Positions 1 to 64,000 of a stretch of DNA of 64,000 nucleotides are shown piece by piece; positions within the stretch are counted from its first letter, which is position 1; every line of letters begins with the position of its first letter. The notes below the pieces were generated by a model. That model made no database searches. It saw only the letters and a program-made list of their open reading frames with translations, and was not told the origin of the DNA. Source of the DNA: an uncultured Candidatus Saccharibacteria bacterium (GTDB taxonomy: Bacteria; Patescibacteriota; Minisyncoccia; Phycocordibacterales; UBA2135); NCBI GenBank assembly GCA_964348495.1, contig CAYGCZ010000001.1, positions 7,951-71,950 on the forward strand, in the 5' to 3' direction. A program made the position numbers and the translations under genes.

Positions 1-71
1 AATCACTAAACCCCAACCTTCCAACACCACCATCGTTTGACATTTTCGGACGCTTTGGTACCATAGCCCCT

Positions 72-458
72 ATGTTAAAGATACGATTTCAGCGGTTTGG
101 ACGCCGCAATCAGCCGACCTTCCGTATGGTTTTGGTCGACTCTCATGCCGGCCCCAAGAGCGGCAACTTTGTTGAGCTTCTCGGCTCATACGATCCGAAG
201 ACCAAGCACACGACCCTGAAGGGCGAGCGTGCTCTCTACTGGATAGAAAAAGGCGCACAGGTCTCCGAGACGGCGCATAACTTCCTCGTCAAGAACCGCG
301 TGCTTCGCGCAGGCAAGATCAGCGTCGCTTCAAAAAAGAACGTGAAGTCGCCCGAGGAGATTGCCGCCCAAAAAGCGGCCGAAGAGGCAAAGAACGCCCC
401 CGCTCCCGTGGTAGAAGCTCCCGTCGAGGAACCTGCACAAGAGCCCGTCGCGGCATAA
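72..458 (+). CDS. rpsP: 30S ribosomal protein S16
   Basis: 128-aa ORF. The N-terminus MLKIRFQRFGRRNQPTFRMVLVDSHAGPKSGNFVELLGSYDP matches the conserved S16 core. The tail is Ala/Glu/Pro-rich. Confidence 0.92.
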   Translation: MLKIRFQRFGRRNQPTFRMVLVDSHAGPKSGNFVELLGSYDPKTKHTTLKGERALYWIEKGAQVSETAHNFLVKNRVLRAGKISVASKKNVKSPEEIAAQKAAEEAKNAPAPVVEAPVEEPAQEPVAA

Positions 459-476
459 CCTCACTATCGATTTTTC

Positions 477-505
477 AAAAACGCCCCGCTCGGGGCGTTT
501 TTTAT
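477..505 (+). terminator. rho-independent terminator after rpsP
   Basis: GC stem aacgccccg/cggggcgtt with a 2-nt loop, followed by tttttt. Confidence 0.7.
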
Positions 506-527
506 GCGCACCCCCCTGTGGACAACA

Positions 528-555
528 TTGACAAACGCTTTGAAATATGTATACT
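528..555 (+). promoter_or_regulatory. sigma70-like promoter for the KH/trmD unit
   Basis: TTGACA at 528-533, a 16-nt spacer, then TATACT at 550-555 preceded by TG. Confidence 0.5.
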
Positions 556-633
556 TTACGGTAAGCAGTACAAGGTCATTCTGCTGGTTAGAAGTTAAGC
601 TTGATTCTCAGGGCCATTGGCTCTGAAAGGTAT

Positions 634-942
634 ATGGAAAAAGATAAGGAATTTCTGGAGTACGTGGTAAAGTCGATCGTGGACAATCCGGACGCCGTCA
701 AAGTAACGCGCACGGTCGATGAAATGGGAGTCCTCTTGGCGCTCGATGTGAGCGCACCCGATATGCGCACCGTCATTGGTCGCAGTGGGGCAACCGCCAA
801 AGCGATCCGCACCTTGCTTCGCATCGTAGGATTGAAGAACAGCTCCCGCGTTAATCTCAAGATCAACGAACCGGAGGGCGGCAAGCGTTCAATGCTTGGC
901 GCACAGGATGTTGATCAGGCCATGGAAGACCTCAAACTCTAA
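634..942 (+). CDS. KH-domain RNA-binding protein (UPF0109/YlqC-like)
   Basis: The ORF 601..942 has an internal ATG at 634 preceded by aaagg. Sequence MEKDKEFLEYVVKSIVDNPDAVKV...IGRSGATAKAIRTLL is the KH GxxG signature. It sits between rpsP and trmD, as is typical. Confidence 0.75.
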   Translation: MEKDKEFLEYVVKSIVDNPDAVKVTRTVDEMGVLLALDVSAPDMRTVIGRSGATAKAIRTLLRIVGLKNSSRVNLKINEPEGGKRSMLGAQDVDQAMEDLKL

Positions 943-957
943 TCGGTCAGATCTGTC

Positions 958-993
958 TCACAACGCCCCGGCACTCGTGTCGGGGCGTTGTGT
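958..993 (+). terminator. GC-rich hairpin without U-tract (possible attenuator or terminator)
   Basis: cacaacgccccg ... cggggcgttgtg stem with a 10-nt loop and no following T-run. Confidence 0.3.
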
Positions 994-1003
994 ATAGAAG
1001 CTC

Positions 1004-1690
1004 ATGCCTCGCAAACCAAAAACCACCTTCCACATCGTCTCTCTCTTTCCCGAGGCGTGTTCGTCGTATATGGATGCCTCCATCGTGGGGCGGGCGCAGG
1101 AGGCGGGGAAGATCGCCGTGCGCTACTACAACCCCCGCGACTTCACCATAGACAAGCATCGCATCACCGACCTGAAGCCCTACGGTGGCGGCCCGGGCAT
1201 GGTCATGAAGGCCGAGCCGATCGTGAAGGCGGTGGATAAGGCGCGCGGCAAAAAGAAAAAGGTAAAGGTCATCATCTTCTCGCCGAGCGGGCGACAGTTT
1301 GATAACGCCTACGCGCGCAAGCTCGCGCGCTCGTACACCGACATCATTATGATCGCGGGGCGCTATGAGGGTGTTGACGAGCGCGTCGCAACGATAACCA
1401 AAGCTGAGAAGATCTCCGTCGGCCCGTATGTGCTCACGGGAGGGGAGTTGCCGGCGATGATCGTCGCCGATGCCGTTTCGCGCCAGGTACCCAACGTCCT
1501 TGGCCGTGCCGAGTCGCTTGAAGAGGATCGTGTCGCCTCACCCGAGGTCTACACGCGGCCGCCGGAGTTTACCTACAAAAAGAAAAAGTACAAAGTACCT
1601 CCCGTGCTTCTTGCCGGTGATCACAAGAAGATAGAGGCATGGCGGAAGGGGAAGCTGGTCACGGGGGATGAGTCGCCCGATAGTGTGTGA
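1004..1690 (+). CDS. trmD: tRNA (guanine37-N1)-methyltransferase
   Basis: 228 aa. FHIVSLFPE...YGGGPGMVMKAEPI...GRYEGVDERV...VLTGGELPAM matches TrmD SPOUT-fold motifs. Confidence 0.92.
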   Translation: MPRKPKTTFHIVSLFPEACSSYMDASIVGRAQEAGKIAVRYYNPRDFTIDKHRITDLKPYGGGPGMVMKAEPIVKAVDKARGKKKKVKVIIFSPSGRQFDNAYARKLARSYTDIIMIAGRYEGVDERVATITKAEKISVGPYVLTGGELPAMIVADAVSRQVPNVLGRAESLEEDRVASPEVYTRPPEFTYKKKKYKVPPVLLAGDHKKIEAWRKGKLVTGDESPDSV

Positions 1691-1703
1691 TACGATAGAC
1701 AGT

Positions 1704-1967
1704 ATGAACGACGATAAAAAATTTGACGCTCTCACCGAGAGTATCGAGGCTTTGGCACAGATGGTTGGGCGCGGCTTCGAACAAGTCGATAAGCGTTTCG
1801 AACAAGTCGATAAGCGTTTCGAACAAGTGGATACACGTTTTGATGAGTTGGAACAGCGTCTTAGTTCGAAGATCGACGGCCTCTCTCGTCGTATGGATAG
1901 CGAGCTGGATAAGCGCGTAGCGATCCAAAGCGACATCCGCATCTTGAAAGAACGGGTGGGTGTATAA
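1704..1967 (+). CDS. small coiled-coil protein with triple RFEQVDK heptad repeat
   Basis: The ORF 1668..1967 overlaps the trmD 3' end; the likely start is the ATG at 1704. It contains (RFEQVDK)x3 followed by further heptad-like sequence. Confidence 0.4.
   Translation: MNDDKKFDALTESIEALAQMVGRGFEQVDKRFEQVDKRFEQVDTRFDELEQRLSSKIDGLSRRMDSELDKRVAIQSDIRILKERVGV
1776..1838 (+). repeat. 3 x 21-bp tandem repeat (ttcgaacaagtcgataagcgt)
   Basis: Units 1 and 2 are identical; unit 3 has 4 substitutions. The repeat encodes the RFEQVDK repeats. Confidence 0.9.
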
Positions 1968-2036
1968 GTCATTTGGGCGTACGCACAGACGATCAAAGAC
2001 ATCTATCGAAAGCAAGAAAAGCTGGGGATAAGGCAT

Positions 2037-2064
2037 TTGACAAAAAAATGGATTTGTATATACT
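2037..2064 (+). promoter_or_regulatory. sigma70-like promoter upstream of repeat A and rpoB
   Basis: TTGACA at 2037-2042, a 16-nt spacer, then TATACT at 2059-2064. Confidence 0.4.
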
Positions 2065-2275
2065 TATGGTACATACGTTCGATTGTGTTACGATGGCGTG
2101 TCCAAATTATAAGTGAGGGAGCGCTTCGGGCGGGGCTCGGAGTGCATTAAAAAAAGGAGCGATCAGGCACTATTTCTCTTTTTCCGATACGCGTTACGGG
2201 CAACAATCGAACGATTCTCATGCGCGAGGGTTTTCCCTCGCGCCGCGTCATGTCTATGGCGCGCGTCTCGTTCGT

Positions 2276-2442
2276 AGAGCCTGTTCAAGATCTCGCGGTA
2301 CTCGGTCTGAAAATACAGGTTTTTAGGCGAAACATGAGTCGGAGCACTCGTCGTACTAGTAGTACGACGAGTGCGAGACGAAATTTTGTAGCCAAAAACC
2401 TCGTAGTTTCAGGCTGGGGGAAGATCTTGAACATGCTCTTAG
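2276..2442. repeat. Repeat family A copy 1: ~167-bp element with 17-bp terminal inverted repeats and an internal palindrome (MITE-like or structured ncRNA)
   Basis: About 90% identical to 18756..18922. The ends gagcctgttcaagatct and agatcttgaaca(t/g)gctc are inverted. Internal near-palindrome actcgtcgtactagtagtacgacgagt, plus aggtttttaggc ... gccaaaaacct. Confidence 0.85.
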
Positions 2443-2503
2443 CCCGCATCCGTATCGGAGGCGGTTTTTTAGTTTTTGTTCGACGTGTTTCATTCAGCGA
2501 CGC

Positions 2504-5500
2504 ATGAAAAAGAAATATTTTAAACGCTATCGGGATCCGCGCATCGGCATTCCCAACTTGGTGGAGGCGCAACTTGAGTCCTACCAAGAGCTTCAGAAGA
2601 GCGGGATCAGCTCTCTCTTGAAAGAGTTCTCTCCGATCAGAGACTATTCCGAGAAGAAGTTCGACATGGAGTTCACCAAGTTTGAGCTCGGTGAGGCAAA
2701 GCGTGACGAATTCTACGCCAAGGATCACAAGCTGACCTACGAAGCCCCGCTTCGCGTAACGGTCAAGCTCAAAAACAAGACTCTCGGCACCGAGAACGAG
2801 CAAGAGATCTTTCTTGCTGATTTTCCGTTGATGACGGATCACGGCACCTTTATCATCAATGGCAACGAGCGCGTCATCGTCTCACAGCTCGTCCGTTCGT
2901 TCGGCGTCTCTTTTACGAGCATGCCCCTGAAGGGCAAGATCTATTTCGGTGCCAAGATCATCCCTTCGCGCGGCGCGTGGATCGAGTTTGAGTCGGAGCC
3001 GGACGGCTCTATCGCCGTGCGCATCGACAAGAAGCGTAAATTCCCCATCTCCTCACTCTTGCGCATCTTTGCCTCCGAGCAGAATATTTTCCCTAAACAG
3101 GATGGGTCGGTCGATGAAGCTCTTATGGCCGTCTTCGCCGACGACGAGCATGCGACGGCCGCCCTCAAAGCATCGTTTGCCAAGGACACCGCCAAGACCA
3201 CCAACGACTCCTATATTGAAGTATACAAACGCCTCCGCGACGGCACGCTCGCGACCGCCGATCATGCGCGCGACTTCCTCGCGACGCTTTTTAGCGCCGA
3301 GCGCTACGACCTTTCGCGTATCGGCCGCTACCGCTTCACACAGATGTTTGGCGAGGAGCACAAAGCGGGCGACACTGACAAGCTCTCCTTCTACGACATT
3401 ACGGCGGTCGTCTCGCACATCGCAAAGCTCAATAATACGCCCAATGCCGAGGCCGACGACATCGACCACCTCGGCGTACGCCGCGTGCGCTTTGCCGGTG
3501 AGATGCTTCACAACCGCTTGCGGGTGGGTATGACGCGCATCAAGCGCAACGTCCAGGACCGCATGTCGACGGTTGATCCGGAGACGACCCTGCCGATGCA
3601 GCTTTTGAACCCGCGCCCCCTCCAAACATCACTCAAAGAGTTCTTCAACACAAGTTCGCTTTCGCAGTACATGAACCAGAAGAACCCGCTCGACGAGCTT
3701 GAGCACCTGCGGACGCTCTCGGCTCTCGGCCCCGGCGGCCTCACCCGCGAGCGCGCGGGCTTTGAGGTGCGCGACGTGCATCCTTCCCACTACGGCAAGG
3801 TCTGCCCCATCCACACGCCCGAAGGCCAGAGCATCGGCCTCGTCTTGCGCCTCTCCATCTTCGCCCGCATCAACGACTTGGGCATCTTGGAGACGCCCTA
3901 CGCACGCGTCAAGAATGGTGTGATCACGAGCGAGATCATCTACATGGACTCGCTTGCGGAAGAGCGTCACAACATCGCGCATGCCGCGACACCTTCGGAT
4001 GAGAAGGGTAAAATCTCCGTCGACTTCGTCGAGGTCCGCACCAAGGACAAGCGCGGCGAAGTAACCCTTGTACCTGTTGAAGAGGTGGAGTTTATCGACA
4101 TTGCGGCCAATCAGCCCTTCTCGGTGGCGACATCGCTCATTCCCTTCTTGGAGCACGACGACGCGAACCGCGCTCTGATGGGTTCTAACATGCAAAAACA
4201 AGCGGTGCCCTGCATCGTGCCGCATATGCCTCTCGTTGCAACAGGTATGGAGGGACGCGCCGCCGTCGACTCCGGCCGTCTCGTGCTCGCCAAGGAGAGC
4301 GGCGTCGTCGCCGCCATGGACGCTTCGTCCGTTACGGTGAGGAACGACAAGGGCAAGGATATCGAGCACCGCATGGTCAATTTCGCCCGCACCAACGACT
4401 TCTCAGTATTTCACCAGCGTCCGATCGTGGAGATGGGTCAGAAGGTGAAGAAAGGTGAGCCGCTTGCCGATGCCGCCTCGACGGTTGATGGTGAGCTCGC
4501 GCTCGGTCAGAACGTCCTTGTGGCCTTCATGTCATGGGGCGGTTCCAACTACGAGGATGCCATCATCCTTTCGGAACGTCTTGTGCGCGACAGTGTCTTT
4601 TCATCAATCCATCTCGAAGAGATCGAGGTCGCAGTGCGCGATACAAAACTCGGTCCCGAAATGACTACCCCCGATATCCCGAACATCGGCGAGGGCAAGC
4701 TCAAAGACCTCGATGAAAGCGGCATTGTGCGCATCGGTGCCGAGGTCGGCCCCAACGACATTCTCGTGGGCAAGATCACGCCCAAAGGTGAGGCGGAGCT
4801 GACTCCCGAAGAGCGCCTCTTGCGCTCGATCTTCGGCGAGAAGGCGCGCGACGTAAAGGACACCTCAAAGCGTATGGAGCACGGCAAGCGCGGTCGTATC
4901 ATCGGCATCCGCGAGTTCTCGCGCGAGCGCGGCGACAACCTCGAGTCGGGCATCATCAAGCGCATCAACGTGGACATCGCGCAGTTGCGCAACGTCTCGG
5001 TGGGTGACAAGCTCGCCGGACGCCACGGCAACAAGGGTGTCATCTCAAAGAGCCTTCCGATCGAAGAGATGCCCTACACAAAGGAGGGTACTCCGATTGA
5101 CGTCATCTTGACGCCGCTCGGCGTTCCTTCGCGCATGAACTTGGGTCAGATCCTCGAGTTGCACCTCGGTCTTGCGGCCAATACGCTCAAGTACCAAGCC
5201 ATCGTGCCGCCGTTCCTCGGCGCCACGGAGGGCGAGATTCGCGAGGAGCTCAAAGAGGCCGGCTTCAACGAGAACGGCAAGATGACCCTCTACGACGGAC
5301 GCACCGGCGAAAAGTTCGATCAGGATATCGCCGTCGGATACATGTATGTGCTCAAACTGCACCACATGGTCGAGGACAAGATCCACATGCGTTCCATCGG
5401 TCCTTACTCGCTCATTCACCAGCAACCGCTTGGCGGCAAGGCGCAGGGCGGCGGTCAGCGCTTCGGAGAAATGGAGGTCTGGGCACTCGAAGGATACGGC

Positions 5501-5692
5501 GCCGCACATACGTTGCGCGAGATCCTCACCGTCAAATCGGACGACATCACCGGACGTTCCGCAACCTTCGACGCCATCATCAAAAACGAGGCGATGGACG
5601 AGCCGACGATTCCCGAGTCCTTCAAAGTATTGCTTAATAACCTGCGGGCGCTTGCGCTCGATGTCGAGTTGGTAGACAAAAAAACCAACTAA
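2504..5692 (+). CDS. rpoB: DNA-directed RNA polymerase subunit beta
   Basis: 1,062 aa. Hallmark blocks GPGGLTRERAGFEVRDVHPSHYGKVCPIHTPEG, NMQKQAVP and GGQRFGEMEVWALEGYGAA are present. Confidence 0.98.
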   Translation: MKKKYFKRYRDPRIGIPNLVEAQLESYQELQKSGISSLLKEFSPIRDYSEKKFDMEFTKFELGEAKRDEFYAKDHKLTYEAPLRVTVKLKNKTLGTENEQEIFLADFPLMTDHGTFIINGNERVIVSQLVRSFGVSFTSMPLKGKIYFGAKIIPSRGAWIEFESEPDGSIAVRIDKKRKFPISSLLRIFASEQNIFPKQDGSVDEALMAVFADDEHATAALKASFAKDTAKTTNDSYIEVYKRLRDGTLATADHARDFLATLFSAERYDLSRIGRYRFTQMFGEEHKAGDTDKLSFYDITAVVSHIAKLNNTPNAEADDIDHLGVRRVRFAGEMLHNRLRVGMTRIKRNVQDRMSTVDPETTLPMQLLNPRPLQTSLKEFFNTSSLSQYMNQKNPLDELEHLRTLSALGPGGLTRERAGFEVRDVHPSHYGKVCPIHTPEGQSIGLVLRLSIFARINDLGILETPYARVKNGVITSEIIYMDSLAEERHNIAHAATPSDEKGKISVDFVEVRTKDKRGEVTLVPVEEVEFIDIAANQPFSVATSLIPFLEHDDANRALMGSNMQKQAVPCIVPHMPLVATGMEGRAAVDSGRLVLAKESGVVAAMDASSVTVRNDKGKDIEHRMVNFARTNDFSVFHQRPIVEMGQKVKKGEPLADAASTVDGELALGQNVLVAFMSWGGSNYEDAIILSERLVRDSVFSSIHLEEIEVAVRDTKLGPEMTTPDIPNIGEGKLKDLDESGIVRIGAEVGPNDILVGKITPKGEAELTPEERLLRSIFGEKARDVKDTSKRMEHGKRGRIIGIREFSRERGDNLESGIIKRINVDIAQLRNVSVGDKLAGRHGNKGVISKSLPIEEMPYTKEGTPIDVILTPLGVPSRMNLGQILELHLGLAANTLKYQAIVPPFLGATEGEIREELKEAGFNENGKMTLYDGRTGEKFDQDIAVGYMYVLKLHHMVEDKIHMRSIGPYSLIHQQPLGGKAQGGGQRFGEMEVWALEGYGAAHTLREILTVKSDDITGRSATFDAIIKNEAMDEPTIPESFKVLLNNLRALALDVELVDKKTN

Positions 5693-5724
5693 GCCGACAG
5701 CTGGCAGTCATCTGTTCATCACCT

Positions 5725-9381
<3,657 letters not shown>

Positions 9382-9387
9382 TACGGT

Positions 9388-11220
9388 GTGAAGCGGCGGT
9401 TTTCGCAGAGCGAAAACCGCCGCTTCGGCCGGATGTTCCGGTCGCGTCGCGTTAGTTACCCCTTGTTACCTGTGTCTTCACCCGTTGAACAGATCAAAGC
9501 CAAGCTCAACATCGCCGATGTGATCGGTTCGTATGTGAAGCTGGATCGGGCGGGTGCCAATTACAAAGCGTGCTGTCCGTTCCATCGCGAAAAGACCCCC
9601 TCATTCTTCATTTCTCCCGATCGGGGGACATTCCATTGTTTCGGATGCGACAGAGGAGGAGATCTCTTCACCTTCGTCCAAGACATGGAGGGGATCGATT
9701 TTCTCGGTGCTCTGAAAATGCTCGCTGAACGAGCGGGTGTGACTCTGCGAGAATCTCGCCCCGAGGAACGCAAAGAGCGGGATCGTCTTTTTGCCGTCAT
9801 GGACGCGGCGGCGCTCTATTATCGGACGGTGCTTGTTCGTTCTCCCGAGGTAGCCGCCTACCTTTCCGGGCGCGGCCTTACGGCAGAGACGATTGCCGAC
9901 TTTCGGATCGGCTATGCGCCCGACGAGTGGCGTTCCGTCTCGACCTTCCTCGCCGAAAAGGGGTTTTCGGTGGCGGATATGGAAAAGGCGGGACTCGTTA
10001 TCGTCAAAGGTCCAGGTTCGCACTACGATCGCTTTCGTGGCAGGGTTATGTTTCCGATTATGGATACCGCAGGGCGGGTGATCGCCTTTTCGGGGCGGGT
10101 CTTCGGCGACACATCAGCCGATACAGCCAAGTACATCAACAGTCCCGAGACGGAGATCTATCGCAAATCCGCCGTACTCTACGGATTGGACAAAGCAAAG
10201 GGTGCTATCCGATCTCTCGGATGTTGTGTGCTCGTCGAGGGCCAGGTTGATGTGATCATGGCCCATCAGGCGGGCACGAAGCACGCCGTCGCCTCATCGG
10301 GAACCGCTCTGACACCCGAGCATGTTGCCATGATCGGTCGGCTGACCGACACCATCATCATGTCGTTCGACGGCGATGCGGCGGGGATCAGCGCATCCGG
10401 CCGCGCAGTCAATCTTGCCGCCGGACATGGCTTGGACATTCGCCTCGTCGCCTTGCCGCAAGGAGCCGACCCTGCCGATATTGTGCGTGCCGATCCTGAG
10501 CAGTGGCGCGCATCGGTCGCCTCCGCCGTACCGGTCGTGGACTTCTATCTCGCCATCCTGCGCCGCCTCCATGACGACGACCGCGAGTATCGCAAAGCCG
10601 TGGAGCGTACCGCACTGCCGTATATTGCCCACATAAAGAGCAAGATCGACCAGGCGCAGAGCGTTGCCCGGATCGCGCGGGCGCTCGGAGTTACGGAGGA
10701 ACCGGTATGGGAGGAGTTTCGCAAGGTGCTCGCCGCCGGTACTGCTGCGAACACATCACCCCAACAACCCCATCCTGCCAGTGCGGGGATCCCGACACCT
10801 GTCGTATCGCACGCATCGACGAGGATGGCACGACTCGAGGATTTGATCATCGGGCATATTCTCGCGGAAGGGGAATCGTCGTCTCGCGTCTCCGGACTCG
10901 CCGAGGAATTTATGCGAGTAACGGGAACGGCAGTATCTTCGCGCATCGCCCTCAAGGAGGAACATGAACGCGAACGGGTGCGTTTCGAGGCGGAGGCGCA
11001 TTTCGGAACGGGCGAATCGGCTTCCGTTCCCGTTTTCGAGGCGCTTCTTAATCTTGAGGAACAGATCTTGCGTTCAAGACTCGCGGCACTGGGCGACGAG
11101 GTGCGCCGCGCCGAGGCGGATTCGGATACGGAGAAGGTGCGTGTCCTTGTAGAATCCTTTGCCGGCGTGACGGGGGCGATCAGTACCCTCACTGCCCGCA
11201 AAAAAGCACTATCTCAATAA
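9388..11220 (+). CDS. dnaG: DNA primase
   Basis: CHC2 zinc finger [31 protein letters not shown] and a TOPRIM region [16 protein letters not shown]...SFDGDAAG. The true start may be the GTG near 9472, where [14 protein letters not shown] matches typical primase N-termini. Confidence 0.9.
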
Positions 11221-11227
11221 CATTGTT

Positions 11228-12568
11228 ATGACTTCAAAAAAACCAACAGCAAAAAAGATGGTCTCATCCGGTAAGAAGGCGATCGGTTCTCGTGCGAAGG
11301 ATATGCAGAAAAAAAAGCAGGCGGTGCGTCCTGGTATCAAAAAGAAGGGCGCCGCTCCGGCTGTAAAAAAATCGGCAACGAATCGTCTCTCCGCAAAAAC
11401 GTCAGTTCAAAAAGGAGTATCCAAAAATGCCAACGCTGCTCCTGCAAAGAAACCTGCTCCCGCAAAAAAACTCGCCGGTGGCCGTGCGAAACAGGCGAAA
11501 GAGACGATCGAGAAAGTTGATCGTTTGATCGCGAAGGGGCGCGAGCTCGGTTTTGTAACCCAAGATCAACTCCTTACACTCTTCCCAAAAATTGAGGATG
11601 ACATCACTTTTTTGGAGTCGATCTATGATCGTTTGAGCAAAGAGAATATCGCTCTCGTCGAGAGCGGCATGCTCCTTGAACAGGACATTGAGCCTCCGGA
11701 AGGACTTCTCTCTAAAGAACCCTATGGGTCTGAGAAGACTTCATTCGATAACATTCAAATATATCTCAAAGAGATCGGTCGTTACCCGCTCTTGTCGGTC
11801 GGTGAGGAGCGTTCCCTTGCTCAGCGAATCACCAATGGCGATAAGGAGGCGGAGAATCTGCTTGCCAAGGCGAACTTGCGCCTCGTCGTCTCAATCGCCA
11901 AACGCTACGTCGGCAGGAGTCAAGATCTTACCCTTCTCGATCTCATCCAGGAGGGTAACCTCGGTCTCTTCAAGGCGATTGCCAAGTTCGATTGGACCAA
12001 GGGCTACAAGTTTTCGACCTATGCGACGTGGTGGATCCGCCAGTCCATCAGTCGCGCTCTTGCCGATCAGTCGCGTACCATCCGCATCCCCGTACACATG
12101 GTCGAGACGATTGCGAAATACAAGCAAGTCGTACGCCGCCTTGTGCAAGACCTTGGTCGCGATCCGCTCCCCGAGGAGATTGCCGCCGAGATGGGATTAG
12201 ATGTGGAGAAGGTCTATATCATCAAAAATATCGATCAGGATACCGTCTCGCTTGAAAGTTCCGTGGGCGATGATGATGAGAAGTCGACGCTCGGCGACTT
12301 CATCGCCGACGACAAGATGATGTCGCCTTCGCAGGAATCCTCTCTGCGTATCTTGCGCGACCAGATCCAGGAGATCTTGAACGACCTTTCACCCAAAGAG
12401 CGCAAGATACTGGAGATGCGCCACGGTCTCGCCGACGGCGTCGTCCATACACTCGAAGAAGTGGGTAAGGAGTTTGGTGTAACGCGCGAGCGTATTCGCC
12501 AGATTGAGGCGAAGGCTCATGAGAAGATCCGCCACCACGACAAGTCGCGTAAACTGGAGAATTATTGA
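11228..12568 (+). CDS. rpoD: RNA polymerase primary sigma factor (sigma-70 family)
   Basis: Regions 1.2 to 4: [45 protein letters not shown], and region 4 [20 protein letters not shown]. The N-terminus is a Lys/Ala-rich low-complexity segment. dnaG-rpoD synteny. Confidence 0.92.
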
Positions 12569-12587
12569 TCCATGCATAATCTTGAAA

Positions 12588-12626
12588 AGAACCCCGCTGT
12601 ATTTCTGGAAAGGGGTTCTTTTTTCT
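12588..12626 (+). terminator. rho-independent terminator after rpoD
   Basis: Stem agaacccc/ggggttct followed by ttttttc. Confidence 0.55.
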
Positions 12627-12677
12627 TTGGATTCGTGGTATACCTCTTGAAGATACATCTACAACAGGAGAACTGCG

Positions 12678-13463
12678 ATGAGCGAAGAAGGTATAGAGGG
12701 TTATGACACAATCTCCATGTATGTCAATGAGATTCAAGGGAGTTTATTGTCAGCAGAGGAGGCGTCTCGTCTGGGCATCTTGGCATCAGCGGGCGACAAG
12801 GAAGCGCAGGATACGCTGGTGCAGGGGAATTTACGCCTCGTCATATGGATTGCAAAGAGGTGTAGAAACCGAGGCGTGGATCTTGCCGATCTCATTCAAG
12901 AAGGGAATCTGGGGTTGATGCGGGCTACGAAAACATTTGATCCCGAGAAAGGAATGTTCTCCACCTATGCCACATGGTGGATAAGGCAGGCCATGGATCG
13001 GGCAATCATGAACCAAGCGCGTACCATACGCGTACCGGTGAATCTGGCAAAACTGTTCAGAAAGAAAATTCCCCGCGGTTGTTCCTTGAGTGAAGACGAC
13101 AAAAAAAATATGTCTCTGTTTCTCGCAACAGAAACAGAATCGCTCGATACCACCCCTCGCGCCTTTGAGGGTACAAAAAAAGTGGGTGATATCTTGTTTG
13201 ACCATTCCCCCGGTCCCGCCGAATTGGCGGAGATGTCCATAGACCTTTCTCCGTATTTGGAAGTCCTCAAGCCCAAGCAGCGCGAGGTGATCGCCCGCAT
13301 TTATGGCCTGGATGGCCACCATGGTGATTCATTTCGTCAGGTAGGATTGAAAATGAAACTCAGTTGCGAAAGGATTCGTCAAATACACAGTATGGCGATA
13401 AAAAAAATAAGGAAAAGGATGAGAATTAAAGGTTGCGTGGCGGAGGATTTTTTCTCCGCCTAG
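12678..13463 (+). CDS. second sigma-70 family sigma factor lacking region 1.1
   Basis: 261 aa. Region 2 [36 protein letters not shown] and region 4 FRQVGLKMKLSCERIRQIHSMAIKKI. Local GC is lower than in rpoD. Confidence 0.8.
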   Translation: MSEEGIEGYDTISMYVNEIQGSLLSAEEASRLGILASAGDKEAQDTLVQGNLRLVIWIAKRCRNRGVDLADLIQEGNLGLMRATKTFDPEKGMFSTYATWWIRQAMDRAIMNQARTIRVPVNLAKLFRKKIPRGCSLSEDDKKNMSLFLATETESLDTTPRAFEGTKKVGDILFDHSPGPAELAEMSIDLSPYLEVLKPKQREVIARIYGLDGHHGDSFRQVGLKMKLSCERIRQIHSMAIKKIRKRMRIKGCVAEDFFSA

Positions 13464-13542
13464 CGATAAAACTCGGAGAGCCGCCGAACTTTGGCGGCTT
13501 TTTTAAAAAAATATCACCGATCCGTGCTATACTGCTCGCATC

Positions 13543-16500
13543 ATGAAAGAGGGGAAGTTCAACGTACTCTACCGCAAACTCAACGCCGAGCAAAAGGCGG
13601 CGGTGGATGCGATCGACGGGCCGGTGATGGTGATTGCCGGCCCGGGCACCGGCAAGACGCAGATACTCACCCTGCGTATCGCCAACATCTTGCGCACGAC
13701 CGACACCTCACCCGACTCCATCCTCGCCCTTACGTTCACCGAGGCCGCCGCCGCCAATATGAGAAAGCGCCTCGTCGCCACGATCGGCTCGGCGGGGTAT
13801 CAGGTGAACATCTCCACCTTCCACGGCTTTTGCAACAAGATCATCCAAGAGTATGCGGAGCGCTTCCCGCGCATCATTGGCTACAACAACGCCTCGCAGG
13901 TCGATCAGATCGACCTTATTCGCAGCGTTCTTGAATCACGCTCCTTTACCTACCTCAAACCCTTCGGCGATCACTTCTTTCACGTCTCCAATATCGTAGG
14001 CGGCATCCGCGATCTCAAAAAAGAAGGCATTTCGGTCGCGCATTTCAAAGAGATTATCGCGCAGGAAAAAGAGGCGCTTCTCGCGCGCGACGATCTCTAT
14101 CACACAAAAGGTGCGCATAAAGGCAAGATGAAGAGCGAGGCGCAAAAAGAACAAAAGATTCTTGAAAAAAACGAAGAGCTCGCGTATTTTTATGAGGTGT
14201 ATGAGCGCGAACTCGCCGAACGCAAACTCTACGACTTTGAAGACATGCTTCTTGCCGTTATCGGCGAACTTGAACACAACAAGGACTTTCTTTTGGAGCT
14301 CCAAGAAAAGTACCAGTATATTCTTGTTGATGAACACCAAGACACCAACGGTGCTCAAAATAAAATACTCGAACTTCTCGCGAGCTTTTTCCCCAACCCC
14401 AACCTCTTTGTCGTCGGCGATGAAAAACAGGCGATCTTTCGTTTTCAAGGCGCAAGTTTGGCAAACTTTTTGTATTTTAAGGACACCTTCCAAGGCGTGC
14501 GCCTCGTGAGTTTGGTGCACAACTACCGCAGTACGCAGTCCATCCTTGATGCCTCACAAAGTCTGATTGAGCACAACGCAATCAAGCCGCTCTCATCACC
14601 CTTGAGGGCGGCAGGGAAGGGGCCTGCCCGCCCCGCAAACGATAGCGTTGCGGGCGGGAGTCCGATCGATATCTACTCCTTCAACACCGAAGAAGGTGAA
14701 CGGCTTTTCATAACCGAACGTGTCGCCATGCTCATCGCCGAGGGGGTGCCAGCCGACGAGATCGCCGTTCTCTACCGCAACAACAGCGATGCGTTTCCAA
14801 TCGCCGAAGATCTTGAGCGCGCGGGTGTTCCTTTTGTCGTCGAATCCGACCGCGACATCTTGGGTGATGTCGATATTCGCAAGTTCAATACACTCATAAC
14901 GGCCATCGGCACCTTTGGCAACGACGAAGCACTCGTCAAGGCATTTCATATCGACTTTCTCGCCATCAATCCGCTCGTCGTCTATCGCGCGCTTGGTGCG
15001 GCAAAAGAAGCGCGCATGAGTTTGCATGCCTTTCTCGACATAGCCGCCGCGTCAAAAGGAAAGAAAAAAACAAAAGATCCGCTCGTCGCGCTCTATGGCA
15101 AGATACGTGCATGGAAAACACTGAGCCACAACACCGATTTTCTCAATTTCTTCACTACCGTCGCACGCGAATCCGGACTCATCAATCACCTTATCGCGCA
15201 TCCGCACCGTGTCGAAAAGTTGGACAAAATAGGCGCCCTCTACGATGAGATCGCGCATATCGTCGAGCACCACAGCGATTACTCGATTACCGAGTATCTC
15301 TACTACCTCGAAGTACTCGAACGTCATGGTGTGATGATCAAGGCGCGTTCTCGCCGCATGGGGAGTTCCGTGCGCCTCATGACGGCGCACAAGGCAAAAG
15401 GACTCGAGTTTGAACACGTCTTTGTTATCGGTGTCTACGATGGTCATTGGGGCAACAAACGCTCGATGGCGACCTTTCGCCTCCCGACGCGCATCAAAAC
15501 CATCGATACCGAGGGTGAGCGCAACGAAGACGAACGCCGACTTTTCTATATGGCGCTCACGCGCGCCAAGACGCATGTCATCGCCACCTACGCGCGTCAT
15601 GGCGCGGACGGCAAAGAGCGCGTGCCGAGCCAATTCGTGGGTGAGATACATGAGGAGCTTCGTGTTGAACACGACGGCGAAGAGTACGATGCTCGCGTCA
15701 AAAAAGAAGCGCGCTTCATGCCGCGCGCCGAGGGCGAAATCACCGATGTTGCCGCCTTTCTCAAAGAACGTTTCGTAGAGCAAGGCCTCTCACCCACGGC
15801 GCTCAACAACTATCTCACCTGTCCCTGGCGTTATTATTTCAACAGTTTGGTGCGTATTCCGCTCGCGCCCGGCTACCATCAGACGTACGGCATCATCATG
15901 CACAAGGTACTTGAAGAATTCTTCAACGCGCGCTCACCCTTGTATGTCGAAAAGCACGCCGACGCGCCAGGATCGGGGGAGGAGGCCGGTGCCGACTTTA
16001 TGGAAAAGCGTTTTATCTACCATCTCGATCGCCGCCCCATAAACGAGCGTCTCTATGAAGACCTCAAGAAAAAAGGTATCGAGACGTTGCGTGCTTATCA
16101 CGAGGCGGGACATCAAACGTGGAACTACAACACCGTCAACGAATACTATATCAAAGGTATTGAAGTCGGCGGGGTCAAGCTCACCGGTAAATTAGATAAG
16201 CTTGAGCTCGAACTCGATGGCGAGCACGTGCTCGTCGTAGACTACAAAACCAAAAAGCCGCAGAGCCGCAACTGGATAGAGGGTGCGACCGCCTCCGCCG
16301 ACGGCAACTTCAAGCGCCAGCTCGTCTTCTACAAACTCCTTTTGGACGAGATGCCGCATGGCAGGTATGTCATGCGCGCGGGCGCGATAGACTTTGTAGA
16401 ACCCGACGAAAAAGGCCGTTTCAAGCGCGAGGTTTTTGAGATAACCGACGAAGAAGTAATCGCTCTCAAAACCGAAATCGCCCGCGTCGCCGAGGAGATC

Positions 16501-16581
16501 AGCACCATGGCCTTTTGGGACACGCGCTGTGGCGACAAAGACTGCGAATATTGCCCCCTGCGCGACATGATGCGGGGGTAG
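13543..16581 (+). CDS. UvrD/PcrA-family helicase fused to a C-terminal PD-(D/E)xK nuclease with Cas4/AddB-type Fe-S cysteine cluster
   Basis: Walker A AGPGTGKTQ, motifs FTEAAAANM, DEHQDTN, TAHKAKGLEF. C-terminus has LTCPW...VVDYKTKKP...C-x5-C-x2-C (WDTRCGDKDCEYCPL). Confidence 0.85.
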   Translation: MKEGKFNVLYRKLNAEQKAAVDAIDGPVMVIAGPGTGKTQILTLRIANILRTTDTSPDSILALTFTEAAAANMRKRLVATIGSAGYQVNISTFHGFCNKIIQEYAERFPRIIGYNNASQVDQIDLIRSVLESRSFTYLKPFGDHFFHVSNIVGGIRDLKKEGISVAHFKEIIAQEKEALLARDDLYHTKGAHKGKMKSEAQKEQKILEKNEELAYFYEVYERELAERKLYDFEDMLLAVIGELEHNKDFLLELQEKYQYILVDEHQDTNGAQNKILELLASFFPNPNLFVVGDEKQAIFRFQGASLANFLYFKDTFQGVRLVSLVHNYRSTQSILDASQSLIEHNAIKPLSSPLRAAGKGPARPANDSVAGGSPIDIYSFNTEEGERLFITERVAMLIAEGVPADEIAVLYRNNSDAFPIAEDLERAGVPFVVESDRDILGDVDIRKFNTLITAIGTFGNDEALVKAFHIDFLAINPLVVYRALGAAKEARMSLHAFLDIAAASKGKKKTKDPLVALYGKIRAWKTLSHNTDFLNFFTTVARESGLINHLIAHPHRVEKLDKIGALYDEIAHIVEHHSDYSITEYLYYLEVLERHGVMIKARSRRMGSSVRLMTAHKAKGLEFEHVFVIGVYDGHWGNKRSMATFRLPTRIKTIDTEGERNEDERRLFYMALTRAKTHVIATYARHGADGKERVPSQFVGEIHEELRVEHDGEEYDARVKKEARFMPRAEGEITDVAAFLKERFVEQGLSPTALNNYLTCPWRYYFNSLVRIPLAPGYHQTYGIIMHKVLEEFFNARSPLYVEKHADAPGSGEEAGADFMEKRFIYHLDRRPINERLYEDLKKKGIETLRAYHEAGHQTWNYNTVNEYYIKGIEVGGVKLTGKLDKLELELDGEHVLVVDYKTKKPQSRNWIEGATASADGNFKRQLVFYKLLLDEMPHGRYVMRAGAIDFVEPDEKGRFKREVFEITDEEVIALKTEIARVAEEISTMAFWDTRCGDKDCEYCPLRDMMRG

Positions 16582-16674
16582 TAATCGATTGTGGGTGAGT
16601 AACTGACTTTTGATATAGGATATGCTATACTCGCCAAAGGTTTTTAAATAGCGACTTGAAGAGGAGAAAAAAGC

Positions 16675-16899
16675 ATGGCTTTTTCTTTTACGTCTAAAGA
16701 GTTGGCGGAAATGCCCTTTCCGCAGGAAAACAAAAAATGTCCCTGTGGTTGCGGGAAGCAACTCATGGGCGACAAAGAAGATCGTCAAGTAATGATGGTC
16801 GACGGAGTTCCACAGGAGGTGAACGCCGATTGCTACTATAAAGGATTAAGCGACCTGATCGACAAGAACCCTGTCGGTCTCCCGACAAAAAGCGAGTAA
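16675..16899 (+). CDS. small Cys-containing hypothetical protein (CPCGCGK motif)
   Basis: 74-aa ORF with an upstream gaggag RBS. No recognisable family. Confidence 0.35.
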   Translation: MAFSFTSKELAEMPFPQENKKCPCGCGKQLMGDKEDRQVMMVDGVPQEVNADCYYKGLSDLIDKNPVGLPTKSE

Positions 16900-17051
16900 C
16901 GCATCTTCCGCCCCCCGCGCCGGCGTTGGTTTCACTACCAACCCGGCGTTTTTGTTTATTTCCAACCACTCAATCACCCACCCATCCATCCATCCACCAA
17001 CATACTTACATACGCACTCACCTACTCACATATTCACATCCGTCACTCCGG

Positions 17052-17085
17052 AACCTAAAATGATGCACGTGCATCATTTTAGGTT
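17052..17085. repeat. perfect 34-bp palindrome aacctaaaatgatgcac|gtgcatcattttaggtt (palindrome family C, copy 1)
   Basis: Exact two-fold symmetry. It is flanked by a CA-rich arm (16962-17040) and a GT-rich arm (17107-17180). Confidence 0.95.
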
Positions 17086-17227
17086 ACCTTGATTTTTGAT
17101 ACGTAGTTGAGCGCGTGTGTATCGAGTGTGCATCGAGTGCGCGTGTGCGTGAGTGAGTATGTGTGGCATGAGAGGGGATTTGATGCTACGATAGACGCAC
17201 GTTTGTTCGGGGGCGAGCGGATGCATC

Positions 17228-17797
17228 ATGAAGATTCGCGATACCGAGATACCCCTTACTCAGATCGTCCTCGCCCTCGCGGCAGTCGGTGGGTTGTTGC
17301 TTATCGTTGCGGTCGTACCCAACGTCTCCCAAATTTTCAAACTCTTCGGCATTGGAAAAAGAAAAAAGAGCTATACTCCCAAGCAGTACAGCCGTGCCGT
17401 CAAATCATTGGAGCGGCAAGGGTATGTTGCCATTCGGCGTACCGGCCGCGACGAGCGGATTCATATTACGCCCGAAGGTCGTATGGCTTTCGAGCTGTAT
17501 AGGGCACGTCATCTCGACACCGCCCGCCCTAAAAAGTGGGATGGCAAATGGCGTGTGATTATTTTTGATATTGATCGAAAGCGGAGTTTTTTACGCAATA
17601 GGCTTCGTAATACGCTACAAGGTGTAGGTTTTGTGTATGTACAACATAGCGTATGGGCGTTTCCCTATCCTTGCGAATGGCTGGTGCAATTGATAAAAGT
17701 TGATTGCGAGGTGGGTACAGAAGTGCTCTTCCTTACCGTTGAAGCACTAGAAGGTGATGAACGACTACGTCAACATTTTCGTTTGCCACATAAATAA
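17228..17797 (+). CDS. PaaX-like protein: N-terminal TM helix, winged-helix domain and C-terminal Cas2-like (PaaX_C-type) domain
   Basis: TM segment IVLALAAVGGLLLIVAVV. wHTH YSRAVKSLERQGYVAIRRTGRDERIHITPEGR. WDGKWRVIIFDIDRKRSFLRNRLRNTLQGVGFVYVQHSVWAFPY resembles the Cas2/PaaX C-terminal core. Confidence 0.55.
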   Translation: MKIRDTEIPLTQIVLALAAVGGLLLIVAVVPNVSQIFKLFGIGKRKKSYTPKQYSRAVKSLERQGYVAIRRTGRDERIHITPEGRMAFELYRARHLDTARPKKWDGKWRVIIFDIDRKRSFLRNRLRNTLQGVGFVYVQHSVWAFPYPCEWLVQLIKVDCEVGTEVLFLTVEALEGDERLRQHFRLPHK

Positions 17798-17841
17798 CAC
17801 AGAACCTAAAATGATGCACGTGCATCATTTTAGGTTCTGTG
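17798..17841. repeat. perfect 44-bp palindrome (family C, copy 2; same core as 17052-17085, extended by cacag/ctgtg)
   Basis: cacagaacctaaaatgatgcac|gtgcatcattttaggttctgtg. It overlaps the stop codon of the PaaX-like gene. Confidence 0.95.
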
Positions 17842-17910
17842 GTTTTTGTTTTTTTGGTGAACGGTGTTTTGTCGGATAGTTTTTTTGATGGGCGGTATTT
17901 TTTTGACATT

Positions 17911-17935
17911 AAAAAACCTCCGGGGTTGCCGGAGG
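17911..17935 (-). terminator. terminator of the minus-strand CDF gene
   Basis: cctccgg/ccggagg stem preceded on the plus strand by aaaaaa, which is a T-tract on the minus strand. Confidence 0.5.
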
Positions 17936-17960
17936 TCGGGAAGGGCTACTGGTTATCCGT

Positions 17961-18551
17961 TCATGCATGGTGGTGATCTGCCTCCTTTCCTTGGATGGTT
18001 GTGTAGGTTATCCAGAGGGTGAGTAGGATCATATATACCGAAATCCAGAATGATAGATATGCATCCCACTGTGCGCCACCGGCGTATACGATGATAGCCG
18101 AGGCGAGTACAGCAAATGAAATGAGGACATCGCACAGAAGGTGCGCGTTTACGATGGTCTTGAGCGATCCGCCGTGCATGGGATGAATTATAAGGAACTG
18201 TCCGGCATTTCCTCCCAAACCGATCAGTGCGCCCACGCTCATGAGCAGAGGGTCGACGGGTATCGATCCTGCGTCAATGCGGTGCATCGCCTCGGCGTTT
18301 ACACGCAGTGCGCCGTAGGCGAGGAGGAGTATGCCGGCAATCACGACGGCGCGCCGCAGGGATGCTTTGTTGAGGATCATTGCCGCGAAGGCACCTCCCG
18401 TAACGAGTATGTCGGTAGACATATGCCACGCGTCGCCGGCGAGGGCATTGCTGGCGGAGCAATGTACGAGGATCCATTGCATACAAAGCGCAAGAGATCC
18501 AATACCAAGTGCGAAACCATATCTTCGCGCATCGTGCGTATGAGTGTGCAT
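17961..18551 (-). CDS. cation diffusion facilitator (CDF) family transporter, membrane domain only
   Basis: HMSTDILVTGGAFAAMIL and HAEAM...D metal-site motifs, 5-6 TM segments and a His-rich end (DHHHA). At 196 aa it lacks the usual cytoplasmic C-terminal domain. Confidence 0.65.
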   Translation of the reverse strand: MHTHTHDARRYGFALGIGSLALCMQWILVHCSASNALAGDAWHMSTDILVTGGAFAAMILNKASLRRAVVIAGILLLAYGALRVNAEAMHRIDAGSIPVDPLLMSVGALIGLGGNAGQFLIIHPMHGGSLKTIVNAHLLCDVLISFAVLASAIIVYAGGAQWDAYLSFWISVYMILLTLWITYTTIQGKEADHHHA

Positions 18552-18570
18552 GACACACCTCCGTTTGGGT

Positions 18571-18693
18571 TTATTAGCGACGTAGAGCGAGTGAAATGAG
18601 AAAACGAAGCGAAGCGGAGTTTTCTCATTTCCGAGCCGAGGAGCTAATATGGGTTCAATACCTCGGGGCTCTGCCCCGAGGGACTATATTGCA
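18571..18693. repeat. Repeat family B copy 1 (~123 bp)
   Basis: About 85% identical to 55824..55947. It has internal IR atgagaaaac...gttttctcat and a perfect hairpin cctcggggc-tct-gccccgagg. Confidence 0.85.
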
Positions 18694-18755
18694 GTGAAAG
18701 AACTATATGCAGACAACCATATTTTTTTCCTATGCGCAAGACATGTTTGGGGTTA

Positions 18756-18922
18756 AGAGCCTGTTCAAGATCTCGCGGTACCCAACGTGAACATACAGGT
18801 TTTTAGGCGAAACATGAGTCGGAGCACGAGTCGTACTAGTAGTACGACGAGTGTGAGACGAAATTTTGTAGCCAAAAACCTCGTGTTTTCAGGTTGGGGG
18901 AAGATCTTGAACAGGCTCTAAG
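18756..18922. repeat. Repeat family A copy 2 (167 bp, perfect 17-bp TIRs)
   Basis: gagcctgttcaagatct ... agatcttgaacaggctc. Same internal structure as 2276..2442. Confidence 0.85.
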
Positions 18923-18929
18923 AACTATA

Positions 18930-18970
18930 TGAAACGCCCCCCGTTTGCGTAGCAAACGGGGGGCGTTTCA
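18930..18970. terminator. bidirectional intrinsic terminator (19-bp perfect stem)
   Basis: tgaaacgccccccgtttgc-gta-gcaaacggggggcgtttca. It lies immediately 3' of the minus-strand DsbA-like gene. Confidence 0.7.
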
Positions 18971-18981
18971 TATCGTGCGCT

Positions 18982-19746
18982 CTATCGCTTCAGCGCTTCT
19001 TCTATAAAGCGCTTCATGGTTTCGTAGGACTGGGCACCGGCGGGGAGGGGAAGGACGGAGCCGTCTTTGAGAATGATGAAGCCGGTCGGGGTGGCACGGA
19101 CGCCGGCGTCGATGCCGCCTTCGAGCTGTTCTGATATGAGATCGGCGTAACGCTCGCTTGTAAGGCAGGTGTTGAATGCGGTGAGGACGGCGCCTTTAAA
19201 GCCGATATTTTGCGCGATCACGGGAAGTTGGTCGAGCTCCAGGCGGTTGTTGGAGGGAGTAATGGCGAAGATGCCATCTATGTACGACCAGAATGCGTCG
19301 CGGCCGCCGACCTCTGCGGCACACTCTGCGGCGCGGGCCTCAACGCGCGCCTTGGGGTGGATGGTATCAAGCGGGAAGTGGCGGTAGACCCACGCCACCT
19401 TGCCGTCATTGCCGTAGGTCTTGTAGACGTTGAGCATCGTCTCGTGGAAGACCTTGCAGAAGGGGCACTCCAAGTCGGAGTATTCAACGACGGTGAGAGC
19501 GGCCTTCGGGTCGCCGCGGAGATGATCATTGGCCGATAGAGGTGGGAGATTTTGCGCCGTCTCTATGGCTCCCTCGTCGGCGGAGGGTTGCGCTGCGCTG
19601 TGCGGGGATTTGGTGATGAGGATGGCACCGGCGATGATGAGGCCGGCGATGATGATCGCCGTGGGCGTTGTGAGGGTAAACCCTGCGCGCTTGTGAGAAG
19701 TTTCGTGTTCCATATGGTTCCATTGTATCTGAAAGAGGGTTTCCAC
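18982..19746 (-). CDS. DsbA-family thiol:disulfide oxidoreductase, membrane-anchored
   Basis: N-terminal TM segment, CPFC active-site motif, thioredoxin-fold context ...VYRHFPLDTIHP... Confidence 0.8.
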   Translation of the reverse strand: METLFQIQWNHMEHETSHKRAGFTLTTPTAIIIAGLIIAGAILITKSPHSAAQPSADEGAIETAQNLPPLSANDHLRGDPKAALTVVEYSDLECPFCKVFHETMLNVYKTYGNDGKVAWVYRHFPLDTIHPKARVEARAAECAAEVGGRDAFWSYIDGIFAITPSNNRLELDQLPVIAQNIGFKGAVLTAFNTCLTSERYADLISEQLEGGIDAGVRATPTGFIILKDGSVLPLPAGAQSYETMKRFIEEALKR

Positions 19747-19843
19747 AAGGACTTGCTTTTAAATAAAATATGTAGTACTGTGCACGTAATGCTCGATAGG
19801 CGGGCAGTGTTCTTAAGATACATAAACACACGAGGAGTTCACT

Positions 19844-20338
19844 ATGGCTATGGTAAAAGGTAGCAGTCGTGCACGGTTGAATATTTTGCTTGCTGCACAG
19901 AAATTATTTTCGGAGAGAGGGTATGAGGGAGCTTCCACGACAGATATTGCCAATGAGGCCGGGGTAACCCAACCCCTTATTCACTATCACTTTCAGAGCA
20001 AGCAAAAGCTTTTTAAGGAAGTGATTCGGGAAGGACTGGTGATAGTGGGGAAGGTGAAGGAAAATTTTTTCCTTCCCGTTGGAAGGATTCACACGGATGT
20101 GTTGACAATAATTCTCAGGGAGTCTGTTTCCAAAGGAGAAATATGGGGATGGATCGAAGAGTTTTTCGATGGCGGAGTGCCAAACATCTTTTTGGAAAAG
20201 ATGTACGGGAGGTTGATACACGGATGGAAAAACCCTTTTTTTCTTCAAAACGAGTATGAAAAGAGGAATGGAAACCCATTTCAGCCCGATGAGGGGGGCT
20301 GGATTCACTTCGATATCTCAACATTCACTTCACTGTAA
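19844..20338 (+). CDS. TetR-family transcriptional regulator
   Basis: N-terminal HTH RLNILLAAQKLFSERGYEGASTTDIANEAGVTQPLIHYHFQSK. Lower-GC gene. Confidence 0.8.
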   Translation: MAMVKGSSRARLNILLAAQKLFSERGYEGASTTDIANEAGVTQPLIHYHFQSKQKLFKEVIREGLVIVGKVKENFFLPVGRIHTDVLTIILRESVSKGEIWGWIEEFFDGGVPNIFLEKMYGRLIHGWKNPFFLQNEYEKRNGNPFQPDEGGWIHFDISTFTSL

Positions 20339-20354
20339 GTGAATGTTGAGATAT
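20313..20354. promoter_or_regulatory. perfect 17-bp inverted repeat (candidate TetR operator or attenuator) spanning the TetR stop codon
   Basis: atatctcaacattcact-tcactgta-agtgaatgttgagatat, located 77 bp upstream of the ATP-cone nuclease start at 20431. Confidence 0.45.
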
Positions 20355-20430
20355 GCTATTCAAACCGCAAGGATGCGGTTTTTTCGTTGTCCTTTCGCGG
20401 GGAGCGAACGGTGCGGTATACTTTTTGTAT

Positions 20431-21270
20431 ATGGTTGATATCACCAAAGCATCGGGCGAGCGTGAGCCGTTTGATCGTACTAAATTGTGCGACTCGTTGC
20501 GTATGGCGCATGCGCCTGAAGACGTGGTGGCACACGTCTGCGCGTTGGTAGAGCAGGATATCCAGCCGGGCGCCACGACCTCGTACCTCTTTCGCAAGGC
20601 GACACGCCACCTGATGAAAGCCAACCCTGCCGTCGCGGCGCGCTATAATCTCAAACGCGGCATCGCGGAGCTTGGTCCGGCAGGTTTCTTTTTTGAGCAG
20701 TTCCTTGAGGTGATGTTGAAGGAGATGGGATACGAGACGGAACGCAACCGCATCATGAAGGGACGGTGCGTTGAGCATGAGGTGGACGTGGTTGCGCACG
20801 GCAAAGATGAACATTATCTGATTGAAGCGAAATATCACAACAGTCCTCATTTGCGTACGCATGTGGATGTTGTCATGTATGCGGATGCGCGTTTGCAAGA
20901 CATCTCCGAAGAGCCGACGCGCAAGCGCGAGGGGGTGCGCCACGGCATGTGGCTTATCACCAACACTAAATTTACGCATACGGCAATACAATATGCGCAG
21001 TGCCGCGGGCTCACGCTTACCGGATGGCGGTATCCGAAGGATAACGGCTTGGAGGATCTGATCGCCAAACATGTACTCTATCCGGTAACGGCCCTGCCCT
21101 CGGTCAATCCCTATGTTCGCCACATCTTTGCAAAATATGATATGATGCTGGTGCGGGATCTCGCCGTCTACTCGGAGGACGATCTGGTAAAAAAGTTTGA
21201 GATTCATCGTCCGGTCGCGCGCGGGATCATACGCGAAGCCCACGCGCTCATTTATGGCGACGCGGTCTGA
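20431..21270 (+). CDS. ATP-cone domain fused to Mrr-type (PD-(D/E)xK) restriction-endonuclease-like domain
   Basis: ATP-cone VDITKASGEREPFDRTKLCDSLRMA.... Nuclease core HEVDVVAHGKDEHYLIEAKYHNS. The probable start is the ATG at 20431, inside the ORF 20353..21270. Confidence 0.7.
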   Translation: MVDITKASGEREPFDRTKLCDSLRMAHAPEDVVAHVCALVEQDIQPGATTSYLFRKATRHLMKANPAVAARYNLKRGIAELGPAGFFFEQFLEVMLKEMGYETERNRIMKGRCVEHEVDVVAHGKDEHYLIEAKYHNSPHLRTHVDVVMYADARLQDISEEPTRKREGVRHGMWLITNTKFTHTAIQYAQCRGLTLTGWRYPKDNGLEDLIAKHVLYPVTALPSVNPYVRHIFAKYDMMLVRDLAVYSEDDLVKKFEIHRPVARGIIREAHALIYGDAV

Positions 21271-21300
21271 TCTGCGTGTATCATCAACACATCAACATCT

Positions 21301-21915
21301 ATGACCAAACATATTAGTATTTTTATCGGTATCATCGTTCTGGGCCTCGGCATCTTCCTTTTTGCGGCGGGAGGTCGCTCGGCATCAGACGATACGCTTA
21401 CTTCTTCTCCCTCTATGAGTACGACCACGACTCCGGTACAGGTAACCTTGGTGACAAACAAGGGCTCCATCATTCTTGAAATGTTTACCGAACAGATGCC
21501 GAACACGACGGAAAACTTCCTTTCGCTCGCGGCGGCGGGCTTTTACGACGGTACGAAGTTTCATCGGGTCATCGACGGTTTTATGATCCAGGGCGGCGAC
21601 CCGACCTCCAAGGGCGATGATGCCTCGCTCTATGGCCGAGGCGGCCCGGGGTACACGATTCCCGACGAGTTTGCATCGGGGCTTTCAAACATACGAGGAA
21701 CGATCAGCATGGCCAATGCCGGCCCCAATACGGGCGGCAGTCAGTTCTTCATCAGCGTCGCCGACAACACCTTCTTGGATGGCAAGCACCCGGTCTTTGG
21801 CAAGGTGCTTGAGGGAATGGATGTTGTAGACACTATCTCGCATGCCGAGCGCAATCGCAATGATCTGCCTCTCCAGCCGATTGTGATTGAGAAGATGGTG
21901 ATCACGGGGCGGTAG
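21301..21915 (+). CDS. cyclophilin-type peptidyl-prolyl cis-trans isomerase, membrane-anchored or secreted
   Basis: FHRVIDGFMIQGGDPT...GTISMANAGPNTGGSQFFI, with an N-terminal TM or signal segment. Confidence 0.9.
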   Translation: MTKHISIFIGIIVLGLGIFLFAAGGRSASDDTLTSSPSMSTTTTPVQVTLVTNKGSIILEMFTEQMPNTTENFLSLAAAGFYDGTKFHRVIDGFMIQGGDPTSKGDDASLYGRGGPGYTIPDEFASGLSNIRGTISMANAGPNTGGSQFFISVADNTFLDGKHPVFGKVLEGMDVVDTISHAERNRNDLPLQPIVIEKMVITGR

Positions 21916-21967
21916 CTCCACGCAAAAAGGCGCGCACCCAAAGGGTGCGCGCCTTTTTGCGTGGAGG
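21916..21967 (+). terminator. strong intrinsic terminator after the PPIase gene
   Basis: ctccacgcaaaaaggcgcgcaccc-aaa-gggtgcgcgcctttttgcgtggag. Confidence 0.75.
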
Positions 21968-22080
21968 TCGTTCACCTGTGCATAAGCGCACGCCATGGAG
22001 ACTCGCCTTGTGTGCTATGCTATACGGTATAGGTGCGCATGTGCGTGCGCGGGACGCGCAGTTTTCAATGATATTGTTGT

Positions 22081-22500
22081 ATGCCTGTTTCTCAATCACC
22101 ATCTGTCGAAAAAAAGGAAGTGATCGGACCATTGTCACGCATTTTACTCGTAGAGGACGACATGTTCATCGCCCGCGCCTACGTTAGCGGTCTTGGTCAA
22201 AACGGTTTTGAGATACTCCATGCCGCTTCCGGAGAGCAAGCACTCCTCACGCTCGGAAAAGAAAAGATCGATCTGATCTTGCTCGATATCATCATGCCCG
22301 CCATGAACGGTTTTGAGGTATTGAAGGCCATCAAAGAGAACAGGGCGACCAAAAACATCCCCGTCATCGTCCTCTCCAATCTCGGACAAGAGTCCGATAT
22401 CCAAAAAAGTCGCGAACTTGGCGCGATCGACCACCTCGTAAAAGTCGATTATTCAATCGCCGATATTGCACAGAAGTTGCGCTCCCACCTTCATGCATGA
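22081..22500 (+). CDS. stand-alone response-regulator receiver domain (CheY-like)
   Basis: LLVEDD...DLILLDIIMP...VIVLSN...K. Its stop overlaps the pilB start (ATGA). Confidence 0.85.
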   Translation: MPVSQSPSVEKKEVIGPLSRILLVEDDMFIARAYVSGLGQNGFEILHAASGEQALLTLGKEKIDLILLDIIMPAMNGFEVLKAIKENRATKNIPVIVLSNLGQESDIQKSRELGAIDHLVKVDYSIADIAQKLRSHLHA

Positions 22501-24278
22501 CCAACGTCGTTACCATTGAACAACTGCGTGCCGCGTTGGTTCCTCCGGGGCATGTGAGCGAGGAAGATTTTGCGCGTGTCGTTATGAAGGCGCAGAAGCG
22601 CAATGTGCCGGTGGAGTATGTCCTTGTGGAGGATGATCTGGTGAGCGACGAAAACCTCGGCCGACTGATAGCCGAGACGATCGGCATACGTTTTGCCAAT
22701 CTGACCTACGAGAAGGTGGATCGCTCGGTCTTTTTTGCGATGCCGGAGATGGTGGCACGCGTGGCGCATGCCGCCGCAATCAATATGACTCCGGGAGGGG
22801 TGCGCGTCGCCATGCTCTATCCGACCGACATCGAGACGCTTCATCTTTTTGAAAAGCGCTATGGGACGTCGGTTATACCTCATTATGCTACGGCGCGCGC
22901 GCTTGAACGCACCTTTTCACTCTACAGCGGCGACTTGCAAAAGACCTTTGACGAGCTCTTGGCGCGCTTGCGCGATATCAATCTTACGCGCATAGAACGC
23001 GATCGTATGACCGTTGAGATGGTGGACGTGCTCTTGCATTATGGCTACCAAAACAACGCCTCCGACATCCACATCGAGCCCTTCACCAACGATTTACGGG
23101 TGCGTTTCCGCATTGACGGCATCATGCACGACGTACTCACCATTCCCAAAAACAGTCACGAGCTCATCCTGACACGCCTCAAGATACTCGCCAAGATGCG
23201 TACCGACGAGCACCGAGCCGCACAGGACGGCAAATTTCGTTTCTTCGTGCGCGACAGCACTGCCTTTGAAGGGCGCAATCTTATCGCAAGCGGCCATGTC
23301 GCGGCACGCGCAAAAACAGCCCTGCGCAAGAGTTCGGCGGATATCGTCGACGTGCGTGTCTCTATCGTCCCTATCACGGAGGGGGAAAACGTTGTGATGC
23401 GTCTTCTCTCCGCCAAAGGCCGCGAATACGGCCTCTCGACCATCGGCCTTTCACCCCAAGACAGCGCACGCATCCAGCGCGCCATCAAAAAGCCGCATGG
23501 TATGATCCTCGCCGTCGGTCCGACCGGATCGGGAAAGACGACGAGTATGTACGCCGTCTTGAAGCTTCTCAACACGCGAGAGGTACACATCGCCTCGATT
23601 GAGGATCCGGTCGAGTACGCGGTTGAGGGTGTGAGCCAGATCCAAGTAAACCCGCAGACAAATCTCACCTTCGCAAAAGGTCTCCGCGCGATTGTGCGTC
23701 AGGACCCGGATATCATCTTTGTCGGTGAAATTCGCGATGAAGAAACGGCGGGCATCGCAGTGAACTCAGCCATGACGGGACACCTTGTCCTCTCAACCCT
23801 CCACACCAACGATGCGGCGACGACGCTGCCCCGCCTCCTCGACATGGATATCGAGCCCTTCCTCATCGCCTCGACGATCAACGTCATTGTGGCCCAGCGT
23901 CTTGTCCGCAAGATCTGCGCAGGGTGTCGCGAGTCGGTTGTCTTGAACGACGAAGAGAAGCTCGCGCTCCAGTATGAGCCCGAGATCAAAAAGCTTTTCA
24001 TCAAGCTGGGCCAAAAGAACATCGACACTCTGCTTGTCTACAAGGGCAAGGGATGTAAGGCCTGCAACGATACGGGCTATGTCGGACGTATCGGGATCTT
24101 CGAAATCATGGAGGCCGATGAGGAGATCAAACGCCTCATCATCACCCGCGCATCAAGCGGTGAGATTGAAGAGACGGCCAAGAAGGCCGGTATGAGCACG
24201 ATGATGGAAGACGGATTACGCAAGGTCTTTGAGGGCATCACAACTTTGGAGGAGATCTTGCGCGTTACGAAGGCATAA
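22497..24278 (+). CDS. pilB: type IV pilus assembly ATPase PilB/GspE family
   Basis: Walker A GPTGSGKTT, Asp and His boxes, and the tetracysteine C-terminus CAGC...CKAC. Confidence 0.92.
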   Translation: MTNVVTIEQLRAALVPPGHVSEEDFARVVMKAQKRNVPVEYVLVEDDLVSDENLGRLIAETIGIRFANLTYEKVDRSVFFAMPEMVARVAHAAAINMTPGGVRVAMLYPTDIETLHLFEKRYGTSVIPHYATARALERTFSLYSGDLQKTFDELLARLRDINLTRIERDRMTVEMVDVLLHYGYQNNASDIHIEPFTNDLRVRFRIDGIMHDVLTIPKNSHELILTRLKILAKMRTDEHRAAQDGKFRFFVRDSTAFEGRNLIASGHVAARAKTALRKSSADIVDVRVSIVPITEGENVVMRLLSAKGREYGLSTIGLSPQDSARIQRAIKKPHGMILAVGPTGSGKTTSMYAVLKLLNTREVHIASIEDPVEYAVEGVSQIQVNPQTNLTFAKGLRAIVRQDPDIIFVGEIRDEETAGIAVNSAMTGHLVLSTLHTNDAATTLPRLLDMDIEPFLIASTINVIVAQRLVRKICAGCRESVVLNDEEKLALQYEPEIKKLFIKLGQKNIDTLLVYKGKGCKACNDTGYVGRIGIFEIMEADEEIKRLIITRASSGEIEETAKKAGMSTMMEDGLRKVFEGITTLEEILRVTKA

Positions 24279-24311
24279 TTACTTTTCGCCGCGAGAGCGG
24301 CATAGCATCAT

Positions 24312-25433
24312 ATGGCACTCGACAGTTCAAGCATGAGACAAGAGCGAGCTACGGCTCCGCAAGGCGGCCTGCTCCTTGCGCGCGTCTTGTATGGCAAGGT
24401 TACCCTCACCCAAAAGGCGCTTTTCGCCAAACATATGGCGGTCATGTTGCGTTCGGGTCTCACTATCACTGAGGCGTTACACACCGCGATCGACACCTCA
24501 AGCGGGCGTTTGAAGCAGATCATGAAAGAGGTCGAGCAATCGGTACAAGCGGGCAAGCCGCTCTCAACCGCACTTGCCGGTTATCAGGACGTCTTCTCAG
24601 ACCTCTTCGTCAATGTCGTCTATGTCGGCGAGGCCTCCGGAACTCTCGTGGAGAATCTTGAGAATCTCGCCGTCCAGATCGAGAAAGAGCGTGATCTGCG
24701 CGCAAAATTGCTTGGTGCCATGATCTACCCGATCATTGTCTTTTCGGCGACTTTCATTTTGAGCTTGGTGCTCGCCTTCGTCGTCCTGCCAAAATTGATT
24801 CCGCTCTTTCAGGGGCTGAAAGTTCAGTTGCCTCTCTCCACGCGTATTTTAATCGCGATGGCGGGCTTCATAGAGAATCATGTTTTTCTGATCGTCGGTT
24901 CGGTCTTTGGTACCCTTGCCGGTCTCACCTTTTTGGTCCGTCAACGCTTTGTGCGCCCGATTACGCACTATGTTTTGCTCAAGATACCGCTTATCGGCCC
25001 GGTGGTGCACGATGTCAATCTGGTGCTCTTTGCTCGCACCTTGCGCATGCTTCTTACAAGCGGTCTCAACATTGATGAGACGATTGAGATCGCCCACAAC
25101 GCCGTCAGCAACCACTATTATCAGCAGGCATTGCGCGATGTGAGCCGCGCTATCCGTACCGGTACCAAACTCTCCCAGAATCTTGCCCGTTACAACGACC
25201 TCTTTCCGCCGCTCGTCTCGCGCATGGTGCGCGTGGGTGAGGAGTCGGGACAGCTTGAGGAGACGCTTTCGTATCTTGAGAGTTTCTATGAAAAGGAGGT
25301 GGATAATTCCACCAAGACACTCTCCATTGCCATCGAGCCCGTCTTGCTCCTTGTCTTGGGCCTCGGCGTCGGCTTCTTGGCACTCTCGATTATCACGCCG
25401 ATCTACAGCATTACGGGTAGTATCGGCAAATAA
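24312..25433 (+). CDS. pilC: type IV pilus / T2SS platform protein PilC/GspF family
   Basis: Two GspF-like repeats with 3 TM segments. Confidence 0.88.
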   Translation: MALDSSSMRQERATAPQGGLLLARVLYGKVTLTQKALFAKHMAVMLRSGLTITEALHTAIDTSSGRLKQIMKEVEQSVQAGKPLSTALAGYQDVFSDLFVNVVYVGEASGTLVENLENLAVQIEKERDLRAKLLGAMIYPIIVFSATFILSLVLAFVVLPKLIPLFQGLKVQLPLSTRILIAMAGFIENHVFLIVGSVFGTLAGLTFLVRQRFVRPITHYVLLKIPLIGPVVHDVNLVLFARTLRMLLTSGLNIDETIEIAHNAVSNHYYQQALRDVSRAIRTGTKLSQNLARYNDLFPPLVSRMVRVGEESGQLEETLSYLESFYEKEVDNSTKTLSIAIEPVLLLVLGLGVGFLALSIITPIYSITGSIGK

Positions 25434-25440
25434 TAGCTCT

Positions 25441-25989
25441 ATGTATCAGATATCATATATCATATATCAGATATCGAAACAGGCGGGCCTGCCCGCCGCG
25501 CCTGCGCTCGGTCGTTCCTTGCGCTCCAGGGCGGGTTTTACCTTCATTGAACTCCTGATCGTGATCGGCGTTTCTCTGATTGTCTACGGCATGTCGCTTT
25601 CAGTATCGGTCCGCACTCAACCATCAATACAGGTAAGCGAATCGGCGGCGCATATCGTTCAGACGATTCGCATCGCCAAGAACGCAAGCCATGCGCGCTT
25701 TCACGGCGCGGCGCACGGGGTTTTCTTCGAAAATAATGCGACGAACAATGATCGCTATATCGCCTATCAAGGTGCCACCTACGCAACGCGCGATACGGCC
25801 TACGACAGTATCACCACACTGGATGCAGGGTTGTCGCTCTCAAGTACGTTCCCGTCGAGCGGCGATATTAATTTTTCAAAAGGGCTTGGCGTGCCGAGTG
25901 CCACGGGGACGGTATCGCTTATGCATGCTGTAACAGGTGAGACGAAGACCATAACCGTCAACGGCATTGGCGCGGTCAACAGTGATTAA
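25441..25989 (+). CDS. pseudopilin or minor pilin with prepilin-type N-terminal cleavage/methylation motif
   Basis: SRAG|FTFIELLIVIGVSLIVYG. The start was chosen at ATG 25441, within the longer ORF 25183..25989 that overlaps pilC. Confidence 0.7.
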   Translation: MYQISYIIYQISKQAGLPAAPALGRSLRSRAGFTFIELLIVIGVSLIVYGMSLSVSVRTQPSIQVSESAAHIVQTIRIAKNASHARFHGAAHGVFFENNATNNDRYIAYQGATYATRDTAYDSITTLDAGLSLSSTFPSSGDINFSKGLGVPSATGTVSLMHAVTGETKTITVNGIGAVNSD

Positions 25990-25990
25990 C

Positions 25991-28900
25991 ATGCAGAAGT
26001 ATACGCTTCGAAGAGGTCAGACGTTGCTGGAGGCGATCATCGCGATTGCGCTTTTCGCTTTGTTGGTGAGTGCGATGGTCTCAATCGGTACGGGTGGATT
26101 TGTCGGTATTGATCGCGGCGGTGATCAGACGGAGGCCGAGTCGCTCGCCCAGGAGGGATTGGAGGCGGTACGCGCCATTCGCGACGACGCATGGCGCCGG
26201 CTCGCCTTCTCCACGAGCTCGGTCGCCGTCTCCGCCGGCGGATGGATCTTCAGCGGGGAGGGGACGACGGAAACGGTCGGCGACTTCACCCGCACCATCT
26301 CTCTGCGCGATGTCTGCCGCGACGGGTCAAACAACCTTACCGCCTGCCCGGGATCCTTTGTTGATCTGCATACCAAAGAGATCGTCGTAACGGTAACCTG
26401 GCAGACCAGTACCGGTATTGTGAACAGTATAGAGCGTTCAATGTACCTCTCCAATTGGCAATCGCGCGATTGGACGCAGACCGATTGGTCGGGCGGCTCC
26501 GGCTTCACGACATGGTCTGATGCTACGCCCACCAGGTACAACCTCAACGACGGCGGCATCGACCATGCGACGGCGGGGCAATTCTCTATCGCGTCCGTTC
26601 CGTCGGGAGGGAGTATCGGCCGATGGATCCCCGGTGGCGGTACATCGGTTACCCATACTTCAGCATCACACTTTAATGCAGGGACGTTCGCGAGTACGAC
26701 AGTATCCGGCAGTGGTAATGCGGCTCTTGTTCAGCTTGCCACGCAAGTCCAATGGTCAACGTTTATCCCCACCTCCGAGAGCGGCGATCCGCGCGGATTG
26801 AACGACCTTGAATTCGGCTCCGACCTCGTCGTCTCCGAGTTCGGCTATGCTGTCGGTAAGAATGGAACCATCATGAAGTGGGATGGTGCATCATGGGGAG
26901 CACAGACGAGCGGCACTACTCAGGAGTTGCACGGCGTTTCTATCATGGACAGCGCGGACGTATGGGCTGTGGGCGATAACGGTACGATCATGCATTGGAA
27001 CGGTTTCAGCTGGTCGAGCGTGCAGTCGGCGTCGGTCAAGAGCCTGCTGGATGTCTTCTTGACTTCGGAGACTGATGGATGGATCGTCGGTGCAGGTGGC
27101 GATATTCAGCGGTGGAATGGCGCCATCTGGACAGCATTTATCTCACCGACGAGCCGCAACATGTACAGCTTGGATTTTGTGACCGTCAACGATGGCTGGT
27201 CCGTCGGTGCCAACGGCGAGATTATGCGCTGGAACGGTACGAGCTGGAGCGTTGTCGTCTCTCCCACGACTCAAGCACTCAACGACGTGCACCTCTACGA
27301 TGCTTCCAACGGATGGGCGGTAGGCAACAATGGCGCGATTCTGCGCTGGAATGGCACCATCTGGACATCGCAGACCGCCCCCGACAATACTGAGCTTTTC
27401 GGTGTCTATGCCGTCTCTGCGACGGAGGCGTGGGCGACGGGCAATAGCGGTACGCTCATTCACACCACTAATAGTGGCGCTACCTGGTCGCTCGTATCGG
27501 TCGCTACGAGCGACCCTCTGCGCGATATTTATATGATCAGTGCCTCCAATGGCCAGTTCGTCGGCGGTTCTCCGACCGTCCCCACCATTTTCCAATACGA
27601 CGGGGTGAATTGGACCGATATTTCAGGCGTCCTCAACAACGACGCCATTTACGACATATCAATGATCAGTTCAAGTGATGGTTGGGCTTCCGGCAACGCA
27701 GGACTCATTCTTCATTGGAATGGCAACGACTGGCTCTCGGTAACATCACCGACCAACAGCGACCTCCAGACTATCGACATGGTCGATGCTTCCAACGGTT
27801 TTGCCGCCGGACAAAATGGCAAGATTGTTCATTACAACGGCTCATCGTGGTCGTTGCAGACCTCGGGGGTGAGCGCAACCCTCTTGGGTTCATCTGCAGT
27901 AAGCGCCTCGACGGCATGGATCGTCGGCAACTCGGGCACGATCCTCAAGACGATAAATAGCGGCTCGACATGGTCTGCTCAGACGAGCCCTGTCGGTTCA
28001 AGTTTGCGGAGCGTCTATGCGGTGGATACCTCCAACGCATGGGCAGTCGGTGCGGCCGGCGTTATCTTGAGTACGAGCAATGGCGGTACGACATGGACAC
28101 AACGGACGAGCGGGACAACAAACACTCTCAACGGTGTGCATTTCGTGGACACATCCAACGGATGGGCGGTAGGTAATAACGGTACAATACGCAAGACCAA
28201 TAATGCCGGCGTTACTTGGACGACCGTAACGAGCGGCACGACCAACGACCTGCTTGCGGTGTACTTTACGAGCATCTCCGACGGTTGGGCAGTCGGTGTC
28301 AACAGCGTTCTTTTGCACTGGAACGGCGTCTCGTGGACGACGGTAACGTCGCCCGTTTCCGAAGATATGCATACGGTCGCGATGGTCAACGGCTCCGATG
28401 TCTGGGCCGCGGGTCAATCATCGGTCTTCATTCACTATGGCTTGTCATATTATCTTTCGGGTACCTTCACCTCCTCCGTTATAGACAGCGGGGATGTCTC
28501 GGCGAGCTGGGACTTCATCAAGTGGACGGAGAATATCAACGCCGGATGGACGGATATCACCGTGGATACGCGGACGGGTAATACCTCCACACCGGATGCT
28601 ACTTGGTCCGCCTTCGTCGGCGGGTATACCGATCCGCTTGGCGATCCGATCATCTCACCCGACAGCCGCTACATCCAATATCGTGTCAGTTTTACTACCA
28701 TTGATAGTCAACAGACATCAACCTTGAGCGACCTCACTATCGACTATAACAACCCCACAACACAAGATCTCTACGGCGTGGAGATGCTCTCGGCATCGTC
28801 GGGCTTCGCGAGTGGCGGCGCACGGACGGTCTTTGAATACGACGGCGTCGCGTGGAGCGAGCAAACGAGCGGCGCGGCGGTCATCATGCGCGATGTTGAT

Positions 28901-29929
28901 TTTGTTACCAGTTCTACGGGATGGGCCGTAGGTGACGGGGGTGTTATTATAAAAACGACCAACGGCGGTTCAAGCTTCAGCACGCAGACGAGCGGTACGG
29001 CGCTCAATTTGAACGGCGTCGCGTTTGTCGACGCAAACAACGGCTGGGCTGTCGGCAATACAGGGGCGATCCGCGCGACAGTAAACGGCGGCAGTACGTG
29101 GTCGGGGCAGACGAGTGGCACGACAGCGAACTTGCAAGACGTTTTCTTTGTCAGTACGACTGAGGGCTGGGCCGTTGGCGCGGCGGGTACGATCTTGCAT
29201 ACGGTAAACGGCGGCAGTACGTGGTCTTCCCAGACGAGCGGCACGACCAATGGATTGAACGACCTCTTTTTTACCGGCAGTACGACCGGATGGACCGTCG
29301 GCAACGGTGGCGTAATACGTCAAACGACCAACGGCGGCTCGACGTGGGTAGCACGCACCTCGCAGACGACCAACAATCTCTACGGTCTCGGCTTCTTCGG
29401 TACCAACAACGGCTGGGCGGTCGGCGCGGCGGGGACGATCATGCGCTATGCCGGTATTGACTGGGCACTCTTCACCTCGCCGGTAACGGTAGATCTCCAA
29501 GATGTATCATTCAGTACGGCGACCGATGGCTGGGGTGTCGGTGCAGGGGGTCTTTTCATTCACTTCACCATCAATGAAGTGGCGACACCCTACCTCACCT
29601 CCGGCGTGCTTACCTCATCGGGCTTTGACATGGGCGATACCCAAGCGGCTGTCAATACGCTCGACTGGGATGAGCTTATTCCCTCGTGTTCGCCCGTGTG
29701 CACCGTGCGCTTTCAGCTCTCCACCGCTCCCGACAGCGGGGGAGTACCCGGGACATTTAGCTCGTGGTACGGAGCGGCCGGTATCAATACCTACTTCACC
29801 CATGCGACGAGTGGGGTAGCGGTGCCGACCTCCCTGCCGACAAACCGCTGGGTGCGCTATCGCACACTCCTCGATAGCGACGGCAGTGCGACGCCGACCG
29901 TCTATGAGATGCGGCTTAATTATCAATGA
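25991..29929 (+). CDS. giant pilin-like protein: prepilin-type N-terminus followed by ~20 Ycf48/BNR-like beta-propeller repeats (putative pilus tip adhesin)
   Basis: RRG|QTLLEAIIAIALFALLV. Repeats of the form TxNGGxTWxxQTSGTTxxLxxVxFVDxxNGWAVGxxGTI are numerous. Confidence 0.75.
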   Translation: MQKYTLRRGQTLLEAIIAIALFALLVSAMVSIGTGGFVGIDRGGDQTEAESLAQEGLEAVRAIRDDAWRRLAFSTSSVAVSAGGWIFSGEGTTETVGDFTRTISLRDVCRDGSNNLTACPGSFVDLHTKEIVVTVTWQTSTGIVNSIERSMYLSNWQSRDWTQTDWSGGSGFTTWSDATPTRYNLNDGGIDHATAGQFSIASVPSGGSIGRWIPGGGTSVTHTSASHFNAGTFASTTVSGSGNAALVQLATQVQWSTFIPTSESGDPRGLNDLEFGSDLVVSEFGYAVGKNGTIMKWDGASWGAQTSGTTQELHGVSIMDSADVWAVGDNGTIMHWNGFSWSSVQSASVKSLLDVFLTSETDGWIVGAGGDIQRWNGAIWTAFISPTSRNMYSLDFVTVNDGWSVGANGEIMRWNGTSWSVVVSPTTQALNDVHLYDASNGWAVGNNGAILRWNGTIWTSQTAPDNTELFGVYAVSATEAWATGNSGTLIHTTNSGATWSLVSVATSDPLRDIYMISASNGQFVGGSPTVPTIFQYDGVNWTDISGVLNNDAIYDISMISSSDGWASGNAGLILHWNGNDWLSVTSPTNSDLQTIDMVDASNGFAAGQNGKIVHYNGSSWSLQTSGVSATLLGSSAVSASTAWIVGNSGTILKTINSGSTWSAQTSPVGSSLRSVYAVDTSNAWAVGAAGVILSTSNGGTTWTQRTSGTTNTLNGVHFVDTSNGWAVGNNGTIRKTNNAGVTWTTVTSGTTNDLLAVYFTSISDGWAVGVNSVLLHWNGVSWTTVTSPVSEDMHTVAMVNGSDVWAAGQSSVFIHYGLSYYLSGTFTSSVIDSGDVSASWDFIKWTENINAGWTDITVDTRTGNTSTPDATWSAFVGGYTDPLGDPIISPDSRYIQYRVSFTTIDSQQTSTLSDLTIDYNNPTTQDLYGVEMLSASSGFASGGARTVFEYDGVAWSEQTSGAAVIMRDVDFVTSSTGWAVGDGGVIIKTTNGGSSFSTQTSGTALNLNGVAFVDANNGWAVGNTGAIRATVNGGSTWSGQTSGTTANLQDVFFVSTTEGWAVGAAGTILHTVNGGSTWSSQTSGTTNGLNDLFFTGSTTGWTVGNGGVIRQTTNGGSTWVARTSQTTNNLYGLGFFGTNNGWAVGAAGTIMRYAGIDWALFTSPVTVDLQDVSFSTATDGWGVGAGGLFIHFTINEVATPYLTSGVLTSSGFDMGDTQAAVNTLDWDELIPSCSPVCTVRFQLSTAPDSGGVPGTFSSWYGAAGINTYFTHATSGVAVPTSLPTNRWVRYRTLLDSDGSATPTVYEMRLNYQ

Positions 29930-29994
29930 ATATGAAGTATCCAGTAAGAAGCATAGAGCGCGGATCAGTCGTATATCGCCGTGCGTGCGCCGAT

Positions 29995-30495
29995 ATGCGG
30001 GGCGTAACGCTCATGGAGTTTCTCGTCTACATCGCCATCATAAGCGGCGTCGCTTTGGCATTCGTTACTTTTTCACTCGCGATCCTCAATACCAAGAGTA
30101 AGACGTATGTGGTCCAAGAAGTCTATGCCAACGAGCGTATCGCATTGGACATCATGACGCGCAAGATACGCGCGGCGACGAGCATCATGATCTCCTCCTC
30201 AACCTTCGACATCGATCCGGGGGTGTTGGTCTTCCATACCGATGCCTCCTCAACCGACCCCACGATCATCGACCTCTCGGCGGACAATGGCTCATTGCGC
30301 ATCACCGAAGGGACATCCTCGCCGGTCTTGATCACAAGCGACCAGGTCTATGTTACCAACCTGCAATTCACCAATCTGACCGCCTCCTCAACCTATGAGA
30401 ACGTACGCATAGAGCTGACCATGGCATATGCCTCGTCATCGCTGCTCACGACGGCACAGGTGAGCGCGCGCACGGCGGTCAGTCTGCGCAATTAA
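29995..30495 (+). CDS. pseudopilin or minor pilin
   Basis: MRG|VTLMEFLVYIAIISGVALAF prepilin-type motif. Confidence 0.65.
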   Translation: MRGVTLMEFLVYIAIISGVALAFVTFSLAILNTKSKTYVVQEVYANERIALDIMTRKIRAATSIMISSSTFDIDPGVLVFHTDASSTDPTIIDLSADNGSLRITEGTSSPVLITSDQVYVTNLQFTNLTASSTYENVRIELTMAYASSSLLTTAQVSARTAVSLRN

Positions 30496-30500
30496 TACGT

Positions 30501-30911
30501 ATGCATTCATCACGCTATCATCGCATCACATCGGGCTTCATGGCACTGCTCGCCGTCGTTATTATCGGCGCGGCGTCTCTGCTTGTGGTTTTGAACGCCT
30601 CCACACTCGGGCTGGGCGATCTTGATTTCGGGTATACCTCGCAAAAGGGTGCTGAAGCCCTCGCGCTCGCTGATGGATGCATGGAAGAAACCTTTCGCCG
30701 TATTCGGCTCTACCCGAGCTATGGGGTTGGATCAGGCACCATTACTTTGTCTCTTGCCTCCGGTTCTTGTACAATTGACGTAAGCGGCGTCAATCCGGCG
30801 CGCACCGTCGTCGTTACCGGCATCGTCGGTGAGTATCAGAAAAAATTGGAAGCCAATCTGACACTCTCCGGATCGACGATCACTCTCGTCTCGTGGAAGG
30901 AGCGCGAGTAA
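30501..30911 (+). CDS. pilus-associated PilX-like minor pilin (no Glu at +5)
   Basis: SGFMALLAVVIIGAASLLVVL hydrophobic N-terminus followed by a small beta-rich domain. Confidence 0.45.
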   Translation: MHSSRYHRITSGFMALLAVVIIGAASLLVVLNASTLGLGDLDFGYTSQKGAEALALADGCMEETFRRIRLYPSYGVGSGTITLSLASGSCTIDVSGVNPARTVVVTGIVGEYQKKLEANLTLSGSTITLVSWKERE

Positions 30912-30944
30912 TCGCGCACAGCACTCCAACCCCCCACTTCGCTC

Positions 30945-32138
30945 ATGAGTCCTCTTGGCACCATCTCACAACTCTTCTCGCAACCCGGTACAAGCGGTGT
31001 TGGTCTTGAAATATCCGACACATCGGTCAAGATCGCTTCATTGCGCATCAATCGCAGTCGTTTCGCCGTCTCGGGGGTGGGGGGTGCTCCTTTGGAGCTC
31101 GGCACCGTCGTGAAAGGCAAGATTAAAGATAGGGAGCGTTTGGGTCAAGCACTTCGCCTCGCCGCTTCATCGGCGCAACCTACGCCAGTCGCCTTGCAGT
31201 CGCTCATTTTCGCGGTGCCCGAATATCTCGTCTATACCTATTCGTTCTTCCTGACGCGCCAGGCATTCGAAGATACCGTCAAGAGCAAGAAGCTTGAGAC
31301 ATTGATCCGCAATGCCGCAGAGCGTTATATTCCCATCGGGTCAAAAGATCTGCTTATTACGCATCGTATAACGCGTCGCAGGGATCAGACCGTGCAGATC
31401 TTCGTCGTCGGTACGGAACGCAGCGCCCTTCTTGAGTGGGATGCATTCTTTAAAAGTATCGGCATCGTATCGGTCATTTTCGATATTCCCGCTTTTGCAA
31501 CTTTTCGGGTGCTTTTTGCCGAATCTCAAAAGAACGGCGCGTGTATCATCGACATCGGCGATACGGTAACCACCGTTTTTCTTTTCAATGCCGACGGACT
31601 GGTGCATTCGTATCTCCTTGTTCGTGGTGGCGAAACCATCACGACAGCACTTATGTCGAAACTTTCGATATCGCATAATGACGCCGAAGAGATAAAGCGT
31701 ATCGTCGGGCTCTCCGATCCTGCACATGCCGCGTATCCGATACTTGTCGAGCAGGTACAACCGATTCTTGCTGATGTCGCGCGAACCCTCCTCTTTTTCC
31801 AAAAGAATTCCGGCCTCTCCATACCCGAGGCAATATCCATCGGCGGAACGAGTGTCATGCCCGGCTATGCGGAGTATGCATCGTCGGCGGTCGGTATTCC
31901 GGTACGCATCGGGGGTATTCCTCATGAATCGGACGCAAAAGCGGGCGGTATTGACGGGTATATGCAGGTGATCGGAATGGCTATGCGTGCTCTGGACAAA
32001 CGCTGGGAGCGAACCGATCCGGCGTTCACTTCCGCTCAATTGATCGTCAAAGAAGATGAACATAGCGAGGGCGCAGCATCGACTGAAACTCCGGAATCGA
32101 CGTTTGTCCGTTTGAGGAAGCAAATCTTCAAGATATGA
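30945..32138 (+). CDS. pilM: type IV pilus assembly protein PilM (actin-like ATPase fold)
   Basis: VGLEISDTSVKIASL... N-terminal actin-fold motif and the expected size. No pilN or pilO follows. Confidence 0.6.
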   Translation: MSPLGTISQLFSQPGTSGVGLEISDTSVKIASLRINRSRFAVSGVGGAPLELGTVVKGKIKDRERLGQALRLAASSAQPTPVALQSLIFAVPEYLVYTYSFFLTRQAFEDTVKSKKLETLIRNAAERYIPIGSKDLLITHRITRRRDQTVQIFVVGTERSALLEWDAFFKSIGIVSVIFDIPAFATFRVLFAESQKNGACIIDIGDTVTTVFLFNADGLVHSYLLVRGGETITTALMSKLSISHNDAEEIKRIVGLSDPAHAAYPILVEQVQPILADVARTLLFFQKNSGLSIPEAISIGGTSVMPGYAEYASSAVGIPVRIGGIPHESDAKAGGIDGYMQVIGMAMRALDKRWERTDPAFTSAQLIVKEDEHSEGAASTETPESTFVRLRKQIFKI

Positions 32139-32188
32139 TATAGGTATGCACGGCGTCTCGTCTGTGCTGTGAGTATTGGAGTATTGCA

Positions 32189-32719
32189 ATGAGTTTTCAC
32201 TATCTTCAAAAATCGACAAGCTCAAAACTGCATACGCAGAAAGGTTTCACCTTGCTGGAGCTCTTGCTCGTGGTGGCAATCATCGCCATTCTCGCCTCGG
32301 TTATCTTTGTTGTTCTCGATCCGCCCACTCGTTTCAAGAATACACGCGATTCAGCGCGATTTACCGATGTAAGAGCTATAAGCAACGCCATTAAGCTTGA
32401 TCAGTTGGACAACGGCGGCGATTATCTCCATGCGATAGCTTCCATAACCGCCGATACCCCGTACATTATAAGCAATGCAACCACTACCGCAGGATGTATT
32501 GTAACCTGCGATGTAACGATCACCGCCGGCGACCATTGCGTAAATCTGACCGGTTTGGTTACTTCAGGCCATCTTGGTCAGATACCGATAAGCCCCGAAG
32601 GTACGGGGACGTGGACTTCAGCCGTAACCGGATACTACGTCCAGCGTAACACCAACGGCTCCATCTCGGTGGGCGCCTGTGAGTCAGAGAATATTTCAAC
32701 GATTGTTACTATCCAGTAA
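32189..32719 (+). CDS. type IV pilin (major pilin candidate 1)
   Basis: KG|FTLLELLLVVAIIAILASV class III signal with C-terminal Cys pair. Confidence 0.8.
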   Translation: MSFHYLQKSTSSKLHTQKGFTLLELLLVVAIIAILASVIFVVLDPPTRFKNTRDSARFTDVRAISNAIKLDQLDNGGDYLHAIASITADTPYIISNATTTAGCIVTCDVTITAGDHCVNLTGLVTSGHLGQIPISPEGTGTWTSAVTGYYVQRNTNGSISVGACESENISTIVTIQ

Positions 32720-32862
32720 TCCACATGTTTCCCGCGCATGCTCGTGGAAGTGCTCTCTCAGGTCTAGTATACTGAAAGCAGTCATGCTGGGGGTGAGCAT
32801 GTATCTCCCCGTCTTTCGTGTATAGGCCCGACGCGCATGAGTTTAATCATCTAGCAGTATTT

Positions 32863-33369
32863 ATGGAACACAAGCAGTACCGCACTAAACGAGGTTTTAC
32901 CCTCATTGAACTCCTGATCGTCATCGCGATTATCGCCATTCTTGCGGCCGTCGCCTTCGTCGCTCTCGATCCGCTCACGCGTTTTCGCGATGCACGCGAC
33001 TCTGCGCGATGGGCAGATATCACCGCGATCATCAACGCCATAAAAATCGATCAAGTCGATCATCGCGGTCAGTACATCTACAGCATCGCCAACGCAACCA
33101 CGAGCTGGACATTCCTTATTTCCGCCGCGACAACCACTTCAGGGTGCAATGTTACCTGTGACCAGGCAATCGCCACCTCCAGTTCGTGCCTCAACCTAAA
33201 CGATCTCGTAACGCGCGGATATCTTGGAGAACTGCCCGTCAGTCCTGACGGCGACCAGACATGGACTTCCACGCTCACCGGGTATTACATTCAAAAAAAT
33301 GCAACCGGCAACATCAAGATTGGATCTTGTGAGTCGGAAAATTCGAGCAGTGTCTCCGTCATACACTAG
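32863..33369 (+). CDS. type IV pilin paralog 2
   Basis: RG|FTLIELLIVIAIIAILAAV. Similar domain to 32189..32719, including DSARWADITAI and SCESENSS. Confidence 0.8.
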   Translation: MEHKQYRTKRGFTLIELLIVIAIIAILAAVAFVALDPLTRFRDARDSARWADITAIINAIKIDQVDHRGQYIYSIANATTSWTFLISAATTTSGCNVTCDQAIATSSSCLNLNDLVTRGYLGELPVSPDGDQTWTSTLTGYYIQKNATGNIKIGSCESENSSSVSVIH

Positions 33370-33459
33370 CAGTGTATTCAACATTAAGCCCCTCTGCCAA
33401 AAATCCGCACGAGTGTGCGGATTTTTTGAAGAGCATGCGACGTTTGCTATACTGTCTCT

Positions 33460-34008
33460 ATGCCGAACGAAGAAGAACATACGCTTGAACATGTCGTGCG
33501 GGAGGCATCTCACGGACAGCAGAGGGATGTCGGGGCGGATTTTCGGCGTCGAACACGCCTTTTTGTCGGTGTCATCCTGTTCATCATTATGGTATGTATC
33601 CTCTCGGTGAACCCGCTTCGCAAACTGCGCGAGGGACGCGATTCAGCTCGATGGGTTGATGTGACGGCACTTGTGAATGCCGTGCAGATCGATCAGGTCG
33701 AGCATCGTGGTGCATATTTGGAACCTATTGGTGCAATCGAAAATGGCGTGCCGCATATGATCATTCAAGGTGATGAAGCATCGGGTTGCGCCATGCACAC
33801 ATGCGACTCATTCATTCTTGCAGATGCCGCTTGTGTCAATTTGGAGGGATTGGTACGAGGTGGCTATTTTGCTTCATTGCCGATAAGTCCCGGCGACGGA
33901 TGGTCCAAGGAAGCGACCGGCTATTATTTGATCAAGAATATGGCGGGTACCATTACCATCGGCGCATGTGAATCGGAAGTGGGCGATGAGATTGTTATTA
34001 CCAAATGA
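33460..34008 (+). CDS. pilin paralog 3 with degenerate prepilin signal (possible pseudo-pilin or decaying copy)
   Basis: Conserved body GRDSARWVDVTALVNAVQIDQVEHRG...GACESE, but the N-terminus RTRLFVGVILFIIMVCILS lacks the G-F-T-L-x-E motif. Confidence 0.5.
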   Translation: MPNEEEHTLEHVVREASHGQQRDVGADFRRRTRLFVGVILFIIMVCILSVNPLRKLREGRDSARWVDVTALVNAVQIDQVEHRGAYLEPIGAIENGVPHMIIQGDEASGCAMHTCDSFILADAACVNLEGLVRGGYFASLPISPGDGWSKEATGYYLIKNMAGTITIGACESEVGDEIVITK

Positions 34009-34149
34009 TATTTCCTGCGAGTTTTCCACAAGGACAGGATGAGGATTACGTTCCTTGTAGAAATAGTGTCCGCTATGTATACTGTAAGGACTCATTCGTA
34101 GGTAGGGCTTTTAGATGACCTGTTCTGACGATCGAGATAATAAATACGT

Positions 34150-34446
34150 ATGGATACACAAAAACGCCAGAAGTTCCAAGGGAATTGGACATGCAGCGGC
34201 TGCGGTGCCGCTATTACAGAGCTTCCGTTCGAACCCCGCAATACGGACAACCTTATGTGCTACGATTGCCACGGCAAGCGTTTAGGCGCAGAGCGTGGTG
34301 ATCGTCCGGCACGTCGGAATGATCAGACGTTCGAGGGTAATTGGAATTGCAGCTCATGCGGCGCATCAATCAACAAATTGCCTTTCCAGCCCCGCGATAC
34401 CAGCAACCTCAAGTGTCTCGGTTGCTTCAAGCAGAATCGCGGCTAG
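34150..34446 (+). CDS. tandem zinc-ribbon protein (2 x F-x-G-N-W-x-C-S-x-C-G-A-x-I-x-x-L-P-F-x-P-R-x-T-x-N-L-x-C-x-x-C)
   Basis: Internal duplication with four CxxC pairs. Unknown function. Confidence 0.5.
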   Translation: MDTQKRQKFQGNWTCSGCGAAITELPFEPRNTDNLMCYDCHGKRLGAERGDRPARRNDQTFEGNWNCSSCGASINKLPFQPRDTSNLKCLGCFKQNRG

Positions 34447-34465
34447 TTTATATCGCATAGCTCGT

Positions 34466-34497
34466 AACACAAAAGCGCCATAAGGCGCTTTTGTGTT
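34466..34497. terminator. bidirectional terminator
   Basis: aacacaaaagcgcc-ataa-ggcgcttttgtgtt between convergent genes. Confidence 0.7.
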
Positions 34498-35569
34498 AAC
34501 GAATATTTGTTTCCAATTTTGGTAACGTATCAACAGGTACGGCTTTGAAGGTGATGCGTCCGAGCGTCTGCCCGCGCTCGGTGGCCACCTCTACGCGCCA
34601 CAGTCCCGGCTCCATGTTGTTCTTGATGCTGTACCCGCGGTAGCCATCGTCGCGTCCTCCTGAAATAGAGAAAGGTATGACACTCGTCGGCACCCATACA
34701 CCCGCGACTTCGTCATATACGAGCCATGTGTGGGTGATCGTACCCGTGATCTTCGTGGGGGCGAAGACCGAGCTGAAGGCGTAGAGTGGCCTTCCCGGGA
34801 CATACTGCACCCTAAGGCCGGTGATGCGGGCATGCCATGGGTGGTGTTCGCCCGTTACGATGAAATCGCCATCGGATGCACGCAAGGCACTCTGATAGAT
34901 GCCGAGGTCCTTTAATGAGAGGGGAATAGGGGGAATGATATTGGTGAAGTAGAGGAGGTTGAAGACCATGTAGATACTTATCAAGGTTACCGCGGTCATG
35001 CCGTAGGGTTGGCGGACGCCTCGCGGGGTGCATGCCTTGATGACGGCAATGACGAGGCGAATAAAGATCAAGCTCACAATGCCGCTTACAATAAAGATAC
35101 CGGGGCCGATCATCCCCACGATGATAGGAATAAAGAATATAAAGAATGAAAAGACCGAGACGAACAAGATACCGATCTGGAATACCATTTGTCGGTAGCG
35201 GTGCTTGATGTACTCGTTGCCGAAGAAGAGGATGATGAGGATAATATAGAATGGCCAATTGGCGAGGATCGTACCGCTCTTGGAATAGAAGATGATGTAA
35301 CCTGAAAAAAGACCGCCGAAGGCGTACTGCATGAAGTACACCATGATCTGTCTGAAGCGTCCCGTTGGAAAGGCGTTCAAGAGGATAATAGAAGTCGTGG
35401 CGATGCCGAGATAGGCGAAGAGGATGACGTGTGAGAACCAGACATCAATCCGTGTGAGGGTGAGGTTATCTACGATAAAACCGGCGAGCAGTGCCGCCAC
35501 CGTAAGGTGCCGTTCATTCTTGACGGCGAAACCCTTCAGCGTAGTGAGTGCCGATGAGAACATCCTCAT
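34496..35569 (-). CDS. polytopic membrane protein with C-terminal soluble beta-rich domain (unknown function)
   Basis: About 8 predicted TM segments, then a ~130-aa hydrophilic C-terminal domain. Confidence 0.5.
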   Translation of the reverse strand: MRMFSSALTTLKGFAVKNERHLTVAALLAGFIVDNLTLTRIDVWFSHVILFAYLGIATTSIILLNAFPTGRFRQIMVYFMQYAFGGLFSGYIIFYSKSGTILANWPFYIILIILFFGNEYIKHRYRQMVFQIGILFVSVFSFFIFFIPIIVGMIGPGIFIVSGIVSLIFIRLVIAVIKACTPRGVRQPYGMTAVTLISIYMVFNLLYFTNIIPPIPLSLKDLGIYQSALRASDGDFIVTGEHHPWHARITGLRVQYVPGRPLYAFSSVFAPTKITGTITHTWLVYDEVAGVWVPTSVIPFSISGGRDDGYRGYSIKNNMEPGLWRVEVATERGQTLGRITFKAVPVDTLPKLETNIR

Positions 35570-35651
35570 TCCATGCAGTGTAGCATGGAACGTACGTATC
35601 GTTGGAGTGCATAATTTGACAAATGCAACTAAGTTGCATTACTATGAACAG

Positions 35652-36077
35652 ATGACCGCCGCATCGCATCTCCTTACACCCTTGAAACAAAAAGGGTATC
35701 GCGCCAGTAAAACACGCACCGCCCTCGTCGATGCGCTTATTGCACACGGCAGTCCTTTGGCCGCCGCCGCCCTGCATACTGCCTTGCGTAAGCGGGGTGT
35801 CATCGCCGATAAGACGACGGTCTATCGTGAGATCGGGGTGCTAGTCCAAGAAAAGATCGCTCGCGAAGTTCATTTTTCCGACAACAAGCGGCGTTACGAG
35901 ATCGCCGACGAGCATCACCACCACGTCATCTGCATTGATTGCGATACCGTCGAGGATGTCATACTTCCCGACGACATGGCGCACGAAGAGCACGTCATAA
36001 GCAAAAAGACCAATTTTACTATCATGCATCATACTGTCGAGTTCTACGGACGGTGCGGCGCATGCACATCCCGCTAA
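35652..36077 (+). CDS. zur: Fur-family metalloregulator, probably Zur
   Basis: HHHHVICIDCDTVEDV...C..C. Lies directly upstream of znuACB. The start was taken at ATG 35652 inside the longer ORF. Confidence 0.8.
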   Translation: MTAASHLLTPLKQKGYRASKTRTALVDALIAHGSPLAAAALHTALRKRGVIADKTTVYREIGVLVQEKIAREVHFSDNKRRYEIADEHHHHVICIDCDTVEDVILPDDMAHEEHVISKKTNFTIMHHTVEFYGRCGACTSR

Positions 36078-36090
36078 CTTTCATCTCATC

Positions 36091-37029
36091 ATGACCATTC
36101 GCCCATCTGTATTCATCGGCACCCTCTTCGTGCTCGGCGCCGCCGCGCTCTTTGCTTCGCTTGCCCACCTCGGCCCTGTGCGCACCGATGATCAGCGGGT
36201 GGGTATTCATGCGACCGCCAGTTTTTATCCGCTCTTTTATCTTGCGCGCGAAATAGCGGGCGAGCGGGCGAGCGTATCGTTCATTGTGCCACCCGGCGCC
36301 GAGCCGCACGACTATGAGCTCACACCACAGGATATGATACGTTTGCAAACGAGCGATATCGTCATTCTGCAAGGCGCAGGGCTTGAGCCGTGGCAAAACG
36401 ATGTCGAGCATGCGCTCAATGATCATCGTACGACAATCGTCATAGCCGGCGAAGCCAGTGCCAATCGCATATTTGAAGACGAAGATGGTAATAACGTTAC
36501 TGATCCGCACACATGGCTTTCTCCTAAGCGCGCCCACACGTTGGTCGATGCGATTCTTGCCGGCTTTGTGAAGGCCGATCCTGCATTCGCCGATGCATAT
36601 CGCGCGAACGCGGCCGATCTCACGGCGCGCCTCGCCGCTCTCGATGCCGAGTACGCAGCAACCCTTGCATCGTGCCGCCGCTACGAGATCGTTACTTCGC
36701 ACAGCGCCTTTGGCTACCTGGCGGCCGACTATGGTTTGGAGCAGGTATCCATAGCGGGGCTTTCGCCCGAGGAGGAGCCCTCTCCCAAGGCTCTCGCGGA
36801 GGTCGCGCGTTTCGCGCGGGCTCATGGCGTAACCCACATCTTCTTTGAAACATTGGTCGCCCCCGATCTTGCCGAGACGATTGCCCGCGAAGTGGGTGCA
36901 CAGACCCTGGTCTTAAATCCGATCGAAGGGCTGACTCATGCCGAACTTGCCGCGGGCAAGGATTATATGACCGCGATGCGCAGTAACCTTGCGCATCTCT
37001 CAACAGCACTTTCATGCACGATTCAATAA
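36091..37029 (+). CDS. znuA: zinc/manganese ABC transporter substrate-binding protein (TroA/ZnuA family)
   Basis: HDYELTPQD...DPHTWLSP motifs. Confidence 0.88.
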   Translation: MTIRPSVFIGTLFVLGAAALFASLAHLGPVRTDDQRVGIHATASFYPLFYLAREIAGERASVSFIVPPGAEPHDYELTPQDMIRLQTSDIVILQGAGLEPWQNDVEHALNDHRTTIVIAGEASANRIFEDEDGNNVTDPHTWLSPKRAHTLVDAILAGFVKADPAFADAYRANAADLTARLAALDAEYAATLASCRRYEIVTSHSAFGYLAADYGLEQVSIAGLSPEEEPSPKALAEVARFARAHGVTHIFFETLVAPDLAETIAREVGAQTLVLNPIEGLTHAELAAGKDYMTAMRSNLAHLSTALSCTIQ

Positions 37030-37796
37030 TACCCAACAATGCGGAAATTGTTCTGGAACTCGACCGCATCTCTTATGCCTACGGTGCCGATGAGGTGGTC
37101 CATGATATTTCTTTTTCTGTGTATCGGGGCGACTACCTCGGCATTGTCGGCCCCAACGGTGCCGGCAAGACGACCTTGCTCAAAATCGTGCTGGGGCTTA
37201 TCAAGCCCGACAAAGGGACCATTCGATTCTTCGGCGTACCGCAGGAGCGCTTTAATGCATGGCACAAGATAGGATACGTCGCGCAGAAGGCGACCTCATT
37301 CGACTCTTCGTTTCCCGCCACGGTCGGCGAGGTGGTGCTGATGGGCACTTATCCGCGACGCGGTATCATGCGCCGGACTACGCGCGAGGATCGGACGGCG
37401 GCCGATTTCGCTCTCTCTCGCGTCGGCATGGAGGAATACAAAGACCGCTTGATCGGCGACCTCTCCGGCGGCCAGCAACAGCAAGTCTTCATTGCGCGAG
37501 CGCTCGCCGGCAAGCCGGAGATACTCTTTTTGGATGAGCCGACCGTAGGTGTTGATCAGCAGTCGCGCGAAGAGTTCTACGCCCTCTTGCGCCGGTTGAA
37601 TACAGAGTTTTCACTGACCCTTGTTCTCGTCTCGCACGATATCGACGTCGTCGCGCGCGAGGCCAACTGCATCGCCTGCGTTGATCGCGGGCTCGTCTGT
37701 CACGGCACCCCCGAGCAATTTCTCGCCGATACCAGCCTGCGCGGGCGCTTTGGCGACGTGAAGATCATGACCCATACCCATAATCACTCCGCATGA
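37014..37796 (+). CDS. znuC: metal ABC transporter ATP-binding protein
   Basis: GPNGAGKTT, LSGGQQQ, LDEPT. Confidence 0.9.
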   Translation: MHDSIIPNNAEIVLELDRISYAYGADEVVHDISFSVYRGDYLGIVGPNGAGKTTLLKIVLGLIKPDKGTIRFFGVPQERFNAWHKIGYVAQKATSFDSSFPATVGEVVLMGTYPRRGIMRRTTREDRTAADFALSRVGMEEYKDRLIGDLSGGQQQQVFIARALAGKPEILFLDEPTVGVDQQSREEFYALLRRLNTEFSLTLVLVSHDIDVVAREANCIACVDRGLVCHGTPEQFLADTSLRGRFGDVKIMTHTHNHSA

Positions 37797-38596
37797 ACTT
37801 TTTAGATATTTTTTCCTACGCCTTCATGATACGCTCGCTTGAAGCGGGTGTCGTGGTCGCCGTCATCGCACCGCTCATCGGCATCTTCTTGGTCTTGCGG
37901 CGCTACTCGCTCATCGCCGATACGCTCGCCCACGTCTCACTCGCGGGTATCGCGCTTGGCGCACTCCTTGGTGTAAACCCCATCCTGACGGCCGTCGGCG
38001 TAACCGCCGTATCATCCCTCGGCATGGAGCAATTACGCCTTTCAAAGCGAGTCTACGGAGAATCCGCGCTTGCGCTCTTTCTCTCCGGCAGTCTTGCATT
38101 TGCCGTCGTACTCATCGGCTTTGCGCGGGGCATTTCTGCCAACCTGTCGAACTACCTGTTTGGGAGTATTGTAACGGTGACGAACGAAGACGTAATCCTG
38201 ATCGGCGCCCTCGCCGCCATTATCATTACCGTGCTCGCTCTCTACTACAAGGAATTAGTCTATATCAGTTTTGACGAAGAGGCGGCGCGCGTCGGCGGCA
38301 TACCCACGCGGGCGATGAACACCGTCTTTTTGCTCCTTGCCGCCCTCACCGTTGCACTCGCCATCCCCATCGTCGGCGTGCTCCTCATCTCGGCGCTTAT
38401 CACCATCCCTGTCGTAACGGCGCTCCTGGTGCGCAAGAGTTTCTTACAGACTCTGATCTACGCAGAGGCGATCTCCGTCGGCTCGGTCGTCTCCGGCATC
38501 ATCACTTCCTTTTATATGGGCACCGCCGCCGGCGGTACGATCGTCCTCATTATGCTCGCCGTCTTCTGCCTCGTCTTTTTTACACGGCGGGCATAA
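37793..38596 (+). CDS. znuB: metal ABC transporter permease
   Basis: ABC-3 family permease with 8 TM segments; overlaps the znuC stop. Confidence 0.88.
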   Translation: MNFLDIFSYAFMIRSLEAGVVVAVIAPLIGIFLVLRRYSLIADTLAHVSLAGIALGALLGVNPILTAVGVTAVSSLGMEQLRLSKRVYGESALALFLSGSLAFAVVLIGFARGISANLSNYLFGSIVTVTNEDVILIGALAAIIITVLALYYKELVYISFDEEAARVGGIPTRAMNTVFLLLAALTVALAIPIVGVLLISALITIPVVTALLVRKSFLQTLIYAEAISVGSVVSGIITSFYMGTAAGGTIVLIMLAVFCLVFFTRRA

Positions 38597-38657
38597 TACC
38601 CGGAACGCAAAGCATCTTCTGCACCAACGTCTATGTCAAATTATCAACATATTTTGC

Positions 38658-39395
38658 TTGATTTTTTTACAAATTTCGTATACACTTGCTCGTATGAGCA
38701 TGTATATACGAAAAATTAAAGAACTGCGTACAGAAAAAGGTCTGAGTCAAGCACAGGTTGCGGGGGCCATTGGCGTATCACGCCCAACTTACACCGCCAT
38801 TGAGGCAGGCAAACAAAAACTTGATCTTGATGAGGCGCAGAAGCTCGCCAGTCTCTTGGGTATTGATGTTTCAATGCTCGTCTCAGGTACTGTTCCCGAC
38901 ATGGAAAAGTACAAACAGATGATCCTTGCCTACCTGCGTATGGATCTCTCATCAAAAAAAGATGGTAAGGTTCCCAAGACAAAACTGGCAAAGCTCCTCT
39001 ATCTAGCTGACTTCGCATGGTTCTACGAGCATTTGGAAAGTATGAGTGGTATGCAGTATCGCAAAATTAATTATGGCCCGGTTCCCGATCTCTTTTTTCG
39101 CGCGCTTGATGAGATGGAGGAGGGGGGTAAGATCATTGTCGATCGAAAGCCAGATGATAACGGTCGTCCGATGTTTTTGATCAGTGAGGCGGATAGTAAT
39201 AGGAATGAACAAACCCGCCTCCTTTCCAAAGAGGAACAGAAGCTCATGATCACTATCGCCAAAAAGTGGAAAGATAAAAAAACAATCGATATCGTTAACT
39301 TTACGCACAACCAGTTACCCTACGCGCTATGCAGGGGGGATGAGTTGATACCGTATGAGCTGATCACGCAAGAGGATCCTGATAAGGTGTATTGA
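38658..39395 (+). CDS. HTH (XRE-family) fused to Panacea/DUF4065 (SocA-like) antitoxin domain
   Basis: HTH LSQAQVAGAIGVSRPTYTAIEAGK. DUF4065-like KLAKLLYLADFAWFYEH...YRKINYGPVPD. A more likely start is ATG 38694 or 38700. The region is AT-rich. Confidence 0.7.
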   Translation: MIFLQISYTLARMSMYIRKIKELRTEKGLSQAQVAGAIGVSRPTYTAIEAGKQKLDLDEAQKLASLLGIDVSMLVSGTVPDMEKYKQMILAYLRMDLSSKKDGKVPKTKLAKLLYLADFAWFYEHLESMSGMQYRKINYGPVPDLFFRALDEMEEGGKIIVDRKPDDNGRPMFLISEADSNRNEQTRLLSKEEQKLMITIAKKWKDKKTIDIVNFTHNQLPYALCRGDELIPYELITQEDPDKVY

Positions 39396-39799
39396 TTATG
39401 GAAGGGAATTATTCGGTGCGGATTGAACATTTTGCAGAGGGTCATTTTATCAAGAGCTTTCGCAAAAAATATCATGCGGCATGGGAGGTGACATGGCGCG
39501 CCATTGATGCACAGTTGGCTCGTATTGACGCGTTGTTGGAGACGGAAAAAGCAGATCACATCGTCGGTGATGATGCGATAAAGATTATAAAAACACAATT
39601 CAAAATCGCCGGTACGCAAGAATCGACCAAAAGTTCAGGTAATCGTTGTATTGTGGCATGGCACACAGATGAACGATATGTGGTTGTGTTGTTGGTGTAT
39701 GGAAAGACGGATTTAAGCGGAAAACATGAGACGGCAGAATGGCAAGGAATCGTGAAAAAGAATTATCCTCAGTATAGGCGACTGTTTAACGGGTGCTAA
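39392..39799 (+). CDS. unknown 135-aa protein translationally coupled to the Panacea gene (candidate toxin)
   Basis: ATGA overlap with the upstream gene. No confident family; the C-terminal beta-rich segment CIVAWHTDERYVVVLLVYGKTD is faintly RelE/ParE-like. Confidence 0.4.
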   Translation: MIMEGNYSVRIEHFAEGHFIKSFRKKYHAAWEVTWRAIDAQLARIDALLETEKADHIVGDDAIKIIKTQFKIAGTQESTKSSGNRCIVAWHTDERYVVVLLVYGKTDLSGKHETAEWQGIVKKNYPQYRRLFNGC

Positions 39800-39844
39800 T
39801 GCCGCACACTTTCGTCTGGTCCCATAATCCCTTATACTGTCAGC

Positions 39845-41338
39845 ATGGCAATAACCTTCTATAACTCCCTAACGCGGCGGGAGGAAACATTCTCACCTCT
39901 TACGGAGGGTGCTCCCGTTGGCGTCTATGCCTGCGGGCCGACGGTCTACAGCGATGTAACCATCGGCAATTGGCGCACGTATTTTCTCACCGATGCCGTG
40001 GTGCGTATTCTGCGTGCTGGCGGGTACTCCGACCACTTCATCACCAACATCACCGACGTAGGGCACCTCACGGGCGACAACCTCGGCGATGCCGATACGG
40101 GGGAGGACCGGTTGGAAAAGGCGGCGCGCGAACATCAGGAGACGGCGAGGGATATCGCCAATCGTTACTTTGAGCGTTTTAAGGAGGAACGGCGTCTACT
40201 CAATTTAATTGATCCAAATGAGTTTACCCGTGCTGCGGATGATATTTATATCAAGGCACAAAAACAGCTCATTGAAACCCTCTACAAAAATGAATATGTA
40301 TACCTCACTTCCGATGGACTATATTTTGATGTTGCTAAATATGAATCAAAGTATTCCGATTATAGTGTCCTTTCAGGTGCGCGAGCGGAGGCCTCGCATG
40401 TTGCGCGTATAGATGAGAACCCGGAAAAGAAGGATTACCGTGACTTCGCTTTGTGGAAGTTCAGCCCCAATGACGTACAGCGTGAGATGGAATGGGAATC
40501 GCCGCTTAAGGAGGAACTGAATATAGTAAAGAAAGGATTCCCTGGCTGGCACCTTGAGTGCTCGGCGATGAGTATGAAGCACTTGGGCGAGCAATTTGAT
40601 ATTCACATCGGCGGTGAGGATTTGCGACAGACACATCACCCCAATGAGATAGCCCAGTCGCAGGCGGCGACGGGCAAGACCCCTTTTGTGAAGTATTGGC
40701 TCCACAGCGCCTTCCTTTTGGTTGATGGCGGCAAGATGGGCAAGAGCTTGGGCAACGCCTACACCCTCACCGACATTCAAGAGCGTGGCATAGACCCGAT
40801 GGCCTTGCGCTATCTCTTTTCGCAGACGCACTATCGAAAGCAACTTAATTTTACATGGGAGGCGTTGCGTGCGGCTGAGACGGCGTTGCATAGATTGTAT
40901 GCACACGTTGCCGAACTATATAGTACGGTGGGTGACTCCCGTCATTCAGTAGAAGCGGGATCTGATTCGTACGGATATTTTATTGATGCGGTATGTGGTG
41001 ATGTAAATATCTCCGCCGGTCTGGCGGAGTTGAGCATCCTTTTAGGGTACTCAGACACTCAGATGGGTGCAGCTCAAAAACTCAAAACGGTACTTAAGAT
41101 GGACGAAGTACTCGGTTTCAATATCAAAGAACGCATGAAGACGTTTCTACCAATCCCACTCGATGATCTCCCAGACGATATTTGCGATAGTATACACAAG
41201 CGTGCGACGGCTCGCGCCGAGAAACGCTGGAGCGATGCCGATGCCCTGCGCGATGATCTCGCTGTGCGCGGGTATAGTGTAAGCGATACGAACGAGGGGC
41301 AGGAAGTACGTCGCCGTGTGGACAACACTATGGCGTGA
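39845..41338 (+). CDS. cysS: cysteine--tRNA ligase
   Basis: CGPTVY...HIGN-type motif, KMGKS, and zinc-binding Cys/His residues. Confidence 0.93.
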   Translation: MAITFYNSLTRREETFSPLTEGAPVGVYACGPTVYSDVTIGNWRTYFLTDAVVRILRAGGYSDHFITNITDVGHLTGDNLGDADTGEDRLEKAAREHQETARDIANRYFERFKEERRLLNLIDPNEFTRAADDIYIKAQKQLIETLYKNEYVYLTSDGLYFDVAKYESKYSDYSVLSGARAEASHVARIDENPEKKDYRDFALWKFSPNDVQREMEWESPLKEELNIVKKGFPGWHLECSAMSMKHLGEQFDIHIGGEDLRQTHHPNEIAQSQAATGKTPFVKYWLHSAFLLVDGGKMGKSLGNAYTLTDIQERGIDPMALRYLFSQTHYRKQLNFTWEALRAAETALHRLYAHVAELYSTVGDSRHSVEAGSDSYGYFIDAVCGDVNISAGLAELSILLGYSDTQMGAAQKLKTVLKMDEVLGFNIKERMKTFLPIPLDDLPDDICDSIHKRATARAEKRWSDADALRDDLAVRGYSVSDTNEGQEVRRRVDNTMA

Positions 41339-41373
41339 TGAGGCGTGCCATACGATAATGGAGGAGGGGGTGT

Positions 41374-41634
41374 TTGTACATAGTTATGAAAACATTACAT
41401 ATCGTCGCGTTCTTGTTGGTCATCGTCGGAGGTCTTAACTGGCTTGCCGTCGGTCTCTTCGGGTGGGACATCGGAGCATTTTTAGGCGGTCAGGGTGCGC
41501 TTATACCGCGCATCATCTACATCGCCGTTGGTGTCTCCGCGATCTACCTGATCATTACCCACAAGAGCACCTGCAAAGGTTGCATGGCGATGGGCGACAA
41601 GCCTTCCATGCCCATGATGAAGCAGGGGATGTAA
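41374..41634 (+). CDS. DUF378-family small membrane protein
   Basis: Two TM segments with GLNWLAVGLFGWD. Confidence 0.7.
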   Translation: MYIVMKTLHIVAFLLVIVGGLNWLAVGLFGWDIGAFLGGQGALIPRIIYIAVGVSAIYLIITHKSTCKGCMAMGDKPSMPMMKQGM

Positions 41635-41649
41635 CCCATCCTGCGACCA

Positions 41650-41683
41650 ACAAAAGCACGCGCCCTATGGGCGCGTGCTTTTG
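41650..41683 (+). terminator. intrinsic terminator
   Basis: acaaaagcacgcgccc-tat-gggcgcgtgcttttgt. Confidence 0.65.
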
Positions 41684-41698
41684 TGCTACCATGGCAGG

Positions 41699-42553
41699 AT
41701 GCGTGATCGGTATTTTGTGATACATAAGGAAGTGGGCGAGACGCCGCTTATGACGGTGGAGCGTTTGCGCGCGGAACGAGGTATCGCGCCCCACGTTAAA
41801 CTCGCCTACGCCGGCCGGCTTGACCCGATGGCGAGCGGGGCGTTGCTCGTACTTACGGGTGATGAATGCAAGCGGCAAAAGGCCTATCACGGCCTCGACA
41901 AAGAGTACGAGTTTGAAGTCCTGCTTGGCGTTTCATCGGACACGGGCGATGTATTGGGATTGGCAGAATACGATCAGATACAGGAACCTACAATCATGCA
42001 CGTGCATGATTGTAGGTTCCCTTTTTCTTCGCGTATGCTTATGAGTGCGGCGCGTTCGTTTCTTGGCACGCACACCTTTCCCTACCCCGCCTTTTCATCA
42101 AAGACCGTCGGCGGGGTGCAGTTGCACCGGCTTGCGGCGGAGGGGCGGTTGAACAAGGCGGAACTGCCCGTACGAGAGGCGACCGTCTATCGGTTGCGCC
42201 TCATTGGGGTGCATACGATCGGCAAGGACGCTCTGCATGCCGCCATCCTCAAAAAGATTGGTACCCTGCCGCAAGTAACCGATGAAGAAAAAGCATGGGG
42301 CAGGGACTTTCGCCGCGAAGAGATCATCGCGCGATGGCGCGATATCTTCGCGAAGATACCCGATGGCGCCTCGTTTCAGATCGCCCGTTTCTCGTGCATT
42401 TGTTCTTCCGGAACCTACATGCGCACCCTCGCCGAAAAGATCGCCGAGCATCTCTCGACGCGCGGCCTCGCCTTCTCCATCCACCGCACAAAGATCGGCC
42501 GCTACATCCCTGTTCTCAGTAAGTGGGGCGTATGGGTACGTCTCTATTGTTAG
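41699..42553 (+). CDS. truB: tRNA pseudouridine(55) synthase-like protein
   Basis: GRLDPMASG, KRQKAYHGLDKEYEFEVLLGVSSDTGD, CSSGTYMRTLAEKIAEHL. Contains the in-frame palindrome 41983..42020. Confidence 0.8.
   Translation: MRDRYFVIHKEVGETPLMTVERLRAERGIAPHVKLAYAGRLDPMASGALLVLTGDECKRQKAYHGLDKEYEFEVLLGVSSDTGDVLGLAEYDQIQEPTIMHVHDCRFPFSSRMLMSAARSFLGTHTFPYPAFSSKTVGGVQLHRLAAEGRLNKAELPVREATVYRLRLIGVHTIGKDALHAAILKKIGTLPQVTDEEKAWGRDFRREEIIARWRDIFAKIPDGASFQIARFSCICSSGTYMRTLAEKIAEHLSTRGLAFSIHRTKIGRYIPVLSKWGVWVRLYC
41983..42020. repeat. perfect 38-bp palindrome (family C variant) inside the truB coding sequence
   Basis: ggaacctacaatcatgcac|gtgcatgattgtaggttcc. It shares the atgcacgtgcat core and aacct/aggtt ends with 17052 and 17798. 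Confidence 0.9.
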
Positions 42554-42560
42554 TTGGGTT

Positions 42561-42623
42561 ATAGGAACTTTTTTAGGTAACTCGGCAAATCAGATTTGCC
42601 GAGTTACCTAAAAAAGTTCCTAT
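42561..42623. repeat. perfect 63-bp palindrome (30-bp arms, 3-nt centre)
   Basis: ataggaacttttttaggtaactcggcaaat-cag-atttgccgagttacctaaaaaagttcctat. The arms are an exact reverse complement. Confidence 0.95.
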
Positions 42624-42645
42624 ACTTCAATAATCCCCACACACC

Positions 42646-42685
42646 AAACAAAAAACAGCATCTCGCGATGCTGTTTTTTGTTTGC
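42646..42685. terminator. bidirectional terminator between truB and cspA
   Basis: caaacaaaaaacagcatc-tcgcga-gatgctgttttttgtttg. Confidence 0.7.
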
Positions 42686-42688
42686 GCA

Positions 42689-42892
42689 TTATATGCGGCT
42701 GATGTTTGATGCCTGGGGACCCTTCTGACCCTGCGTTACCTCGAACTCGAGCGTATCGCCCTCGTTGAGATCATCGAAGGCAACATTCTGGAGGTCGTTC
42801 GCATGGAAGAAGAGGTCTTTCTCGTTGCCCTCAATCTTGATAAAGCCGAAGCCACCATCCTTCTTGAGGCGAGCAATAATACCTTTTTGCAT
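42689..42892 (-). CDS. cspA: cold-shock protein
   Basis: KKDGGFGFIKIEGNEKDLFFH RNP motifs. The gap up to the next gene at 43015 would be a long 5' UTR. Confidence 0.92.
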   Translation of the reverse strand: MQKGIIARLKKDGGFGFIKIEGNEKDLFFHANDLQNVAFDDLNEGDTLEFEVTQGQKGPQASNISRI

Positions 42893-43014
42893 GTGCGTAG
42901 AACTAACTACTAGTAAAACTCAAATACGATACAAAAGTCCAACTCGACGAGGTTCTCCTTTGGTACATTTGATTACGGTAAGTGTATCATATTGACATTG
43001 CTTTGTCAACATTT

Positions 43015-44331
43015 TTAACGAACAAAGGTCAACGCTTTTCCACGGTGTACACCGCGACCGGTGCGGCCGATGCGGTGCACATAATCTTCGTAGGTGGCGG
43101 GAAGGTCGTAGTTGATGACGTGCGATACGTTGTCTACGTGGATACCGCGCGCCGCGACGTCGGTCGCTACGAGCACCTTCACCTCGCTCTCTTTGAAGCG
43201 TTTGAGCGCGCGCTGGCGCTGGGGGTGAGATTTGTTGCCGTGAATCGAATCGGCTGTGATGCCGTGGCGGTTGAGCTCGACGCTCAATTTCTCCACGCTG
43301 TGCTTCATGGCGCCAAAAACGATGACACGCGTGAAATCTTCGCGTACTAGAAGTGATGCCAATACGGCGAGTTTGTCGCCGTCGCCGTGGCGTACCACGT
43401 CCTGCTCAATGTTTGCGGTGATCTCTTTCTTCTTGACCGAGACGGTGATCGGCTCGCGCAAGAAATCGTGGATGAGTTTCTCGATATTGGGCGACATCGT
43501 CGCAGAGAAGAAGAGCGTCTCGCGTTCTTTGGGCGTATCCTTGAGGATTTGCTTTATGTCATGGATGAAACCCATGTCCAACATGCGGTCCGCCTCGTCC
43601 AAGATAACGGTCGTGAAAGTGCCGGGGTTGATGCACCGGCGATTGATGAGATCGAGGATGCGCCCCGGGGTGCCGATGATGAAGTGATTGAGACGCTTCA
43701 ACTGCATGATTTGCGGGCGGATTCCCGTGCCGCCCACGCAGACGGTGGAGAAGACCTTCATGCCGCGTGCAAGTTTGCGAAGCTCTTGTTCAACCTGGAT
43801 GGCGAGCTCGCGCGTCGGGGCGAGGATGAGTGTCCGGCGTTCTCGGTTTTGTACCGTGGCGTTGATGATGGGTATCAAGAAAGCCGCCGTCTTGCCGGTG
43901 CCGGTGTTGGAAAGACCTACGACATCGCGCCCTTTGAGAATAAGGGGGATGATCTGGTCTTGAATGGCCGTGGGAGCAGTAATACCCGCCTCGCGGATGT
44001 TGGTGAGAAGCGTACGGTCGATACCGAATGTCTCAAAGGCGTGGACGGGCGTATAGATCGCCTCCGGCTCGTGTGTAGCCGGATTGCGATTTATGTAGCG
44101 CGAGACATCGAAGGTGCTTATTTTGCGACCGGGTCGTGATCCGCGGCCAAACGAGGAGCGGCGATCGCCATGTGAAAAGCGGTTACCCCCGCCGCTTCGC
44201 GGACGCGAGGGGGATGAACTGGATGAGCCATGCCCGCGCGATGGTGCGCCACGGCGGCTGGCAGAAGGACGCCCCCCTGAACTTGAATAAGAAGAGGCGC
44301 GCCGATCCTGTCGGTGTGATGATGAATGCAT
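43015..44331 (-). CDS. DEAD-box ATP-dependent RNA helicase with N-terminal Arg/Ser/Gly-rich extension
   Basis: Q-motif F..PT.IQ, GTGKTAAF, DEAD, SAT, HRIGRTGR. The N-terminal ~80 aa are RS/RG-rich and the C-terminus is short. Confidence 0.88.
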   Translation of the reverse strand: MHSSSHRQDRRASSYSSSGGRPSASRRGAPSRGHGSSSSSPSRPRSGGGNRFSHGDRRSSFGRGSRPGRKISTFDVSRYINRNPATHEPEAIYTPVHAFETFGIDRTLLTNIREAGITAPTAIQDQIIPLILKGRDVVGLSNTGTGKTAAFLIPIINATVQNRERRTLILAPTRELAIQVEQELRKLARGMKVFSTVCVGGTGIRPQIMQLKRLNHFIIGTPGRILDLINRRCINPGTFTTVILDEADRMLDMGFIHDIKQILKDTPKERETLFFSATMSPNIEKLIHDFLREPITVSVKKKEITANIEQDVVRHGDGDKLAVLASLLVREDFTRVIVFGAMKHSVEKLSVELNRHGITADSIHGNKSHPQRQRALKRFKESEVKVLVATDVAARGIHVDNVSHVINYDLPATYEDYVHRIGRTGRGVHRGKALTFVR

Positions 44332-44534
44332 GTATATATAATTGTATGATACGGCACGAGAGCGCGAAGTATATGCGCAATGAGAAACGTGCCGGGGCTG
44401 TGCGGGTGATAATGCGAGAACTCGTCAAACGAATTCTCACGACCCAAGAGCCCCACACGGGAGAGAGTTACAGTCTTCCTGTAAATACTCTCGTTCTTAA
44501 GATACGAGCATGATACTATATTCGATATAATTTG

Positions 44535-46199
44535 TCAAACAAGACCGCGCACCCCATCTTTTGCCTTCATGCCGGAAAGGGGAATGGAGATGAAAAAGAC
44601 CGTGCCGCGATGTTCGGTCGATTCGAACCAAATACGCCCACCGGATTGTTCCATGATCGCTTTGACGATATAGAGCCCGAGGCCCGACCCGTCCGGATCG
44701 ATCAATCGCGCGTTGTCGGCGCGAAACATCTTGGTAAATATCTTGCCTTGTTGTGCAAGAGGGATGCCATGCCCGGTGTCGCTCACTTGTATAATAAGTG
44801 AGGTATCTTCTCGTCGCGTTTCAACGGAGATCGAGCCGCCGGCATTGGTGTATTTGATCGCGTTAGAAAGGAGATTTTGGATCACGGCACGCACAAGTTG
44901 ATGATCCAGAAGGACCTCCGGTATCACCCCGTAGGACTTTGTCAGTGTCAGATGTTTATTCTCCATGATGCCGGCAACCTCGCGTAAGGTCTCTTCGATA
45001 AGTTCGTTGACTTGAAGCGGTTTGGGAACGATGGCGAGCGTGCCCAGCTCAATATGCATCGCATTCAACATCGCATTGACAAGGTGTAATAATTGGCGGT
45101 TGCTTGTGGTGATGCGCGAAAGTCCCTCTACGACAGGTTGAGGCAGGACACTGCCCGGATATTGCTCCAAGAGCATCGAACTGTATCCTCCGATGATGGT
45201 AATGGGCGTGCGGAGTTGGTGGGTGGCAAGCGCAATAAACTCTTCGCGCGCTTTTTTGAGTTCATATTCTTTGGAGATGTCGCGAAAGACGATAATGACT
45301 CCCATGAGTCTGCCGGTAGGGTTGAAGATGGGTGCCGCACTGTCGCCAAGGGGGATCTCCACGCCCGACTTGGTGGTAAGCAGGGTGTTGTTATTCATGT
45401 AGGTTACCCGCCTCAAGTCCATCGCTTCTTTGATAAACCCCATGTTCTCCGCGCGGTCTTCGGCGCGTATCAACTTCATGATATTGCGGAACGGTTTACC
45501 AAGCACCTCGTCCTTATCCCATCCGGTAATGCGCGTCGCACTGCGGTTCCAGACGGTGATCGTCCACTCGGGATTGATGACGACCACGCCGTCGCCGATA
45601 CTTTCAATGATCTGGTTTAAGTTGTGAAACTCGCGGTCGCGCAAGGTCGTCATGCGACGAACGGTCTCAGTCGCACCTCTCAGGAGGACATAGATGTTCT
45701 GCAAGGTCTCTTGATCGAACGATCCTTCATCGGGGGTGGAGAGGTTGATGAGTACAGCAAGTGTTCCGGGTATGATCAGGGGAACATTGACATGTGAACG
45801 AGGGGATGCTTCGAGCGCAAGGGCGGTAGTGCCGGTTGTGCGTATATCAAGACGGAAATCGCTCTTCAGCCATTGCTGAAGGATGGTTTCGCGCACGCTT
45901 GGCAGGGTTGAAAGACCCAGAAAGAGATCTTCTTTGATTGTTGCTATATACACTTCTCCAATCGTGTCAGTAGCGGGAACGCGGATGTAGAGTAAGTCGG
46001 CGGGGATGGAGGGATCAAGCGGCGCTATGGCATAACTGACGATAATGCGCGGGAAAAGTTTTTGAATCGCGGTCGTCACATGTTCCATCACCTCAGTCAT
46101 ATCAAGACTGCCGCTCAAGGCCTGGTAGAGGTTTTTAATCGCTTCAAGTTCGGCAACTTTGCGTTCAAGTTCAAGGGATGATCTGGTGATCGTGTTCAT
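44535..46199 (-). CDS. cytoplasmic sensor histidine kinase (GAF-like/PAS + HisKA + HATPase)
   Basis: H-box ATHQLRTPITIIGGY, G-boxes DTGHGIP and GSGLGL, and a PAS segment with WNRSATRITGW. Confidence 0.85.
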   Translation of the reverse strand: MNTITRSSLELERKVAELEAIKNLYQALSGSLDMTEVMEHVTTAIQKLFPRIIVSYAIAPLDPSIPADLLYIRVPATDTIGEVYIATIKEDLFLGLSTLPSVRETILQQWLKSDFRLDIRTTGTTALALEASPRSHVNVPLIIPGTLAVLINLSTPDEGSFDQETLQNIYVLLRGATETVRRMTTLRDREFHNLNQIIESIGDGVVVINPEWTITVWNRSATRITGWDKDEVLGKPFRNIMKLIRAEDRAENMGFIKEAMDLRRVTYMNNNTLLTTKSGVEIPLGDSAAPIFNPTGRLMGVIIVFRDISKEYELKKAREEFIALATHQLRTPITIIGGYSSMLLEQYPGSVLPQPVVEGLSRITTSNRQLLHLVNAMLNAMHIELGTLAIVPKPLQVNELIEETLREVAGIMENKHLTLTKSYGVIPEVLLDHQLVRAVIQNLLSNAIKYTNAGGSISVETRREDTSLIIQVSDTGHGIPLAQQGKIFTKMFRADNARLIDPDGSGLGLYIVKAIMEQSGGRIWFESTEHRGTVFFISIPLSGMKAKDGVRGLV

Positions 46200-46259
46200 A
46201 GGAGTAGGCGGGTGTCGTCTTCATCTCTGTGTCCGTAGAGTGTTCAGCAGACGCATCGT

Positions 46260-46838
46260 TTACCGAGGGAGGACGATAACGCCACCGAGTGATTGTATTT
46301 CATGGATCAGCTCGGTATTGGCGGATGATTGTGAGACAAGTGAGACAATCCCCGTCGCTCCGTGTTTCCTCAGAAGAGCGTGAATTTTCTTGATGAATGT
46401 CTTGGTCAGATCAAGGGCATTGTAAAGCAGGATGACGGTGAGCGAGTCGAGGAAGACGAATTTTTTTGAAGGATCGCCCTCAAGATGCTTTTTGAGTTCG
46501 TCGAATATCTGATCCAGTGCGAGTGGTCCGGAGACGTAGGTAACGCCAGACGTTTGCGACTCTCCGATGCCATACATGTGGGCGATACCATCGATGAATT
46601 TTATAGAGCCGACCTGTACACCTTCGCGCGCCATCGTGGCGGCTATTTCGCCATAATCTTTGGTTAAGGTGATATAGATGCCCATGTAGCCGAGGTCTTG
46701 CATGGTCTTGACCGATAGGATGTTTTCGGAGGTCGCGTTCTCAAGCGTACCTTTCAATACAATAAGCGAACCGGTCGCCGCCTCAGTGAGATGTTGCGAA
46801 AGTTCACGCGAGGGAGGGGTATGCGTTTCTATGGTCAT
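46260..46838 (-). CDS. KaiC-like (RecA-superfamily) single-domain protein with degenerate Walker A
   Basis: GSLIVLKGT replaces GxxxxGKT. The rest aligns with a KaiC/RadA-type domain, e.g. FVFLDSLT. Confidence 0.45.
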   Translation of the reverse strand: MTIETHTPPSRELSQHLTEAATGSLIVLKGTLENATSENILSVKTMQDLGYMGIYITLTKDYGEIAATMAREGVQVGSIKFIDGIAHMYGIGESQTSGVTYVSGPLALDQIFDELKKHLEGDPSKKFVFLDSLTVILLYNALDLTKTFIKKIHALLRKHGATGIVSLVSQSSANTELIHEIQSLGGVIVLPR

Positions 46839-46883
46839 AAGGGTGATAATAAAACAGAAAGACGATGTTGGACGTAGTGGCGA

Positions 46884-48587
46884 CTATTGTTCAAGCACTT
46901 TTCGAAGCTGATCAACATATTCTTTGTTGCGACGGGCGGAAATAATACCCTGATCGCCAAACTCCTGGATGAGTTTTTGAATCCTGCTCGGTGAGAGGCC
47001 TTTGCGCTGTTCTTCTTTGAATATTTTTTCTCCCAATGGCCCCCATATTTCGGTGAGAAGGTCGCGGAGTTGTTCTTCGATGGTTTTACTCACTTTGCGT
47101 ACCTCTCCTCCAAGTGCGCCTTCATAACCGCTAAACGAGGTGAGTACCTGCAGACCCTTCTCGGTAAAGATGAACTCGCGCAGTTTTTTGTCGTGAGCGG
47201 AGGCGCGAATCTTCAAGAGCAGAACGCCATGTTTGATTTCGGATTGCACTTCGATGAAACGCAGAAGAACGATCGTATCGTAGAAGGTTGAAAGATGCGC
47301 CTCAGTGATCTCGCCTGCGCCGAGGATACCCGATGTGGCGGCGGTGAAATATGATGTGGTACCTTTGTTTTTGCAGTAATTGATGAGGCGCGATGAAAAA
47401 TCGGGAAGACTTTCGGGGGTAAAGACATGTTCCAATGCCGACAGTGAATCTACAACAATACGATCAGCGTCAGATGCTTCCAGTGCTCGGGTGATGGATT
47501 GCAGGTGTTCTTCCATGTAACGCTCCTCGGGATAGGCGCAGATAATCTGCAAAAGACCCTCTTTTTCAAAGCGGGCGAAGTCCCAACCGAATGAGCGTGC
47601 CGTGTGCATCAATTGATCACGCGACTCCTCAAAAGAGACGAGTAAGGCGCGTTCGCCCCGCTTCAAGCCGGAAGCAAGAAAATGAAGACCCATGATGGTC
47701 TTACCCGTACCCGAGGCGCCGCTTACGAGAATCGTCGATCCCTTAAGATAGCCGCCACCCGTCATGGCGTCTAAACCTTCAGGACCTGTGGATATCCGCT
47801 CTTCCGAGATGGGGTAGGATAATTCGCGCTCCAAACGAGGGAAGATGGCGATGCCGGTACGACTGATGCGAAAAGCAGCAGGTGATTGCTCGTAATCAGT
47901 GCCGCGCATCTTCACAACTTCAAGTTGGTGGCTTGAAGCACTTCTTGTTTTTACGAAGGATAGGCGGATGATGCCATCGGAGATGAACTCTTCTGTCCCG
48001 AAAACGCTCAACTCGGCTCCGGGTGTTTCGCTCGTGAGGATGATGTTGACATCCTGTTGGGAGAGGGCGGTGCCGATCTGGAAGATGAAGTCGCGGACCT
48101 TGCTCCTGTCCTTCAAATGGTAGGCAATCGCAGTAACGGAATCCAAAACAACGCGTTTTGCTCCCGACTGGGCGACCATATTTTTTATGGTCTCCACAAT
48201 ACGCCCTATATCCTCAAACGAGAACTCATCTTTGGTGATGTCGAGACCCTGCATGATGCCACGCAGGTCGGTGAAGTACACCTGCAGAGGCCCCACGGCG
48301 GTAGGATCGAAGAATGCTAGTTTTTTGGCGTTGCGTATCGCCTTGGCGACCGGCTCCGTAAGTGAGATATAAATACCCGGCTCGTGATATTGTTGATAAC
48401 CCTCAAAGAGCCATTGTGTCGCCAAAATAGTCTTGCCGGTGCCGGACTGTCCCGACAGGAGGACGGCAGATCCGATAGGAATTCCGCCATGGAGGAGATG
48501 ATCAAGTTCAATAATGCCGGTTTGTTGTTGACCGCGCGTCGTATCGCTCACCCCCGTCGCAGTATGCAAGGTCATGTTGTGGGTCAT
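46884..48587 (-). CDS. kaiC: KaiC-family double RecA-domain ATPase
   Basis: Two domains with Walker A LLSGQSGTGKT and VSGASGTGKT, and Walker B VVLDSVT and IVVDSLS. Confidence 0.8.
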   Translation of the reverse strand: MTHNMTLHTATGVSDTTRGQQQTGIIELDHLLHGGIPIGSAVLLSGQSGTGKTILATQWLFEGYQQYHEPGIYISLTEPVAKAIRNAKKLAFFDPTAVGPLQVYFTDLRGIMQGLDITKDEFSFEDIGRIVETIKNMVAQSGAKRVVLDSVTAIAYHLKDRSKVRDFIFQIGTALSQQDVNIILTSETPGAELSVFGTEEFISDGIIRLSFVKTRSASSHQLEVVKMRGTDYEQSPAAFRISRTGIAIFPRLERELSYPISEERISTGPEGLDAMTGGGYLKGSTILVSGASGTGKTIMGLHFLASGLKRGERALLVSFEESRDQLMHTARSFGWDFARFEKEGLLQIICAYPEERYMEEHLQSITRALEASDADRIVVDSLSALEHVFTPESLPDFSSRLINYCKNKGTTSYFTAATSGILGAGEITEAHLSTFYDTIVLLRFIEVQSEIKHGVLLLKIRASAHDKKLREFIFTEKGLQVLTSFSGYEGALGGEVRKVSKTIEEQLRDLLTEIWGPLGEKIFKEEQRKGLSPSRIQKLIQEFGDQGIISARRNKEYVDQLRKVLEQ

Positions 48588-48595
48588 GGGATGGA

Positions 48596-49549
48596 TCAGT
48601 TATTGGTGAATTGATACTTTTTAAGGATCTGTTCGACAGCCGTGAGTTTCTTGGAGCCGAGGGCGATAAAGATGTACCCGCCTGCCTGCACGGCGAGAAA
48701 GAGGTAGATAATGCCCAAAATAGTTCCTAACCCAAAACCAAGAAGGCGCGAACCCAGTGAGAGAAGTATTTGCAAAATAATACCGCCCAGGATTACGAGG
48801 AAGATACCGGTTATGAAGCGTGCCGTTGCCGCTTTATAGACGATACCCGTCACATTTTTAAGGTAGCGGGTGAAGTGCGCGAGCGAAAGAAAGCCGAGGA
48901 GTAAGGAGAGGAAGAAGGGGATGATAATCGTTGCGATGATGATCGGGTCCGAGAGGGAGTAGGTCGCGGGCGTAGAAGCGTTGAGTGCCATCTCACGGTT
49001 GGGGTTGGTAAAGACGAGCCATGCGTAGGTGCCGCTTACCATGAGTGCTCCTGCGAGGGGAGTGAGTGTTTCACCAAAACTCAATCCATCGGCGCGCACT
49101 TTGTGAGCCATACCTTGCGCTCCCGTAAAGAAGTAACTGAATGAGACGAGTGGAATGAGAATATAGGCGTAGTTGATGAGTATGGTGATCATCGGCACCA
49201 GATCGCTTTCGCGCACCTGGAGGAGCTGGCGCGTGGAACTCAAAAAGGTTGTTATCAAGAGGCCCGCGGCGAGAATGAAGATACCCGTCGCAACGCGCCG
49301 AAGTGCATGGCGTTCGTCAAGGTCGGCGAGCGCGGCTGTGTAGGTTCGCAGTGCCAAGCCGCCATAGAAGGCGACGAGCCAGATGAAGAGGTAGGGGAGG
49401 GCGATAGAGAGGCGCAAGAGCATCACCTGAAACGTGCTCAATGAGCCGGTCAGTGGGTTGGGCGTATTTGGCTGAAGGACCGTGAGGAGCAGGTATCCGC
49501 TCCAGAGCACGATAATTGCTCCGTATATAAAAAGATCTTTCTTCATCAT
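48596..49549 (-). CDS. polytopic membrane protein (unknown), first gene of the KaiC operon
   Basis: About 8 TM segments; 8 bp upstream of kaiC. Confidence 0.5.
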   Translation of the reverse strand: MMKKDLFIYGAIIVLWSGYLLLTVLQPNTPNPLTGSLSTFQVMLLRLSIALPYLFIWLVAFYGGLALRTYTAALADLDERHALRRVATGIFILAAGLLITTFLSSTRQLLQVRESDLVPMITILINYAYILIPLVSFSYFFTGAQGMAHKVRADGLSFGETLTPLAGALMVSGTYAWLVFTNPNREMALNASTPATYSLSDPIIIATIIIPFFLSLLLGFLSLAHFTRYLKNVTGIVYKAATARFITGIFLVILGGIILQILLSLGSRLLGFGLGTILGIIYLFLAVQAGGYIFIALGSKKLTAVEQILKKYQFTNN

Positions 49550-49789
49550 AAAATATACATAGATGTACCCCCGTTCTCTTTATTATAGACAATGCACGGG
49601 ACAACTTCTACAACATGTTGTGTATAAGTGGCGTCCTGATTATCGCCACACACCCGTTTGGGGCATGCCTCGCAAGGCAGTACGTCGAAAGGGTTGTAGA
49701 GCGGTTTCTGTTATAGTGATAGATATTCAAAAATCATTGAAATATAAAGGGTTTTTAGGTACAAAACATTGACAAATCTGTAAAATGTA

Positions 49790-49818
49790 TTGACATTTGT
49801 ACCAAAAGATGCTATCAT
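49790..49818 (+). promoter_or_regulatory. sigma70-like promoter
   Basis: TTGACA at 49790-49795, a 17-nt spacer, then TATCAT at 49813-49818. A second TTGACA sits at 49769. Confidence 0.5.
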
Positions 49819-49843
49819 TTCAGCATAAGGTTAGATTGATTTT

Positions 49844-50404
49844 ATGATGAATATCCTTACTATGGCCCTTTCGGGCTTGTTTATTTTACCGGGAGCGAAC
49901 GCCGCGATGGCTGACTTGCCTCCGACGGCCCCCATTGTGGAGCCGGCGGCAAAGCAGACGCACTCGGTAAAACTCACCGCATATAATGCCGTTCCCGAGC
50001 AGACGGACGGCGACCCTGATGTTACGGCATCGGGCGCCCGTTCTAATCCGGAGGTGATCGTCGCGCGTTCGCGCGACCTCGCCGAGGAGCTGCCATTTGG
50101 TACGGTGATCGCGCTTGAGGCGCCGGTCAATGATACCTCGTGCGGCTTTACCGTCGTCGAACACTTGATCGGATATCGCGTGATCGCCGATACGATGCAT
50201 TCTCGCAAGAAACAGCAGATCGACGTGATGTTTGATCTCGGCGATACGGTCTCCGTCGGTACGAAAGAGACCAATCCCGCGATTGCTATGGGTATCTGCC
50301 AAGTAACCGCCCGCGTTGTCGGTAAGATCGATGTCAAAGAAATCCCCGAGACACAAATCCAACTTACCTACATGGTTGAAGGTATCACTATTGCGCGTCG
50401 CTAA
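49844..50404 (+). CDS. 3D-domain (MltA-like) secreted protein
   Basis: Signal peptide, then TAYNAVPEQTDGDPDVTASG...GTVIAL...D motifs. Confidence 0.65.
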   Translation: MMNILTMALSGLFILPGANAAMADLPPTAPIVEPAAKQTHSVKLTAYNAVPEQTDGDPDVTASGARSNPEVIVARSRDLAEELPFGTVIALEAPVNDTSCGFTVVEHLIGYRVIADTMHSRKKQQIDVMFDLGDTVSVGTKETNPAIAMGICQVTARVVGKIDVKEIPETQIQLTYMVEGITIARR

Positions 50405-50502
50405 TCTCCAGTCTTCAAAACAAAAACGCCCATTTCGGGCGTTTTTGTTTTTGGGCAGTCGTAGACGGGGATGATGGTGGCGTTTTTGCAGTATTCGTTT
50501 TG

Positions 50503-51195
50503 CTACAGATATATCAGCACGATGGCCAAGAGCATCATGCCAAAATCTTCAATCAACGTAACGGTGGTGAGAGGGACTGTAAGGAAGGTGCCGAGGCAGA
50601 CGCATTGGAATGGTTCGCGCTTCACGAGTTTCGTCGCAACACCCGCACCGCTTACCGCCATGACCGCCGCCTCCGTCCATAGAAGTGCAGGAGAGGTAAA
50701 ACCGAGGAGCATGAGGAGGCCGAAGGCGAGCTCAATGAACGGATAGGCGTACCCATACGCGAAGAATCGCTTGGCGATAAGGTCGTACTGGGCATAGCCC
50801 TCCGCGAATCCTTTGAGGTCGATGAGTTTGAAGCCCGCAAAGACGATGAAAAAGCCGACCATGAAGTACTCGATCCATAGAGCGAGCGAGAAGTCCGCCG
50901 GCGGTTGCGCGTAAAAGCTTGCGATGGTGGCAATGACGCAGATAGAGCCGATGATCGCAATGAGAGGAAGATAGTTTTTCCATGTGATCGTGCCTAGGCC
51001 GCGGTCTTTGGACACGGGGCGCGTGGGTTGCACCGAACCCTCTTCCACCAAGCGCATACCGCAGATCGGGCATGCGCCGGGGGCGGACTGTCGAATCTCC
51101 GGATGCATGGGGCAGGTGTACATAGGTAATTGAGGAAAAAAGGTTAGCTGGTAGGTCACATGATCGTTTGTCGGGGAAAGGGGGAGTTTCTTCAC
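50503..51195 (-). CDS. membrane protein with N-terminal CPMHPE-type heavy-metal-binding zinc ribbon and MauE/DoxX-like TM domain
   Basis: YTCPMHPEI...CPICGM, followed by 4 TM segments. Confidence 0.6.
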   Translation of the reverse strand: MKKLPLSPTNDHVTYQLTFFPQLPMYTCPMHPEIRQSAPGACPICGMRLVEEGSVQPTRPVSKDRGLGTITWKNYLPLIAIIGSICVIATIASFYAQPPADFSLALWIEYFMVGFFIVFAGFKLIDLKGFAEGYAQYDLIAKRFFAYGYAYPFIELAFGLLMLLGFTSPALLWTEAAVMAVSGAGVATKLVKREPFQCVCLGTFLTVPLTTVTLIEDFGMMLLAIVLIYL

Positions 51196-51207
51196 AGACC
51201 TTCTGGA

Positions 51208-52140
51208 TCAACCCTCATAGGCCTTTTGTAACGCGGCAAGATCAAACTTCTTCATTGCAAGGAATGCTTTTGTAACGCGCGCCATGCGCTCTTTGTCGCC
51301 GCTTTTCATCATCTCGTCCATGGCACGGGGTACGATTTGCCACGAGACGCCATAGGCGTCTTTGAGCCAGCCACACTGTTCGGCCTCGGGGACGGCGGAG
51401 AGTTTTTGCCAATAGTAGTCTATCTCCGCCTGATCCTCGCAGTAGACCATGAGTGAGATCGCCTCGTTGAAGGCGAAGGCGTGTTTGTGCGCGCTCTCCA
51501 TCGCGGCGAACCATTGCCCCGCGAGCGTAAAGTCGGTGAACATGATATTGCCTTCTTTGTCGGGCTCCATGTCTTTGGGGTAATGGGCGATAGTTCCTCG
51601 TTGCGCGTCCTTAAATACCGAGAGGTAGAAGTTCGTCGCCTCCTCGGCCTTGCCGCACACGTCGCCGACAAACATGAGCGAAGGGGTGATGAACGGCCGC
51701 TTCTCACCTGTAGGGTCGGTGAGCATCAGTTGCCATGAGACGCCGTACTTGTCTTGTATCCAGCCATAGTGCTTGCTGAAGGGGTACGCTTGCAGGGGCA
51801 TGAGCGCGGTGCCGCCTTCGGAGAGTGTTGCCCACAGGGCATCCAAGTGTCCTCGCGCGTTTTCATCGTGCGAAGGGTCGAAGTTGAGGATGAACGACAC
51901 CGACGGGTTGATCTTGAAGAGCGGGCCGGCACTGATGGCGGCATAACGGTAGCCCGCGAGTTCAAAGACGACCGTCTCCACGGTGCCGGAGGGGGTGTCG
52001 TAGAGTGTGTTCTTGTTCACGATATGCGAGGCGCCTTGGGTGAGGGTTGAGGGGAGATTGGAAAACGCCGCGACATAGAACTCGGCCGCCTCGACGGCCT
52101 CTTTATTGAACCACAGGTGGGGAACTATTTTTTGTATCAT
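51208..52140 (-). CDS. tandem PhnB-like/VOC-fold (3-demethylubiquinone methyltransferase-like domain) protein
   Basis: Two repeats each starting HLWF/HYP...AEEA(T)EFY. Confidence 0.65.
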   Translation of the reverse strand: MIQKIVPHLWFNKEAVEAAEFYVAAFSNLPSTLTQGASHIVNKNTLYDTPSGTVETVVFELAGYRYAAISAGPLFKINPSVSFILNFDPSHDENARGHLDALWATLSEGGTALMPLQAYPFSKHYGWIQDKYGVSWQLMLTDPTGEKRPFITPSLMFVGDVCGKAEEATNFYLSVFKDAQRGTIAHYPKDMEPDKEGNIMFTDFTLAGQWFAAMESAHKHAFAFNEAISLMVYCEDQAEIDYYWQKLSAVPEAEQCGWLKDAYGVSWQIVPRAMDEMMKSGDKERMARVTKAFLAMKKFDLAALQKAYEG

Positions 52141-52306
52141 ATGTGCTCATTATACCCCTCTTGTCATTATGGTGTATGTGGGTAATGAAAAGAATCGTCA
52201 TGGAAGACGGGCCGGCGGGCGCATGCGCCCGCCGGTGTGTTGCGGCCTTTAGCAAAATAGCACACGCAGTAAAAAAGCCGATGCAAACCCAGCGGCTTTT
52301 TGGGTT

Positions 52307-52612
52307 CTATAGTTTTTTGGCGAGTTTCTGCACCGCGCCCTTCCACTTCTCTCCATCGGTTGTATCTATCTCCGCAAAAACGGCGAAGGGGAACTTCTTC
52401 AGGATCCACTTTCCACCATCTTTGTTGACCCATCGGTAGTGATGGGGCGTACGGCGGATCATCTCGCGCACTTTCACCGCAGCACCTTTGGATTGCTCGC
52501 TCCCTTTCCAAGAGGATGATGCGCCGCCGAAGAAGTCGTCGGCACTGTCGCGGTAGTCGGCTGTCAGGGCAATTATATATGGCAGGAGATTTTCAATCAA
52601 TGCTGCTATCAC
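52307..52612 (-). CDS. small hypothetical protein (DUF1801/YdhG-like?)
   Basis: 101 aa with no strong motif. A hairpin and T-tract lie 3' of it. Confidence 0.35.
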   Translation of the reverse strand: MIAALIENLLPYIIALTADYRDSADDFFGGASSSWKGSEQSKGAAVKVREMIRRTPHHYRWVNKDGGKWILKKFPFAVFAEIDTTDGEKWKGAVQKLAKKL

Positions 52613-52755
52613 GGGGACACCTCGCTTTTTTTAGGTTCTGGCTAACACTAACATGAGATAGGTAACACAGTACTGCCATAAGTATAGCAAACTATTTTTC
52701 AGAGAGTGGGGGTGGTGTAGATATCCGGGGATGGCGAGGTGACGGTGCGAATGTC

Positions 52756-52764
52756 TGCTATACT
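52756..52764 (+). promoter_or_regulatory. extended -10 promoter (TGcTATACT) 6 nt before the ATG, giving a leaderless mRNA
   Basis: tctgctatactgtcggtATG. The identical arrangement is found at 54240-54248. Confidence 0.45.
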
Positions 52765-52770
52765 GTCGGT

Positions 52771-53484
52771 ATGAACACATATAACAACAAGTACATCATT
52801 GCGGGGGTTGTTATTGTTTTTATTACCGTTGCGGGGATCTTATCGGTGCGCGGTGAACAAAAGGCGCCCGTTGCTCTGTCACCGGAGCGGGTATACACCG
52901 ATACAGAATATGACTACCACATTACCTATCCTGCAGATTGGCAGGTGAGCACCACGACACTCTTGATCAATTCTGGTGAGGCGGTTGTCGTGTTTCCTGC
53001 GGAACTCGTCGCCTTTCCAGAATGTCAGCAGAGGTTTGAAAAACTGCTTGAAAATCATAAGCAATACAATCCTATCGTTTCGGAAGCAAGCATCTACGAC
53101 AGCGCCCGTGCCGAATCGTGCAGTATTGGCATTACAACGTACAAAAATCCTCAGCATCTCTCAATCAAGGATTTCTTGCAAGATGGTTTTATGCGCGGTA
53201 CGGCATATCAGCAAGCCGATCTTGACCTCATTGCCACACTCACCACGGAGAAGACCGGCAGAGGTGAGGAAGTACTCTCCGATACGGCGTTCTATCTCCA
53301 CGGCTTTGGCGGAGGATATGATGGCGAGGTCGTCCCGGGCGTTATTGTGGGAAAACAGCAATTTATTATTGCGCATAATGATACGATTCTTTTTGTGCAC
53401 AACTCTATCAACCCCACCGATGCAACACTTCCCGGCAGTCACGATATTTTTGAAAAACTAATCAAAAGTATCACCTTCAATTAA
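52771..53484 (+). CDS. membrane-anchored secreted protein, paralog A (YNNKYIIAGVVIVFI N-terminus)
   Basis: N-terminal signal-anchor shared with 54255..54824, followed by YDYHITYPADW. Confidence 0.55.
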   Translation: MNTYNNKYIIAGVVIVFITVAGILSVRGEQKAPVALSPERVYTDTEYDYHITYPADWQVSTTTLLINSGEAVVVFPAELVAFPECQQRFEKLLENHKQYNPIVSEASIYDSARAESCSIGITTYKNPQHLSIKDFLQDGFMRGTAYQQADLDLIATLTTEKTGRGEEVLSDTAFYLHGFGGGYDGEVVPGVIVGKQQFIIAHNDTILFVHNSINPTDATLPGSHDIFEKLIKSITFN

Positions 53485-53519
53485 AAAAAGCCCGCGATAC
53501 TCGCGGGCTTTTACTGGTG

Positions 53520-54071
53520 TCACCAATAGTAATTCAGGTTTGAAGGATCAAGGAAGTACTCGGGGTAGGCAGGATCTCCTCCGCATGAAGTATTTTCAGG
53601 AAGTCGACCCCTGTTGGCGATATTGGAGTAAGAAGTATTTCGCACTCCAAAATGAAGATGGGATCCTCCACTATGGTTGTTCACCTCTCCTATCTTTTGT
53701 CCCATGGATACCGATTGTCCGTAACTCACGACTGGTTTGATGTGATGATAGGTGCTCGTCCATGAACTGTGTGAGACGGTAACAAAGTTTCTCTCGTCAG
53801 AGGGATTGTTGTTGTATATCACAACAACCGCTATTGTCCCCGCGTATGCGCTTTCCACTTTTGTGCCGATGGGTGCGGATATATCAATCGCTGTATGAAG
53901 CTGGCGATTGCTTCCGCAATACTGGTTTTGCCAGTGTTCTCCCGGGACGGAGGTAATGATCCATGTATCGGGTAGGCCTGGCAACGGCCATTCTAGGGTG
54001 GGGATAGCCATACACACACTGCTGATAACGGCACATCCTAGAAACAAACATGCTTTTTTGAACAGTTTCAT
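53520..54071 (-). CDS. M23-family metallopeptidase (secreted), copy 1
   Basis: Signal peptide, HTAID (HxxxD) and GSHLHFGV (HxH) motifs. Confidence 0.75.
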   Translation of the reverse strand: MKLFKKACLFLGCAVISSVCMAIPTLEWPLPGLPDTWIITSVPGEHWQNQYCGSNRQLHTAIDISAPIGTKVESAYAGTIAVVVIYNNNPSDERNFVTVSHSSWTSTYHHIKPVVSYGQSVSMGQKIGEVNNHSGGSHLHFGVRNTSYSNIANRGRLPENTSCGGDPAYPEYFLDPSNLNYYW

Positions 54072-54178
54072 CTCACACCTCCTCGGTGTTTTTGGTTAAA
54101 GAACAAGAAAGAACACAACAACAAAAAACGGGGGCCATGTGCCGCGCAGAGCGCAGTACACAACCCCCGTTAGTGTTG
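54072..54178 (-). promoter_or_regulatory. conserved ~107-nt 5' leader with stem-loop, shared by both M23 genes
   Basis: Near-identical to 55441-55550. On the mRNA strand there is an aacggggg...cccccgtt stem, then ccaaaaacaccgaggaggtgtgagATG. Confidence 0.55.
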
Positions 54179-54239
54179 GGGGGTACTGTAGCATGAGCTA
54201 GAAATTTTTGCAAAGTTGAGATAAAAAAGTGTGGCAATC

Positions 54240-54248
54240 TGCTATACT
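54240..54248 (+). promoter_or_regulatory. extended -10 promoter, leaderless arrangement
   Basis: tctgctatactggcgatATG. Confidence 0.45.
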
Positions 54249-54254
54249 GGCGAT

Positions 54255-54824
54255 ATGAAAAAATATAACAACAAGTACATCATCGCTGGGGTTGTTATTG
54301 TTTTTATTGTCGTGGCAGGCGTGTTGCTCGCGCGTGGCGGGGGTGATGAAGGAGTATGGAAAGCACATTCTGAAATAGTTGACGCCACCCATACAAAATA
54401 TATCAACGAAACCCTTGGTTTTTCATTGGTATATCCCTCTGATGTATATCTGGATGATGATGCGCGCCGTCGATCGGTCATCGTCACGACGCTCGCTCCT
54501 GATGATTCGTTGCGGAGAACCGATGCGTTCATCCTGAATTCTCTGCATATCGCACTGCATTCAGAAACAGACTATGCGACATTCGTGCGAGACTATCAAA
54601 CTCGCTCAAGAGAAAAGGATACCTACCCTGACATGATTCTTACGGAAACGCATGTTGCAACATTTCCTGCGGTCCGTGTCAGTTATACAGATCCGTTTTC
54701 CGGTAGTCCCGCACTCCTTTTTATAGTCAATGGAGTACAAGGGGTTTTTACCGTGAGTTATTTTGTCGATGCTGACAACGCCGAAATATATGAAAAGATA
54801 CTCGATGACATGATCCGCCTCTAA
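54255..54824 (+). CDS. membrane-anchored secreted protein, paralog B
   Basis: MKKYNNKYIIAGVVIVFIVVAGVLL...GFSLVYPSDVY. The ATG at 54255 lies inside the ORF 54231..54824. Confidence 0.55.
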   Translation: MKKYNNKYIIAGVVIVFIVVAGVLLARGGGDEGVWKAHSEIVDATHTKYINETLGFSLVYPSDVYLDDDARRRSVIVTTLAPDDSLRRTDAFILNSLHIALHSETDYATFVRDYQTRSREKDTYPDMILTETHVATFPAVRVSYTDPFSGSPALLFIVNGVQGVFTVSYFVDADNAEIYEKILDDMIRL

Positions 54825-54879
54825 TTTTTGAGAGACACTAAAAAACGGCTCTGCGTAGTGCAGGGCCGTTTGCGCTCCA

Positions 54880-55440
54880 TTAATTAGGATTGTTTTCGTA
54901 TTGAAGCGACATCGGATTTATAAAAGAACTCGGGAATGCGGGATAACCACCACAAGCAGTTTGTGGTAATGCTCCTACATTGGAGGCGTTTGAATATGCC
55001 GCCTCTCGGACACCAAAATGAAAATGAGTGCCACTTGCAAGGTATCCCACATACCCAATGAGTGATCCTTTATTCACCCACGTATTTGCTGATACAGCCG
55101 GGTTAATGTGCCAATAGACCGTCGTCAATAAGAAGGTGTGTGTCGGTGCATGGTCTATCGTTACAAAACCGACCCATGTTGAGTTGGTCTGTGCCACTTT
55201 TACCCATCCGTCATATGCGGCATATACCGGCTCACCAACGTATGACTCAACATCAACGCCCGTATGTTTTTTAACAAGTCCGTTGCAGTATCCCTCATAC
55301 CAATTACTACCAAAGGAGTAGCCGGTAACAGTCCTATTTTTGATATTTCCTGAAACCGGCGACTCTAGCGTCCATGCCGATGCAATGGTTGTGGAAAATA
55401 CAAGGACAAGAGCGACAACAATTTTTGAAAGAACATTCAT
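54880..55440 (-). CDS. M23-family metallopeptidase (secreted), copy 2
   Basis: HTGVD and GTHFHFGV motifs, with the C-terminal ACGGYPAFP resembling copy 1. Confidence 0.75.
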   Translation of the reverse strand: MNVLSKIVVALVLVFSTTIASAWTLESPVSGNIKNRTVTGYSFGSNWYEGYCNGLVKKHTGVDVESYVGEPVYAAYDGWVKVAQTNSTWVGFVTIDHAPTHTFLLTTVYWHINPAVSANTWVNKGSLIGYVGYLASGTHFHFGVREAAYSNASNVGALPQTACGGYPAFPSSFINPMSLQYENNPN

Positions 55441-55550
55441 CTCACACCCCCTCGGTGTTTTTGGCTAAAGAACAAGAAAGAACACAACAACAAAAACGGG
55501 GGCCGTGTACTCCGCGCCGAAGCGTTTCGTACACAACCCCCGTTAGTGTT
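55441..55550 (-). promoter_or_regulatory. second copy of the conserved M23 5' leader
   Basis: See 54072-54178. Confidence 0.55.
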
Positions 55551-55602
55551 GAGACTAGAGTAACATAGGGGAGGGGTGGGTGCAATGCTCTGTATGGTAA
55601 AT

Positions 55603-55631
55603 TTGCAAAAATAAACACCATGTGCTAGTAT
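55603..55631 (+). promoter_or_regulatory. sigma70-like promoter of the small peptide gene
   Basis: TTGCAA, a 17-nt spacer, then TAGTAT. Confidence 0.45.
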
Positions 55632-55699
55632 CATGATTACCTTTAGGATGGGCCTAAGGGGGTACCTTTCAACCCGATGAACAACAAGAGGAGAACTTT

Positions 55700-55783
55700 A
55701 TGTTTATTCATCAAAACGGCGGCTGTGACGGCGACGGTAGTTGCGGAGACGGCCAATCAGGCGGTACCGGCTGCGGTCATTAG
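55700..55783 (+). CDS. 27-aa Cys/Gly/Asp-rich peptide MFIHQNGGCDGDGSCGDGQSGGTGCGH
   Basis: GAGGAG RBS 7 nt upstream, a promoter upstream, and a perfect terminator immediately downstream. Not in the ORF track because it is under 60 aa. Confidence 0.5.
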   Translation: MFIHQNGGCDGDGSCGDGQSGGTGCGH

Positions 55784-55795
55784 AACAGGCGCACA

Positions 55796-55829
55796 GGCCA
55801 CCATCAAGAAGATGGTGGCCTTTTTTATT
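55796..55829 (+). terminator. intrinsic terminator
   Basis: ggccaccatc-aagaa-gatggtggcc followed by ttttttatt. Confidence 0.8.
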
Positions 55830-55947
55830 AGCAGCATAGAGCGAGTGAGATGAGAAAACGAAGCGAAACTGAGTTTTCTCATTTCCGAGCCGAGGAGCTA
55901 CTATAGGTTCACTACCGCGCGGCTCTGCCCCGAGGGACTATATTACA
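55824..55947. repeat. Repeat family B copy 2
   Basis: About 85% identical to 18571..18693. The terminal hairpin is degenerate in this copy. Confidence 0.85.
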
Positions 55948-55973
55948 TATGAACCTAAGGTATACTTATATAC

Positions 55974-57779
55974 ATGGAACAGCACTACACTATTGAAGAC
56001 TTTTTATACGTACATTCTGCCGGAGGCGGTTCTTTTAGTCCCGACGGTTCACATATTGCATACCTAAGCAATGAGACAGGGACATGGCAAGTTTTTCTTA
56101 TCCCGACAGTAGGTGGTGATTCCGAGCAGCTTACCCATTTTCAGGATCCTGTATCATTCGTGCGCTTCTCTCCCACTGAGAACATTTGTATATTTGGAAA
56201 AGCTGAGAATGGTAGTGAACAGACACAACTCTTTCTTTTTGACCTTAAGACGCGAAAAAGTACACAGATAACTACAGCACCAAACATGCAACATCGTTTT
56301 GGTGGATGGTCACCAGATGGGAAATATATCTGCTTTGCATCAAACGAAAGAAATGGCGTAGATTTCGATGTGTATACCTTGGAGATTGCAACGAAAAAAA
56401 AGATATGTGTCTTCACTATGGGTGGCAGATGCTTTGCGGAAGGCTTTTCTCCGCGCGGTACATACCTTGTTGTGCGAAAAGTGCATGCCCACGCCAACAC
56501 AGATCAATATCTCTGCAACCTCGCAACAGGCATAATCACCAATCTCACTCCTCACGACGGCGATGTCGTACATGAGGGATCTTTTTGGCTTCCGGACGAA
56601 TCAGGTTTCTTTCGTCTGGAGAATACAGACAGGGAGTTCGTCGGCCTTGCGCAGTACTCGATACGTGAACGATGCTCGCGATATGTACTTACTCCAGATT
56701 GGGATGTTGAGGATGTTGCAGTAGATAAACATGGCAAAAAGATAGCGGTTGGAATAAATAACAACGGCTCCCGCGAAGTAACGCTCTACGCCATAGGCAC
56801 ATACGATACGCCTGCCTGCACGTTGTCGGATAACGCACTCTATCAAATACAATTTTCTCAAGATGGCTCACACATAGCATACAATAAGGGCGGCGCACGG
56901 CATGCTCTTGACCTCTGGGTGCTTAACATCGTCAACGAAACACAGTGCCAACTTACACACAGTAATCAGGGTGTTCCTGCGAAAATAATGATTGAGCCGG
57001 AAATGATACACACTACATCATTCGACGGGCGCTCTATTCCCGCGTACCTCTATAAACCAAAAAGACGGAAGAGTGAAAAACAACTCCCCGTCGTTATGTT
57101 TATCCATGGCGGTCCGGATGAGCAATTCAGACCACTCTACCACCCTATCTTGCAGTACTTGGTTTATAGCGGGTATGCGGTTGTTGCTCCAAATATACGT
57201 GGAAGTGCGGGGTATGGTAAGACCTACATGACACTTGATAATAAAGAAAAGCGCATGGATTCTGTAAAAGACATTGTCGCCGTGCGTGATTATATAGCGA
57301 ATGATTCTGACTTAGATGAAGATACCATTGCGCTCTATGGGATAAGCTATGGTGGCTTCATGGTCTTGGCATCCATGGCTTTTTATCCAAAGTTATGGGC
57401 GGCGGGAATTTCTATCGCCGGCATATCCAACTTTGTTACATACATGGAACATACCGCCCCCTATCGACGCATGTTGCGTGAAGCTGAATACGGCTCTTTG
57501 GAGCACGACAAAAAACTCTTGGAAGCACTCTCGCCCATTCACTCAATTCAAAACATACAGGCCCCTTTATTACTTATCCACGGCGCGAACGATCCGCGTG
57601 TCCCACTTGCAGAAGCAGAACAGGTTTTGAAAGTACTAAGGAGTGAAAAAAAAGAGGTTGACCTGCTCGTGTATGACGATGAAGGGCATGGTCTTGCAAA
57701 ACGTAAGAACAAGCTTGATGCCTACCCTAAAATGATTACGTTTCTTAACAAGGCGATAGGGTTATCTGACAGGCTCTAA
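55974..57779 (+). CDS. S9-family serine peptidase (prolyl oligopeptidase / acylaminoacyl-peptidase type) with N-terminal beta-propeller
   Basis: GISYGGFMV nucleophile elbow, with D and H in HGANDPRVP...DDEGHG. Confidence 0.88.
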   Translation: MEQHYTIEDFLYVHSAGGGSFSPDGSHIAYLSNETGTWQVFLIPTVGGDSEQLTHFQDPVSFVRFSPTENICIFGKAENGSEQTQLFLFDLKTRKSTQITTAPNMQHRFGGWSPDGKYICFASNERNGVDFDVYTLEIATKKKICVFTMGGRCFAEGFSPRGTYLVVRKVHAHANTDQYLCNLATGIITNLTPHDGDVVHEGSFWLPDESGFFRLENTDREFVGLAQYSIRERCSRYVLTPDWDVEDVAVDKHGKKIAVGINNNGSREVTLYAIGTYDTPACTLSDNALYQIQFSQDGSHIAYNKGGARHALDLWVLNIVNETQCQLTHSNQGVPAKIMIEPEMIHTTSFDGRSIPAYLYKPKRRKSEKQLPVVMFIHGGPDEQFRPLYHPILQYLVYSGYAVVAPNIRGSAGYGKTYMTLDNKEKRMDSVKDIVAVRDYIANDSDLDEDTIALYGISYGGFMVLASMAFYPKLWAAGISIAGISNFVTYMEHTAPYRRMLREAEYGSLEHDKKLLEALSPIHSIQNIQAPLLLIHGANDPRVPLAEAEQVLKVLRSEKKEVDLLVYDDEGHGLAKRKNKLDAYPKMITFLNKAIGLSDRL

Positions 57780-57798
57780 AGCAGAGGATGGTCATATA

Positions 57799-58593
57799 GT
57801 GCATAATAAAGACATGCGGGCGTTTCTTGTTGAGTTCTGGAGTTTCTTTGTCGCCAATCTGCGGGCGACGTATTTTGGCGTCTTTCTCCTCGCCATATTC
57901 TTGGCGACTGAGTTTGTTACCGTGCCGTTTATAAGCCGCTACGACCTCATTTTTCTTTCCGCGGTCGCTTTCCAGATTGTGGCTTTGGTGTTTCGGTTTG
58001 AACGGTTGCGAGAGTTTTTTGTGATCATCATCTTCCACTTCTTGGCGACGATCATGGAACTGTTCAAAACACATCCCGCAATCGGCTCATGGACCTATCC
58101 GGGGGTGGGGGAAGCGGTCTTCGTCATCGGCACTGTGCCGCTCTTCGCCGGTTTCCTCTACTCCGCGGTCGGAAGTTTTATCTCGCGCGCCTTTGTCTTT
58201 CTCAAACTCTCCTATGAGCGCTTTCCCGCGTATAGCCACGTATGGGTGCTTGCGACACTTATCTATCTCAATTTTTTCACGCACCATTTTTTCTACGACA
58301 TACGGTACCTCTTGTTTGCATACATCGCCGTCATCTTTTGGCGTACGACGGTACATTTTCAGGTATCTGCAAAGCGGCGCAGTATGCCCTTTTTGGCAGC
58401 CGCTTTTTTCACCGCGCTGTTTGTCTGGGTCGCGGAGAATGTGAGCACCTTCACGCATATCTGGCTCTATCCAAGCCAGCTTTCCGGCTGGCACCTCGTC
58501 TCCCCGGAAAAAATCGGCTCATGGTTCCTCTTACTCATCTTGAGCTTTGCGCTCGTGTCGCTCATATACAGGGATACGTTGAAAAGGGGGTAG
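57799..58593 (+). CDS. DUF817-like polytopic membrane protein
   Basis: About 8 TM segments. Its last 28 codons lie within the 88-bp direct repeat. Confidence 0.55.
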   Translation: MHNKDMRAFLVEFWSFFVANLRATYFGVFLLAIFLATEFVTVPFISRYDLIFLSAVAFQIVALVFRFERLREFFVIIIFHFLATIMELFKTHPAIGSWTYPGVGEAVFVIGTVPLFAGFLYSAVGSFISRAFVFLKLSYERFPAYSHVWVLATLIYLNFFTHHFFYDIRYLLFAYIAVIFWRTTVHFQVSAKRRSMPFLAAAFFTALFVWVAENVSTFTHIWLYPSQLSGWHLVSPEKIGSWFLLLILSFALVSLIYRDTLKRG

Positions 58594-58600
58594 GGGGGTG
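58513..58600 (+). repeat. 88-bp direct repeat, left copy (3' end of the DUF817 gene)
   Basis: About 94% identical to 61250..61337. Confidence 0.9.
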
Positions 58601-58662
58601 GCGCGCACTGTAGAGAGATGGATAAAAAAAGATCGCCTTGAGGAAGGCGATCGTATGTAATC

Positions 58663-59739
58663 TTATACACAAAGGAGGCGGCGTAGCGAGGTAATCGACA
58701 TAGTATCGATATTCTTAACGACAGTATCGCGCATCTTCGGAAAAATACTTCCATGCAGCGCGAACTCCTTTCGTCCTGACAGCGCCGACCACAACAAGGC
58801 GTTTGTGATGCGTACAGAACCAAAACGTTCAACAGACTGCCCTATGGTTACCACACCATGAATGGGGATGAAAGATACTTTTGGAAGGCAGTAGATATGT
58901 GTCGGCACAGGTACTTCGATGAGTGCTGAGACGGCCGAGAGTATTGCCGCTTGATGAAGTATCGACGTGCCGACCACGAGGTGTGTGAGGATGTATTTTT
59001 TTTCAGAAAGCCATTTTGAAAAAAACCACCACACCAAATCATTGTCGATATTCCAATCATATCCGCCAAGTCGCACACTATGTCTTCGGGGGGTACTGCG
59101 CGAAATCAAAAGTCTTGCTCCTGCGAGTTTTTTCATCTTCGCCTCAAATTCTCGCGCGGCCCATGAAGGGAATACTTTTGGCGTGGAGGGTTTCGGCAAT
59201 GGCGCTGTAACAAGCACCTGTTTGCGAATTTTTATGATACGCGTATGGCAACACATCGAGTATCCCTCATGTACGAGCGTCTTGGAACCGTACAAATCGA
59301 TACCATCAAAGTATTCGATCATACCGCATGAACATCGACGAATATTGCGAGTTTCTACGCCGATCAAATTCTTCTTAAAGAGGGTTTGCAACAAAGTACT
59401 CATGGAGTTGTGGTCGATAGTTTCATCGTTCCATCGGACATTCGGTTGTATACCAAGAATATCCAACGTACTCTCCATGAGATGAATAGTCGATACATCC
59501 GCACTCTTTCCAAGGGTGTTTAATGCCGCTATCGTCTGCATATTCTCTGTCATACCGAGATGGTAAACAAAGGAAAATAAGCTGTAGAACCCGGGCTTTT
59601 TTGCATGGGATGGAGATACGGGAAGCGTGGTTGCCACTGGAATCATCGGAATGTCTCCTTTGTGATTGTCGTCTGTGGACGATGGTAGCACATGGTAGAC
59701 GCTACGGGAAGTACAACAAGGAACCTCAACCAATCTCAC
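58663..59739 (-). CDS. hypothetical protein with C-x-C...CC cluster (unknown family)
   Basis: 358 aa. 14-nt overlap with the upstream NTase gene. It has HLGM...KMKKL, which faintly echoes class-I aaRS HIGH/KMSKS motifs, but this is not trusted. Confidence 0.4.
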   Translation of the reverse strand: MRLVEVPCCTSRSVYHVLPSSTDDNHKGDIPMIPVATTLPVSPSHAKKPGFYSLFSFVYHLGMTENMQTIAALNTLGKSADVSTIHLMESTLDILGIQPNVRWNDETIDHNSMSTLLQTLFKKNLIGVETRNIRRCSCGMIEYFDGIDLYGSKTLVHEGYSMCCHTRIIKIRKQVLVTAPLPKPSTPKVFPSWAAREFEAKMKKLAGARLLISRSTPRRHSVRLGGYDWNIDNDLVWWFFSKWLSEKKYILTHLVVGTSILHQAAILSAVSALIEVPVPTHIYCLPKVSFIPIHGVVTIGQSVERFGSVRITNALLWSALSGRKEFALHGSIFPKMRDTVVKNIDTMSITSLRRLLCV

Positions 59740-61243
59740 TAAGTAATGCGCGGAGACGCGGTCGCACGAGTCTGCGATCTTTGTGAAGTGAGAGGTGTCC
59801 TGTGGGAATCTCCTCCAGACGGATTCCCGTGGAGGCGCAGAATGTCGTTGTTGTATCGGGCGGTATGGTTTTGTCGTAGGTACCCGTTACAATGGAATAT
59901 TTCTTCGCGTTGATTGATTTGTCATCCATGAACCTGGAAAGATCGAGCCACTTGCCGGTTAGTAATTTTTCCCAATCGGTGGTGGTGCAACGATATGCCA
60001 TAGGGAAGGTTGTCTCAAGGTACGCAAAGAGAGTTTCCACTTTTGGTACGTCAGACATTCTCAGGGGAGGTGAGAGGGCGATAACGTGCGCTATTGCCTC
60101 ATCAAAACCGGCACAGAGTGCAACCAGTCCGCCAAAACTTGCTCCAATGACCACAACCTTGTCGTACGCGGCCATGTTTGTGTCGTGAAGAGCAATACCA
60201 TCTTTGAGCCCATGCGCCAAATCTATAACATCGCGTGTCGGATCGTGATCAAGAAACACCCCTGCCGACTCCCATGTTCCTGTAAGTCGTGGAAAAAATG
60301 CGGCATACCCCCACGAGGCGAGGACGGCAAGAAATTCCGAGAGCTCCGGTTTGCGCGGCAACCCGTCCAAGACGATTATTGCCGTTGATGTCGGTTTCTC
60401 GGGGAGGAGGTATTCACAAACAATACCCTTATAGGTCATCCGCGACGGAGAGCGGCTCGTGCCGGGAAGCATTGATTGTGCTGAAAAAAGCGCGACCGTA
60501 TATATTTTTTCATACAGCGCCATAAAGATCGCGATATCATCGGGCGTTCTTTCGGTAAGGATGCGCCAATCTTCCTCATTGAGTACGTCGGGAAAACATC
60601 GTCTGAATACTTTTGATATATCTGAAGTGTTTGCGGTTATTTTTGACAGGTCTTCTCCGATAAGGAGCAGCAGATCAAGCATTACTCGTTCTATGTGTTT
60701 TGCATGATATTCGGGATTTCGATCTTTATTATGTCTCCCACCGCCCAGATACTCTTGTCGCGCTTGAAAGACATATCGTTGTATGCGATTGATCAAACTG
60801 GTAATCACCACGTCTTCACGCGGAGCGTCTTTTGCAAAAGGATTTTTGCCGTAGAGGGGGGTTGCCTCAGCAAGAATATGTATAAAAAACGCACCGTGAG
60901 CATCAAGCGAAAACAAGTCGGGAAAAGAAGATTCTTCAGGATAGAACAGCTGTAGGTCAAGTGTTTGCTCGGAGTATTTTTGTTGTATTGTTTGAAGATC
61001 GGAGAGGTCGTCTAGGGGAGAGGTTTTCTCCTTGATCAATACAACCATATCCAGGTCCCAAAATGTCTCATTAACCCGGGAGCTTCCATAGAGCAATACC
61101 GCGTCGAGGCGAGCACCAAACAACGTCACTATTTCTCGTGATATTTCTTCCGCGATTGTTGGAATTGGGGGCTTGGTAAGCATAGTACGTATGGTACAGT
61201 AAACCCGTTTGTTTTTAAACATTTGATAGATTGCACCAGCCAA
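59726..61243 (-). CDS. Pol-beta-type nucleotidyltransferase domain fused to alpha/beta-hydrolase domain
   Basis: NTase motif LLYGSSRVNETFWDLDMVV (GS...DxD). Hydrolase motifs VVIGASFGG (GxSxG), later Asp, and C-terminal GHLSLH. Confidence 0.7.
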   Translation of the reverse strand: MAGAIYQMFKNKRVYCTIRTMLTKPPIPTIAEEISREIVTLFGARLDAVLLYGSSRVNETFWDLDMVVLIKEKTSPLDDLSDLQTIQQKYSEQTLDLQLFYPEESSFPDLFSLDAHGAFFIHILAEATPLYGKNPFAKDAPREDVVITSLINRIQRYVFQARQEYLGGGRHNKDRNPEYHAKHIERVMLDLLLLIGEDLSKITANTSDISKVFRRCFPDVLNEEDWRILTERTPDDIAIFMALYEKIYTVALFSAQSMLPGTSRSPSRMTYKGIVCEYLLPEKPTSTAIIVLDGLPRKPELSEFLAVLASWGYAAFFPRLTGTWESAGVFLDHDPTRDVIDLAHGLKDGIALHDTNMAAYDKVVVIGASFGGLVALCAGFDEAIAHVIALSPPLRMSDVPKVETLFAYLETTFPMAYRCTTTDWEKLLTGKWLDLSRFMDDKSINAKKYSIVTGTYDKTIPPDTTTTFCASTGIRLEEIPTGHLSLHKDRRLVRPRLRALLSEIG

Positions 61244-61249
61244 GTCAAG

Positions 61250-61337
61250 ATCGGCTCATGGTTCCTCTTACTCATCTTGAGCTTTGCGCTCGTGTCGCTC
61301 ATATATAGGGATACGTTGCGGAGGGGGTAGGGGGGTG
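61250..61337 (+). repeat. 88-bp direct repeat, right copy (orphan duplicate of the DUF817 3' end)
   Basis: Encodes ...IGSWFLLLILSFALVSLIYRDTLRRG* with no upstream gene body. Confidence 0.9.
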
Positions 61338-61358
61338 AATCCTGTCATAGAGTGGCGA

Positions 61359-61829
61359 CTAATTCAGCATCCAAATGGAATAATTGAGATATGCAGCAAA
61401 ACTGACCCAGAGAATATAGGGTACGAGAAGCCATGCGGCAGGTTTTGAGATTTTTGCAAAGGCGATGATCGTGGCGAGGATAGCGAGCCAGAGGAATACG
61501 ATCTCAATAAGCGCACCGACGGGGGAGTGGAGACCAAAAAAGATGATTGACCACAGCGTGTTCAAAACCAACTGACCGAGAAAAATACCGAGTGCAATTT
61601 TTTCATCTCTGCGATCGAGCCCCTTCTTCCAAACGAGGAATGCCGCAATGCCCATAAGCGCAAAGAGTGTCGTCCAGACCGGCCCAAACACCCACGCCGG
61701 AGGATTGAGGATCGGCTTAACTAATGTTGCATACCAACCGGCAATAGACGGCGCGGTAAACACCGAGCCGATGATGCCGGCCAGCTCGGAGACTACAATG
61801 GCGATGATAAGTTTAACTGTAGTGTGCAT
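61359..61829 (-). CDS. tspO: TspO/MBR (tryptophan-rich sensory protein) family
   Basis: WYATLVKPILNPPAWVFGPVWTTLFALMGIAAFLVW with 5 TM segments. The start was taken at ATG 61829. Confidence 0.88.
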   Translation of the reverse strand: MHTTVKLIIAIVVSELAGIIGSVFTAPSIAGWYATLVKPILNPPAWVFGPVWTTLFALMGIAAFLVWKKGLDRRDEKIALGIFLGQLVLNTLWSIIFFGLHSPVGALIEIVFLWLAILATIIAFAKISKPAAWLLVPYILWVSFAAYLNYSIWMLN

Positions 61830-61948
61830 ATAAATAGATACCTTTTTTACTATAAAAAAGTATATCATTTTTTAGTATTCAAAAGTTCATGAGGTCAACT
61901 CAAAACGCATGATAAAACGTGGAGTACAACTTAATAATTGAATAAGAA

Positions 61949-62668
61949 TTATTGCTGATGTTTTTTCCATGATTCAATCTTACTATTGAGGGTTTCAAGA
62001 ATACTATCAAAAATAATATCGGGGGCTTGTGAGGCGTCTATACTGACTATTCTTTCTGTTATTTCAAGTGGTAATCTCTTGCGAGCATTATAAAAAATAT
62101 CATATGAATCTTCTATTAATTTCCTTCTGAATTCAAGTTTAGGATCGGCAGGATCAAGTCTTCCCAATATAACTTCTTTTTCTGCGGTTAATTCAAAAAT
62201 AACATCGGGCAAAATATCGTCGAGGATAATCTTTTCTCCACGCTGGATAGGATAAAGATCTGAAATTAAAAGTATGTCATTAGCTGGATTATCTCTATCT
62301 ATTACAAATGATGCTCTTGATAAAAGAGACCGATCCAGAAGTGCGACTTGCTTATTAAGTACCCGTGCTTTCATTCGCCACTCCTTCATCTCTGTAACAA
62401 GTTTATATGCAGCCTCATGCCATTCTTCTGTGGTGCCTTGCTTACGAATTTTTTTGGCGTTCTCTTGCCACCAGATGTCAAATGGATCACCGTCGTGTGA
62501 ACCAGTGCCTTCTCGAGTACCATCTCCGCGTAACTCAACAAAATCAACATCGAGTTCTTTGAAAACTTTTTTTAGAAGATCTATCTGTGTTCCCTTTCCG
62601 ACACGATTAATACCTTCAAATGCTATGGTAGAAAGATCATTTGATTGATTCCTGAAACTTTCTTTCAT
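61949..62668 (-). CDS. thymidylate-kinase-like (dNMP kinase fold) protein with atypical P-loop
   Basis: AFEGINRVGKGTQ, versus the Tmk consensus IEGIDGAGKST. The gene is AT-rich. Confidence 0.55.
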   Translation of the reverse strand: MKESFRNQSNDLSTIAFEGINRVGKGTQIDLLKKVFKELDVDFVELRGDGTREGTGSHDGDPFDIWWQENAKKIRKQGTTEEWHEAAYKLVTEMKEWRMKARVLNKQVALLDRSLLSRASFVIDRDNPANDILLISDLYPIQRGEKIILDDILPDVIFELTAEKEVILGRLDPADPKLEFRRKLIEDSYDIFYNARKRLPLEITERIVSIDASQAPDIIFDSILETLNSKIESWKKHQQ

Positions 62669-63059
62669 AAGCGTTTTTTATTACATCGGAGGTCTTTGGT
62701 GTGAATTCCATATTTTCCATATTTTCTATAGTCATCCACGAAACTTCCTCCGTATCTTCTAAAGCTTTCGGTTCTCCTGATTCATAATCTGCAGTATAGA
62801 CGATGTAGACCATTCCATATATTTCTTTTTCTTTTATATTATTCTGAATCACGCAAAAGTTTTTTATTTTTATGCCAACCTCTTCCATAACTTCACGCTC
62901 TAACGCAGACTCTAGGTTCTGATCGCTCATATCTACCGTTCCGCCGGGAATACCCCATAATCCAGGAAAAACATCTTCCTTCATTGATCTTTTAACAATA
63001 AGCACCTTATCGTTATTGAAAATTACTACTGATACGTTAACTTTGAAAAATTTTGCCAT
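62637..63059 (-). CDS. NUDIX hydrolase
   Basis: Nudix box GGTVDMSDQNLESALEREVMEEVGI. It overlaps the Tmk-like gene by 32 nt. The start was taken at ATG 63059. Confidence 0.85.
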   Translation of the reverse strand: MAKFFKVNVSVVIFNNDKVLIVKRSMKEDVFPGLWGIPGGTVDMSDQNLESALEREVMEEVGIKIKNFCVIQNNIKEKEIYGMVYIVYTADYESGEPKALEDTEEVSWMTIENMENMEFTPKTSDVIKNAYERKFQESIK

Positions 63060-63063
63060 ACGC

Positions 63064-64000
63064 TTATATTTTAAATGTCTGTTCATTTTCTTCTATTGAA
63101 GATAGAAACATACTTGAAATTATTTTAGTGGTTAATAATTGATTCTCGATAAGAGTATTGCTTTGAGTATCATTTGCAAGGAATTTCTTGAAAATAATAT
63201 ATCGGGAAGTCTCATTCTGACCGAGATATTGAGGTAGGTCGGCATGATACTTATGATATATTTCTTGAACAAAGTTCCTAGTATCGAAAGATTTACCTCC
63301 AATCAACTTATTATTTCTAAAGAGGTTAATCTCTTGATGTTCTATGCCACCTACATCATATTTCGAATGTTCATCAACCCTTGCTGATTGATATGAGTGA
63401 AGCTGAATATTGAATAGCGGACCGATATGTAAATTAATATACTCATGCCTAAGACGACCATTCCCTTTATAGGTGTCCTTAGGAAGATCATACCATGCAC
63501 GACCAGAGAAACCAGACTGGAGCAGGTCTAGGTGTCCGAAAGAAACCACGTTCTCTCTATTGATTGGATATTCGCCATTTCTCAAGAAAAAACGTGTATA
63601 CGAGTCAACTTCGCCCATGTACATATTGGAGGGTTCATCAGTATCCTTTTCGAATAATCGCTTAAAAAGTTCCTTGCCTCCTATCTGCCTATAGTGAGTC
63701 TGTGGTTTTATGAGCTCTGTCCTATTGGAGAGATAAAGCATGGGTAGAATTACTTTATTTGTTTCTATTATCCATGCGACAATATCAATAAAATGATATC
63801 CAGAGTGCATGATTTTCCCATAACCATATTTATAAGGGTGATTCTCTCGAGAAAGATACTCTTCAGGCATATTCCACTGACCATCAGAGTGATGAATGTT
63901 AAAGAATGTGATTGGTATACCGTACTCCTTCACAATCTTAAGAGCTTCTTCGAAGATAAAAATATACGCTGGATGTTCTCGTCGTTGGGCTAAAACATAA
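63064..64000 (-). CDS. hypothetical protein, 5'-truncated by the window edge
   Basis: The reading frame stays open to position 64000; the GTG at 63933 is only an internal candidate start. No family was recognised. The region is AT-rich. Confidence 0.4.
   Translation of the reverse strand, partial: YVLAQRREHPAYIFIFEEALKIVKEYGIPITFFNIHHSDGQWNMPEEYLSRENHPYKYGYGKIMHSGYHFIDIVAWIIETNKVILPMLYLSNRTELIKPQTHYRQIGGKELFKRLFEKDTDEPSNMYMGEVDSYTRFFLRNGEYPINRENVVSFGHLDLLQSGFSGRAWYDLPKDTYKGNGRLRHEYINLHIGPLFNIQLHSYQSARVDEHSKYDVGGIEHQEINLFRNNKLIGGKSFDTRNFVQEIYHKYHADLPQYLGQNETSRYIIFKKFLANDTQSNTLIENQLLTTKIISSMFLSSIEENEQTFKI

What the first reader, a model, noticed from the sequence alone, without database searches (positions are those of the whole stretch)
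19844..21270. TetR gene, perfect 17-bp inverted repeat, and an ATP-cone/Mrr-like nuclease fusion
The ORF 20431-21270 joins an ATP-cone (the allosteric nucleotide-binding module of NrdR and RNR) to a PD-(D/E)xK Mrr-type nuclease core (VDVVAHG...EAKYH). The fusion suggests a nuclease whose activity is gated by ATP/dATP levels. That is plausible for a phage-defence or nucleotide-stress effector. It is preceded by a low-GC TetR gene whose stop codon lies inside a perfect 17-bp-arm palindrome (20313-20354), a plausible operator.
Basis: partly seen in the sequence, partly recalled or inferred. Interest (0 to 1): 0.55.

Follow-up and report, generated by a model that had tools for sequence, protein, structure and literature searches.

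The report
ATP-cone nuclease beside an orphan TetR
The gene is an intact member of a large, catalogued but never-tested family that joins an ATP/dATP-sensing module to a DNA/RNA-cutting enzyme; its relatives sit among housekeeping and nucleotide-recycling genes rather than phage-defence genes, and the neighbouring TetR gene and palindrome are a one-off insertion in this genome.

Summary
ORF 20431-21270 encodes a three-domain protein: an ATP-cone, an AF1548/Mrr-type PD-(D/E)xK nuclease with invariant E89, D119, E132 and K134, and a helix-hairpin-helix tail. It follows a low-GC TetR-like ORF whose stop codon lies in a perfect palindrome (18-nt arms, not 17).

The fusion is real, but it is not new to databases. 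There are about 555 clusters at 50% identity with E <= 1e-30, RefSeq names it "ATP cone domain-containing protein", and the nuclease core is solved as PDB 1Y88.

No defence context was found. Phage records gave 0 of 50,697 hits and plasmids 2 of 72,556. Neighbours in 75 related loci are housekeeping genes, and the gene diverges in step with the adjacent mnmA.

In the non-Patescibacteria branch it heads a recurrent cluster: nuclease, then a beta-CASP RNase, then an archaeal-type thymidine/AMP phosphorylase, then a PRPP synthetase. This points to nucleotide-pool-gated nucleic-acid turnover.

The TetR-like gene and its palindrome are absent from every relative. The TetR-like protein has no close homologue and a degraded C-terminal domain. 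A terminator-like hairpin separates the palindrome from the nuclease start, so a regulatory link is unsupported.

The parts
18982..19746 (-). DsbA-like thioredoxin gene. It is the native divergent neighbour of the nuclease gene in the relative L002.
   Evidence: Pfam Thioredoxin_4 E 1.5e-24. In L002 the same gene directly abuts the nuclease gene with no TetR gene between them.
19747..20400 (.). Low-GC, lineage-specific insertion cassette comprising the tetR upstream region, the tetR-like ORF, the palindrome and a terminator-like hairpin.
   Evidence: GC 43.4%, lowest 3% of 654-nt windows. Absent from L002, L003, L086, L087 and all other related loci. No DNA match in plasmids.
19844..20338 (+). 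TetR-like ORF of 164 aa, with a good N-terminal HTH and a shortened, orphan C-terminal part.
   Evidence: TetR_N 63 bits. The best homologues match only the first ~55 residues at 50-57% identity and are 200-250 aa long. Alignment A6 shows three internal gaps and loss of the last helix. Model pLDDT is 96-98 for the HTH and mostly below 55 after residue 110.
20313..20354 (.). Perfect AT-rich palindrome (18-nt arms, 6-nt loop) overlapping the tetR stop codon.
   Evidence: No match in metagenome contigs for the 13+6+13 core.
20362..20387 (+). Intrinsic-terminator-like hairpin (8-bp stem, 4-nt loop) followed by a T run, lying between the palindrome and the nuclease gene.
   Evidence: Terminator scan and RNA fold.
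20399..20430 (+). Native proximal upstream region of the nuclease gene, with a TATACT box (20417-20422) 8 nt before the ATG.
   Evidence: The same TATACT box lies 8-10 nt before the ATG in L002 and L087, which lack the TetR cassette. Promoter function is inferred, not shown.
20431..20676 (+). ATP-cone domain (residues 1-82) of the nuclease protein.
20671..21045 (+). Invariant linker LGPxGFxFE plus the PD-(D/E)xK nuclease core (residues 81-205). Catalytic residues are E89, D119, E132 and K134.
21046..21270 (+). C-terminal AF1548-like helix-hairpin-helix domain (residues 206-279) and the stop codon.
21301..21915 (+). Cyclophilin-type PPIase gene, 30 nt downstream on the same strand. This pairing is conserved in the closest relatives.
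   Evidence: Pro_isomerase E 6e-52. It is adjacent to the nuclease gene in L002/L003, L007, L010 and L087.
21916..21966 (.). Perfect 24-nt-arm GC-core palindrome immediately after the cyclophilin stop. It is the likely terminator of the nuclease-cyclophilin unit.

Best explanation
ORF 20431-21270 encodes an intact member of a large family with a fixed architecture: an ATP-cone, an AF1548/Mrr-type PD-(D/E)xK nuclease, and a helix-hairpin-helix domain.

Most likely mechanism. The HhH domain holds nucleic acid without sequence specificity. The E89/D119/E132/K134 site cleaves it with a divalent metal. Adenine-nucleotide binding (ATP versus dATP or low-energy forms) to the cone switches activity, probably by changing the oligomeric state, as the cone does in ribonucleotide reductases and NrdR.

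Most likely role. The enzyme serves cellular nucleic-acid turnover, nucleotide recycling or DNA maintenance tied to the nucleotide pool. It does not look like a phage-defence-island effector. In this Patescibacteria (Paceibacteria-type) genome it is a chromosomal, vertically inherited gene paired with a cyclophilin gene.

The TetR-like gene, the 42-bp palindrome and the hairpin terminator upstream form a compositionally foreign, lineage-specific insertion between dsbA and the nuclease gene. The palindrome plus terminator is most simply the structured 3' end of that inserted transcription unit.

Shown: the domain folds, conserved residues, gene contexts, distribution and the insertion.
Inferred: nucleotide binding, gating, substrate and physiological role.

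For: Residues. D119, E132 and K134 are invariant. E89, H116, E117, K6, G9 and K18 are conserved in at least 90% of 58 homologues at 29-47% identity. Counterparts of the NrdR adenine-pocket residues are present (with bioRxiv 10.1101/2025.03.28.645925).

Family size and uniformity. There are 555 / 971 / 1447 clusters at E <= 1e-30 / 1e-10 / 1e-3, and nearly all of the best 150 are 265-295 aa and match end to end. At least 559 species genomes carry it, mostly Patescibacteria but also Bacteroidota, Nitrospirota, Nitrospinota, Babeliales and archaea.

Not defence. Neighbour census: MnmA 17, PDDEXK_1 5, HAD 5, FKBP 4, DsbA 4, RsmI 4, cyclophilin 3, and no methyltransferase or defence system. Phage hits 0, plasmid hits 2. 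mnmA lies directly upstream in 20 of 80 loci. Mean pairwise identity is 47.6% for the nuclease against 49.8% for MnmA, with r = 0.67.

Nucleotide-metabolism link. In the non-Patescibacteria branch the order is nuclease, then beta-CASP/RMMBL RNase, then archaeal-type thymidine/AMP phosphorylase (TIGR02645, 589 bits against a 434.6 cut-off), then ribose-phosphate diphosphokinase. The RNase is present in 33 of 57 loci with enough downstream sequence, the phosphorylase in 16 of 41 and the kinase in 15 of 41. The cluster occurs in Pontibacter and Criblamydia, which belong to different phyla. In Patescibacteria loci, LOG-type nucleotide nucleosidase candidates lie at -1 in 3 loci and a PurF-like amidotransferase lies divergently upstream in 4 lineages.

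Insertion.
Against: No biochemical data exist for any member. No paper in the searched library describes the family.

The basic residue that follows the conserved Lys in canonical cones (KR in NrdR and NrdA) is variable here. The cone is short (about 80 residues), so nucleotide binding could be altered or limited to one site.

The window's own locus carries none of the beta-CASP, phosphorylase or PRPP-synthetase partners. The metabolic link is therefore transferred from a branch only 34-40% identical.

Mrr-type catalytic domains, and the nearest structural nuclease neighbours (AspBHI, MspJI, Can2, NucC), are mostly restriction or defence enzymes. Solitary type IV enzymes need no partner gene. 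Distribution outside the Patescibacteria is patchy, which fits horizontal transfer.

Neighbour calls rest on a simple ORF caller. Only the 25 commonest families per census were visible.
Confidence: 0.6

Rival explanations
1. The protein is a solitary restriction or abortive-infection effector, Mrr/type IV-like, whose DNA cleavage is unleashed by infection-induced changes in ATP/dATP pools.
For: It belongs to Mrr_cat. PADLOC gives a domain-level hit to the ZorD Mrr-like nuclease, E 1.5e-4. The closest nuclease folds after 1Y88 are the modification-dependent enzymes AspBHI and MspJI and the ligand-gated defence nucleases Can2, Card1 and NucC. Occurrence across distant phyla is patchy.
Against: No defence neighbourhood was found in 75 + 16 + 80 loci. 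Phage records gave 0 hits and plasmids 2, and both plasmid copies sit in metabolic operons. Gene order is conserved with mnmA, mltG, PPIase genes and dsbA, and the divergence rate equals that of MnmA. The architecture and length are uniform, unlike fast-evolving defence genes.
Confidence: 0.15
2. The TetR-like protein binds the 42-bp palindrome as its operator and controls the downstream nuclease-cyclophilin unit.
For: Perfect palindromes are typical TetR-family operators. The palindrome lies 77 nt upstream of the nuclease ATG. The HTH is well preserved. A 12/18 match to one arm lies at 20402-20419 and abuts the TATACT box; 1.6% of shuffles score as well, before correcting for the two regions tested.
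Against: No relative has a TetR gene or this palindrome. The palindrome overlaps the regulator's own stop codon and is followed by a terminator-like hairpin before the nuclease promoter region. No promoter-like site overlaps it. No copy or half-site lies upstream of tetR itself (best 9/18, no better than shuffles). The C-terminal dimerisation and ligand domain is shortened and poorly modelled. This genome has many long perfect hairpins at gene 3' ends.
Confidence: 0.12
3. The enzyme acts on RNA rather than DNA, for example in rRNA or tRNA turnover. It would be the endonucleolytic entry step that feeds a beta-CASP exoribonuclease and nucleotide phosphorolysis when energy charge is low.
For: Its most frequent partner outside the Patescibacteria is a beta-CASP protein with the RMMBL RNA-specificity domain, aCPSF1-like at E 1.8e-80. 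Patescibacteria neighbours are often RNA-related: MnmA 17-20 loci, RsmI 4, Glx-tRNA synthetase 2. Some PD-(D/E)xK relatives found by fold search (Can2, Card1) cut both RNA and DNA, which is prior knowledge rather than a result here.
Against: HhH domains and Mrr/AF1548-type cores are typically DNA-directed. The adjacency to mnmA may be mere conserved gene order. No direct evidence bears on the substrate.
Confidence: 0.13

Closest known systems
AF1548 of Archaeoglobus fulgidus (PDB 1Y88; Pfam Mrr_cat + AF1548-like_C)
   Different: The crystallised AF1548 chain has no ATP-cone and starts after the invariant LGPxGFxFE linker. AF1548 itself has only a structure and a prediction, with no assay.
Mrr-type type IV restriction endonucleases (Pfam PF04471 catalytic domain)
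   Same: The same catalytic-domain family, scoring above the Pfam cut-off, with a D...ExK motif.
   Different: Mrr has an N-terminal winged-helix DNA-recognition domain and acts in restriction of modified DNA. Here the N-terminal module is an ATP-cone, an HhH tail is added, and the contexts are housekeeping or metabolic.
ATP-cone of NrdR and of ribonucleotide reductases
   Different: It is fused to a nuclease rather than to a Zn-ribbon or a reductase. The Arg after the conserved Lys is not conserved. The cone is shorter, so the second ('outer') nucleotide site may be missing.
Ligand-gated PD-(D/E)xK nucleases (Can2/Card1, Cdn1, NucC)
   Different: Those sensors (CARF and others) bind cyclic oligonucleotides made by defence systems and are encoded in CRISPR or CBASS loci. 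Here the sensor is an ATP-cone and no signalling or defence partner is encoded nearby.
TetR-family repressors with palindromic operators (TetR/tetO, QacR/IR1)
   Same: The N-terminal HTH is a clear TetR_N domain and a perfect palindrome lies nearby.
   Different: The protein is 164 aa against 200-250 for its nearest relatives. No TetR_C family matches. The palindrome is at the 3' end of the gene and upstream of a terminator, not in a promoter.
Archaeal/CPR nucleotide-monophosphate degradation route (AMP phosphorylase pathway)
   Same: The family's partner in the non-Patescibacteria branch is an archaeal-type thymidine/AMP-phosphorylase-family enzyme of about 500 aa. It scores 480 bits on TIGR03327 AMP_phos and 589 on TIGR02645.
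   Different: The AMP_phos equivalog cut-off (535 bits) is not reached. No ribose-1,5-bisphosphate isomerase or RuBisCO was seen in the clusters. A PRPP-synthetase-family gene follows instead. None of this is in the window.

Membership tests
PD-(D/E)xK nuclease, Mrr_cat (PF04471) | Profile match above the curated cut-off | tested here: met
   28.8 bits against a cut-off of 21, residues 85-196.
PD-(D/E)xK nuclease, Mrr_cat (PF04471) | Catalytic acidic residues and lysine (E...D...(D/E)xK) present and conserved | tested here: met
   D119, E132 and K134 are invariant, and E89 is conserved in at least 90% of 58 homologues at 29-47% identity. All are present in the window protein.
PD-(D/E)xK nuclease, Mrr_cat (PF04471) | Metal-dependent phosphodiester cleavage | not testable with these tools
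   This needs an enzyme assay.
AF1548-like family (PDB 1Y88) | Sequence and fold homology over the nuclease and C-terminal HhH domains | tested here: met
ATP-cone (PF03477) | Profile match above the curated cut-off | tested here: inconclusive
   The window protein scores 20.0 bits (whole protein) and 23.8 bits (isolated domain) against a cut-off of 25.8. All 22 family N-domains match at E <= 0.01, best 4.7e-9. Orthologue L088 scores 28.3, above the cut-off.
ATP-cone (PF03477) | Fold of a beta-hairpin lid plus a four-helix cone | tested here: met
ATP-cone (PF03477) | Adenine-nucleotide-contacting residues conserved | tested here: inconclusive
   Counterparts of E. coli NrdR V51, K53, E59, P60, F61, K65 and L66 are I4, K6, E12, P13, F14, K18 and L19. 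This comes from the alignment to S. coelicolor NrdR, with a +3 numbering offset, and residues listed in bioRxiv 10.1101/2025.03.28.645925. The Arg after the Lys (KR) is not conserved.
ATP-cone (PF03477) | Binds ATP/dATP and changes activity or oligomeric state | not testable with these tools
   This needs binding and oligomerisation assays.
Anti-phage defence system or island | Match to a known defence protein model over its full length | tested here: not met
   PADLOC gives only a 17.7-bit hit to the C-terminal Mrr-like domain of ZorD.
Anti-phage defence system or island | Homologues lie among defence, restriction-modification or mobile genes | tested here: not met
   Census of 150 + 61 neighbour proteins. 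80 metagenome loci. 0 phage and 2 plasmid records.
Type II restriction-modification system | Adjacent cognate DNA methyltransferase | tested here: not met
   No methyltransferase family is among the 25 commonest families of the +-1 neighbours in 75 loci. There is none next to the gene in the window.
TetR-family regulator | N-terminal TetR_N helix-turn-helix | tested here: met
   63 bits against a cut-off of 24. pLDDT is 96-98.
TetR-family regulator | Full C-terminal ligand-binding and dimerisation helical domain | tested here: inconclusive
   No TetR_C Pfam hit. The protein is 164 aa against 200-250 aa. There are three internal gaps and the last helix is missing relative to the nearest relatives. 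pLDDT is mostly below 55 after residue 110.
TetR operator | Palindrome overlapping the promoter of the regulated gene, or the regulator's own promoter | tested here: not met
   The palindrome overlaps the tetR stop codon. No promoter-like site overlaps it. A terminator-like hairpin follows it. No copy lies upstream of tetR.
TetR operator | Protein binds the site | not testable with these tools
   This needs EMSA or footprinting.

The most novel reading that the evidence does not exclude
The family is a third functional context for the ATP-cone, after ribonucleotide reductases and NrdR. It would be an energy- or dNTP-state-gated endonuclease that opens a nucleic-acid-to-nucleotide recycling route. 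In the non-Patescibacteria branch the route would run nuclease, then beta-CASP RNase, then AMP/thymidine-phosphorylase-like enzyme, then PRPP-synthetase-like enzyme. In Patescibacteria, many of which are reported to lack de novo nucleotide synthesis (prior knowledge, not tested here), the stand-alone, vertically inherited copy would meter digestion of the cell's own or imported nucleic acid against the ATP/dATP pool.
Probability: 0.3. Interest if true: 0.7.

Novelty: new member of a known kind. Interest (0 to 1): 0.42.

Why it matters
If the cone really gates the nuclease, this would be an allosteric logic not yet shown for any nuclease. Cleavage would be tied directly to the cell's ATP/dATP pool, in a protein conserved across many ultra-small Patescibacteria and several other phyla.

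The conserved nuclease, beta-CASP RNase, phosphorylase and PRPP-synthetase cluster found here gives a concrete, testable pathway hypothesis. It also offers cultivable sources of the protein (Pontibacter actiniarum, Criblamydia sequanensis).

For the scan itself, the result is a caution. A restriction-type catalytic domain fused to a sensor domain does not by itself indicate phage defence. The neighbouring TetR gene and palindrome are an incidental insertion.

Tried and rejected
(1) Defence reading. PADLOC on the protein and on 211 neighbour proteins gave only cross-hits. These were MnmA hitting QueC, cysteine desulfurase hitting DndA/SspA, and stand-alone PDDEXK_1 proteins hitting Cas4.

(2) Mobile-element origin. 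No phage hit was found. Two plasmid hits were found, both inside metabolic operons. The TetR cassette had no plasmid DNA match.

(3) Palindrome as a repeated or mobile element, or a conserved operator. It is unique in the window. It is absent from metagenome contigs as an exact 13+6+13 core. No Rfam family matches the region.

(4) Palindrome as an integron attC site. The arms match the R-box consensus only 6/7, a perfect palindrome lacks the extrahelical bases of attC sites, and there is no cassette array. This was assessed by eye only and rejected as unlikely.

(5) A four-cysteine metal site bridging the cone and the nuclease. C20 and C37 are invariant only within the close Paceibacteria set and not in the wider family, where only C113 and C191 remain at 90% or more.

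(6) A small conserved partner ORF directly upstream in non-Patescibacteria loci. The candidate ORFs are unrelated to one another.

(7) Close TetR relatives that might show the ancestral C-terminus or an operator. None exists; only the HTH matches.

(8) Literature. No paper in the library describes an ATP-cone nuclease. The only AF1548 mention is the 2007 prediction in PMC1821046.

(9) A recalled link to the Burkholderia low-oxygen (lxa) locus. Only a 51-kDa metallo-beta-lactamase protein (BCAM0300) could be confirmed there. Homology was not tested, so this stays a lead.

(10) The afdb50 fold library was unavailable.
Full report
**What is in the sequence**

A 164-aa ORF (19844-20338) carries a strong TetR_N helix-turn-helix: 63 bits against a cut-off of 24. 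Its stop codon lies in a perfect inverted repeat with arms 20313-20330 and 20337-20354. The arms are 18 nt, not 17, with a 6-nt loop. The repeat is unique in the window, where 0.02 copies are expected by chance. It folds far better than shuffled sequence, z = -6.9.

Eight bases further on is a classical terminator-like hairpin, 20362-20381, followed by a T run. The next ORF is best started at 20431. That start reproduces the M-[EK]-I-x-K N-terminus of all homologues. The public 305-aa annotation beginning at 20353 is over-extended.

The TetR segment has 44% GC and 49% GC3. The nuclease gene has 55%/65% and the cyclophilin gene 54.5%/67%. The 654-nt cassette ranks in the lowest 3% of same-size windows.

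**The protein has three domains, all supported at the fold level**

Pfam gives Mrr_cat above its cut-off. ATP-cone and AF1548-like_C fall just below theirs for this one sequence.

**Conserved residues**

Across 58 representatives only 29-47% identical to the window protein, several positions are invariant: D119, E132, K134, the linker G82-P83-x-G85-x-x-F88, R154, D157, N178 and W199. E89, H116, E117, C113, C191, K6, G9 and K18 are kept in at least 90%.

The HMMER alignment of the N-domain profile to S. coelicolor NrdR puts I4, K6, E12, P13, F14, K18 and L19 opposite the residues that line the adenine pocket in E. coli NrdR: Val51, Lys53, Glu59, Pro60, Phe61, Lys65 and Leu66 (bioRxiv 10.1101/2025.03.28.645925; numbering offset +3). 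The Arg that follows the Lys in canonical cones is not conserved, and the cone is short. Nucleotide binding is therefore plausible but could be atypical. It is inferred, not shown.

**How common the family is and who has it**

A full HMMER scan of 1.84 billion representatives finds 555 clusters at E <= 1e-30, 971 at <= 1e-10 and 1447 at <= 0.001. Almost all of the best 150 are 265-295 aa and match end to end. The word-indexed search found 2020 relatives, variously named by their sources 'ATP cone domain-containing protein', 'restriction endonuclease' or 'Holliday junction resolvase-like'.

At least 559 species-representative genomes carry it. Most are Patescibacteria (Parcubacteria/Paceibacteria). 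Full-length copies also occur in Bacteroidota, Gracilimonas, Nitrospirae, Nitrospinaceae, Babeliales, Aenigmatarchaeota and Hadarchaeum.

No paper in the searchable library describes the fusion. The only mention of AF1548 is a 2007 prediction that it is a restriction-type nuclease with D38, E51 and K53 (PMC1821046). The architecture is thus catalogued but functionally untested.

**Context does not support defence**

I called ORFs in the 80 genome loci and pooled the immediate neighbours for single Pfam and PADLOC scans.
- The commonest neighbours are MnmA (17 of 150 proteins), PDDEXK_1 nucleases (5), HAD hydrolases (5), FKBP (4), DsbA (4), RsmI (4), cyclophilin (3), VKOR (3) and LOG-family proteins (3). 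No DNA methyltransferase or helicase/ATPase partner appears.
- PADLOC gives only cross-hits: MnmA to QueC, cysteine desulfurase to DndA/SspA, and PDDEXK_1 to Cas4.
- The 16 loci from outside the Patescibacteria show FtsW, DnaB, RuvB, YchF, transporters and similar genes.
- The protein has no match in 50,697 phage records and only two in 72,556 plasmids.
- mnmA lies directly upstream on the same strand in 20 of 80 loci. Among those loci the nuclease is as conserved as MnmA (mean pairwise identity 47.6% against 49.8%), and the two sets of pairwise identities correlate (r = 0.67). This indicates vertical inheritance under housekeeping-level constraint.

**An unexpected positive lead**

Both plasmid hits come from different phyla: Pontibacter actiniarum (Bacteroidota) and Criblamydia sequanensis (Chlamydiota). 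Both show the same tight, co-oriented cluster: ATP-cone protein, MBL-fold hydrolase, thymidine-phosphorylase-family protein, ribose-phosphate pyrophosphokinase.

The partners identify as follows:
- a beta-CASP ribonuclease with the RMMBL RNA-specificity domain, aCPSF1-like at E 1.8e-80;
- an archaeal-type phosphorylase. TIGR02645 scores 589 bits (cut-off 434.6). AMP phosphorylase TIGR03327 scores 480 bits, below its 535 cut-off;
- a PRK07199-type ribose-phosphate diphosphokinase.

In 80 further metagenome loci of this branch, the beta-CASP gene follows the nuclease gene on the same strand in 33 of the 57 loci with at least 1.5 kb downstream. Most lie within 10-370 nt. The phosphorylase is present in 16, and the kinase in 15, of the 41 loci with at least 4 kb downstream, in the same order.

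In Patescibacteria loci there are weaker echoes of the same theme. LOG-type nucleotide nucleosidase candidates lie at -1 in three lineages. A PurF-like amidotransferase lies divergently upstream in L004, L006, L008 and L087.

This is guilt by association. It comes from a branch 34-40% identical to the window protein, and none of these partners is in the window. It does point to nucleic-acid turnover and nucleotide recycling, which is a natural job for a nuclease carrying a nucleotide-pool sensor.

**The window's own locus**

The closest relatives keep the nuclease-cyclophilin pair (L002/L003, L007, L010, L087). The upstream gene varies among dsbA, a sigma factor and the PurF-like gene. In L002 the order is helicase, dsbA (minus strand), nuclease, cyclophilin, with about 100 bp between dsbA and the real nuclease start. 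In the window that gap is about 690 bp and holds the TetR cassette.

The nuclease's proximal upstream sequence, including a TATACT box 8-10 nt before the ATG, is shared with L002 and L087. The insertion therefore sits upstream of what looks like the native promoter region, which may give a leaderless mRNA (inferred). A 24-nt-arm palindrome right after the cyclophilin stop (21916-21966) probably ends the unit.

**The TetR-like gene and the palindrome**

None of the other loci fetched has a TetR homologue beside the nuclease gene. In 5.8 billion protein clusters the only full-length match is the protein itself. Other hits cover the first ~55 residues at 50-57% identity and are 200-250 aa long.

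Aligned to them, the window protein has three internal gaps and lacks the last helix. Its final residues are encoded by the left arm of the palindrome. The model is confident for the HTH (pLDDT 96-98) and poor afterwards. The protein may still bind DNA, but it looks like a shortened, compositionally foreign acquisition.

The palindrome is not in a promoter, no copy lies upstream of tetR, and a terminator-like hairpin follows it. Long perfect hairpins at gene ends are common in this genome. The simplest reading is that the palindrome plus terminator form the structured 3' end of the inserted unit.

One observation keeps the operator idea alive. A 12/18 match to one arm lies at 20402-20419 and abuts the TATACT box; 1.6% of shuffles score as well, with two regions tested. 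I give the operator-for-the-nuclease idea about 0.12.

**Verdict**

The gene is an ordinary, intact member of a catalogued but uncharacterised family. The family itself deserves attention as a possible third functional context for the ATP-cone, and there is now a specific operon-based hypothesis to test.

Noticed in passing
window 17051-17087 and 17803-17839; variant at 41983-42020: An identical ~36-bp AT-rich palindrome (GGAACCTAAAATGATGCAC|GTGCATCATTTTAGGTTCC core) flanks the PaaX-like regulator gene 17228-17797 on both sides. The second copy starts just after the gene's stop codon. A variant with two changes per arm lies inside a TruB-like ORF (41675-42553).
   Followed up: partly
window 42560-42624: A 65-bp perfect palindrome (32-nt arms, 1-nt centre) lies immediately after the TruB-like ORF. 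It is followed by an 18-nt-arm terminator-like palindrome at 42645-42684.
   Followed up: no
window 9390-9426, 18924-18976, 21916-21966, 33392-33433, 34465-34498, 41650-41684, 50417-50451: Many gene ends carry long perfect palindromes with a GC core and A-run/T-run flanks. These look like bidirectional-terminator-like hairpins and appear to be a habit of this genome.
   Followed up: partly
window 16582-18981: About 2.4 kb between the UvrD/PDDEXK helicase gene and dsbA is absent from the syntenic relative L002. It holds a small Cys-rich ORF (16675-16899), a PaaX-like regulator with low GC3 (47%), and a short (196-aa) cation-efflux-family ORF. Together with the TetR cassette, this makes the surroundings of dsbA a variable spot.
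   Followed up: partly
window 20417-20422; L002 7660-7665; L087 1659-1664: A TATACT box is conserved 8-10 nt upstream of the nuclease ATG in three relatives. This suggests a promoter that yields a leaderless or near-leaderless mRNA.
   Followed up: partly
L088 1972-6597; L089 6001-10608; L093, L096, L101, L112, L118, L120, L127, L132, L134, L158-L160, L166 and others: A recurrent four-gene cluster in the non-Patescibacteria branch: ATP-cone nuclease, beta-CASP/RMMBL RNase, archaeal-type thymidine/AMP-phosphorylase-family enzyme and ribose-phosphate diphosphokinase. A D-lactate/2-hydroxyacid dehydrogenase gene often lies 2.7-4.6 kb upstream. In Criblamydia the cluster sits among phosphoketolase, glycogen phosphorylase, acetate kinase and a P-type ATPase.
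   Followed up: partly
L002, L007, L010, L087 (cyclophilin); L026, L031, L034, L041, L052 (FKBP): Two unrelated families of peptidyl-prolyl isomerase lie within two genes of the nuclease gene in different Patescibacteria lineages, often together with DsbA or VKOR. This may be mere conserved gene order.
   Followed up: partly
window protein residues C20, C37, C113, C191 (nt 20488, 20539, 20767, 21001): Four cysteines are invariant among the close Paceibacteria homologues. Only C113 and C191, which are also present in AF1548, stay conserved family-wide. Their spatial relation could not be measured.
   Followed up: partly
window 20402-20419: A GC-richer 12/18 copy of the palindrome's right arm lies next to the TATACT box of the nuclease gene. 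Its significance is marginal (1.6% of shuffles, two regions tested).
   Followed up: partly
window 22081-29929: Directly downstream of the nuclease-cyclophilin pair lies a type IV pilus-like cluster. It comprises a response regulator, a PilB-like ATPase, PilC, pseudopilin-like ORFs and a 1320-aa BNR-repeat protein, with PilM further on (from the gene table of L001).
   Followed up: no

Follow-up and report, generated by a model that had tools for sequence, protein, structure and literature searches.

A giant modular minor pilin with predicted beta-propellers, probably a pilus-tip adhesin, in a type IV pilus locus of a Paceibacteria-class Patescibacterium

The window analyzed here is a stretch of 64,000 nucleotides from a bacterium that placement by RpoB assigns to the Paceibacteria class of the ultrasmall Patescibacteria. 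Positions 22081-34008 hold a type IV pilus (T4P) locus whose open reading frames all lie on one strand (+), with the boundaries given in a preliminary description of this DNA, and Pfam matches bear out the receiver, PilB, PilC and PilM named there. The first gene (22081..22500) encodes a stand-alone, CheY-like receiver of 139 aa (Response_reg, E 8e-23). Its stop codon and the start codon of pilB share the letters ATGA, an overlap reported earlier that can be read directly. PilB, a 593-aa assembly ATPase of the PilB/GspE family (22497..24278; T2SSE, E 4e-117), has a weak MshEN match at its N-terminus (E 2e-5, Pfam) and scores 481 bits as GspE and 477 bits as PilB in NCBIfam, both below the equivalog cut-offs. 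The platform protein PilC/GspF follows (24312..25433, 373 aa; T2SSF, E 3e-61), with GspF as its top NCBIfam score (265 bits).

The order of the next genes resembles that of an H-I-J-K minor-pilin cassette. The first, GspH/ComGD-like minor pilin (25441..25989) carries AG/FTFIE (slashes mark predicted cleavage sites) and matches N_methyl (E 1.6e-4) and, weakly, GspH and ComGD; its start is ambiguous between ATG at 25441 and TTG at 25519. The ATG of an open reading frame for a giant protein of 1,312 aa (25991..29929) lies 1 nt past the stop of this pseudopilin gene, and the stop of the giant gene is in turn overlapped by the start of a gene in the GspJ position (29926..30495; MRG/VTLME), which has a weak NCBIfam match to GspJ (E 3.5e-3). 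A 136-aa protein in the GspK/PilX/ComGG position comes next (30501..30911). It had been called PilX-like; it has a hydrophobic N-terminal segment (SG/FMALL) that lacks E+5, and no family match in Pfam or NCBIfam. Beyond PilM (30945..32138, 397 aa; PilM_2, E 2e-21; FtsA, E 3e-11), which has an actin-like ATPase fold, the locus ends in what had been described as three pilins. Two are canonical: a candidate major pilin of 176 aa (32189..32719; KG/FTLLE; N_methyl, E 5e-8) and its paralogue (32818..33369; RG/FTLIE; N_methyl, E 3e-10). The third (33460..34008) has no Pfam match and does not carry the G/FTLxE motif; in the alignment this paralogue has a degenerate N-terminus without G-1 and E+5 and keeps the globular domain and four cysteines. 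The locus of one relative has a counterpart of this degenerate gene.

The locus was said to hold no pilN, pilO, pilT or pilD, and none of PilN, PilO, PilT or Peptidase_A24 (PilD) was found across the 64-kb window either, where Pfam was run on open reading frames between ~11 and 62 kb and those upstream of 11 kb were judged by translation only.

The giant protein begins MQKYTLRRG/QTLLE. Its full N-terminus, MQKYTLRRG/QTLLEAIIAIALFALL, has both G-1 and E+5, and the class III prepilin signal proposed for it is complete, with a basic leader up to Gly(-1), a hydrophobic stretch and E+5 (MQKYTLRRG/QTLLEAIIAIALFALLVSAMV). The N_methyl score is slightly below the gathering threshold (19.0 versus 21.2 bits, E 1e-3). 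The context of the cleavage site is retained in homologs: in an alignment of 39 relatives, position -1 is G in 35 and A in 4, and position +5 is E in 35 and D in 3. AlphaFold models residues 1-158 (25991..26464) as a pilin fold with pLDDT >90, in which an alpha1 helix (residues 12-62) packs on an antiparallel sheet, that is, the lollipop shape with an alpha1 of ~50 residues expected of a pilin. The globular part of the model is GspI-like. Among known structures, the model comes closest to those of the tip pseudopilins GspI/EpsI/XcpV, at a sequence identity of just 8-12%, and nothing in the Foldseek search against PDB was significant. When PDB sequences were searched with a profile of the N-terminal alignment, the matches were weak and confined to alpha1 (Geopilin, PilA, CFA/III pilin and TcpA, E 0.01-2). 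The module also contains a Cys109-Cys119 pair, which occurs jointly in 22 of the 39 relatives. A conserved linker of low model confidence follows (residues 159-262, 26465..26776; pLDDT 38-57). Its motifs are WxQTDWSGGSG and TDTDFxxGTFxxT, the latter present twice in some relatives, and W156, W161, G169, G231 and T236 are conserved columns in this region.

The remainder of the protein had been described as about 20 repeats forming several beta-propellers. A purpose-built, iterated HMM finds 21 blades (each E 1e-12 to 1e-22), far above chance, with 14 in residues 263-816 and 7 in residues 922-1193, and the Pfam PSII_BNR match spans 8 stretches (E 6e-50). Four-stranded blades are seen in the AlphaFold (AF2) model. 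In residues 263-816 (26777..28438), pLDDT is mostly 85-95 and confidence drops at model residues 241-285; we read these 14 blades as a tandem pair of 7-bladed propellers that are separated near residues 503-547. The 7 blades of residues 922-1193 (28754..29569) form the third predicted propeller, which has many Asp-box-like NGGxTW loops and whose top PSII_BNR stretch is 1005-1080. The repeats are not the whole of the head. Two beta-sandwiches, absent from the preliminary description, lie at residues 817-921 (28439..28753) and, with the stop codon, 1194-1312 (29570..29929); jackhmmer merges the internal one, all-beta in AF2, with the C-terminal one, as its paralogue. The C-terminal sandwich carries PxCxPxC, QYR and NY motifs; no Pfam match at E <= 1 is shared among members, and PDB sequences gave no match at E <= 10. 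Both the PxCxPxC motif and the Cys109/Cys119 pair are consistent with an extracytoplasmic location.

The AF2 model of the ~1,050-residue head has a mean pLDDT of 82. Its nearest solved folds in Foldseek are generic tandem propellers at 8-14% identity, from which neither a ligand nor an enzymatic activity can be inferred. TRF detected no tandem repeat at the DNA level in the giant gene, so that an assembly artefact can be dismissed and the blades must have diverged long ago. An independent Logan contig encodes the identical protein, with its start placed at an internal TTG, and exact-sequence look-ups with the ATG-start and TTG-start forms found no contig.

The N-terminal module by itself retrieves 705 clusters at E <= 1e-30. 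We scanned genomes with an 8-sequence N-terminal alignment because the 39-sequence alignment was too diverse for this purpose; the best N-terminal match among GTDB representatives is 53-54% identical. Comparison with T4P loci of CPR bacteria showed that the order RR-PilB-PilC-H-(large GspI-like pilin)-J-K-PilM-pilin recurs in ~70 GTDB species across Patescibacteria. Of 70 related loci, 61 have a GspH-like gene immediately before the large pilin, 49 have a GspJ-position gene immediately after it, and 54 have a homologue of the 136-aa protein no more than two genes downstream. Among the 59 relatives with a full-length upstream pilB, 33 have a receiver directly before it. Distant relatives (30-54% identity) keep the same slot, with PilC or a GspH-like protein on one side and GspJ-like or GspK-like proteins on the other.

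Family members retain the N-terminal ~200 aa and the C-terminal sandwich and differ in the cargo between these two parts, which reaches ~1,500 residues. About one third of the family has propellers; the remainder has Laminin_G_3, LVIVD, DUF4082 or unassigned cargo. The sandwich closes the protein in 85 of 94 large family representatives, whatever the cargo. For instance, members with unrelated cargo, including a ConA-like lectin, are 47-54% identical at their N-termini and 39-48% identical in their C-terminal sandwiches. Unrelated cargo between conserved ends is what one would expect of a protein that carries adhesins. For many family members, the database entry begins inside the alpha1 helix; these start-codon miscalls mask the prepilin leader, which matters for annotation.

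Survey work on modular pilins, which already contained CPR proteins and a "most extreme" case of 860 residues, described PilB (vWA module) and PilC (lectin module) of S. sanguinis as tip-exposed adhesins (PMC8179133). Like these, the giant protein has a linker between a small pilin module, which bears the class III signal, and a bulky functional part, and is encoded as a minor pilin in a monoderm-type T4P operon, where a tip-exposed, adhesive role can be proposed; with its pilin module and PSII_BNR propellers it is a modular pilin in the sense of Raynaud et al. 2021. It differs in its cargo of ~1,050 residues (three propellers and two sandwiches) and its GspI-like pilin module, and its family adds a conserved C-terminal beta-sandwich that is not described in PMC8179133. 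The family here is known from sequences and models. A second parallel is PilX2 of TM7x (Nanosynbacter lyticus), a T4P minor pilin whose C-terminal part forms a 7-bladed beta-propeller; it is needed for efficient host binding and not for filament extrusion, and was proposed as the tip adhesin (PMC11623550). Both are propeller-bearing minor pilins of Patescibacteria T4P. The single propeller of PilX2 is of the RCC1 type, and a canonical PilD signal is reportedly absent (PMC11623550); the giant protein, by comparison, combines canonical G-1/E+5 with two sandwiches and three propellers of the Ycf48/BNR type.

As for GspI/EpsI/XcpV and PilV-type proteins, the place of the giant gene fits the second position of an H-I-J-K-ordered cassette, and its product has E+5. 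Canonical GspI, in contrast, has ~120 residues and no extension and belongs to diderm T2SS/T4aP systems with a secretin; the GspI/PilV class consists of small single-domain proteins (~100-130 aa), whereas only ~158 of the 1,312 aa here make up the pilin module. PilY1/PilC of Pseudomonas and Neisseria are large propeller adhesins at the minor-pilin tip complex, and the giant protein resembles them in size (~115 kDa), in its propellers and in its proposed tip association and adhesive role. PilY1, however, is a non-pilin with a Sec signal that docks onto minor pilins. We rejected a PilY1-like identity because the C-terminal propeller family of PilY1, PF05567, was not detected and the giant protein is itself a pilin. 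Its blade repeats belong to the family of Ycf48/HCF136, also in 7-bladed units. Ycf48/HCF136 is a photosystem II assembly factor of oxygenic phototrophs, a single 7-bladed propeller of ~330 aa. Orthology was rejected as well (167 bits against an NCBIfam equivalog cut-off of 326, 21 blades, a pilin N-terminus and a non-photosynthetic organism): the giant protein and Ycf48 share a repeat type, not a function.

Taken together, the giant protein is probably a modular core minor pilin that acts as a pilus-tip adhesin of a monoderm-type T4P. It is encoded with a PilB-type ATPase, a PilC platform and PilM, an arrangement conserved in ~70 loci, and the resemblance of its N-terminal model to tip pseudopilins supports incorporation at the tip. 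We infer the following route. After Sec-dependent insertion of the protein, a prepilin peptidase whose gene lies outside the window would cut it behind Gly9. The cut protein would then join the GspH-, GspJ- and GspK-position minor pilins in a priming complex on PilC, and PilB would polymerize the two major pilins below, carrying this complex to the tip of the pilus. The flexible linker of ~100 residues would keep the ~1,050 residues of cargo outside the filament, where the three propellers and two sandwiches may bind a ligand on a host cell or surface. One point bears on the exact position: GspK rather than GspI forms the apex of the solved GspI-J-K complex, so a 115-kDa cargo on an I-like subunit is not obviously at the very tip. 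Phospho-dependent control of pilus extension by the upstream receiver had also been suggested; the recurrence of the receiver-PilB linkage makes such a putative regulatory link, read from gene order, plausible.

The locus could instead encode a competence-type (Com-like) pilus or a T2SS-like pseudopilus whose head is non-adhesive, a reading that we consider rather unlikely. It gains from the equal standing of PilB on GspE and PilB, from the GspF match of PilC and from minor pilins that resemble GspH/I/J, yet the ComGA and ComGB matches are far weaker than the PilB/GspE ones, and the operon contains PilM and two canonical pilins. We rejected membership of a T2SS because the secretin GspD and GspC, GspL and GspM were not found in the window, where PilM stands instead. 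DNA uptake has been proposed for CPR pili, those of a Parcubacterium having been discussed as a possible uptake apparatus, and the pili of such organisms may serve that end instead of attachment (PMC5220378). Possible non-adhesive roles of the head also include nutrient capture and glycan degradation or cell-wall remodeling (compare the GH74 two-propeller xyloglucanases and BNR sialidases). GH74 xyloglucanases and the glycan-sensing double propeller BT4663 are indeed among the Foldseek matches of the head, but identity to GH74, only ~14%, does not exceed that to WD40 or LRP propellers, a catalytic motif was not found, and the often lectin-type cargo of relatives (Laminin_G_3) points to binding rather than catalysis.

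Quite unlikely, too, is that the protein is bitopic, with the pilin-like N-terminus as an uncleaved membrane anchor and the propellers on the cell rather than on a filament. A simple anchor would need neither the strict conservation of G-1/E+5 nor a GspI-like globular fold, nor would it need a constant slot in the minor-pilin cassette with tight or overlapping junctions. The lack of a PilD in the window fits an uncleaved anchor, as does the report that PilX1 and PilX2 of TM7x have no predicted PilD signal (PMC11623550). A filament might also hardly accommodate 115 kDa of cargo. Against this last point, proteins the size of PilY1 are known as pilus cargo in other bacteria. Finally, the possibility that this is a generic secreted Ycf48/BNR-repeat protein beside pilus genes by chance, raised in the preliminary description, is effectively refuted by the N-terminal module, the GspI-like fold and the conserved operon slot: many non-pilin Ycf48-repeat proteins (T9SS-, cytochrome- and FN3-linked) score highly on the repeats, but they are without the N-terminal module, whose bearers occupy the same slot wherever context exists.

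Extending the tip-adhesin reading from this protein to its family is more tentative. It is possible, though we would not presume it, that the second gene of the cassette is, across Patescibacteria, a cargo carrier and the determinant of host or surface specificity of the epibiont pilus. A GspI-like handle and a previously undescribed C-terminal beta-sandwich may bracket an exchangeable middle of one to five propellers, ConA-like lectins, LVIVD or DUF4082 modules or unassigned folds, in a role that may resemble, by analogy, that of the receptor-binding proteins of phages.

Modular pilins and a propeller-bearing minor pilin were already known; what is added is the triple-propeller, GspI-like form and the conserved C-terminal sandwich. 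In TM7x, the sole genetically tested case, host binding depends in part on a minor pilin with a propeller (PMC11623550), and our comparison shows that Paceibacteria and many sister lineages have, as a rule, a related and far more elaborate design. The giant-pilin genes would be well worth taking into binding assays if binding specificity lies in the cargo. Patescibacteria account for a large portion of bacterial diversity, and to our knowledge every cultivated member lives attached to other microbes. Should the specificity-determinant reading hold, cargo type would predict host range, and these genes would offer a handle on the host range of uncultivated lineages that can be read from sequence.

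The pilus locus consists of 11 tightly packed ORFs on the plus strand (22081-34008), most of them identified by Pfam and NCBIfam. The first ORF encodes a receiver that stands alone (22081-22500; Response_reg, E 8e-23) and the second an ATPase of the PilB/GspE family, in which an MshEN domain scores weakly (22497-24278; T2SSE, E 4e-117). They are followed by the PilC/GspF platform protein (24312-25433) and a GspH/ComGD-like pseudopilin (~25441-25989), both recognized by Pfam and NCBIfam. Next come the 1,312-aa giant protein (25991-29929; N_methyl, E 1e-3; PSII_BNR, E 6e-50, 8 stretches), a pseudopilin that matches GspJ weakly (29926-30495), a 136-aa product whose N-terminus is hydrophobic but lacks E+5 (30501-30911), PilM (30945-32138) and two canonical pilins (32189-32719 and 32818-33369). 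As the preliminary description stated, the receiver stop overlaps the pilB start: read directly, an ATGA is common to both. The receiver may regulate pilus extension. The ATG of the giant gene lies one base past the preceding stop codon, and its own stop overlaps the ATG of the next gene.

The last ORF (33460-34008) had been counted as a third pilin. Its globular domain, four Cys among the aligned residues, matches that of both canonical pilins; the G|FTLxE motif, however, is gone, which leaves two canonical pilins. This degenerate copy may be maintained, because a similar 183-aa gene without N_methyl follows three pilins in the locus of a relative with 52% identity (L001, 13423-13974). Directly 3' of the pilin cluster is a gene for a small zf_Tbcl_2 protein with two treble-clef zinc fingers (34150-34446, plus strand), as is also the case in L001 (14229-14507). 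Consistent with the earlier claim that the locus lacks pilN, pilO, pilT and pilD, no prepilin peptidase, PilT, PilN or PilO was found by Pfam in the ORFs at ~11-62 kb of the window, ORFs upstream of 11 kb being covered by translation only.

A blade HMM seeded with six clear units and iterated on the giant protein recovered 21 repeats (each E 1e-12 to 1e-22), close to the approximately 20 first proposed, with 14 in residues 263-816 and 7 in 922-1193. The non-repeat segments (~817-921 and 1194-1312) are homologous to one another. No DNA-level tandem repeat was found in the gene, which indicates that the repeats are ancient; an identical protein occurs on an independent assembly (P0001). The expectation of several beta-propellers is supported by AlphaFold2 (residues 263-1312, 17-sequence alignment), which gave regular four-stranded blades and beta-sandwich segments with a mean pLDDT of 82. 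The blade counts of 14 and 7, together with a low-confidence break at ~503-547 in the model, are consistent with three 7-bladed propellers. The Foldseek matches (LRP4, Aip1, GH74 xyloglucanases and the BT4663 sensor) have tandem propellers and are 8-14% identical to the query; they confirm the fold class only. According to Pfam and NCBIfam, the protein is neither a Ycf48 orthologue, nor a PilY1 member, nor a T2SS component.

So far as they can be computed, the defining features of a type IV pilin are present in the giant protein, as are those of a modular pilin, and the evidence supports its being a modular core minor pilin. Its class III signal, GspI-like fold, position in a minor-pilin cassette of H-I-J-K order, tight or overlapping junctions and phylum-wide synteny argue for a subunit that would join the priming complex on PilC. 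Polymerisation of the major pilins by PilB would then bring it to the pilus tip, where a flexible linker would let three propellers and two sandwiches project. By analogy, it would work like the Streptococcus sanguinis PilB/PilC pilins and TM7x PilX2, and its likeness to PilY1 would be functional. Alternatively, the filament could be Com-like or T2SS-like, with an enzymatic or otherwise non-adhesive head; we consider this unlikely. Neither the window nor the related loci that were examined yielded a secretin. The envelopes of these organisms are not known to have a secretin channel that would limit cargo size.

In an alignment of 39 N-termini, the prepilin signal proposed initially is conserved, with G at position -1 in 35 and A in 4, and E at position +5 in 35 and D in 3. 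The +1 position (residue 10 of the giant protein, 26018-26020) is Q in 22 of 39 and F in only 11; Gln is unusual there for a pilin that would be N-methylated. That the protein is an uncleaved, membrane-anchored surface protein is quite improbable given the conserved G-1 and E+5, and we infer that it is processed. Eight gene models of database homologues (P0001, P0024, P0028, P0038, P0039, P0042, P0060 and P0098) start inside the alpha1 helix and lack the leader (for example, MLEAIIA.. and MEVLIAIAIF..). This is a systematic start-codon miscall, which drops the leader from the records and thus hides the pilin nature of the family. Cys109 and Cys119 occur together in 22 of the 39 sequences. The conserved pilin disulfides could be formed by a DsbA-like protein that has a thioredoxin fold and a membrane segment at its N-terminus and is encoded 2 kb upstream of the operon (18982-19746, minus strand).

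A full-length search returned one orthologue, 52% identical. It also returned Patescibacteria proteins by the dozen, ~970-2,100 aa long and ~30-39% identical, a few of which are annotated as "prepilin-type N-terminal cleavage/methylation". Exact-sequence look-up showed the same gene order in three relatives. When GTDB was scanned with the profile of the N-terminus, at least 106 stretches encoding a relative were confirmed, and 79 distinct loci were kept. The matches listed include Magasanikbacteria, Uhrbacteria, Ryanbacteria, Falkowbacteria, Buchananbacteria, Sungbacteria, Vogelbacteria, Campbellbacteria, Nomurabacteria, Berkelbacteria, Dojkabacteria, Microgenomates and Paceibacteria. In the 70 loci annotated using the window's own proteins as queries, a GspH-like gene lies directly upstream of the large pilin in 61, PilC at most two genes upstream in 58, a GspJ-position gene directly downstream in 49, a homologue of the 136-aa protein at most two genes downstream in 54 and PilM at most four genes downstream in 47. 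The receiver directly precedes full-length PilB in 33 of 59 loci. All these counts are lower bounds because contig ends cut many loci. With the pilus context kept in relatives, the reading of a generic BNR protein that adjoins pilus genes by chance is effectively refuted. In one of the three relatives with the same gene order (L002, 991-2088 and 3136-6571), the genes just before pilB encode a PilT-like T2SSE ATPase of 365 aa, a HAMP histidine kinase and two receivers, and therefore retraction and two-component genes can belong to the extended locus, though they are absent from the window.

The closest named RpoB relatives (~72% identity; Paceibacterota, Parcubacteria, Lloydbacteria and Taylorbacteria) place the window in a Paceibacteria-class Patescibacterium. 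The window's sole kinase, a PAS-HisKA-HATPase protein, is encoded 20 kb away from the orphan receiver that precedes pilB. Beside it are genes for a KaiC-like/DUF7090 protein, which is short, and for a double-domain KaiC-like ATPase (44535-48587, minus strand), and the group may be a sensory module. An HTH_3 and SocA/Panacea-domain protein followed by an overlapping 135-aa ORF without a Pfam match (38658-39799, plus strand) looks like a PanA-type toxin-antitoxin pair. GC falls from ~0.55 to 0.46 over ~52771-64000, reaching 0.36 across the final 2 kb; this region, possibly an acquired island or else a binning/assembly junction, carries two tandem pairs of a small membrane and a small secreted protein (52771-54071 and 54231-55440), one secreted protein having a Peptidase_M23 domain (pair 52771-54071 scanned).

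Members of the family share the N-terminal module followed by two to five units, each made of ~7 blades and a sandwich; in four members, the window protein included, 12-14 blades come ahead of the first sandwich. Only 23 of the 70 large pilins have at least four Ycf48-type blades; in others the cargo is Laminin_G_3 (ConA-like lectin), LVIVD repeats or DUF4082, or has no recognisable domain. Searching the whole library with a profile of the N-terminal module gave 705 clusters at E <= 1e-30, a number that rises to 4,930 at E <= 1e-10. Of the 94 top-ranking representatives that are 550 aa or longer, 22 have at least four blades and 85 have the same sandwich at their C-terminus; for this sandwich, neither a recurrent Pfam match nor any PDB sequence match was obtained. 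In pairwise BLASTP against the window protein, a 1,740-aa relative is 54% identical over the first ~200 residues and 39% over the last ~115, and a 1,625-aa relative 47% and 48%, with no similarity in the stretch that separates the two ends in either. The "most extreme" modular pilin of a 2021 survey has 860 residues (PMC8179133). With 1,312 aa for the window protein, and up to ~2,100 aa for pilin-bearing relatives, the cargo is on a scale beyond the literature searched. So is the family-wide design of a conserved GspI-like handle and a conserved, uncharacterised C-terminal sandwich around exchangeable cargo. Binding of a ligand by the giant protein is favoured over catalysis, because relatives often carry lectin-like cargo, because adhesins are established among the modular pilins (PMC8179133), and because the propeller-bearing TM7x PilX2 is needed for efficient host binding and not for filament extrusion (PMC11623550).

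Follow-up and report, generated by a model that had tools for sequence, protein, structure and literature searches.

A four-gene locus in a 64-kb stretch of DNA (the window) appears to hold a bacterial version of non-circadian KaiC signalling that is not yet described. The locus encodes a polytopic membrane protein, a double-domain KaiC, an inactivated single-domain KaiC paralog (iKaiC) and a histidine kinase. We put the probability at roughly 55% that KaiC and iKaiC form the core of this signalling system, with iKaiC acting as a non-catalytic partner of KaiC. Most KaiC homologs are found outside cyanobacteria, where signalling has to work in the absence of KaiA and, in many cases, of KaiB. 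The arrangement described here is compact and conserved in bacteria and pairs a bona fide KaiC with a copy of its own domain that lacks the ATP site, and iKaiC is a testable partner candidate for the regulation of a KaiA-less KaiC.

Table 1. Features of the four-gene locus and of its candidate output (window positions, or residues where stated).
Feature	Position	Strand	Size	Remarks	Basis
Divergent intergenic region, presumed promoter region	49550..49843	.	294 nt	Upstream of the four-gene operon	
Polytopic membrane protein gene	48596..49549	-	317 aa	First of the four genes; candidate input	ORF
Double-domain KaiC gene	46884..48587	-	567 aa		PF06745 x2, PRK09302
Inactivated single-domain KaiC paralog (iKaiC)	46260..46838	-	192 aa	DUF7090 family	
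Cytoplasmic sensor histidine kinase gene	44535..46199	-	554 aa		Pfam
Kinase domains	residues 1-190; 194-312; 317-383; 433-542			GAF-like N-terminus; PAS; HisKA; HATPase_c	
Stand-alone receiver, tentative output	22081..22500	+	139 aa		Response_reg 81 bits
PilB (type IV pilus ATPase)	22497-24278	+		Start overlaps receiver by 4 nt	
PilC	24312-25433			Follows PilB	

As the initial annotation had described, the four genes follow one another on the minus strand with short gaps, which we read from the sequence as 8, 45 and 60 nt, and a search of these three gaps found no terminator-like site. The four genes are probably co-transcribed. In the 294-nt upstream region, there is no minus-strand match to a consensus promoter; the sole consensus promoter in this region is on the plus strand, for the divergent gene. 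No Shine-Dalgarno-like sequence is found ahead of any of the four genes. The earlier observation that kaiA, kaiB and an adjacent receiver gene are missing held up: Pfam searches of the called genes up to 10 kb on either side of the locus gave no match to KaiA, KaiB or a receiver, and tblastn with three KaiB queries gave no match in the 64-kb window. A reading of the locus as anti-phage defence was dropped because defence-system models (PADLOC) gave generic P-loop and HATPase matches only, with none for the 192-aa protein or the membrane protein.

The 192-aa protein matches DUF7090 (PF23365) at 37.8 bits, above the gathering threshold of 27, and its homologs in two related loci (L009 and L010) are also above this threshold. 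Its relatives give weaker Pfam matches to DUF7504 and DUF835, and the MEDS Pfam model has no match to the protein itself. The DUF7090 match and the structural matches, with FlaH among the top ones, bear out a RecA/KaiC fold without a P-loop. It had also been suggested that this P-loop has decayed. Such wording implies a recent loss, and here the data disagree: Walker A (GxxxxGK[ST]) is present in 0/164 family members, indicating that the loss is old and stable. At the position of the catalytic glutamate pair, the family carries T/S/N-K/R-P/D, and the C-terminal KxRG segment is also missing from iKaiC. Lacking all three elements (P-loop, catalytic glutamates and KxRG segment), iKaiC should be incapable of ordinary ATP binding or hydrolysis. 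D83, D131-S132 and Y139-N140 are invariant in the family, and D131-S132 is the Asp-Ser of the Walker-B position, retained despite the loss of the P-loop. For the 192-aa protein we obtained a dN of 0.056 and a dS of 1.11 (dN/dS about 0.05); by these rates, it is under strong purifying selection. A recently decayed pseudogene was dropped as a candidate on this ratio and on the absence of Walker A throughout the family. Judged by its sequence, the protein is a member of an old P-loop-less family, DUF7090/DUF7504, of the "inactivated KaiC" type.

When iKaiC is aligned to KaiC, it covers CI residues 69-181, and its most conserved block, FIDGIS...YVSGPLS, sits over the CI B-loop region. The B-loop of KaiC CI is the docking site for KaiB and SasA. 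The block is conserved also in lineages without KaiB. In more distant members of the family, fusions to a variety of protein-interaction modules occur, some of them TPR or WD40.

The double-domain KaiC has two PF06745 matches (E 9e-91) and an NCBIfam PRK09302 score of 423.6 bits (cut-off 408), and it aligns over its full length to T. elongatus KaiC (E 8e-97). Walker A, as GTGKT, is found in both halves (residues 46-53 and 290-297), as is Walker B (VVLDS and IVVDS), so the alignment confirms the intact motifs first reported for both domains. In CII, the catalytic glutamate pair is retained (E320 and E321, equivalents of E318 and E319). In CI, the first catalytic Glu is a Thr (SLT77E78P), with T77-E78 where the reference pair is E77 and E78; a Thr or Ser followed by Glu occupies this pair in 10/12 iKaiC-linked KaiCs. 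T428, S433 and T434 are the equivalents of T426, S431 and T432 ("TEAHLST" aligned to "TESHIST"), and by this alignment KaiC carries the canonical Thr/Ser-Thr phosphorylation sites. TIGR02655, the equivalog model for circadian KaiC, gives 344 bits, below its cut-off of 546, and the function of the KaiC module is probably non-circadian. The protein ends in a 68-aa C-terminal extension (residues 500-567; 46884-47090) that is common only to the KaiCs of L006, L018 and L022 (46-56% identity).

In the kinase, the PAS, HisKA (42.7 bits) and HATPase_c (94.1 bits) domains are each above the Pfam cut-off. HisKA has the conserved His and HATPase_c has the N, G1 and G2 boxes; the translation shows the motifs "THQLRTP", "NLLSNAIKYT", "DTGHGIP" and "GSGLGL". 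Of the earlier description as a cytoplasmic PAS/GAF histidine kinase, the PAS domain stands, as does the cytoplasmic location, a search for TM segments having found none, while the GAF part is doubtful, with no more than a weak GAF_2 match in the N-terminal 190 aa (E 0.043; E 0.0032 for the L006 homolog). These 190 aa have no Pfam match to KaiB or thioredoxin, and on these Pfam results the kinase does not class as SasA-like. A homolog search with the N-terminus returned nothing; among the related loci, the kinase has a full-length homolog in L006 (31% identity) and its N-terminus has a counterpart in L022 (42% identity).

The membrane protein has about 8 hydrophobic helices by hydrophobic segment analysis and no Pfam or NCBIfam match, and its AF2 model, built from a 2-sequence alignment, is all-helical and of low confidence (pLDDT 56). 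Its place in the module is supported by conservation in the two nearest relatives. In one distant contig (L022), a homolog of 34% identity comes first in the identical, complete four-gene order; in another (L023), a homolog of 60% identity (P0170) is paired with a KaiC of 66% identity that comes next with a 4-nt overlap. The sister operons L006 and L018 contain membrane sensors, and MASE3-like and dCache-HAMP membrane proteins are found in the place of the membrane protein in sister loci.

We then asked which genes travel with iKaiC. The context counts cover close relatives of the 192-aa protein, out of a wider family with roughly 1900 more distant members, and co-occurrence was judged from a small sample of 19 independent loci (pattern scans of genomes and metagenomes gave 2 and 7 loci). 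In 15/15 loci with enough flanking DNA, a double-domain KaiC lies within two genes of iKaiC, and in 12 of these 15 the two are directly adjacent. This co-occurrence and the low dN/dS point to the 192-aa protein as a conserved, selected partner of double-domain KaiC. A mirror-tree comparison of KaiC and iKaiC gave a Pearson coefficient of 0.52 (Mantel 15/5000; Spearman not significant), a signal driven by a few close pairs. One related iKaiC locus is from a Chlamydiia MAG.

KaiC, iKaiC and a histidine kinase are found together without KaiB in the window and in L003, L007, L008, L019 and L022; in L007, L008 and L019, a kinase and a response regulator follow iKaiC. Only about half of the iKaiC loci have a kinase, and in L004, L009 and L021 iKaiC and KaiC have no kinase nearby, so kinase output is not universal. 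In six loci (L006, L009, L011, L013, L017 and L021), a KaiB-like gene comes directly after iKaiC, overlapping it by 4 nt in L021, and P0116 is a KaiB-V4R-iKaiC fusion. Since the same core exists with and without KaiB, these loci form natural comparison sets.

We propose that iKaiC would bind KaiC as a non-catalytic subunit, for which the FIDGIS...YVSGPLS block may form the KaiC-binding surface, and that this binding would set or read out the ATPase activity and phosphorylation state of KaiC. The polytopic membrane protein may bring in an envelope or environmental signal, and the GAF-like/PAS kinase would turn the state of KaiC into phosphotransfer to a stand-alone receiver, for which the candidate here is predicted to have its translation coupled to that of PilB, the type IV pilus ATPase. 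KaiB would be an optional accessory of the KaiC-iKaiC core, absent from the window's lineage. A more specific and quite speculative version is that iKaiC would be an obligate structural part of a separate class of KaiC machines, a detachable "third KaiC domain" free of nucleotide that sits on the KaiC hexamer and offers a CI-B-loop-like platform recruiting the kinase or, where there is one, KaiB, and that this post-translational timer or integrator would gate the type IV pilus through a PilB-bound receiver in small-genome bacteria.

The initial annotation suggested that iKaiC could take the place of KaiB as an adaptor linking KaiC and the histidine kinase, a reading that we consider unlikely. 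The KaiB-less loci with KaiC, iKaiC and a kinase fit such an adaptor, as does their usual gene order of KaiC-iKaiC-HK. However, replacement of KaiB is at odds with the KaiB-like genes directly after iKaiC in six loci and with the KaiB-V4R-iKaiC fusion, and a bridge to the kinase is at odds with the three loci that have iKaiC and KaiC without a nearby kinase. The broader wording, a non-catalytic partner or adaptor, survives as a partner of KaiC; an adaptor to the kinase is weaker because adjacency to KaiC is universal and a kinase is found in only about half of the loci.

We also doubt that iKaiC is a ligand-sensing input, as proposed for the MEDS type of iKaiC, in which the remnant nucleotide cleft would bind a small molecule and the signal would pass to KaiC. 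Such a role would agree with the invariance of the Asp-Ser at the Walker-B position and of the Tyr-Asn after loss of the P-loop, the fusions of distant members to varied interaction modules would fit a modular sensor or adaptor domain, and PMC5847659 lists MEDS and DUF835 as iKaiC domains of signalling proteins. In contrast, no ligand site was identified, the MEDS model has no match, and the operon already has dedicated sensors in the PAS domain, the GAF-like region and the membrane protein. It is improbable that iKaiC is a decoy that mimics CI and titrates KaiB, or else the kinase, off KaiC without binding KaiC itself; the conserved block over the B-loop position and the tight coupling to KaiB genes (six loci and the fusion) would suit a decoy, but the block persists in lineages without KaiB, so the partner of iKaiC must be ever-present, and only KaiC fits. 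That the four genes are mere neighbours in separate transcription units and the 192-aa ORF a degenerate remnant would fit the missing Shine-Dalgarno-like sequences but is very hard to reconcile with a dN/dS of about 0.05, synteny held across loci whose KaiCs are only 36-57% identical, and terminator-free gaps of 8-60 nt.

For the KaiC-iKaiC core, a possible output through PilB is a lead only. The stand-alone receiver is located 22 kb from the operon and shares 37-42% identity with the terminal receivers of the KaiC-iKaiC-HK-RR operons in L007, L008 and L019; used as queries, those receivers had it as their only match in the window. In L008, the operon leads directly into PilB/PilC, and the L008 PilB is 47% identical to that of the window. 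The basis of the link is this receiver identity and one syntenic contig. If true, it would give a KaiC module a concrete physiological output.

Inactivated KaiC (iKaiC) domains of archaea, DUF835 and MEDS, were reportedly described by Makarova, Galperin and Koonin in 2017. The 192-aa protein shares with archaeal iKaiC the KaiC/RecA fold, the loss of ATPase motifs and the signal-transduction context. In contrast to the archaeal domains, the window-type iKaiC is bacterial and stands alone, and its close relatives here are always beside a phosphosite-bearing double-domain KaiC, often with KaiB. DUF835 and MEDS are tabulated among signalling proteins in PMC5847659, and in the literature searched we found no description of a KaiC-iKaiC pairing. 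Since a signalling role in archaea has been suggested for inactive KaiC domains, a bacterial counterpart linked to a canonical KaiC would join both fields.

In Pseudomonas, modules of a KaiC-like protein with a histidine kinase plus a single-domain receiver have a KaiC without KaiB that is non-circadian, is phosphorylated and has its kinase and receiver as interaction partners (Terrettaz et al., bioRxiv 10.1101/2022.01.26.477890). The window is similar in having KaiC, no KaiB and a histidine kinase in the operon. However, the conserved neighbours listed for Pseudomonas include no inactive KaiC paralog or membrane protein, and the receiver there is in the operon, whereas the window has none within ±10 kb and L007, L008 and L019 have one. 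KaiC-RS of Rhodobacter sphaeroides belongs to a KaiA-less KaiBC hourglass and has a C-terminal extension of about 50 aa (PMC10076222; PDB 8DBA, 8FWI). Over residues 19-543, the window KaiC can be aligned to 8DBA (E 8e-70), and it is likewise KaiA-less with a C-terminal extension (68 aa). The two differ in that the site is Ser-Ser in KaiC-RS and Ser-Thr in the window KaiC; KaiC-RS also has KaiB and a long coiled coil without interruption, whereas the window KaiC has no KaiB, an iKaiC as putative partner and Gly/Pro breaks in its extension (from sequence).

Cyanobacterial KaiABC resembles the window in its double-domain KaiC with T426/S431/T432 equivalents and a histidine kinase as presumed readout. 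The window differs in having no KaiB (64-kb window), no KaiA Pfam match (±10 kb), a Thr for the first catalytic Glu of CI and a sub-threshold TIGR02655 score, and its kinase differs from SasA in its weak N-terminal GAF similarity, with no KaiB/thioredoxin-type Pfam match. In the archaellum, a single-domain KaiC-like protein, ArlH (FlaH), also partners a larger ATPase, ArlI, and the ATPase of a type IV filament is likewise the possible output here. According to bioRxiv 10.1101/2021.03.19.436134, ArlH is an ATP-binding protein that autophosphorylates, whereas the P-loop is missing from the 192-aa protein and a link to PilB, if any, would run through the kinase and receiver. Elp4/5/6, XRCC2/RAD51D (Rad51 paralogs), Psy3-Csm2 and BcsE are P-loop-poor RecA-fold partners as well, but have no specific sequence relationship to iKaiC and act with other partners in other pathways.

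The window also carries compact rpoB/rpoC and type IV pilus genes, which may point to a small-genome bacterium; searches of the window for rRNA, tRNA and Rfam families gave no match.

We found four consecutive minus-strand open reading frames (ORFs) exactly where the initial annotation had placed them, encoding a membrane protein, a double-domain KaiC, an inactivated KaiC paralog (iKaiC) and a PAS histidine kinase. They are spaced by 8, 45 and 60 nt, and none of the three gaps contains a terminator-like hairpin. The 317-aa membrane protein has about eight hydrophobic helices and matches no Pfam or NCBIfam family. In the 554-aa kinase, all three domains exceed their Pfam cut-offs and no TM segment was found; for its first 190 residues the sole signal is a weak one to GAF_2, also seen in the homolog from L006, the closest large relative among the related loci (L-handles).

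Coordinates of features in the window
Feature	Position	Strand	Basis or remarks
Membrane protein, 317 aa	48596-49549	-	ORF
KaiC, 567 aa	46884-48587	-	ORF, Pfam KaiC twice
iKaiC, 192 aa	46260-46838	-	ORF, Pfam DUF7090
Histidine kinase, 554 aa	44535-46199	-	ORF, PAS + HisKA + HATPase_c
Stand-alone receiver, 139 aa	22081-22500	+	Response_reg, 81 bits
Type IV pilus operon	22081-30500	+	Starts with receiver, then PilB, PilC
BNR/YCF48-like repeat protein, 1320 aa	25967-29929	+	Six repeats; in pilus operon
PilM	30945-32138		
DEAD-box helicase-like ORF, 438 aa	43015-44331	-	Motifs GTGKTAAF, DEAD, SAT, HRIGRTGR
Cold-shock-domain gene	42689-42892		After helicase-like ORF
HMBD/MauE-type protein, 230 aa	50503-51195	-	Heavy-metal-binding HMBD motif and MauE-type membrane domain (Pfam)
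rpoB (1062 aa), rpoC (1218 aa), dnaG, rpoD	2504-12568	+	Compact rpoB and rpoC, then directly dnaG and rpoD

The 192-aa protein scores 37.8 bits for Pfam DUF7090, above the threshold of 27, and narrowly misses that of Pfam KaiC (25.3 vs 26.6 bits). The RecA/KaiC fold proposed for it holds: its AlphaFold2 model, with 16 homologs as input, is confident (pLDDT 86.5, pTM 0.85), and profile comparison aligns it to residues 69-181 of the N-terminal half (CI) of KaiC. DUF835, the other suggested relative, reached only E 0.049 in Pfam. The initial annotation had read a decayed P-loop in this gene; Walker A is indeed absent, but the loss is not peculiar to it. None of the 16 sequences of the iKaiC alignment has Walker A. 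An exhaustive profile search, which gave 43 cluster representatives at E≤1e-30 and 1917 at E≤1e-3, supplied 164 relatives, and GxxxxGK[ST] is missing from all of them. The family has (T/S/N)-(K/R)-(P/D) at the catalytic Glu-Glu position, and the chain stops short of the KxRG segment of KaiC domains. Three near-invariant motifs are peculiar to the family, FIDGIS (Asp 99%), YVSGP and KKFxFxDS(L/I)(T/S)TLLLYN (Asp 98%, Ser 93%, Tyr 93%), and close homologs have a dN of 0.056 vs a dS of 1.11. Taken together, the family-wide loss of the P-loop, the family's own motifs and a dN far below dS indicate from sequence that the 192-aa protein, a paralog of KaiC, is non-catalytic, stable and under selection. 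In alignments to KaiC, its FIDGIS...YVSGPLS block is positioned at the B-loop of CI, the docking site of KaiB and SasA, and may be functionally equivalent to that loop. Distant P-loop-less family members include proteins of 900-1360 aa with TPR/SNAP-like repeats and a C-terminal iKaiC (P0084, P0129 and P0131) and an iKaiC-WD40 fusion (P0137).

To ask what accompanies iKaiC, we collected 19 independent loci with a homolog of the 192-aa protein, few in number and mostly short metagenomic contigs, and searched them with the window proteins and Pfam. A double-domain KaiC is present in 15/15 loci with enough flanking DNA; it lies immediately beside iKaiC in 12 of these, and one or two genes are inserted in L006, L009 and L018. 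A PAS histidine kinase was found in L003, L006, L007, L008, L014, L018, L019 and L022, followed by a stand-alone receiver in L007, L008 and L019. The exact four-gene order recurs in L022 (identities: membrane protein 34%, KaiC 54%, iKaiC 36%, kinase N-terminus 42%), and L023 has a membrane protein 60% identical to that of the window, overlapping a 66% identical KaiC. Since every member of the window clade, which is marked by a KaiC C-terminal extension, has some membrane protein in its operon, a membrane-derived input to the operon is supported. In L006 and L018, the genes between KaiC and iKaiC instead encode a MASE3-like membrane protein and a dCache-HAMP protein. L006 (5012-13821) is an extended sensory operon of KaiC, membrane protein, dCache-HAMP, iKaiC and a KaiB-like gene, followed by dCache-HAMP-PAS, dCache_3-HAMP and PAS proteins and the kinase. 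In L009 (1654-3443), PD-(D/E)XK_3 and 23S-rRNA-intervening-sequence-protein genes amid KaiC, iKaiC and a KaiB-like gene are apparently selfish or accessory elements inserted into the module. In L010 (5766-7727; Chlamydiia MAG JAJACM010000024.1), a PAS domain is fused to the C-terminus of a 653-aa KaiC that precedes iKaiC, and apparently the same PAS tail lies upstream of iKaiC in L015 and L016. Right after the KaiC-iKaiC pair, L024 (623-1839) encodes a further iKaiC paralog on the opposite strand, divergent at 21% identity.

As the initial annotation had noted, there is no KaiB in the 64-kb window. Its proposal that iKaiC replaces KaiB finds no support in the relatives: a divergent KaiB-like gene lies directly 3' of iKaiC in L006, L009, L011, L013, L017 and L021 (overlapping it by 4 nt in L021), and the distant family member P0116 is a KaiB-V4R-iKaiC fusion, which argues that iKaiC works alongside KaiB in many relatives. 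We rank iKaiC first as a probable non-catalytic partner of KaiC, because its conserved block is kept whether or not a lineage has KaiB or a kinase nearby, and the sole partner always available to it is KaiC. For this reason an adaptor to the kinase, a decoy for KaiB and a ligand sensor all rank below a partner of KaiC.

The 567-aa KaiC matches Pfam KaiC with E 9e-91 and passes NCBIfam PRK09302 (423.6 vs a cut-off of 408 bits), but its 344 bits for TIGR02655, the strict equivalog of circadian KaiC, fall short of the 546 required. We judged its residues by alignment with Thermosynechococcus KaiC and eleven KaiCs of related loci. Walker A and Walker B are intact in both halves, the C-terminal half (CII) retains the catalytic Glu-Glu, and T428, S433 and T434 are equivalent to T426/S431/T432. 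In CI, the catalytic glutamate pair has Thr in its first position ('SLTEP'); T/S-E is found here in 10/12 aligned KaiCs, the window's included, and the canonical EE only in those of L009 and L021, loci that also encode KaiB. The 68-residue C-terminal extension has no Pfam match and is common only to the KaiCs of L006, L018 and L022 (46-56% identity). The KaiA-less KaiC of Rhodobacter also has a C-terminal extension, which forms a long coiled coil (PMC10076222); however, that of the window is broken by Gly/Pro and we therefore do not equate the two.

In Pseudomonas, modules of KaiC, kinase and receiver lack KaiB, and KaiC binds kinase and receiver and influences stress resistance; in contrast to the window, the conserved neighbours given there do not include an inactive KaiC paralog (bioRxiv 10.1101/2022.01.26.477890). 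Archaeal signalling proteins contain the inactivated KaiC domains DUF835 and MEDS, and the 192-aa protein corresponds to the archaeal iKaiC domain of Galperin et al. (PMC5847659). The P-loop-poor RecA-fold partner proteins Elp4/5/6, Rad51 paralogs and Psy3-Csm2 are structural analogies. Because a full-text literature search turned up no account of a KaiC-iKaiC pair in bacteria and NCBIfam has no model for the 192-aa protein, the locus appears to be an undescribed, conserved combination of known parts.

Receivers of related operons match a single place in the window, the stand-alone receiver (37-42% identity), whose gene ends in a 4-nt overlap with the start of that for PilB (MshEN + T2SSE); PilC and pilin-like genes follow. 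In L008, the KaiC-iKaiC-kinase-receiver operon continues straight into PilB and PilC, and its PilB is 47% identical to that of the window over the full length. This suggests that the operon kinase might signal to the PilB-associated receiver, which we treat as a lead only, because it comes from one syntenic contig and moderate receiver similarity. A prepilin-like ORF with the motif GFTFIELLIVIGV lies after PilC.

The helicase-like ORF, with an Arg/Ser/Gly-rich N-terminal tail, follows the kinase at a distance of 203 nt and is preceded by an 11/12 promoter-like site (44538-44510); the public gene call of the same contig (L001) omits it and has a 250-aa opposite-strand ORF instead. The compact rpoB and rpoC, together with no tRNA or Rfam match in the 64-kb window, hint at a small-genome, possibly CPR-like bacterium. 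GC drops to 0.36 at 62001-64000 vs a window average of ~0.52, a stretch that may be intergenic or of foreign origin. The gene for the HMBD/MauE-type protein adjoins a 3-demethylubiquinone methyltransferase-like gene.

Follow-up and report, generated by a model that had tools for sequence, protein, structure and literature searches.

A structured 5' leader common to two diverged M23 peptidase genes, and a conserved peptidase-partner module, in an uncultured Candidatus Saccharibacteria bacterium

We identified two gene pairs in tandem within the 64 kb stretch of DNA analysed here (the window). In each, a plus-strand gene for a membrane-anchored protein converges on a minus-strand gene for a secreted M23 peptidase of about 185 amino acids, and the open reading frames are those proposed in an earlier note on this DNA. 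The genes and the terminators between them are as follows.

52771-53484, plus strand: partner1, an open reading frame for 237 aa that include a transmembrane helix at the N terminus and an ectodomain of PsbP-like type
53486-53512, both strands: bidirectional intrinsic terminator where partner1 and pep1 converge, with a GC-rich stem of 12 bp between an A-run and a T-run
53520-54071, minus strand: pep1, an open reading frame for a secreted M23 metallopeptidase of 183 aa that has a signal peptide and in which the HxxxD and HxH motifs are intact
54255-54824, plus strand: partner2, an open reading frame for 189 aa that include a transmembrane helix at the N terminus and an alpha-beta sandwich of PsbP-like type
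54840-54872, T-run on the minus strand: terminator hairpin where partner2 and pep2 converge, read from the sequence
54880-55440, minus strand: pep2, an open reading frame for a 186-aa secreted M23 metallopeptidase

The true start of partner2 is at 54255 (MKKYNNKY...), not at the GTG at 54231 and not at 54267. No recombinase, integrase or adjacent regulator gene was identified near the units in the window.

Both peptidases match Pfam Peptidase_M23 (PF01551) well above its cut-off of 28.7 bits (pep1, E 5e-16; pep2, E 1e-15; scores of 59.1 and 57.9 bits), and the family profile matches solved M23 structures, including chains of zoocin A, lysostaphin and LytM, with E values down to 1e-14. The catalytic residues H59, D63, H111, H139 and H141 are invariant in an alignment of 21 members that includes pep1 and pep2, as expected from the intact motifs that had been noted earlier. 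The two proteins are only 35% identical to each other, and each has its own orthologues (68-70% identity for pep1, 59-72% for pep2). A profile search found no relatives in representative genomes; in viral contigs there are two distant matches only.

The partner proteins are similar over their first ~25 residues only. Partner1 shares 31% identity across its whole length with the protein paired with a pep1 orthologue in another contig (locus L088, E 1e-38), to which it is nearer than to partner2, and it is matched by the HMM of the partner family. Partner1 thus belongs to the type paired with pep1. Partner2 belongs to the type paired with pep2. A word-indexed search with partner2 returned only itself and an exhaustive search returned 18 homologues. 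The AlphaFold2 model of partner2 reached a pLDDT of 90.4 from a 14-sequence alignment, compared to 38 from the single sequence. Its top Foldseek matches are PsbP and PsbP-like proteins, BT_1490, LpqN, DcrB and EagT6; for the PsbP/Mog1-fold chains the probability is 0.87-1.0 and E is 8e-5 to 2e-2, at TM-scores of 0.28-0.49 and 9-16% identity. Pfam PsbP_2 (PF18933) matches five of 14 members of the partner family (best E 2.6e-11), and the window partners fall below its cut-off of 27 (partner2, 13.8 bits, E 0.058; partner1, no match). The model and the profile matches indicate that the partner family is of the PsbP-type fold, a match at the level of the family. A full-text literature search found no report tying PsbP-like proteins to an M23 peptidase.

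A peptidase of this family with a convergent partner of predicted PsbP-like fold occurs in at least 13 other independent contigs, the partner lying 20-80 nt downstream of the peptidase. Partner types track peptidase types. This conserved convergent synteny and co-divergence support a functional partnership of the two proteins; the earlier suggestion of an immunity or targeting role for the partner is speculative. As each unit of the window has its own orthologues, the two units are ancient paralogues and not products of a recent duplication. The modules lie in unrelated genomic contexts: that of L083 is found between rplB and rpsS, where no flanking repeats or target-site duplications were identified around the insertion, and that of L089 adjoins a DDE transposase.

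A global DNA alignment and an independent repeat search agree that there are just two islands of identity between the units, one upstream of the peptidase genes and one at the 5' ends of the partner genes.

54067-54133 versus 55436-55502, minus strand: proximal piece of the leader island, 94% identity
54156-54178 versus 55529-55551, minus strand: distal piece of the leader island, 100% identity
52754-52835, plus strand: first copy of the partner island, with an extended -10 TGCTATACT (52756-52764), 6 nt, ATG and the first ~21 codons of partner1 (membrane anchor)
54238-54319, plus strand: second copy of the partner island, with an extended -10 TGCTATACT (54240-54248), 6 nt, ATG at 54255 and the membrane-anchor codons of partner2

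The two copies of the partner island are 88% identical, third codon positions included. The TGCTATACT sequence is also found 6-9 nt 5' of the ATG in several other genes of the window, and mRNAs of the partner genes are predicted to be leaderless. The leader block, ~110 nt 5' of each peptidase ATG, is 94-100% identical outside the tip of a hairpin, begins within ~2 nt of the predicted transcription start and stops at ATGAA. The tip itself is ~83% identical or worse, with ~10 changes in 25 nt versus ~5 in the remaining ~90 nt of the leader. Outside both islands identity drops to background (17-33 of 60 columns). The islands enclose each unit, the partner island at one end and the leader island at the other. 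The earlier observation of a near-identical leader on peptidases that have diverged is therefore correct. Every leader piece is present in exactly two copies in the 64 kb window (0 expected from shuffles). The exact leader sequence was not found elsewhere in a 22-mer search of species-representative genomes or with two patterns in viral contigs, nor was a third copy of either island found in the window and the collections searched.

Recent segmental duplication, which the earlier note had named among the findings that would undo its reading, was rejected: the spacer and discriminator of the peptidase promoters and the downstream coding sequence are unconserved between the copies, at background identity, and each unit has separate orthologues. 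A dispersed palindromic repeat or MITE is unsupported, with only two copies in 64 kb and each at a peptidase gene. An integron attC-like site was likewise rejected (poor fit to the core site, two-gene units with their own promoters, and no integrase nearby).

The leader island coincides with a strongly folded region, and the features of the two copies are listed below. The promoters and transcription starts are inferred from consensus.

54072-54177, minus strand: 5' UTR of pep1 (leader copy 1), from its fold (-34.5 kcal/mol, z -5.6) and its identity to copy 2
54127-54171, minus strand: stem-loop of leader copy 1, from the fold, 5'-terminal by the predicted start
54123-54128, minus strand: U6 run of leader copy 1, 3' of the stem-loop
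54185-54213, minus strand: predicted pep1 promoter, with -35 TTGCAA (54208-54213), a 17-nt spacer and extended -10 TGCTACAGT (54185-54193)
55441-55550, minus strand: 5' UTR of pep2 (leader copy 2), from its fold (-37.2 kcal/mol, z -6.0)
55494-55544, minus strand: stem-loop of leader copy 2, with a UUCG-tipped inner stem, from the fold
55557-55585, minus strand: predicted pep2 promoter, with -35 TTGCAC (55580-55585), a 17-nt spacer and extended -10 TGTTACTCT (55557-55565)

The -35 and extended -10 hexamers and their spacing are common to both copies, and for pep1 they place the transcription start near 54177. Because the identical block spans the predicted start to the ATG, it probably represents the whole 5' UTR. 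The hairpin starts ~7 nt after the predicted start, and in both window copies its outer pairs reach that start. In copy 1 the stem-loop is followed by U6, a pyrimidine tract with TGTTCTTTC/TGTTCTTTA, and a Shine-Dalgarno sequence (GGAGGTG) within a small hairpin (ACACC/GGTGT); in copy 2 it is followed by U5, the same pyrimidine tract, and GGGGGTG in the small hairpin. Thus, a GC-rich stem with a directly adjoining U-run lies between predicted promoter and start codon in each. A GC stem with a variable loop had been described previously; the stem and the variable tip are there, but the stem is 16-20 bp long (counting U.G pairs), not 8 nt, and a small inner stem is formed in the tip. The two tips are unlike in both sequence and length, and each still builds its own inner stem. 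The antisense strands fold more weakly (-28.5 kcal/mol for copy 1 and -31.4 kcal/mol for copy 2). The mRNA strand is ~6 kcal/mol more stable because mismatches in the stem are U.G on the mRNA and A.C on the other strand. The leader is therefore a real and strand-specific structured element, as had been suggested.

Its reading as a riboswitch-like element is not supported: there is a single helix ~7 nt past the predicted start with a free tip, and no room for an aptamer. An Rfam scan gave no match at the gathering threshold anywhere in the 64 kb window and, at E<=10 over the locus, none overlapping either leader. Sub-threshold matches to Leu, Trp and Thr leaders sit on the partner1/pep1 terminator (53436-53568), not on the leaders. 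A competing antiterminator helix is absent from the MFE and centroid folds of both leaders. A leader peptide was considered (an open reading frame ...FCCCVLSCSL(T/A)KNTE(E/G)V* ends 1 nt before the ATG) and rejected, its start and its frame upstream of the U-run differing between the copies. A promoter within the conserved block (TTGTTC...TTTAAC) was rejected for want of an acceptable -10. No other gene in the 64-kb window has such a leader, and many genes of the window are leaderless.

Leaders of pep1 and pep2 orthologues in other contigs are unlike those of the window in sequence, but the plan is kept: an extended -10, a hairpin 3-9 nt later and often then UUGUUCUUU. A hairpin within 3-9 nt of the promoter was identified in ten of these leaders (L083, L086, L087, L088, L090, L092, L093, L037, L011 and the hold-out L094). 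One of them, L011, has a plain -10 instead of an extended one (TTGACA-N17-TACACT), and an eleventh leader, that of L089, folds no better than shuffles downstream of its extended -10 (z -1.06). The hairpin thus lies 3-9 nt after an extended -10 in 11 of 13 leaders (the two of the window and nine of the other 11), and would be within a few nucleotides of the 5' end of the transcript if the predicted start sites are right. The orthologous leaders have hairpins of only 6-12 bp. The earlier note had suggested a check for covariation; four of the hairpins could be aligned, and five of eight pairs show compensatory changes. The 5'-proximal folding energy of the M23 leaders is also lower than in a comparison set of 29 promoter-like sites of other kinds (p 7e-4, Mann-Whitney). 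The comparison supports the 5' hairpin as a recurring leader feature of this peptidase clade. A U-rich run directly follows the stem in the window copies, L011, L093, L083 and L088 and is missing in L086, L087, L092 and L037. As the U-run adjoins the stem in only ~5 of the 11 other-contig leaders, termination would not be a family-wide function.

Compensatory changes are expected of palindromic operators too. A dimeric repressor may bind the palindrome, which overlaps the predicted start of transcription in each peptidase gene, the RNA hairpin being incidental. The interval from +1 to +45 is a typical position for a repressor site, and the heterologous hairpins (GTCRGTTG-ATTGR-CAACYGAC) have sequence in common as well as symmetry. 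The TGTTCTTTC/TGTTCTTTA direct repeat, with its 10-bp period, also resembles a response-regulator site, as read from the sequence. However, arms that vary across loci from 6 to 20 bp, spacers from 3 to 18 nt and tips of different length misfit a fixed protein footprint, and the 6 kcal/mol strand bias from G.U on the mRNA versus A.C on the other strand, as well as the lack of an adjacent regulator gene, make this quite improbable.

The conservation of the leader amid drifting coding sequence might be taken to indicate long-term constraint, which is not supported. The leaders of orthologues with ~70% identity lack the window sequence and the partner island spans synonymous sites; therefore, recent gene conversion is the better explanation. 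These patterns point to lineage-specific gene conversion that homogenised both 5' ends. The differing hairpin tip counts against this, as a single conversion tract over the whole UTR would have made the tip identical. The tract ends at the predicted start and the ATG, which is unexpected from random conversion and is a hint of selection on the whole UTR. The representative genomes and viral contigs searched yielded no close relative of the source genome by which the conversion could be dated.

Alternatively, the identity could be without special function: patchy conversion between the neighbouring paralogues would have left it behind, and the hairpin would be ordinary and dispensable. The partner island, in which conversion or recent copying would have acted even at synonymous sites, fits this, as does an exact leader sequence that is unique to this genome among the collections searched. 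We give this little probability: the ends of the block coincide with the predicted transcription start and ATG, the hairpin is kept in each copy despite different tips, and a 5' hairpin with compensatory changes and enrichment over other promoters is found across the clade.

In polymorphic effector-immunity loci, cores are swapped by recombination between conserved ends. The islands that bracket each unit could similarly be homology arms for exchange of a cognate peptidase and partner-ectodomain core, which is consistent with the co-divergence of peptidase and partner types and with the unrelated contexts of the modules (e.g., L083 and L089). The chance of this seems slim, as neither island has a third copy in the window or the searched collections, orthologous modules of other contigs lack the island sequences, no recombinase is nearby and the L083 insertion has no flanking repeats.

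The explanation that we favour, tentatively and at a level a little short of probable, is that the leader is an ordinary cis-acting element, a 5' stabiliser or leader-terminator hairpin that gives the same control to both peptidases and was homogenised recently. A sigma-70-type promoter (TTGCA-N17-TGnTAC..T) would fire ~7 nt 5' of the long stem-loop; therefore, the transcript would open with a fully paired 5' end. After the stem-loop would come the U-run, the pyrimidine-rich tract and then a strong Shine-Dalgarno sequence that a 5-bp hairpin partly encloses. Base pairing at the 5' terminus and 5' stem-loops are established mRNA stabilisers (e.g., the ompA and aprE leaders; review PMC3997798), and the stem-loop may in the same way shield the message from 5'-end-dependent decay. 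Here the GC-rich stem immediately precedes U5-6, so it probably doubles as a leader terminator, by which read-through to the peptidase gene would be damped or gated. The partner genes, in contrast, would be expressed from leaderless mRNAs. The near-identity of the leaders would reflect recent homogenisation of the 5' regulatory ends in two ancient paralogous modules, most likely by gene conversion, and not constancy of every base since duplication; as a result, both peptidases would be under one control. A very strong terminator-like hairpin in the gene's own leader is nevertheless an odd stabiliser, and this counts against the proposal.

The resemblance of the hairpin and U5-6 to an intrinsic terminator makes an attenuator possible. 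In a regulated attenuator or translational switch, the hairpin and U-run would terminate most transcripts, or an arm of the hairpin would pair with its own ribosome-binding region, with ON and OFF set by temperature, a protein, RNase cleavage, a small RNA or some other signal. The stems followed directly by U-rich runs are in accord with this, and the Shine-Dalgarno sequence lies within a small hairpin in both window copies. An arm is complementary to the cognate Shine-Dalgarno and start region in window copy 2 (-16.9), L086 (-10.6), L087 (-9.0), L083 (-8.0) and L088 (-7.5), with the cognate site the best among 9-10 ribosome-binding windows in four of these five loci (shuffle p 0.005-0.04; Fisher combined p ~1e-3 to 2e-4). 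However, this complementarity was spotted before being tested, it is absent in window copy 1 (p 0.57), L093, L092 and L037, and the hold-out L094 did not bear it out. Between the window copies, a single base (GGAGG versus GGGGG) makes a difference of 7 kcal/mol to the pairing energy. The 5' hairpin forms first in transcription and is far more stable than alternative pairings, there is no room for a sensor 5' of the stem, no alternative (antiterminator) helix is conserved, and four loci have no U-run after the stem. We consider such a switch unlikely.

Several of these elements could be combined. The locus could be a mobile polymorphic module, previously undescribed, of a lytic enzyme and its cognate inhibitor in Patescibacteria-like bacteria, similar to effector-immunity pairs, with an inhibitor made constitutively from a leaderless mRNA, a peptidase gated by a clade-specific leader (a 5' hairpin with an arm able to pair with its own ribosome-binding site, and a UUGUUCUUU element), and ends that serve as both control and swap handles. 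We think this improbable.

If the leader governs stability or read-through, as we favour, it would be a compact and single post-transcriptional control of two diverged cell-wall hydrolases, and would contrast with the many leaderless mRNAs otherwise used by such genomes. Of greater use is a side result, the conserved module of two genes for a small secreted M23 peptidase and a membrane-anchored PsbP-like partner, which is present in many uncultured lineages and is without annotation. The module is a candidate for cutting the bacterium's own or a host's peptidoglycan without self-killing.

The leaders have in common with the E. coli ompA hairpin and the B. subtilis aprE stem-loop a stable hairpin at the predicted 5' end with little or no overhang, a strong Shine-Dalgarno sequence thereafter, and a gene for a secreted or envelope protein (PMC3997798). 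Compared with those stabilisers, the hairpin of the window leaders extends much further (16-20 bp) and has a terminator-like U5-6 behind it, and there is no sequence similarity. The leader terminators detected by Term-seq and the trp, leu and T-box attenuators likewise have a GC-rich stem and U-run between promoter and start codon, but the window leaders lack an antiterminator/anti-antiterminator helix, a conserved leader peptide and an aptamer.

The predicted fold of the partner ectodomain is that of cyanobacterial PsbP, DcrB, LpqN, BT_1490 and the DUF1795 Eag chaperones, from which it differs by low TM-scores and identities (0.28-0.49 and 9-16%). Lysostaphin/lif, zoocin A/zif and periplasmic effector-immunity pairs resemble the module in having a small secreted M23 domain with intact metal ligands and a linked, co-diverging second gene. 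Lif and Zif modify peptidoglycan as cytoplasmic FemABX-type enzymes, whereas the window partner is membrane-anchored and extracytoplasmic with a predicted PsbP-like fold, and the window peptidases lack a targeting domain. The module nonetheless has the conserved tight linkage and the co-divergence of the two genes that are looked for in effector-immunity pairs.

The earlier note had described a convergent cassette of a membrane-anchored protein and an M23 peptidase, present twice. Both pairs are found in the ORF list and the sequence:

52771-53484, plus strand: partner1, from the ORF list and sequence
53520-54071, minus strand: pep1, M23 peptidase (Pfam Peptidase_M23), from the ORF list and sequence
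54255-54824, plus strand: partner2, with its true start at MKKYNNKY...
54880-55440, minus strand: pep2, M23 peptidase (Pfam Peptidase_M23), from the ORF list and sequence

The two peptidases match Pfam Peptidase_M23 far over threshold. The HxxxD and HxH motifs are intact, as originally claimed, and together with the central H are invariant across 21 aligned sequences. The peptidase-family profile also matches solved M23 enzymes (zoocin A, LytM and lysostaphin). Judged from sequence, pep1 and pep2 are ordinary members of family M23. They share 35% identity, and likeness between partner1 and partner2 is confined to the first ~25 residues.

A small plus-strand ORF with a good ribosome-binding site (RBS; 55700-55783) lies just upstream of the pep2 promoter, in divergent orientation, and is followed by a clean intrinsic terminator (55795-55821). 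It encodes a 27-aa Cys/Gly-rich peptide, MFIHQNGGCDGDGSCGDGQSGGTGCGH, a candidate metal-binding or precursor peptide. Minus-strand genes some 5-8 kb away (44535-48587) encode a histidine kinase with a PAS domain and a KaiC-like ATPase with a double domain; no response regulator or tie to the peptidase module was seen with them.

Detectable partner relatives number 18 among 1.8 billion representative proteins, and Pfam PsbP_2 is matched by 5 of 14 family members. In an alignment-based AlphaFold2 model (pLDDT 90.4), the partner has a membrane helix at its N-terminus and then an extracytoplasmic sandwich of the PsbP/Mog1 type. Structural neighbours of the model include PsbP, PsbP-like proteins, BT_1490, LpqN, DcrB and Eag chaperones. 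In one very long protein from the partner2 homologue search (P0044, 1894 aa), 14 separate stretches match partner2 residues 40-82 (the region of the YxN..GFS..YP motif); thus, this segment also exists elsewhere as a tandem repeat unit.

Each peptidase, used as a query, retrieves a separate orthologue set (up to ~70% identity), and a homologue with 43% identity is labelled Candidatus Parcubacteria, from which a Patescibacteria assignment would be a guess. With a partner-family HMM, a convergent partner was identified 20-80 nt beyond the 3' end of the peptidase gene; this holds for at least 13 independent contigs, including loci outside the set from which the HMM was built. Partner1 aligns over its full length with the partner of a pep1 orthologue (31%, E 1e-38) and matches partner2 in the membrane anchor only; the partner alignment gives the same split. 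As the partner types split like the peptidase types, peptidase and partner co-diverge as a pair. The two window units thus separated long ago and are ancient paralogues.

In another metagenome, on contig NODE_3059 of sample ERZ23366319 (L083:2349-5208), the module lies between rplB (L2) and rpsS (S19) of a ribosomal-protein operon, and locus L084 is alike. The L083 partner is co-oriented with the operon, and ahead of it stand a terminator of its own and a promoter of the leaderless type; flanking direct repeats around this insertion were not found. At another locus (L089:1069-1503), a DDE transposase fragment occurs ~400 nt upstream of a pep1-type module. The transposase fragment and the L083 insertion suggest that the module moves among genomic contexts. 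The hold-out locus carries, besides its downstream convergent partner, a second, weaker partner-like ORF upstream of the peptidase (L094:2318-2881, minus strand; HMM E 1.9e-8).

High identity between the two units is limited to two islands, both in a global alignment and, independently, in a repeat search:

54067-54133 versus 55436-55502, minus strand: island i (peptidase leader), 94% identical
54156-54178 versus 55529-55551, minus strand: island i, second piece, 100% identical
52754-52835 versus 54238-54319, plus strand: island ii (partner 5' end), 88% identical

The near-identical sequence reported upstream of both diverged peptidases is therefore real (island i), and each leader piece occurs exactly twice within the 64 kb window. 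Island ii is 82 nt long and includes ~21 codons, with identity at most of their third positions. Outside it the two partners are unalignable, and the N-termini of orthologous partners differ. Because selection for a membrane anchor leaves synonymous sites free to change, we infer that the copies of island ii must share a recent common ancestor within this lineage, via gene conversion or partial copying; by parsimony, island i would derive from the same process. No close relative of the source genome was present in the collections scanned. The earlier note had allowed that the leaders merely lie within a very recent segmental duplication. This does not hold, as the units are ancient and only the islands are alike. 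That the islands are handles for cassette exchange is very unlikely, given that no third copy of either was found in the window or the collections searched and there is no recombinase nearby.

Upstream of both leaders, on the minus strand, stand TTGCA(A/C) and an extended -10 (TGCTACAGT or TGTTACTCT), separated by a 17-nt spacer. The promoter hexamers line up between copies; spacer and discriminator are unconserved. A sigma-70-type promoter is a reasonable reading because an RpoD-type sigma factor is encoded in the window. The predicted starts (~54177 and ~55550) coincide with the beginning of island i, and the island ends at ATGAA. Thus, by promoter consensus, the conserved block is probably the entire 5' UTR (106 and 110 nt).

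The UTR opens with a long stem-loop (-34.5 and -37.2 kcal/mol; z -5.6 and -6.0). The stem base is formed by ACGGGGGUUGUGUA(C) and (G)UACA(C/U)GGCCCCCGU, with several U.G pairs, and an outer CAACA/UGUUG pairing leaves zero 5' overhang. The hairpin tips are unlike in length and sequence, yet both form a small stem of their own: GCGC/GCGC closes a 3-nt loop in one copy, and CGC/GCG closes a UUCG loop in the other. Folding of the opposite strand is ~6 kcal/mol weaker, which speaks for a structure formed in the mRNA. A DNA operator formed by the inverted repeat is very unlikely, as arm and spacer geometry varies and the G.U pairs are strand-biased. The stem is followed by U6 or U5, a pyrimidine tract (GUUGUUGUGUUCUUUCUUGUUCUUUA) and a strong Shine-Dalgarno (SD) site, GGAGGUG or GGGGGUG, within a 5-bp hairpin (ACACC/GGUGU). 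The suggestion of a riboswitch-like leader was not borne out, as the Rfam scan proposed at that time found no family on either leader; weak matches to amino-acid operon leaders correspond to the partner1/pep1 intergenic terminator.

The tip carries ~10 changes in 25 nt versus ~5 in the other ~90 nt, with pairing retained throughout. Together with the match of the island's two ends to the predicted start and the ATG, this speaks for selection acting on island i as well. We read the leader as a functional unit, homogenised recently, that would give both peptidases one control region; a leader without any function seems to us very unlikely. The original argument for long-term constraint, conservation despite coding drift, is not supported, as recent homogenisation better explains the near-identity.

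The window partner genes, and several other window genes, have TGCTATACT 6-9 nt ahead of the ATG. The box TGCTA(T/C)ACT stands at this distance from the starts of unrelated genes (13543, 33460, 34496, 52771 and 54255), and partners in other contigs have the same promoter-to-ATG arrangement. An extended -10 so close to the ATG predicts leaderless mRNAs, which seem to be common in the source genome.

The window leader sequence occurs in none of the orthologous leaders; what is shared is a plan. An extended -10 followed 3-9 nt on by a hairpin (-6 to -17 kcal/mol for the initial 40 nt) was identified at L083, L086, L087, L088, L090, L092, L093, L037 and the hold-out L094. L011 follows this plan too, with a promoter (TTGACA-N17-TACACT) that lacks the TG extension. 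At L089, the sequence after the extended -10 folds no more stably than its shuffles (z -1.06). The covariation check against related leaders, also proposed earlier, gave compensatory double changes at 5 of 8 pairs in the four alignable hairpins (consensus GTCRGTTG-ATTGR-CAACYGAC and variants), none with the window sequence; the leader comparison as a whole covers about 13 leaders. Of 36 promoter-like sites that have an ORF downstream in all the DNA examined, those of the M23 leaders show the strongest 5'-end structure (Mann-Whitney p 7e-4). Between hairpin and SD there is also a 9-mer or near variant:

54098-54106 and 55467-55475, minus strand: TTGTTCTTT in the two window M23 leaders
L088:142-150; L093:185-193; L004:2935-2943; L087:796-804: TTGTTCTTT or near variant, at M23 genes of different lineages

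Variants occupy the same interval in L083 (TTGTTCTTG) and L094 (GTTCTTTC). The window has three copies versus 0.46 expected, and there the 9-mer is part of a direct repeat of 10-bp period (TGTTCTTTC/TGTTCTTTA). It may serve as a U-tract for termination, as a standby or S1 site for the ribosome, or as a protein-binding site. A U-run directly 3' of the stem occurs in about five other-contig leaders, so the terminator-like look is not universal.

In win2 (the pep2 leader), L083, L086, L087 and L088, a hairpin arm is complementary to the cognate SD/start region, and in four of these loci the cognate site is the best versus non-cognate windows (combined p ~1e-3 to 2e-4). A regulated attenuator or translational switch is the main rival, although we think it unlikely: the pattern was noticed before being tested, is absent from win1 (the pep1 leader) and four other leaders, and failed in the hold-out. 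Across the family, the message is predicted to begin with a hairpin right at its 5' end, the geometry that defines 5' stabilisers, among them the ompA and aprE leaders (PMC3997798). We tentatively prefer a cis-acting stabiliser, in which the 5' stem-loop would protect the peptidase mRNA in cis and, in this genome, double as a leader terminator; a GC-rich stem followed by U5-6 should also end a fraction of transcripts. Start sites, termination, transcript stability and gene conversion are inferred throughout.

The conserved, unannotated module of M23 peptidase and PsbP-like partner is among the parts most worth follow-up, as is the clade-specific leader plan. The window leader has the structure of a leader terminator, but no conditional element was found; it has the geometry of a 5' stabiliser if the starts are as predicted. 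The partner differs from the immunity enzymes Lif and Zif. In linkage and co-divergence, however, the peptidase-partner pair resembles bacteriolysin-immunity and effector-immunity systems.
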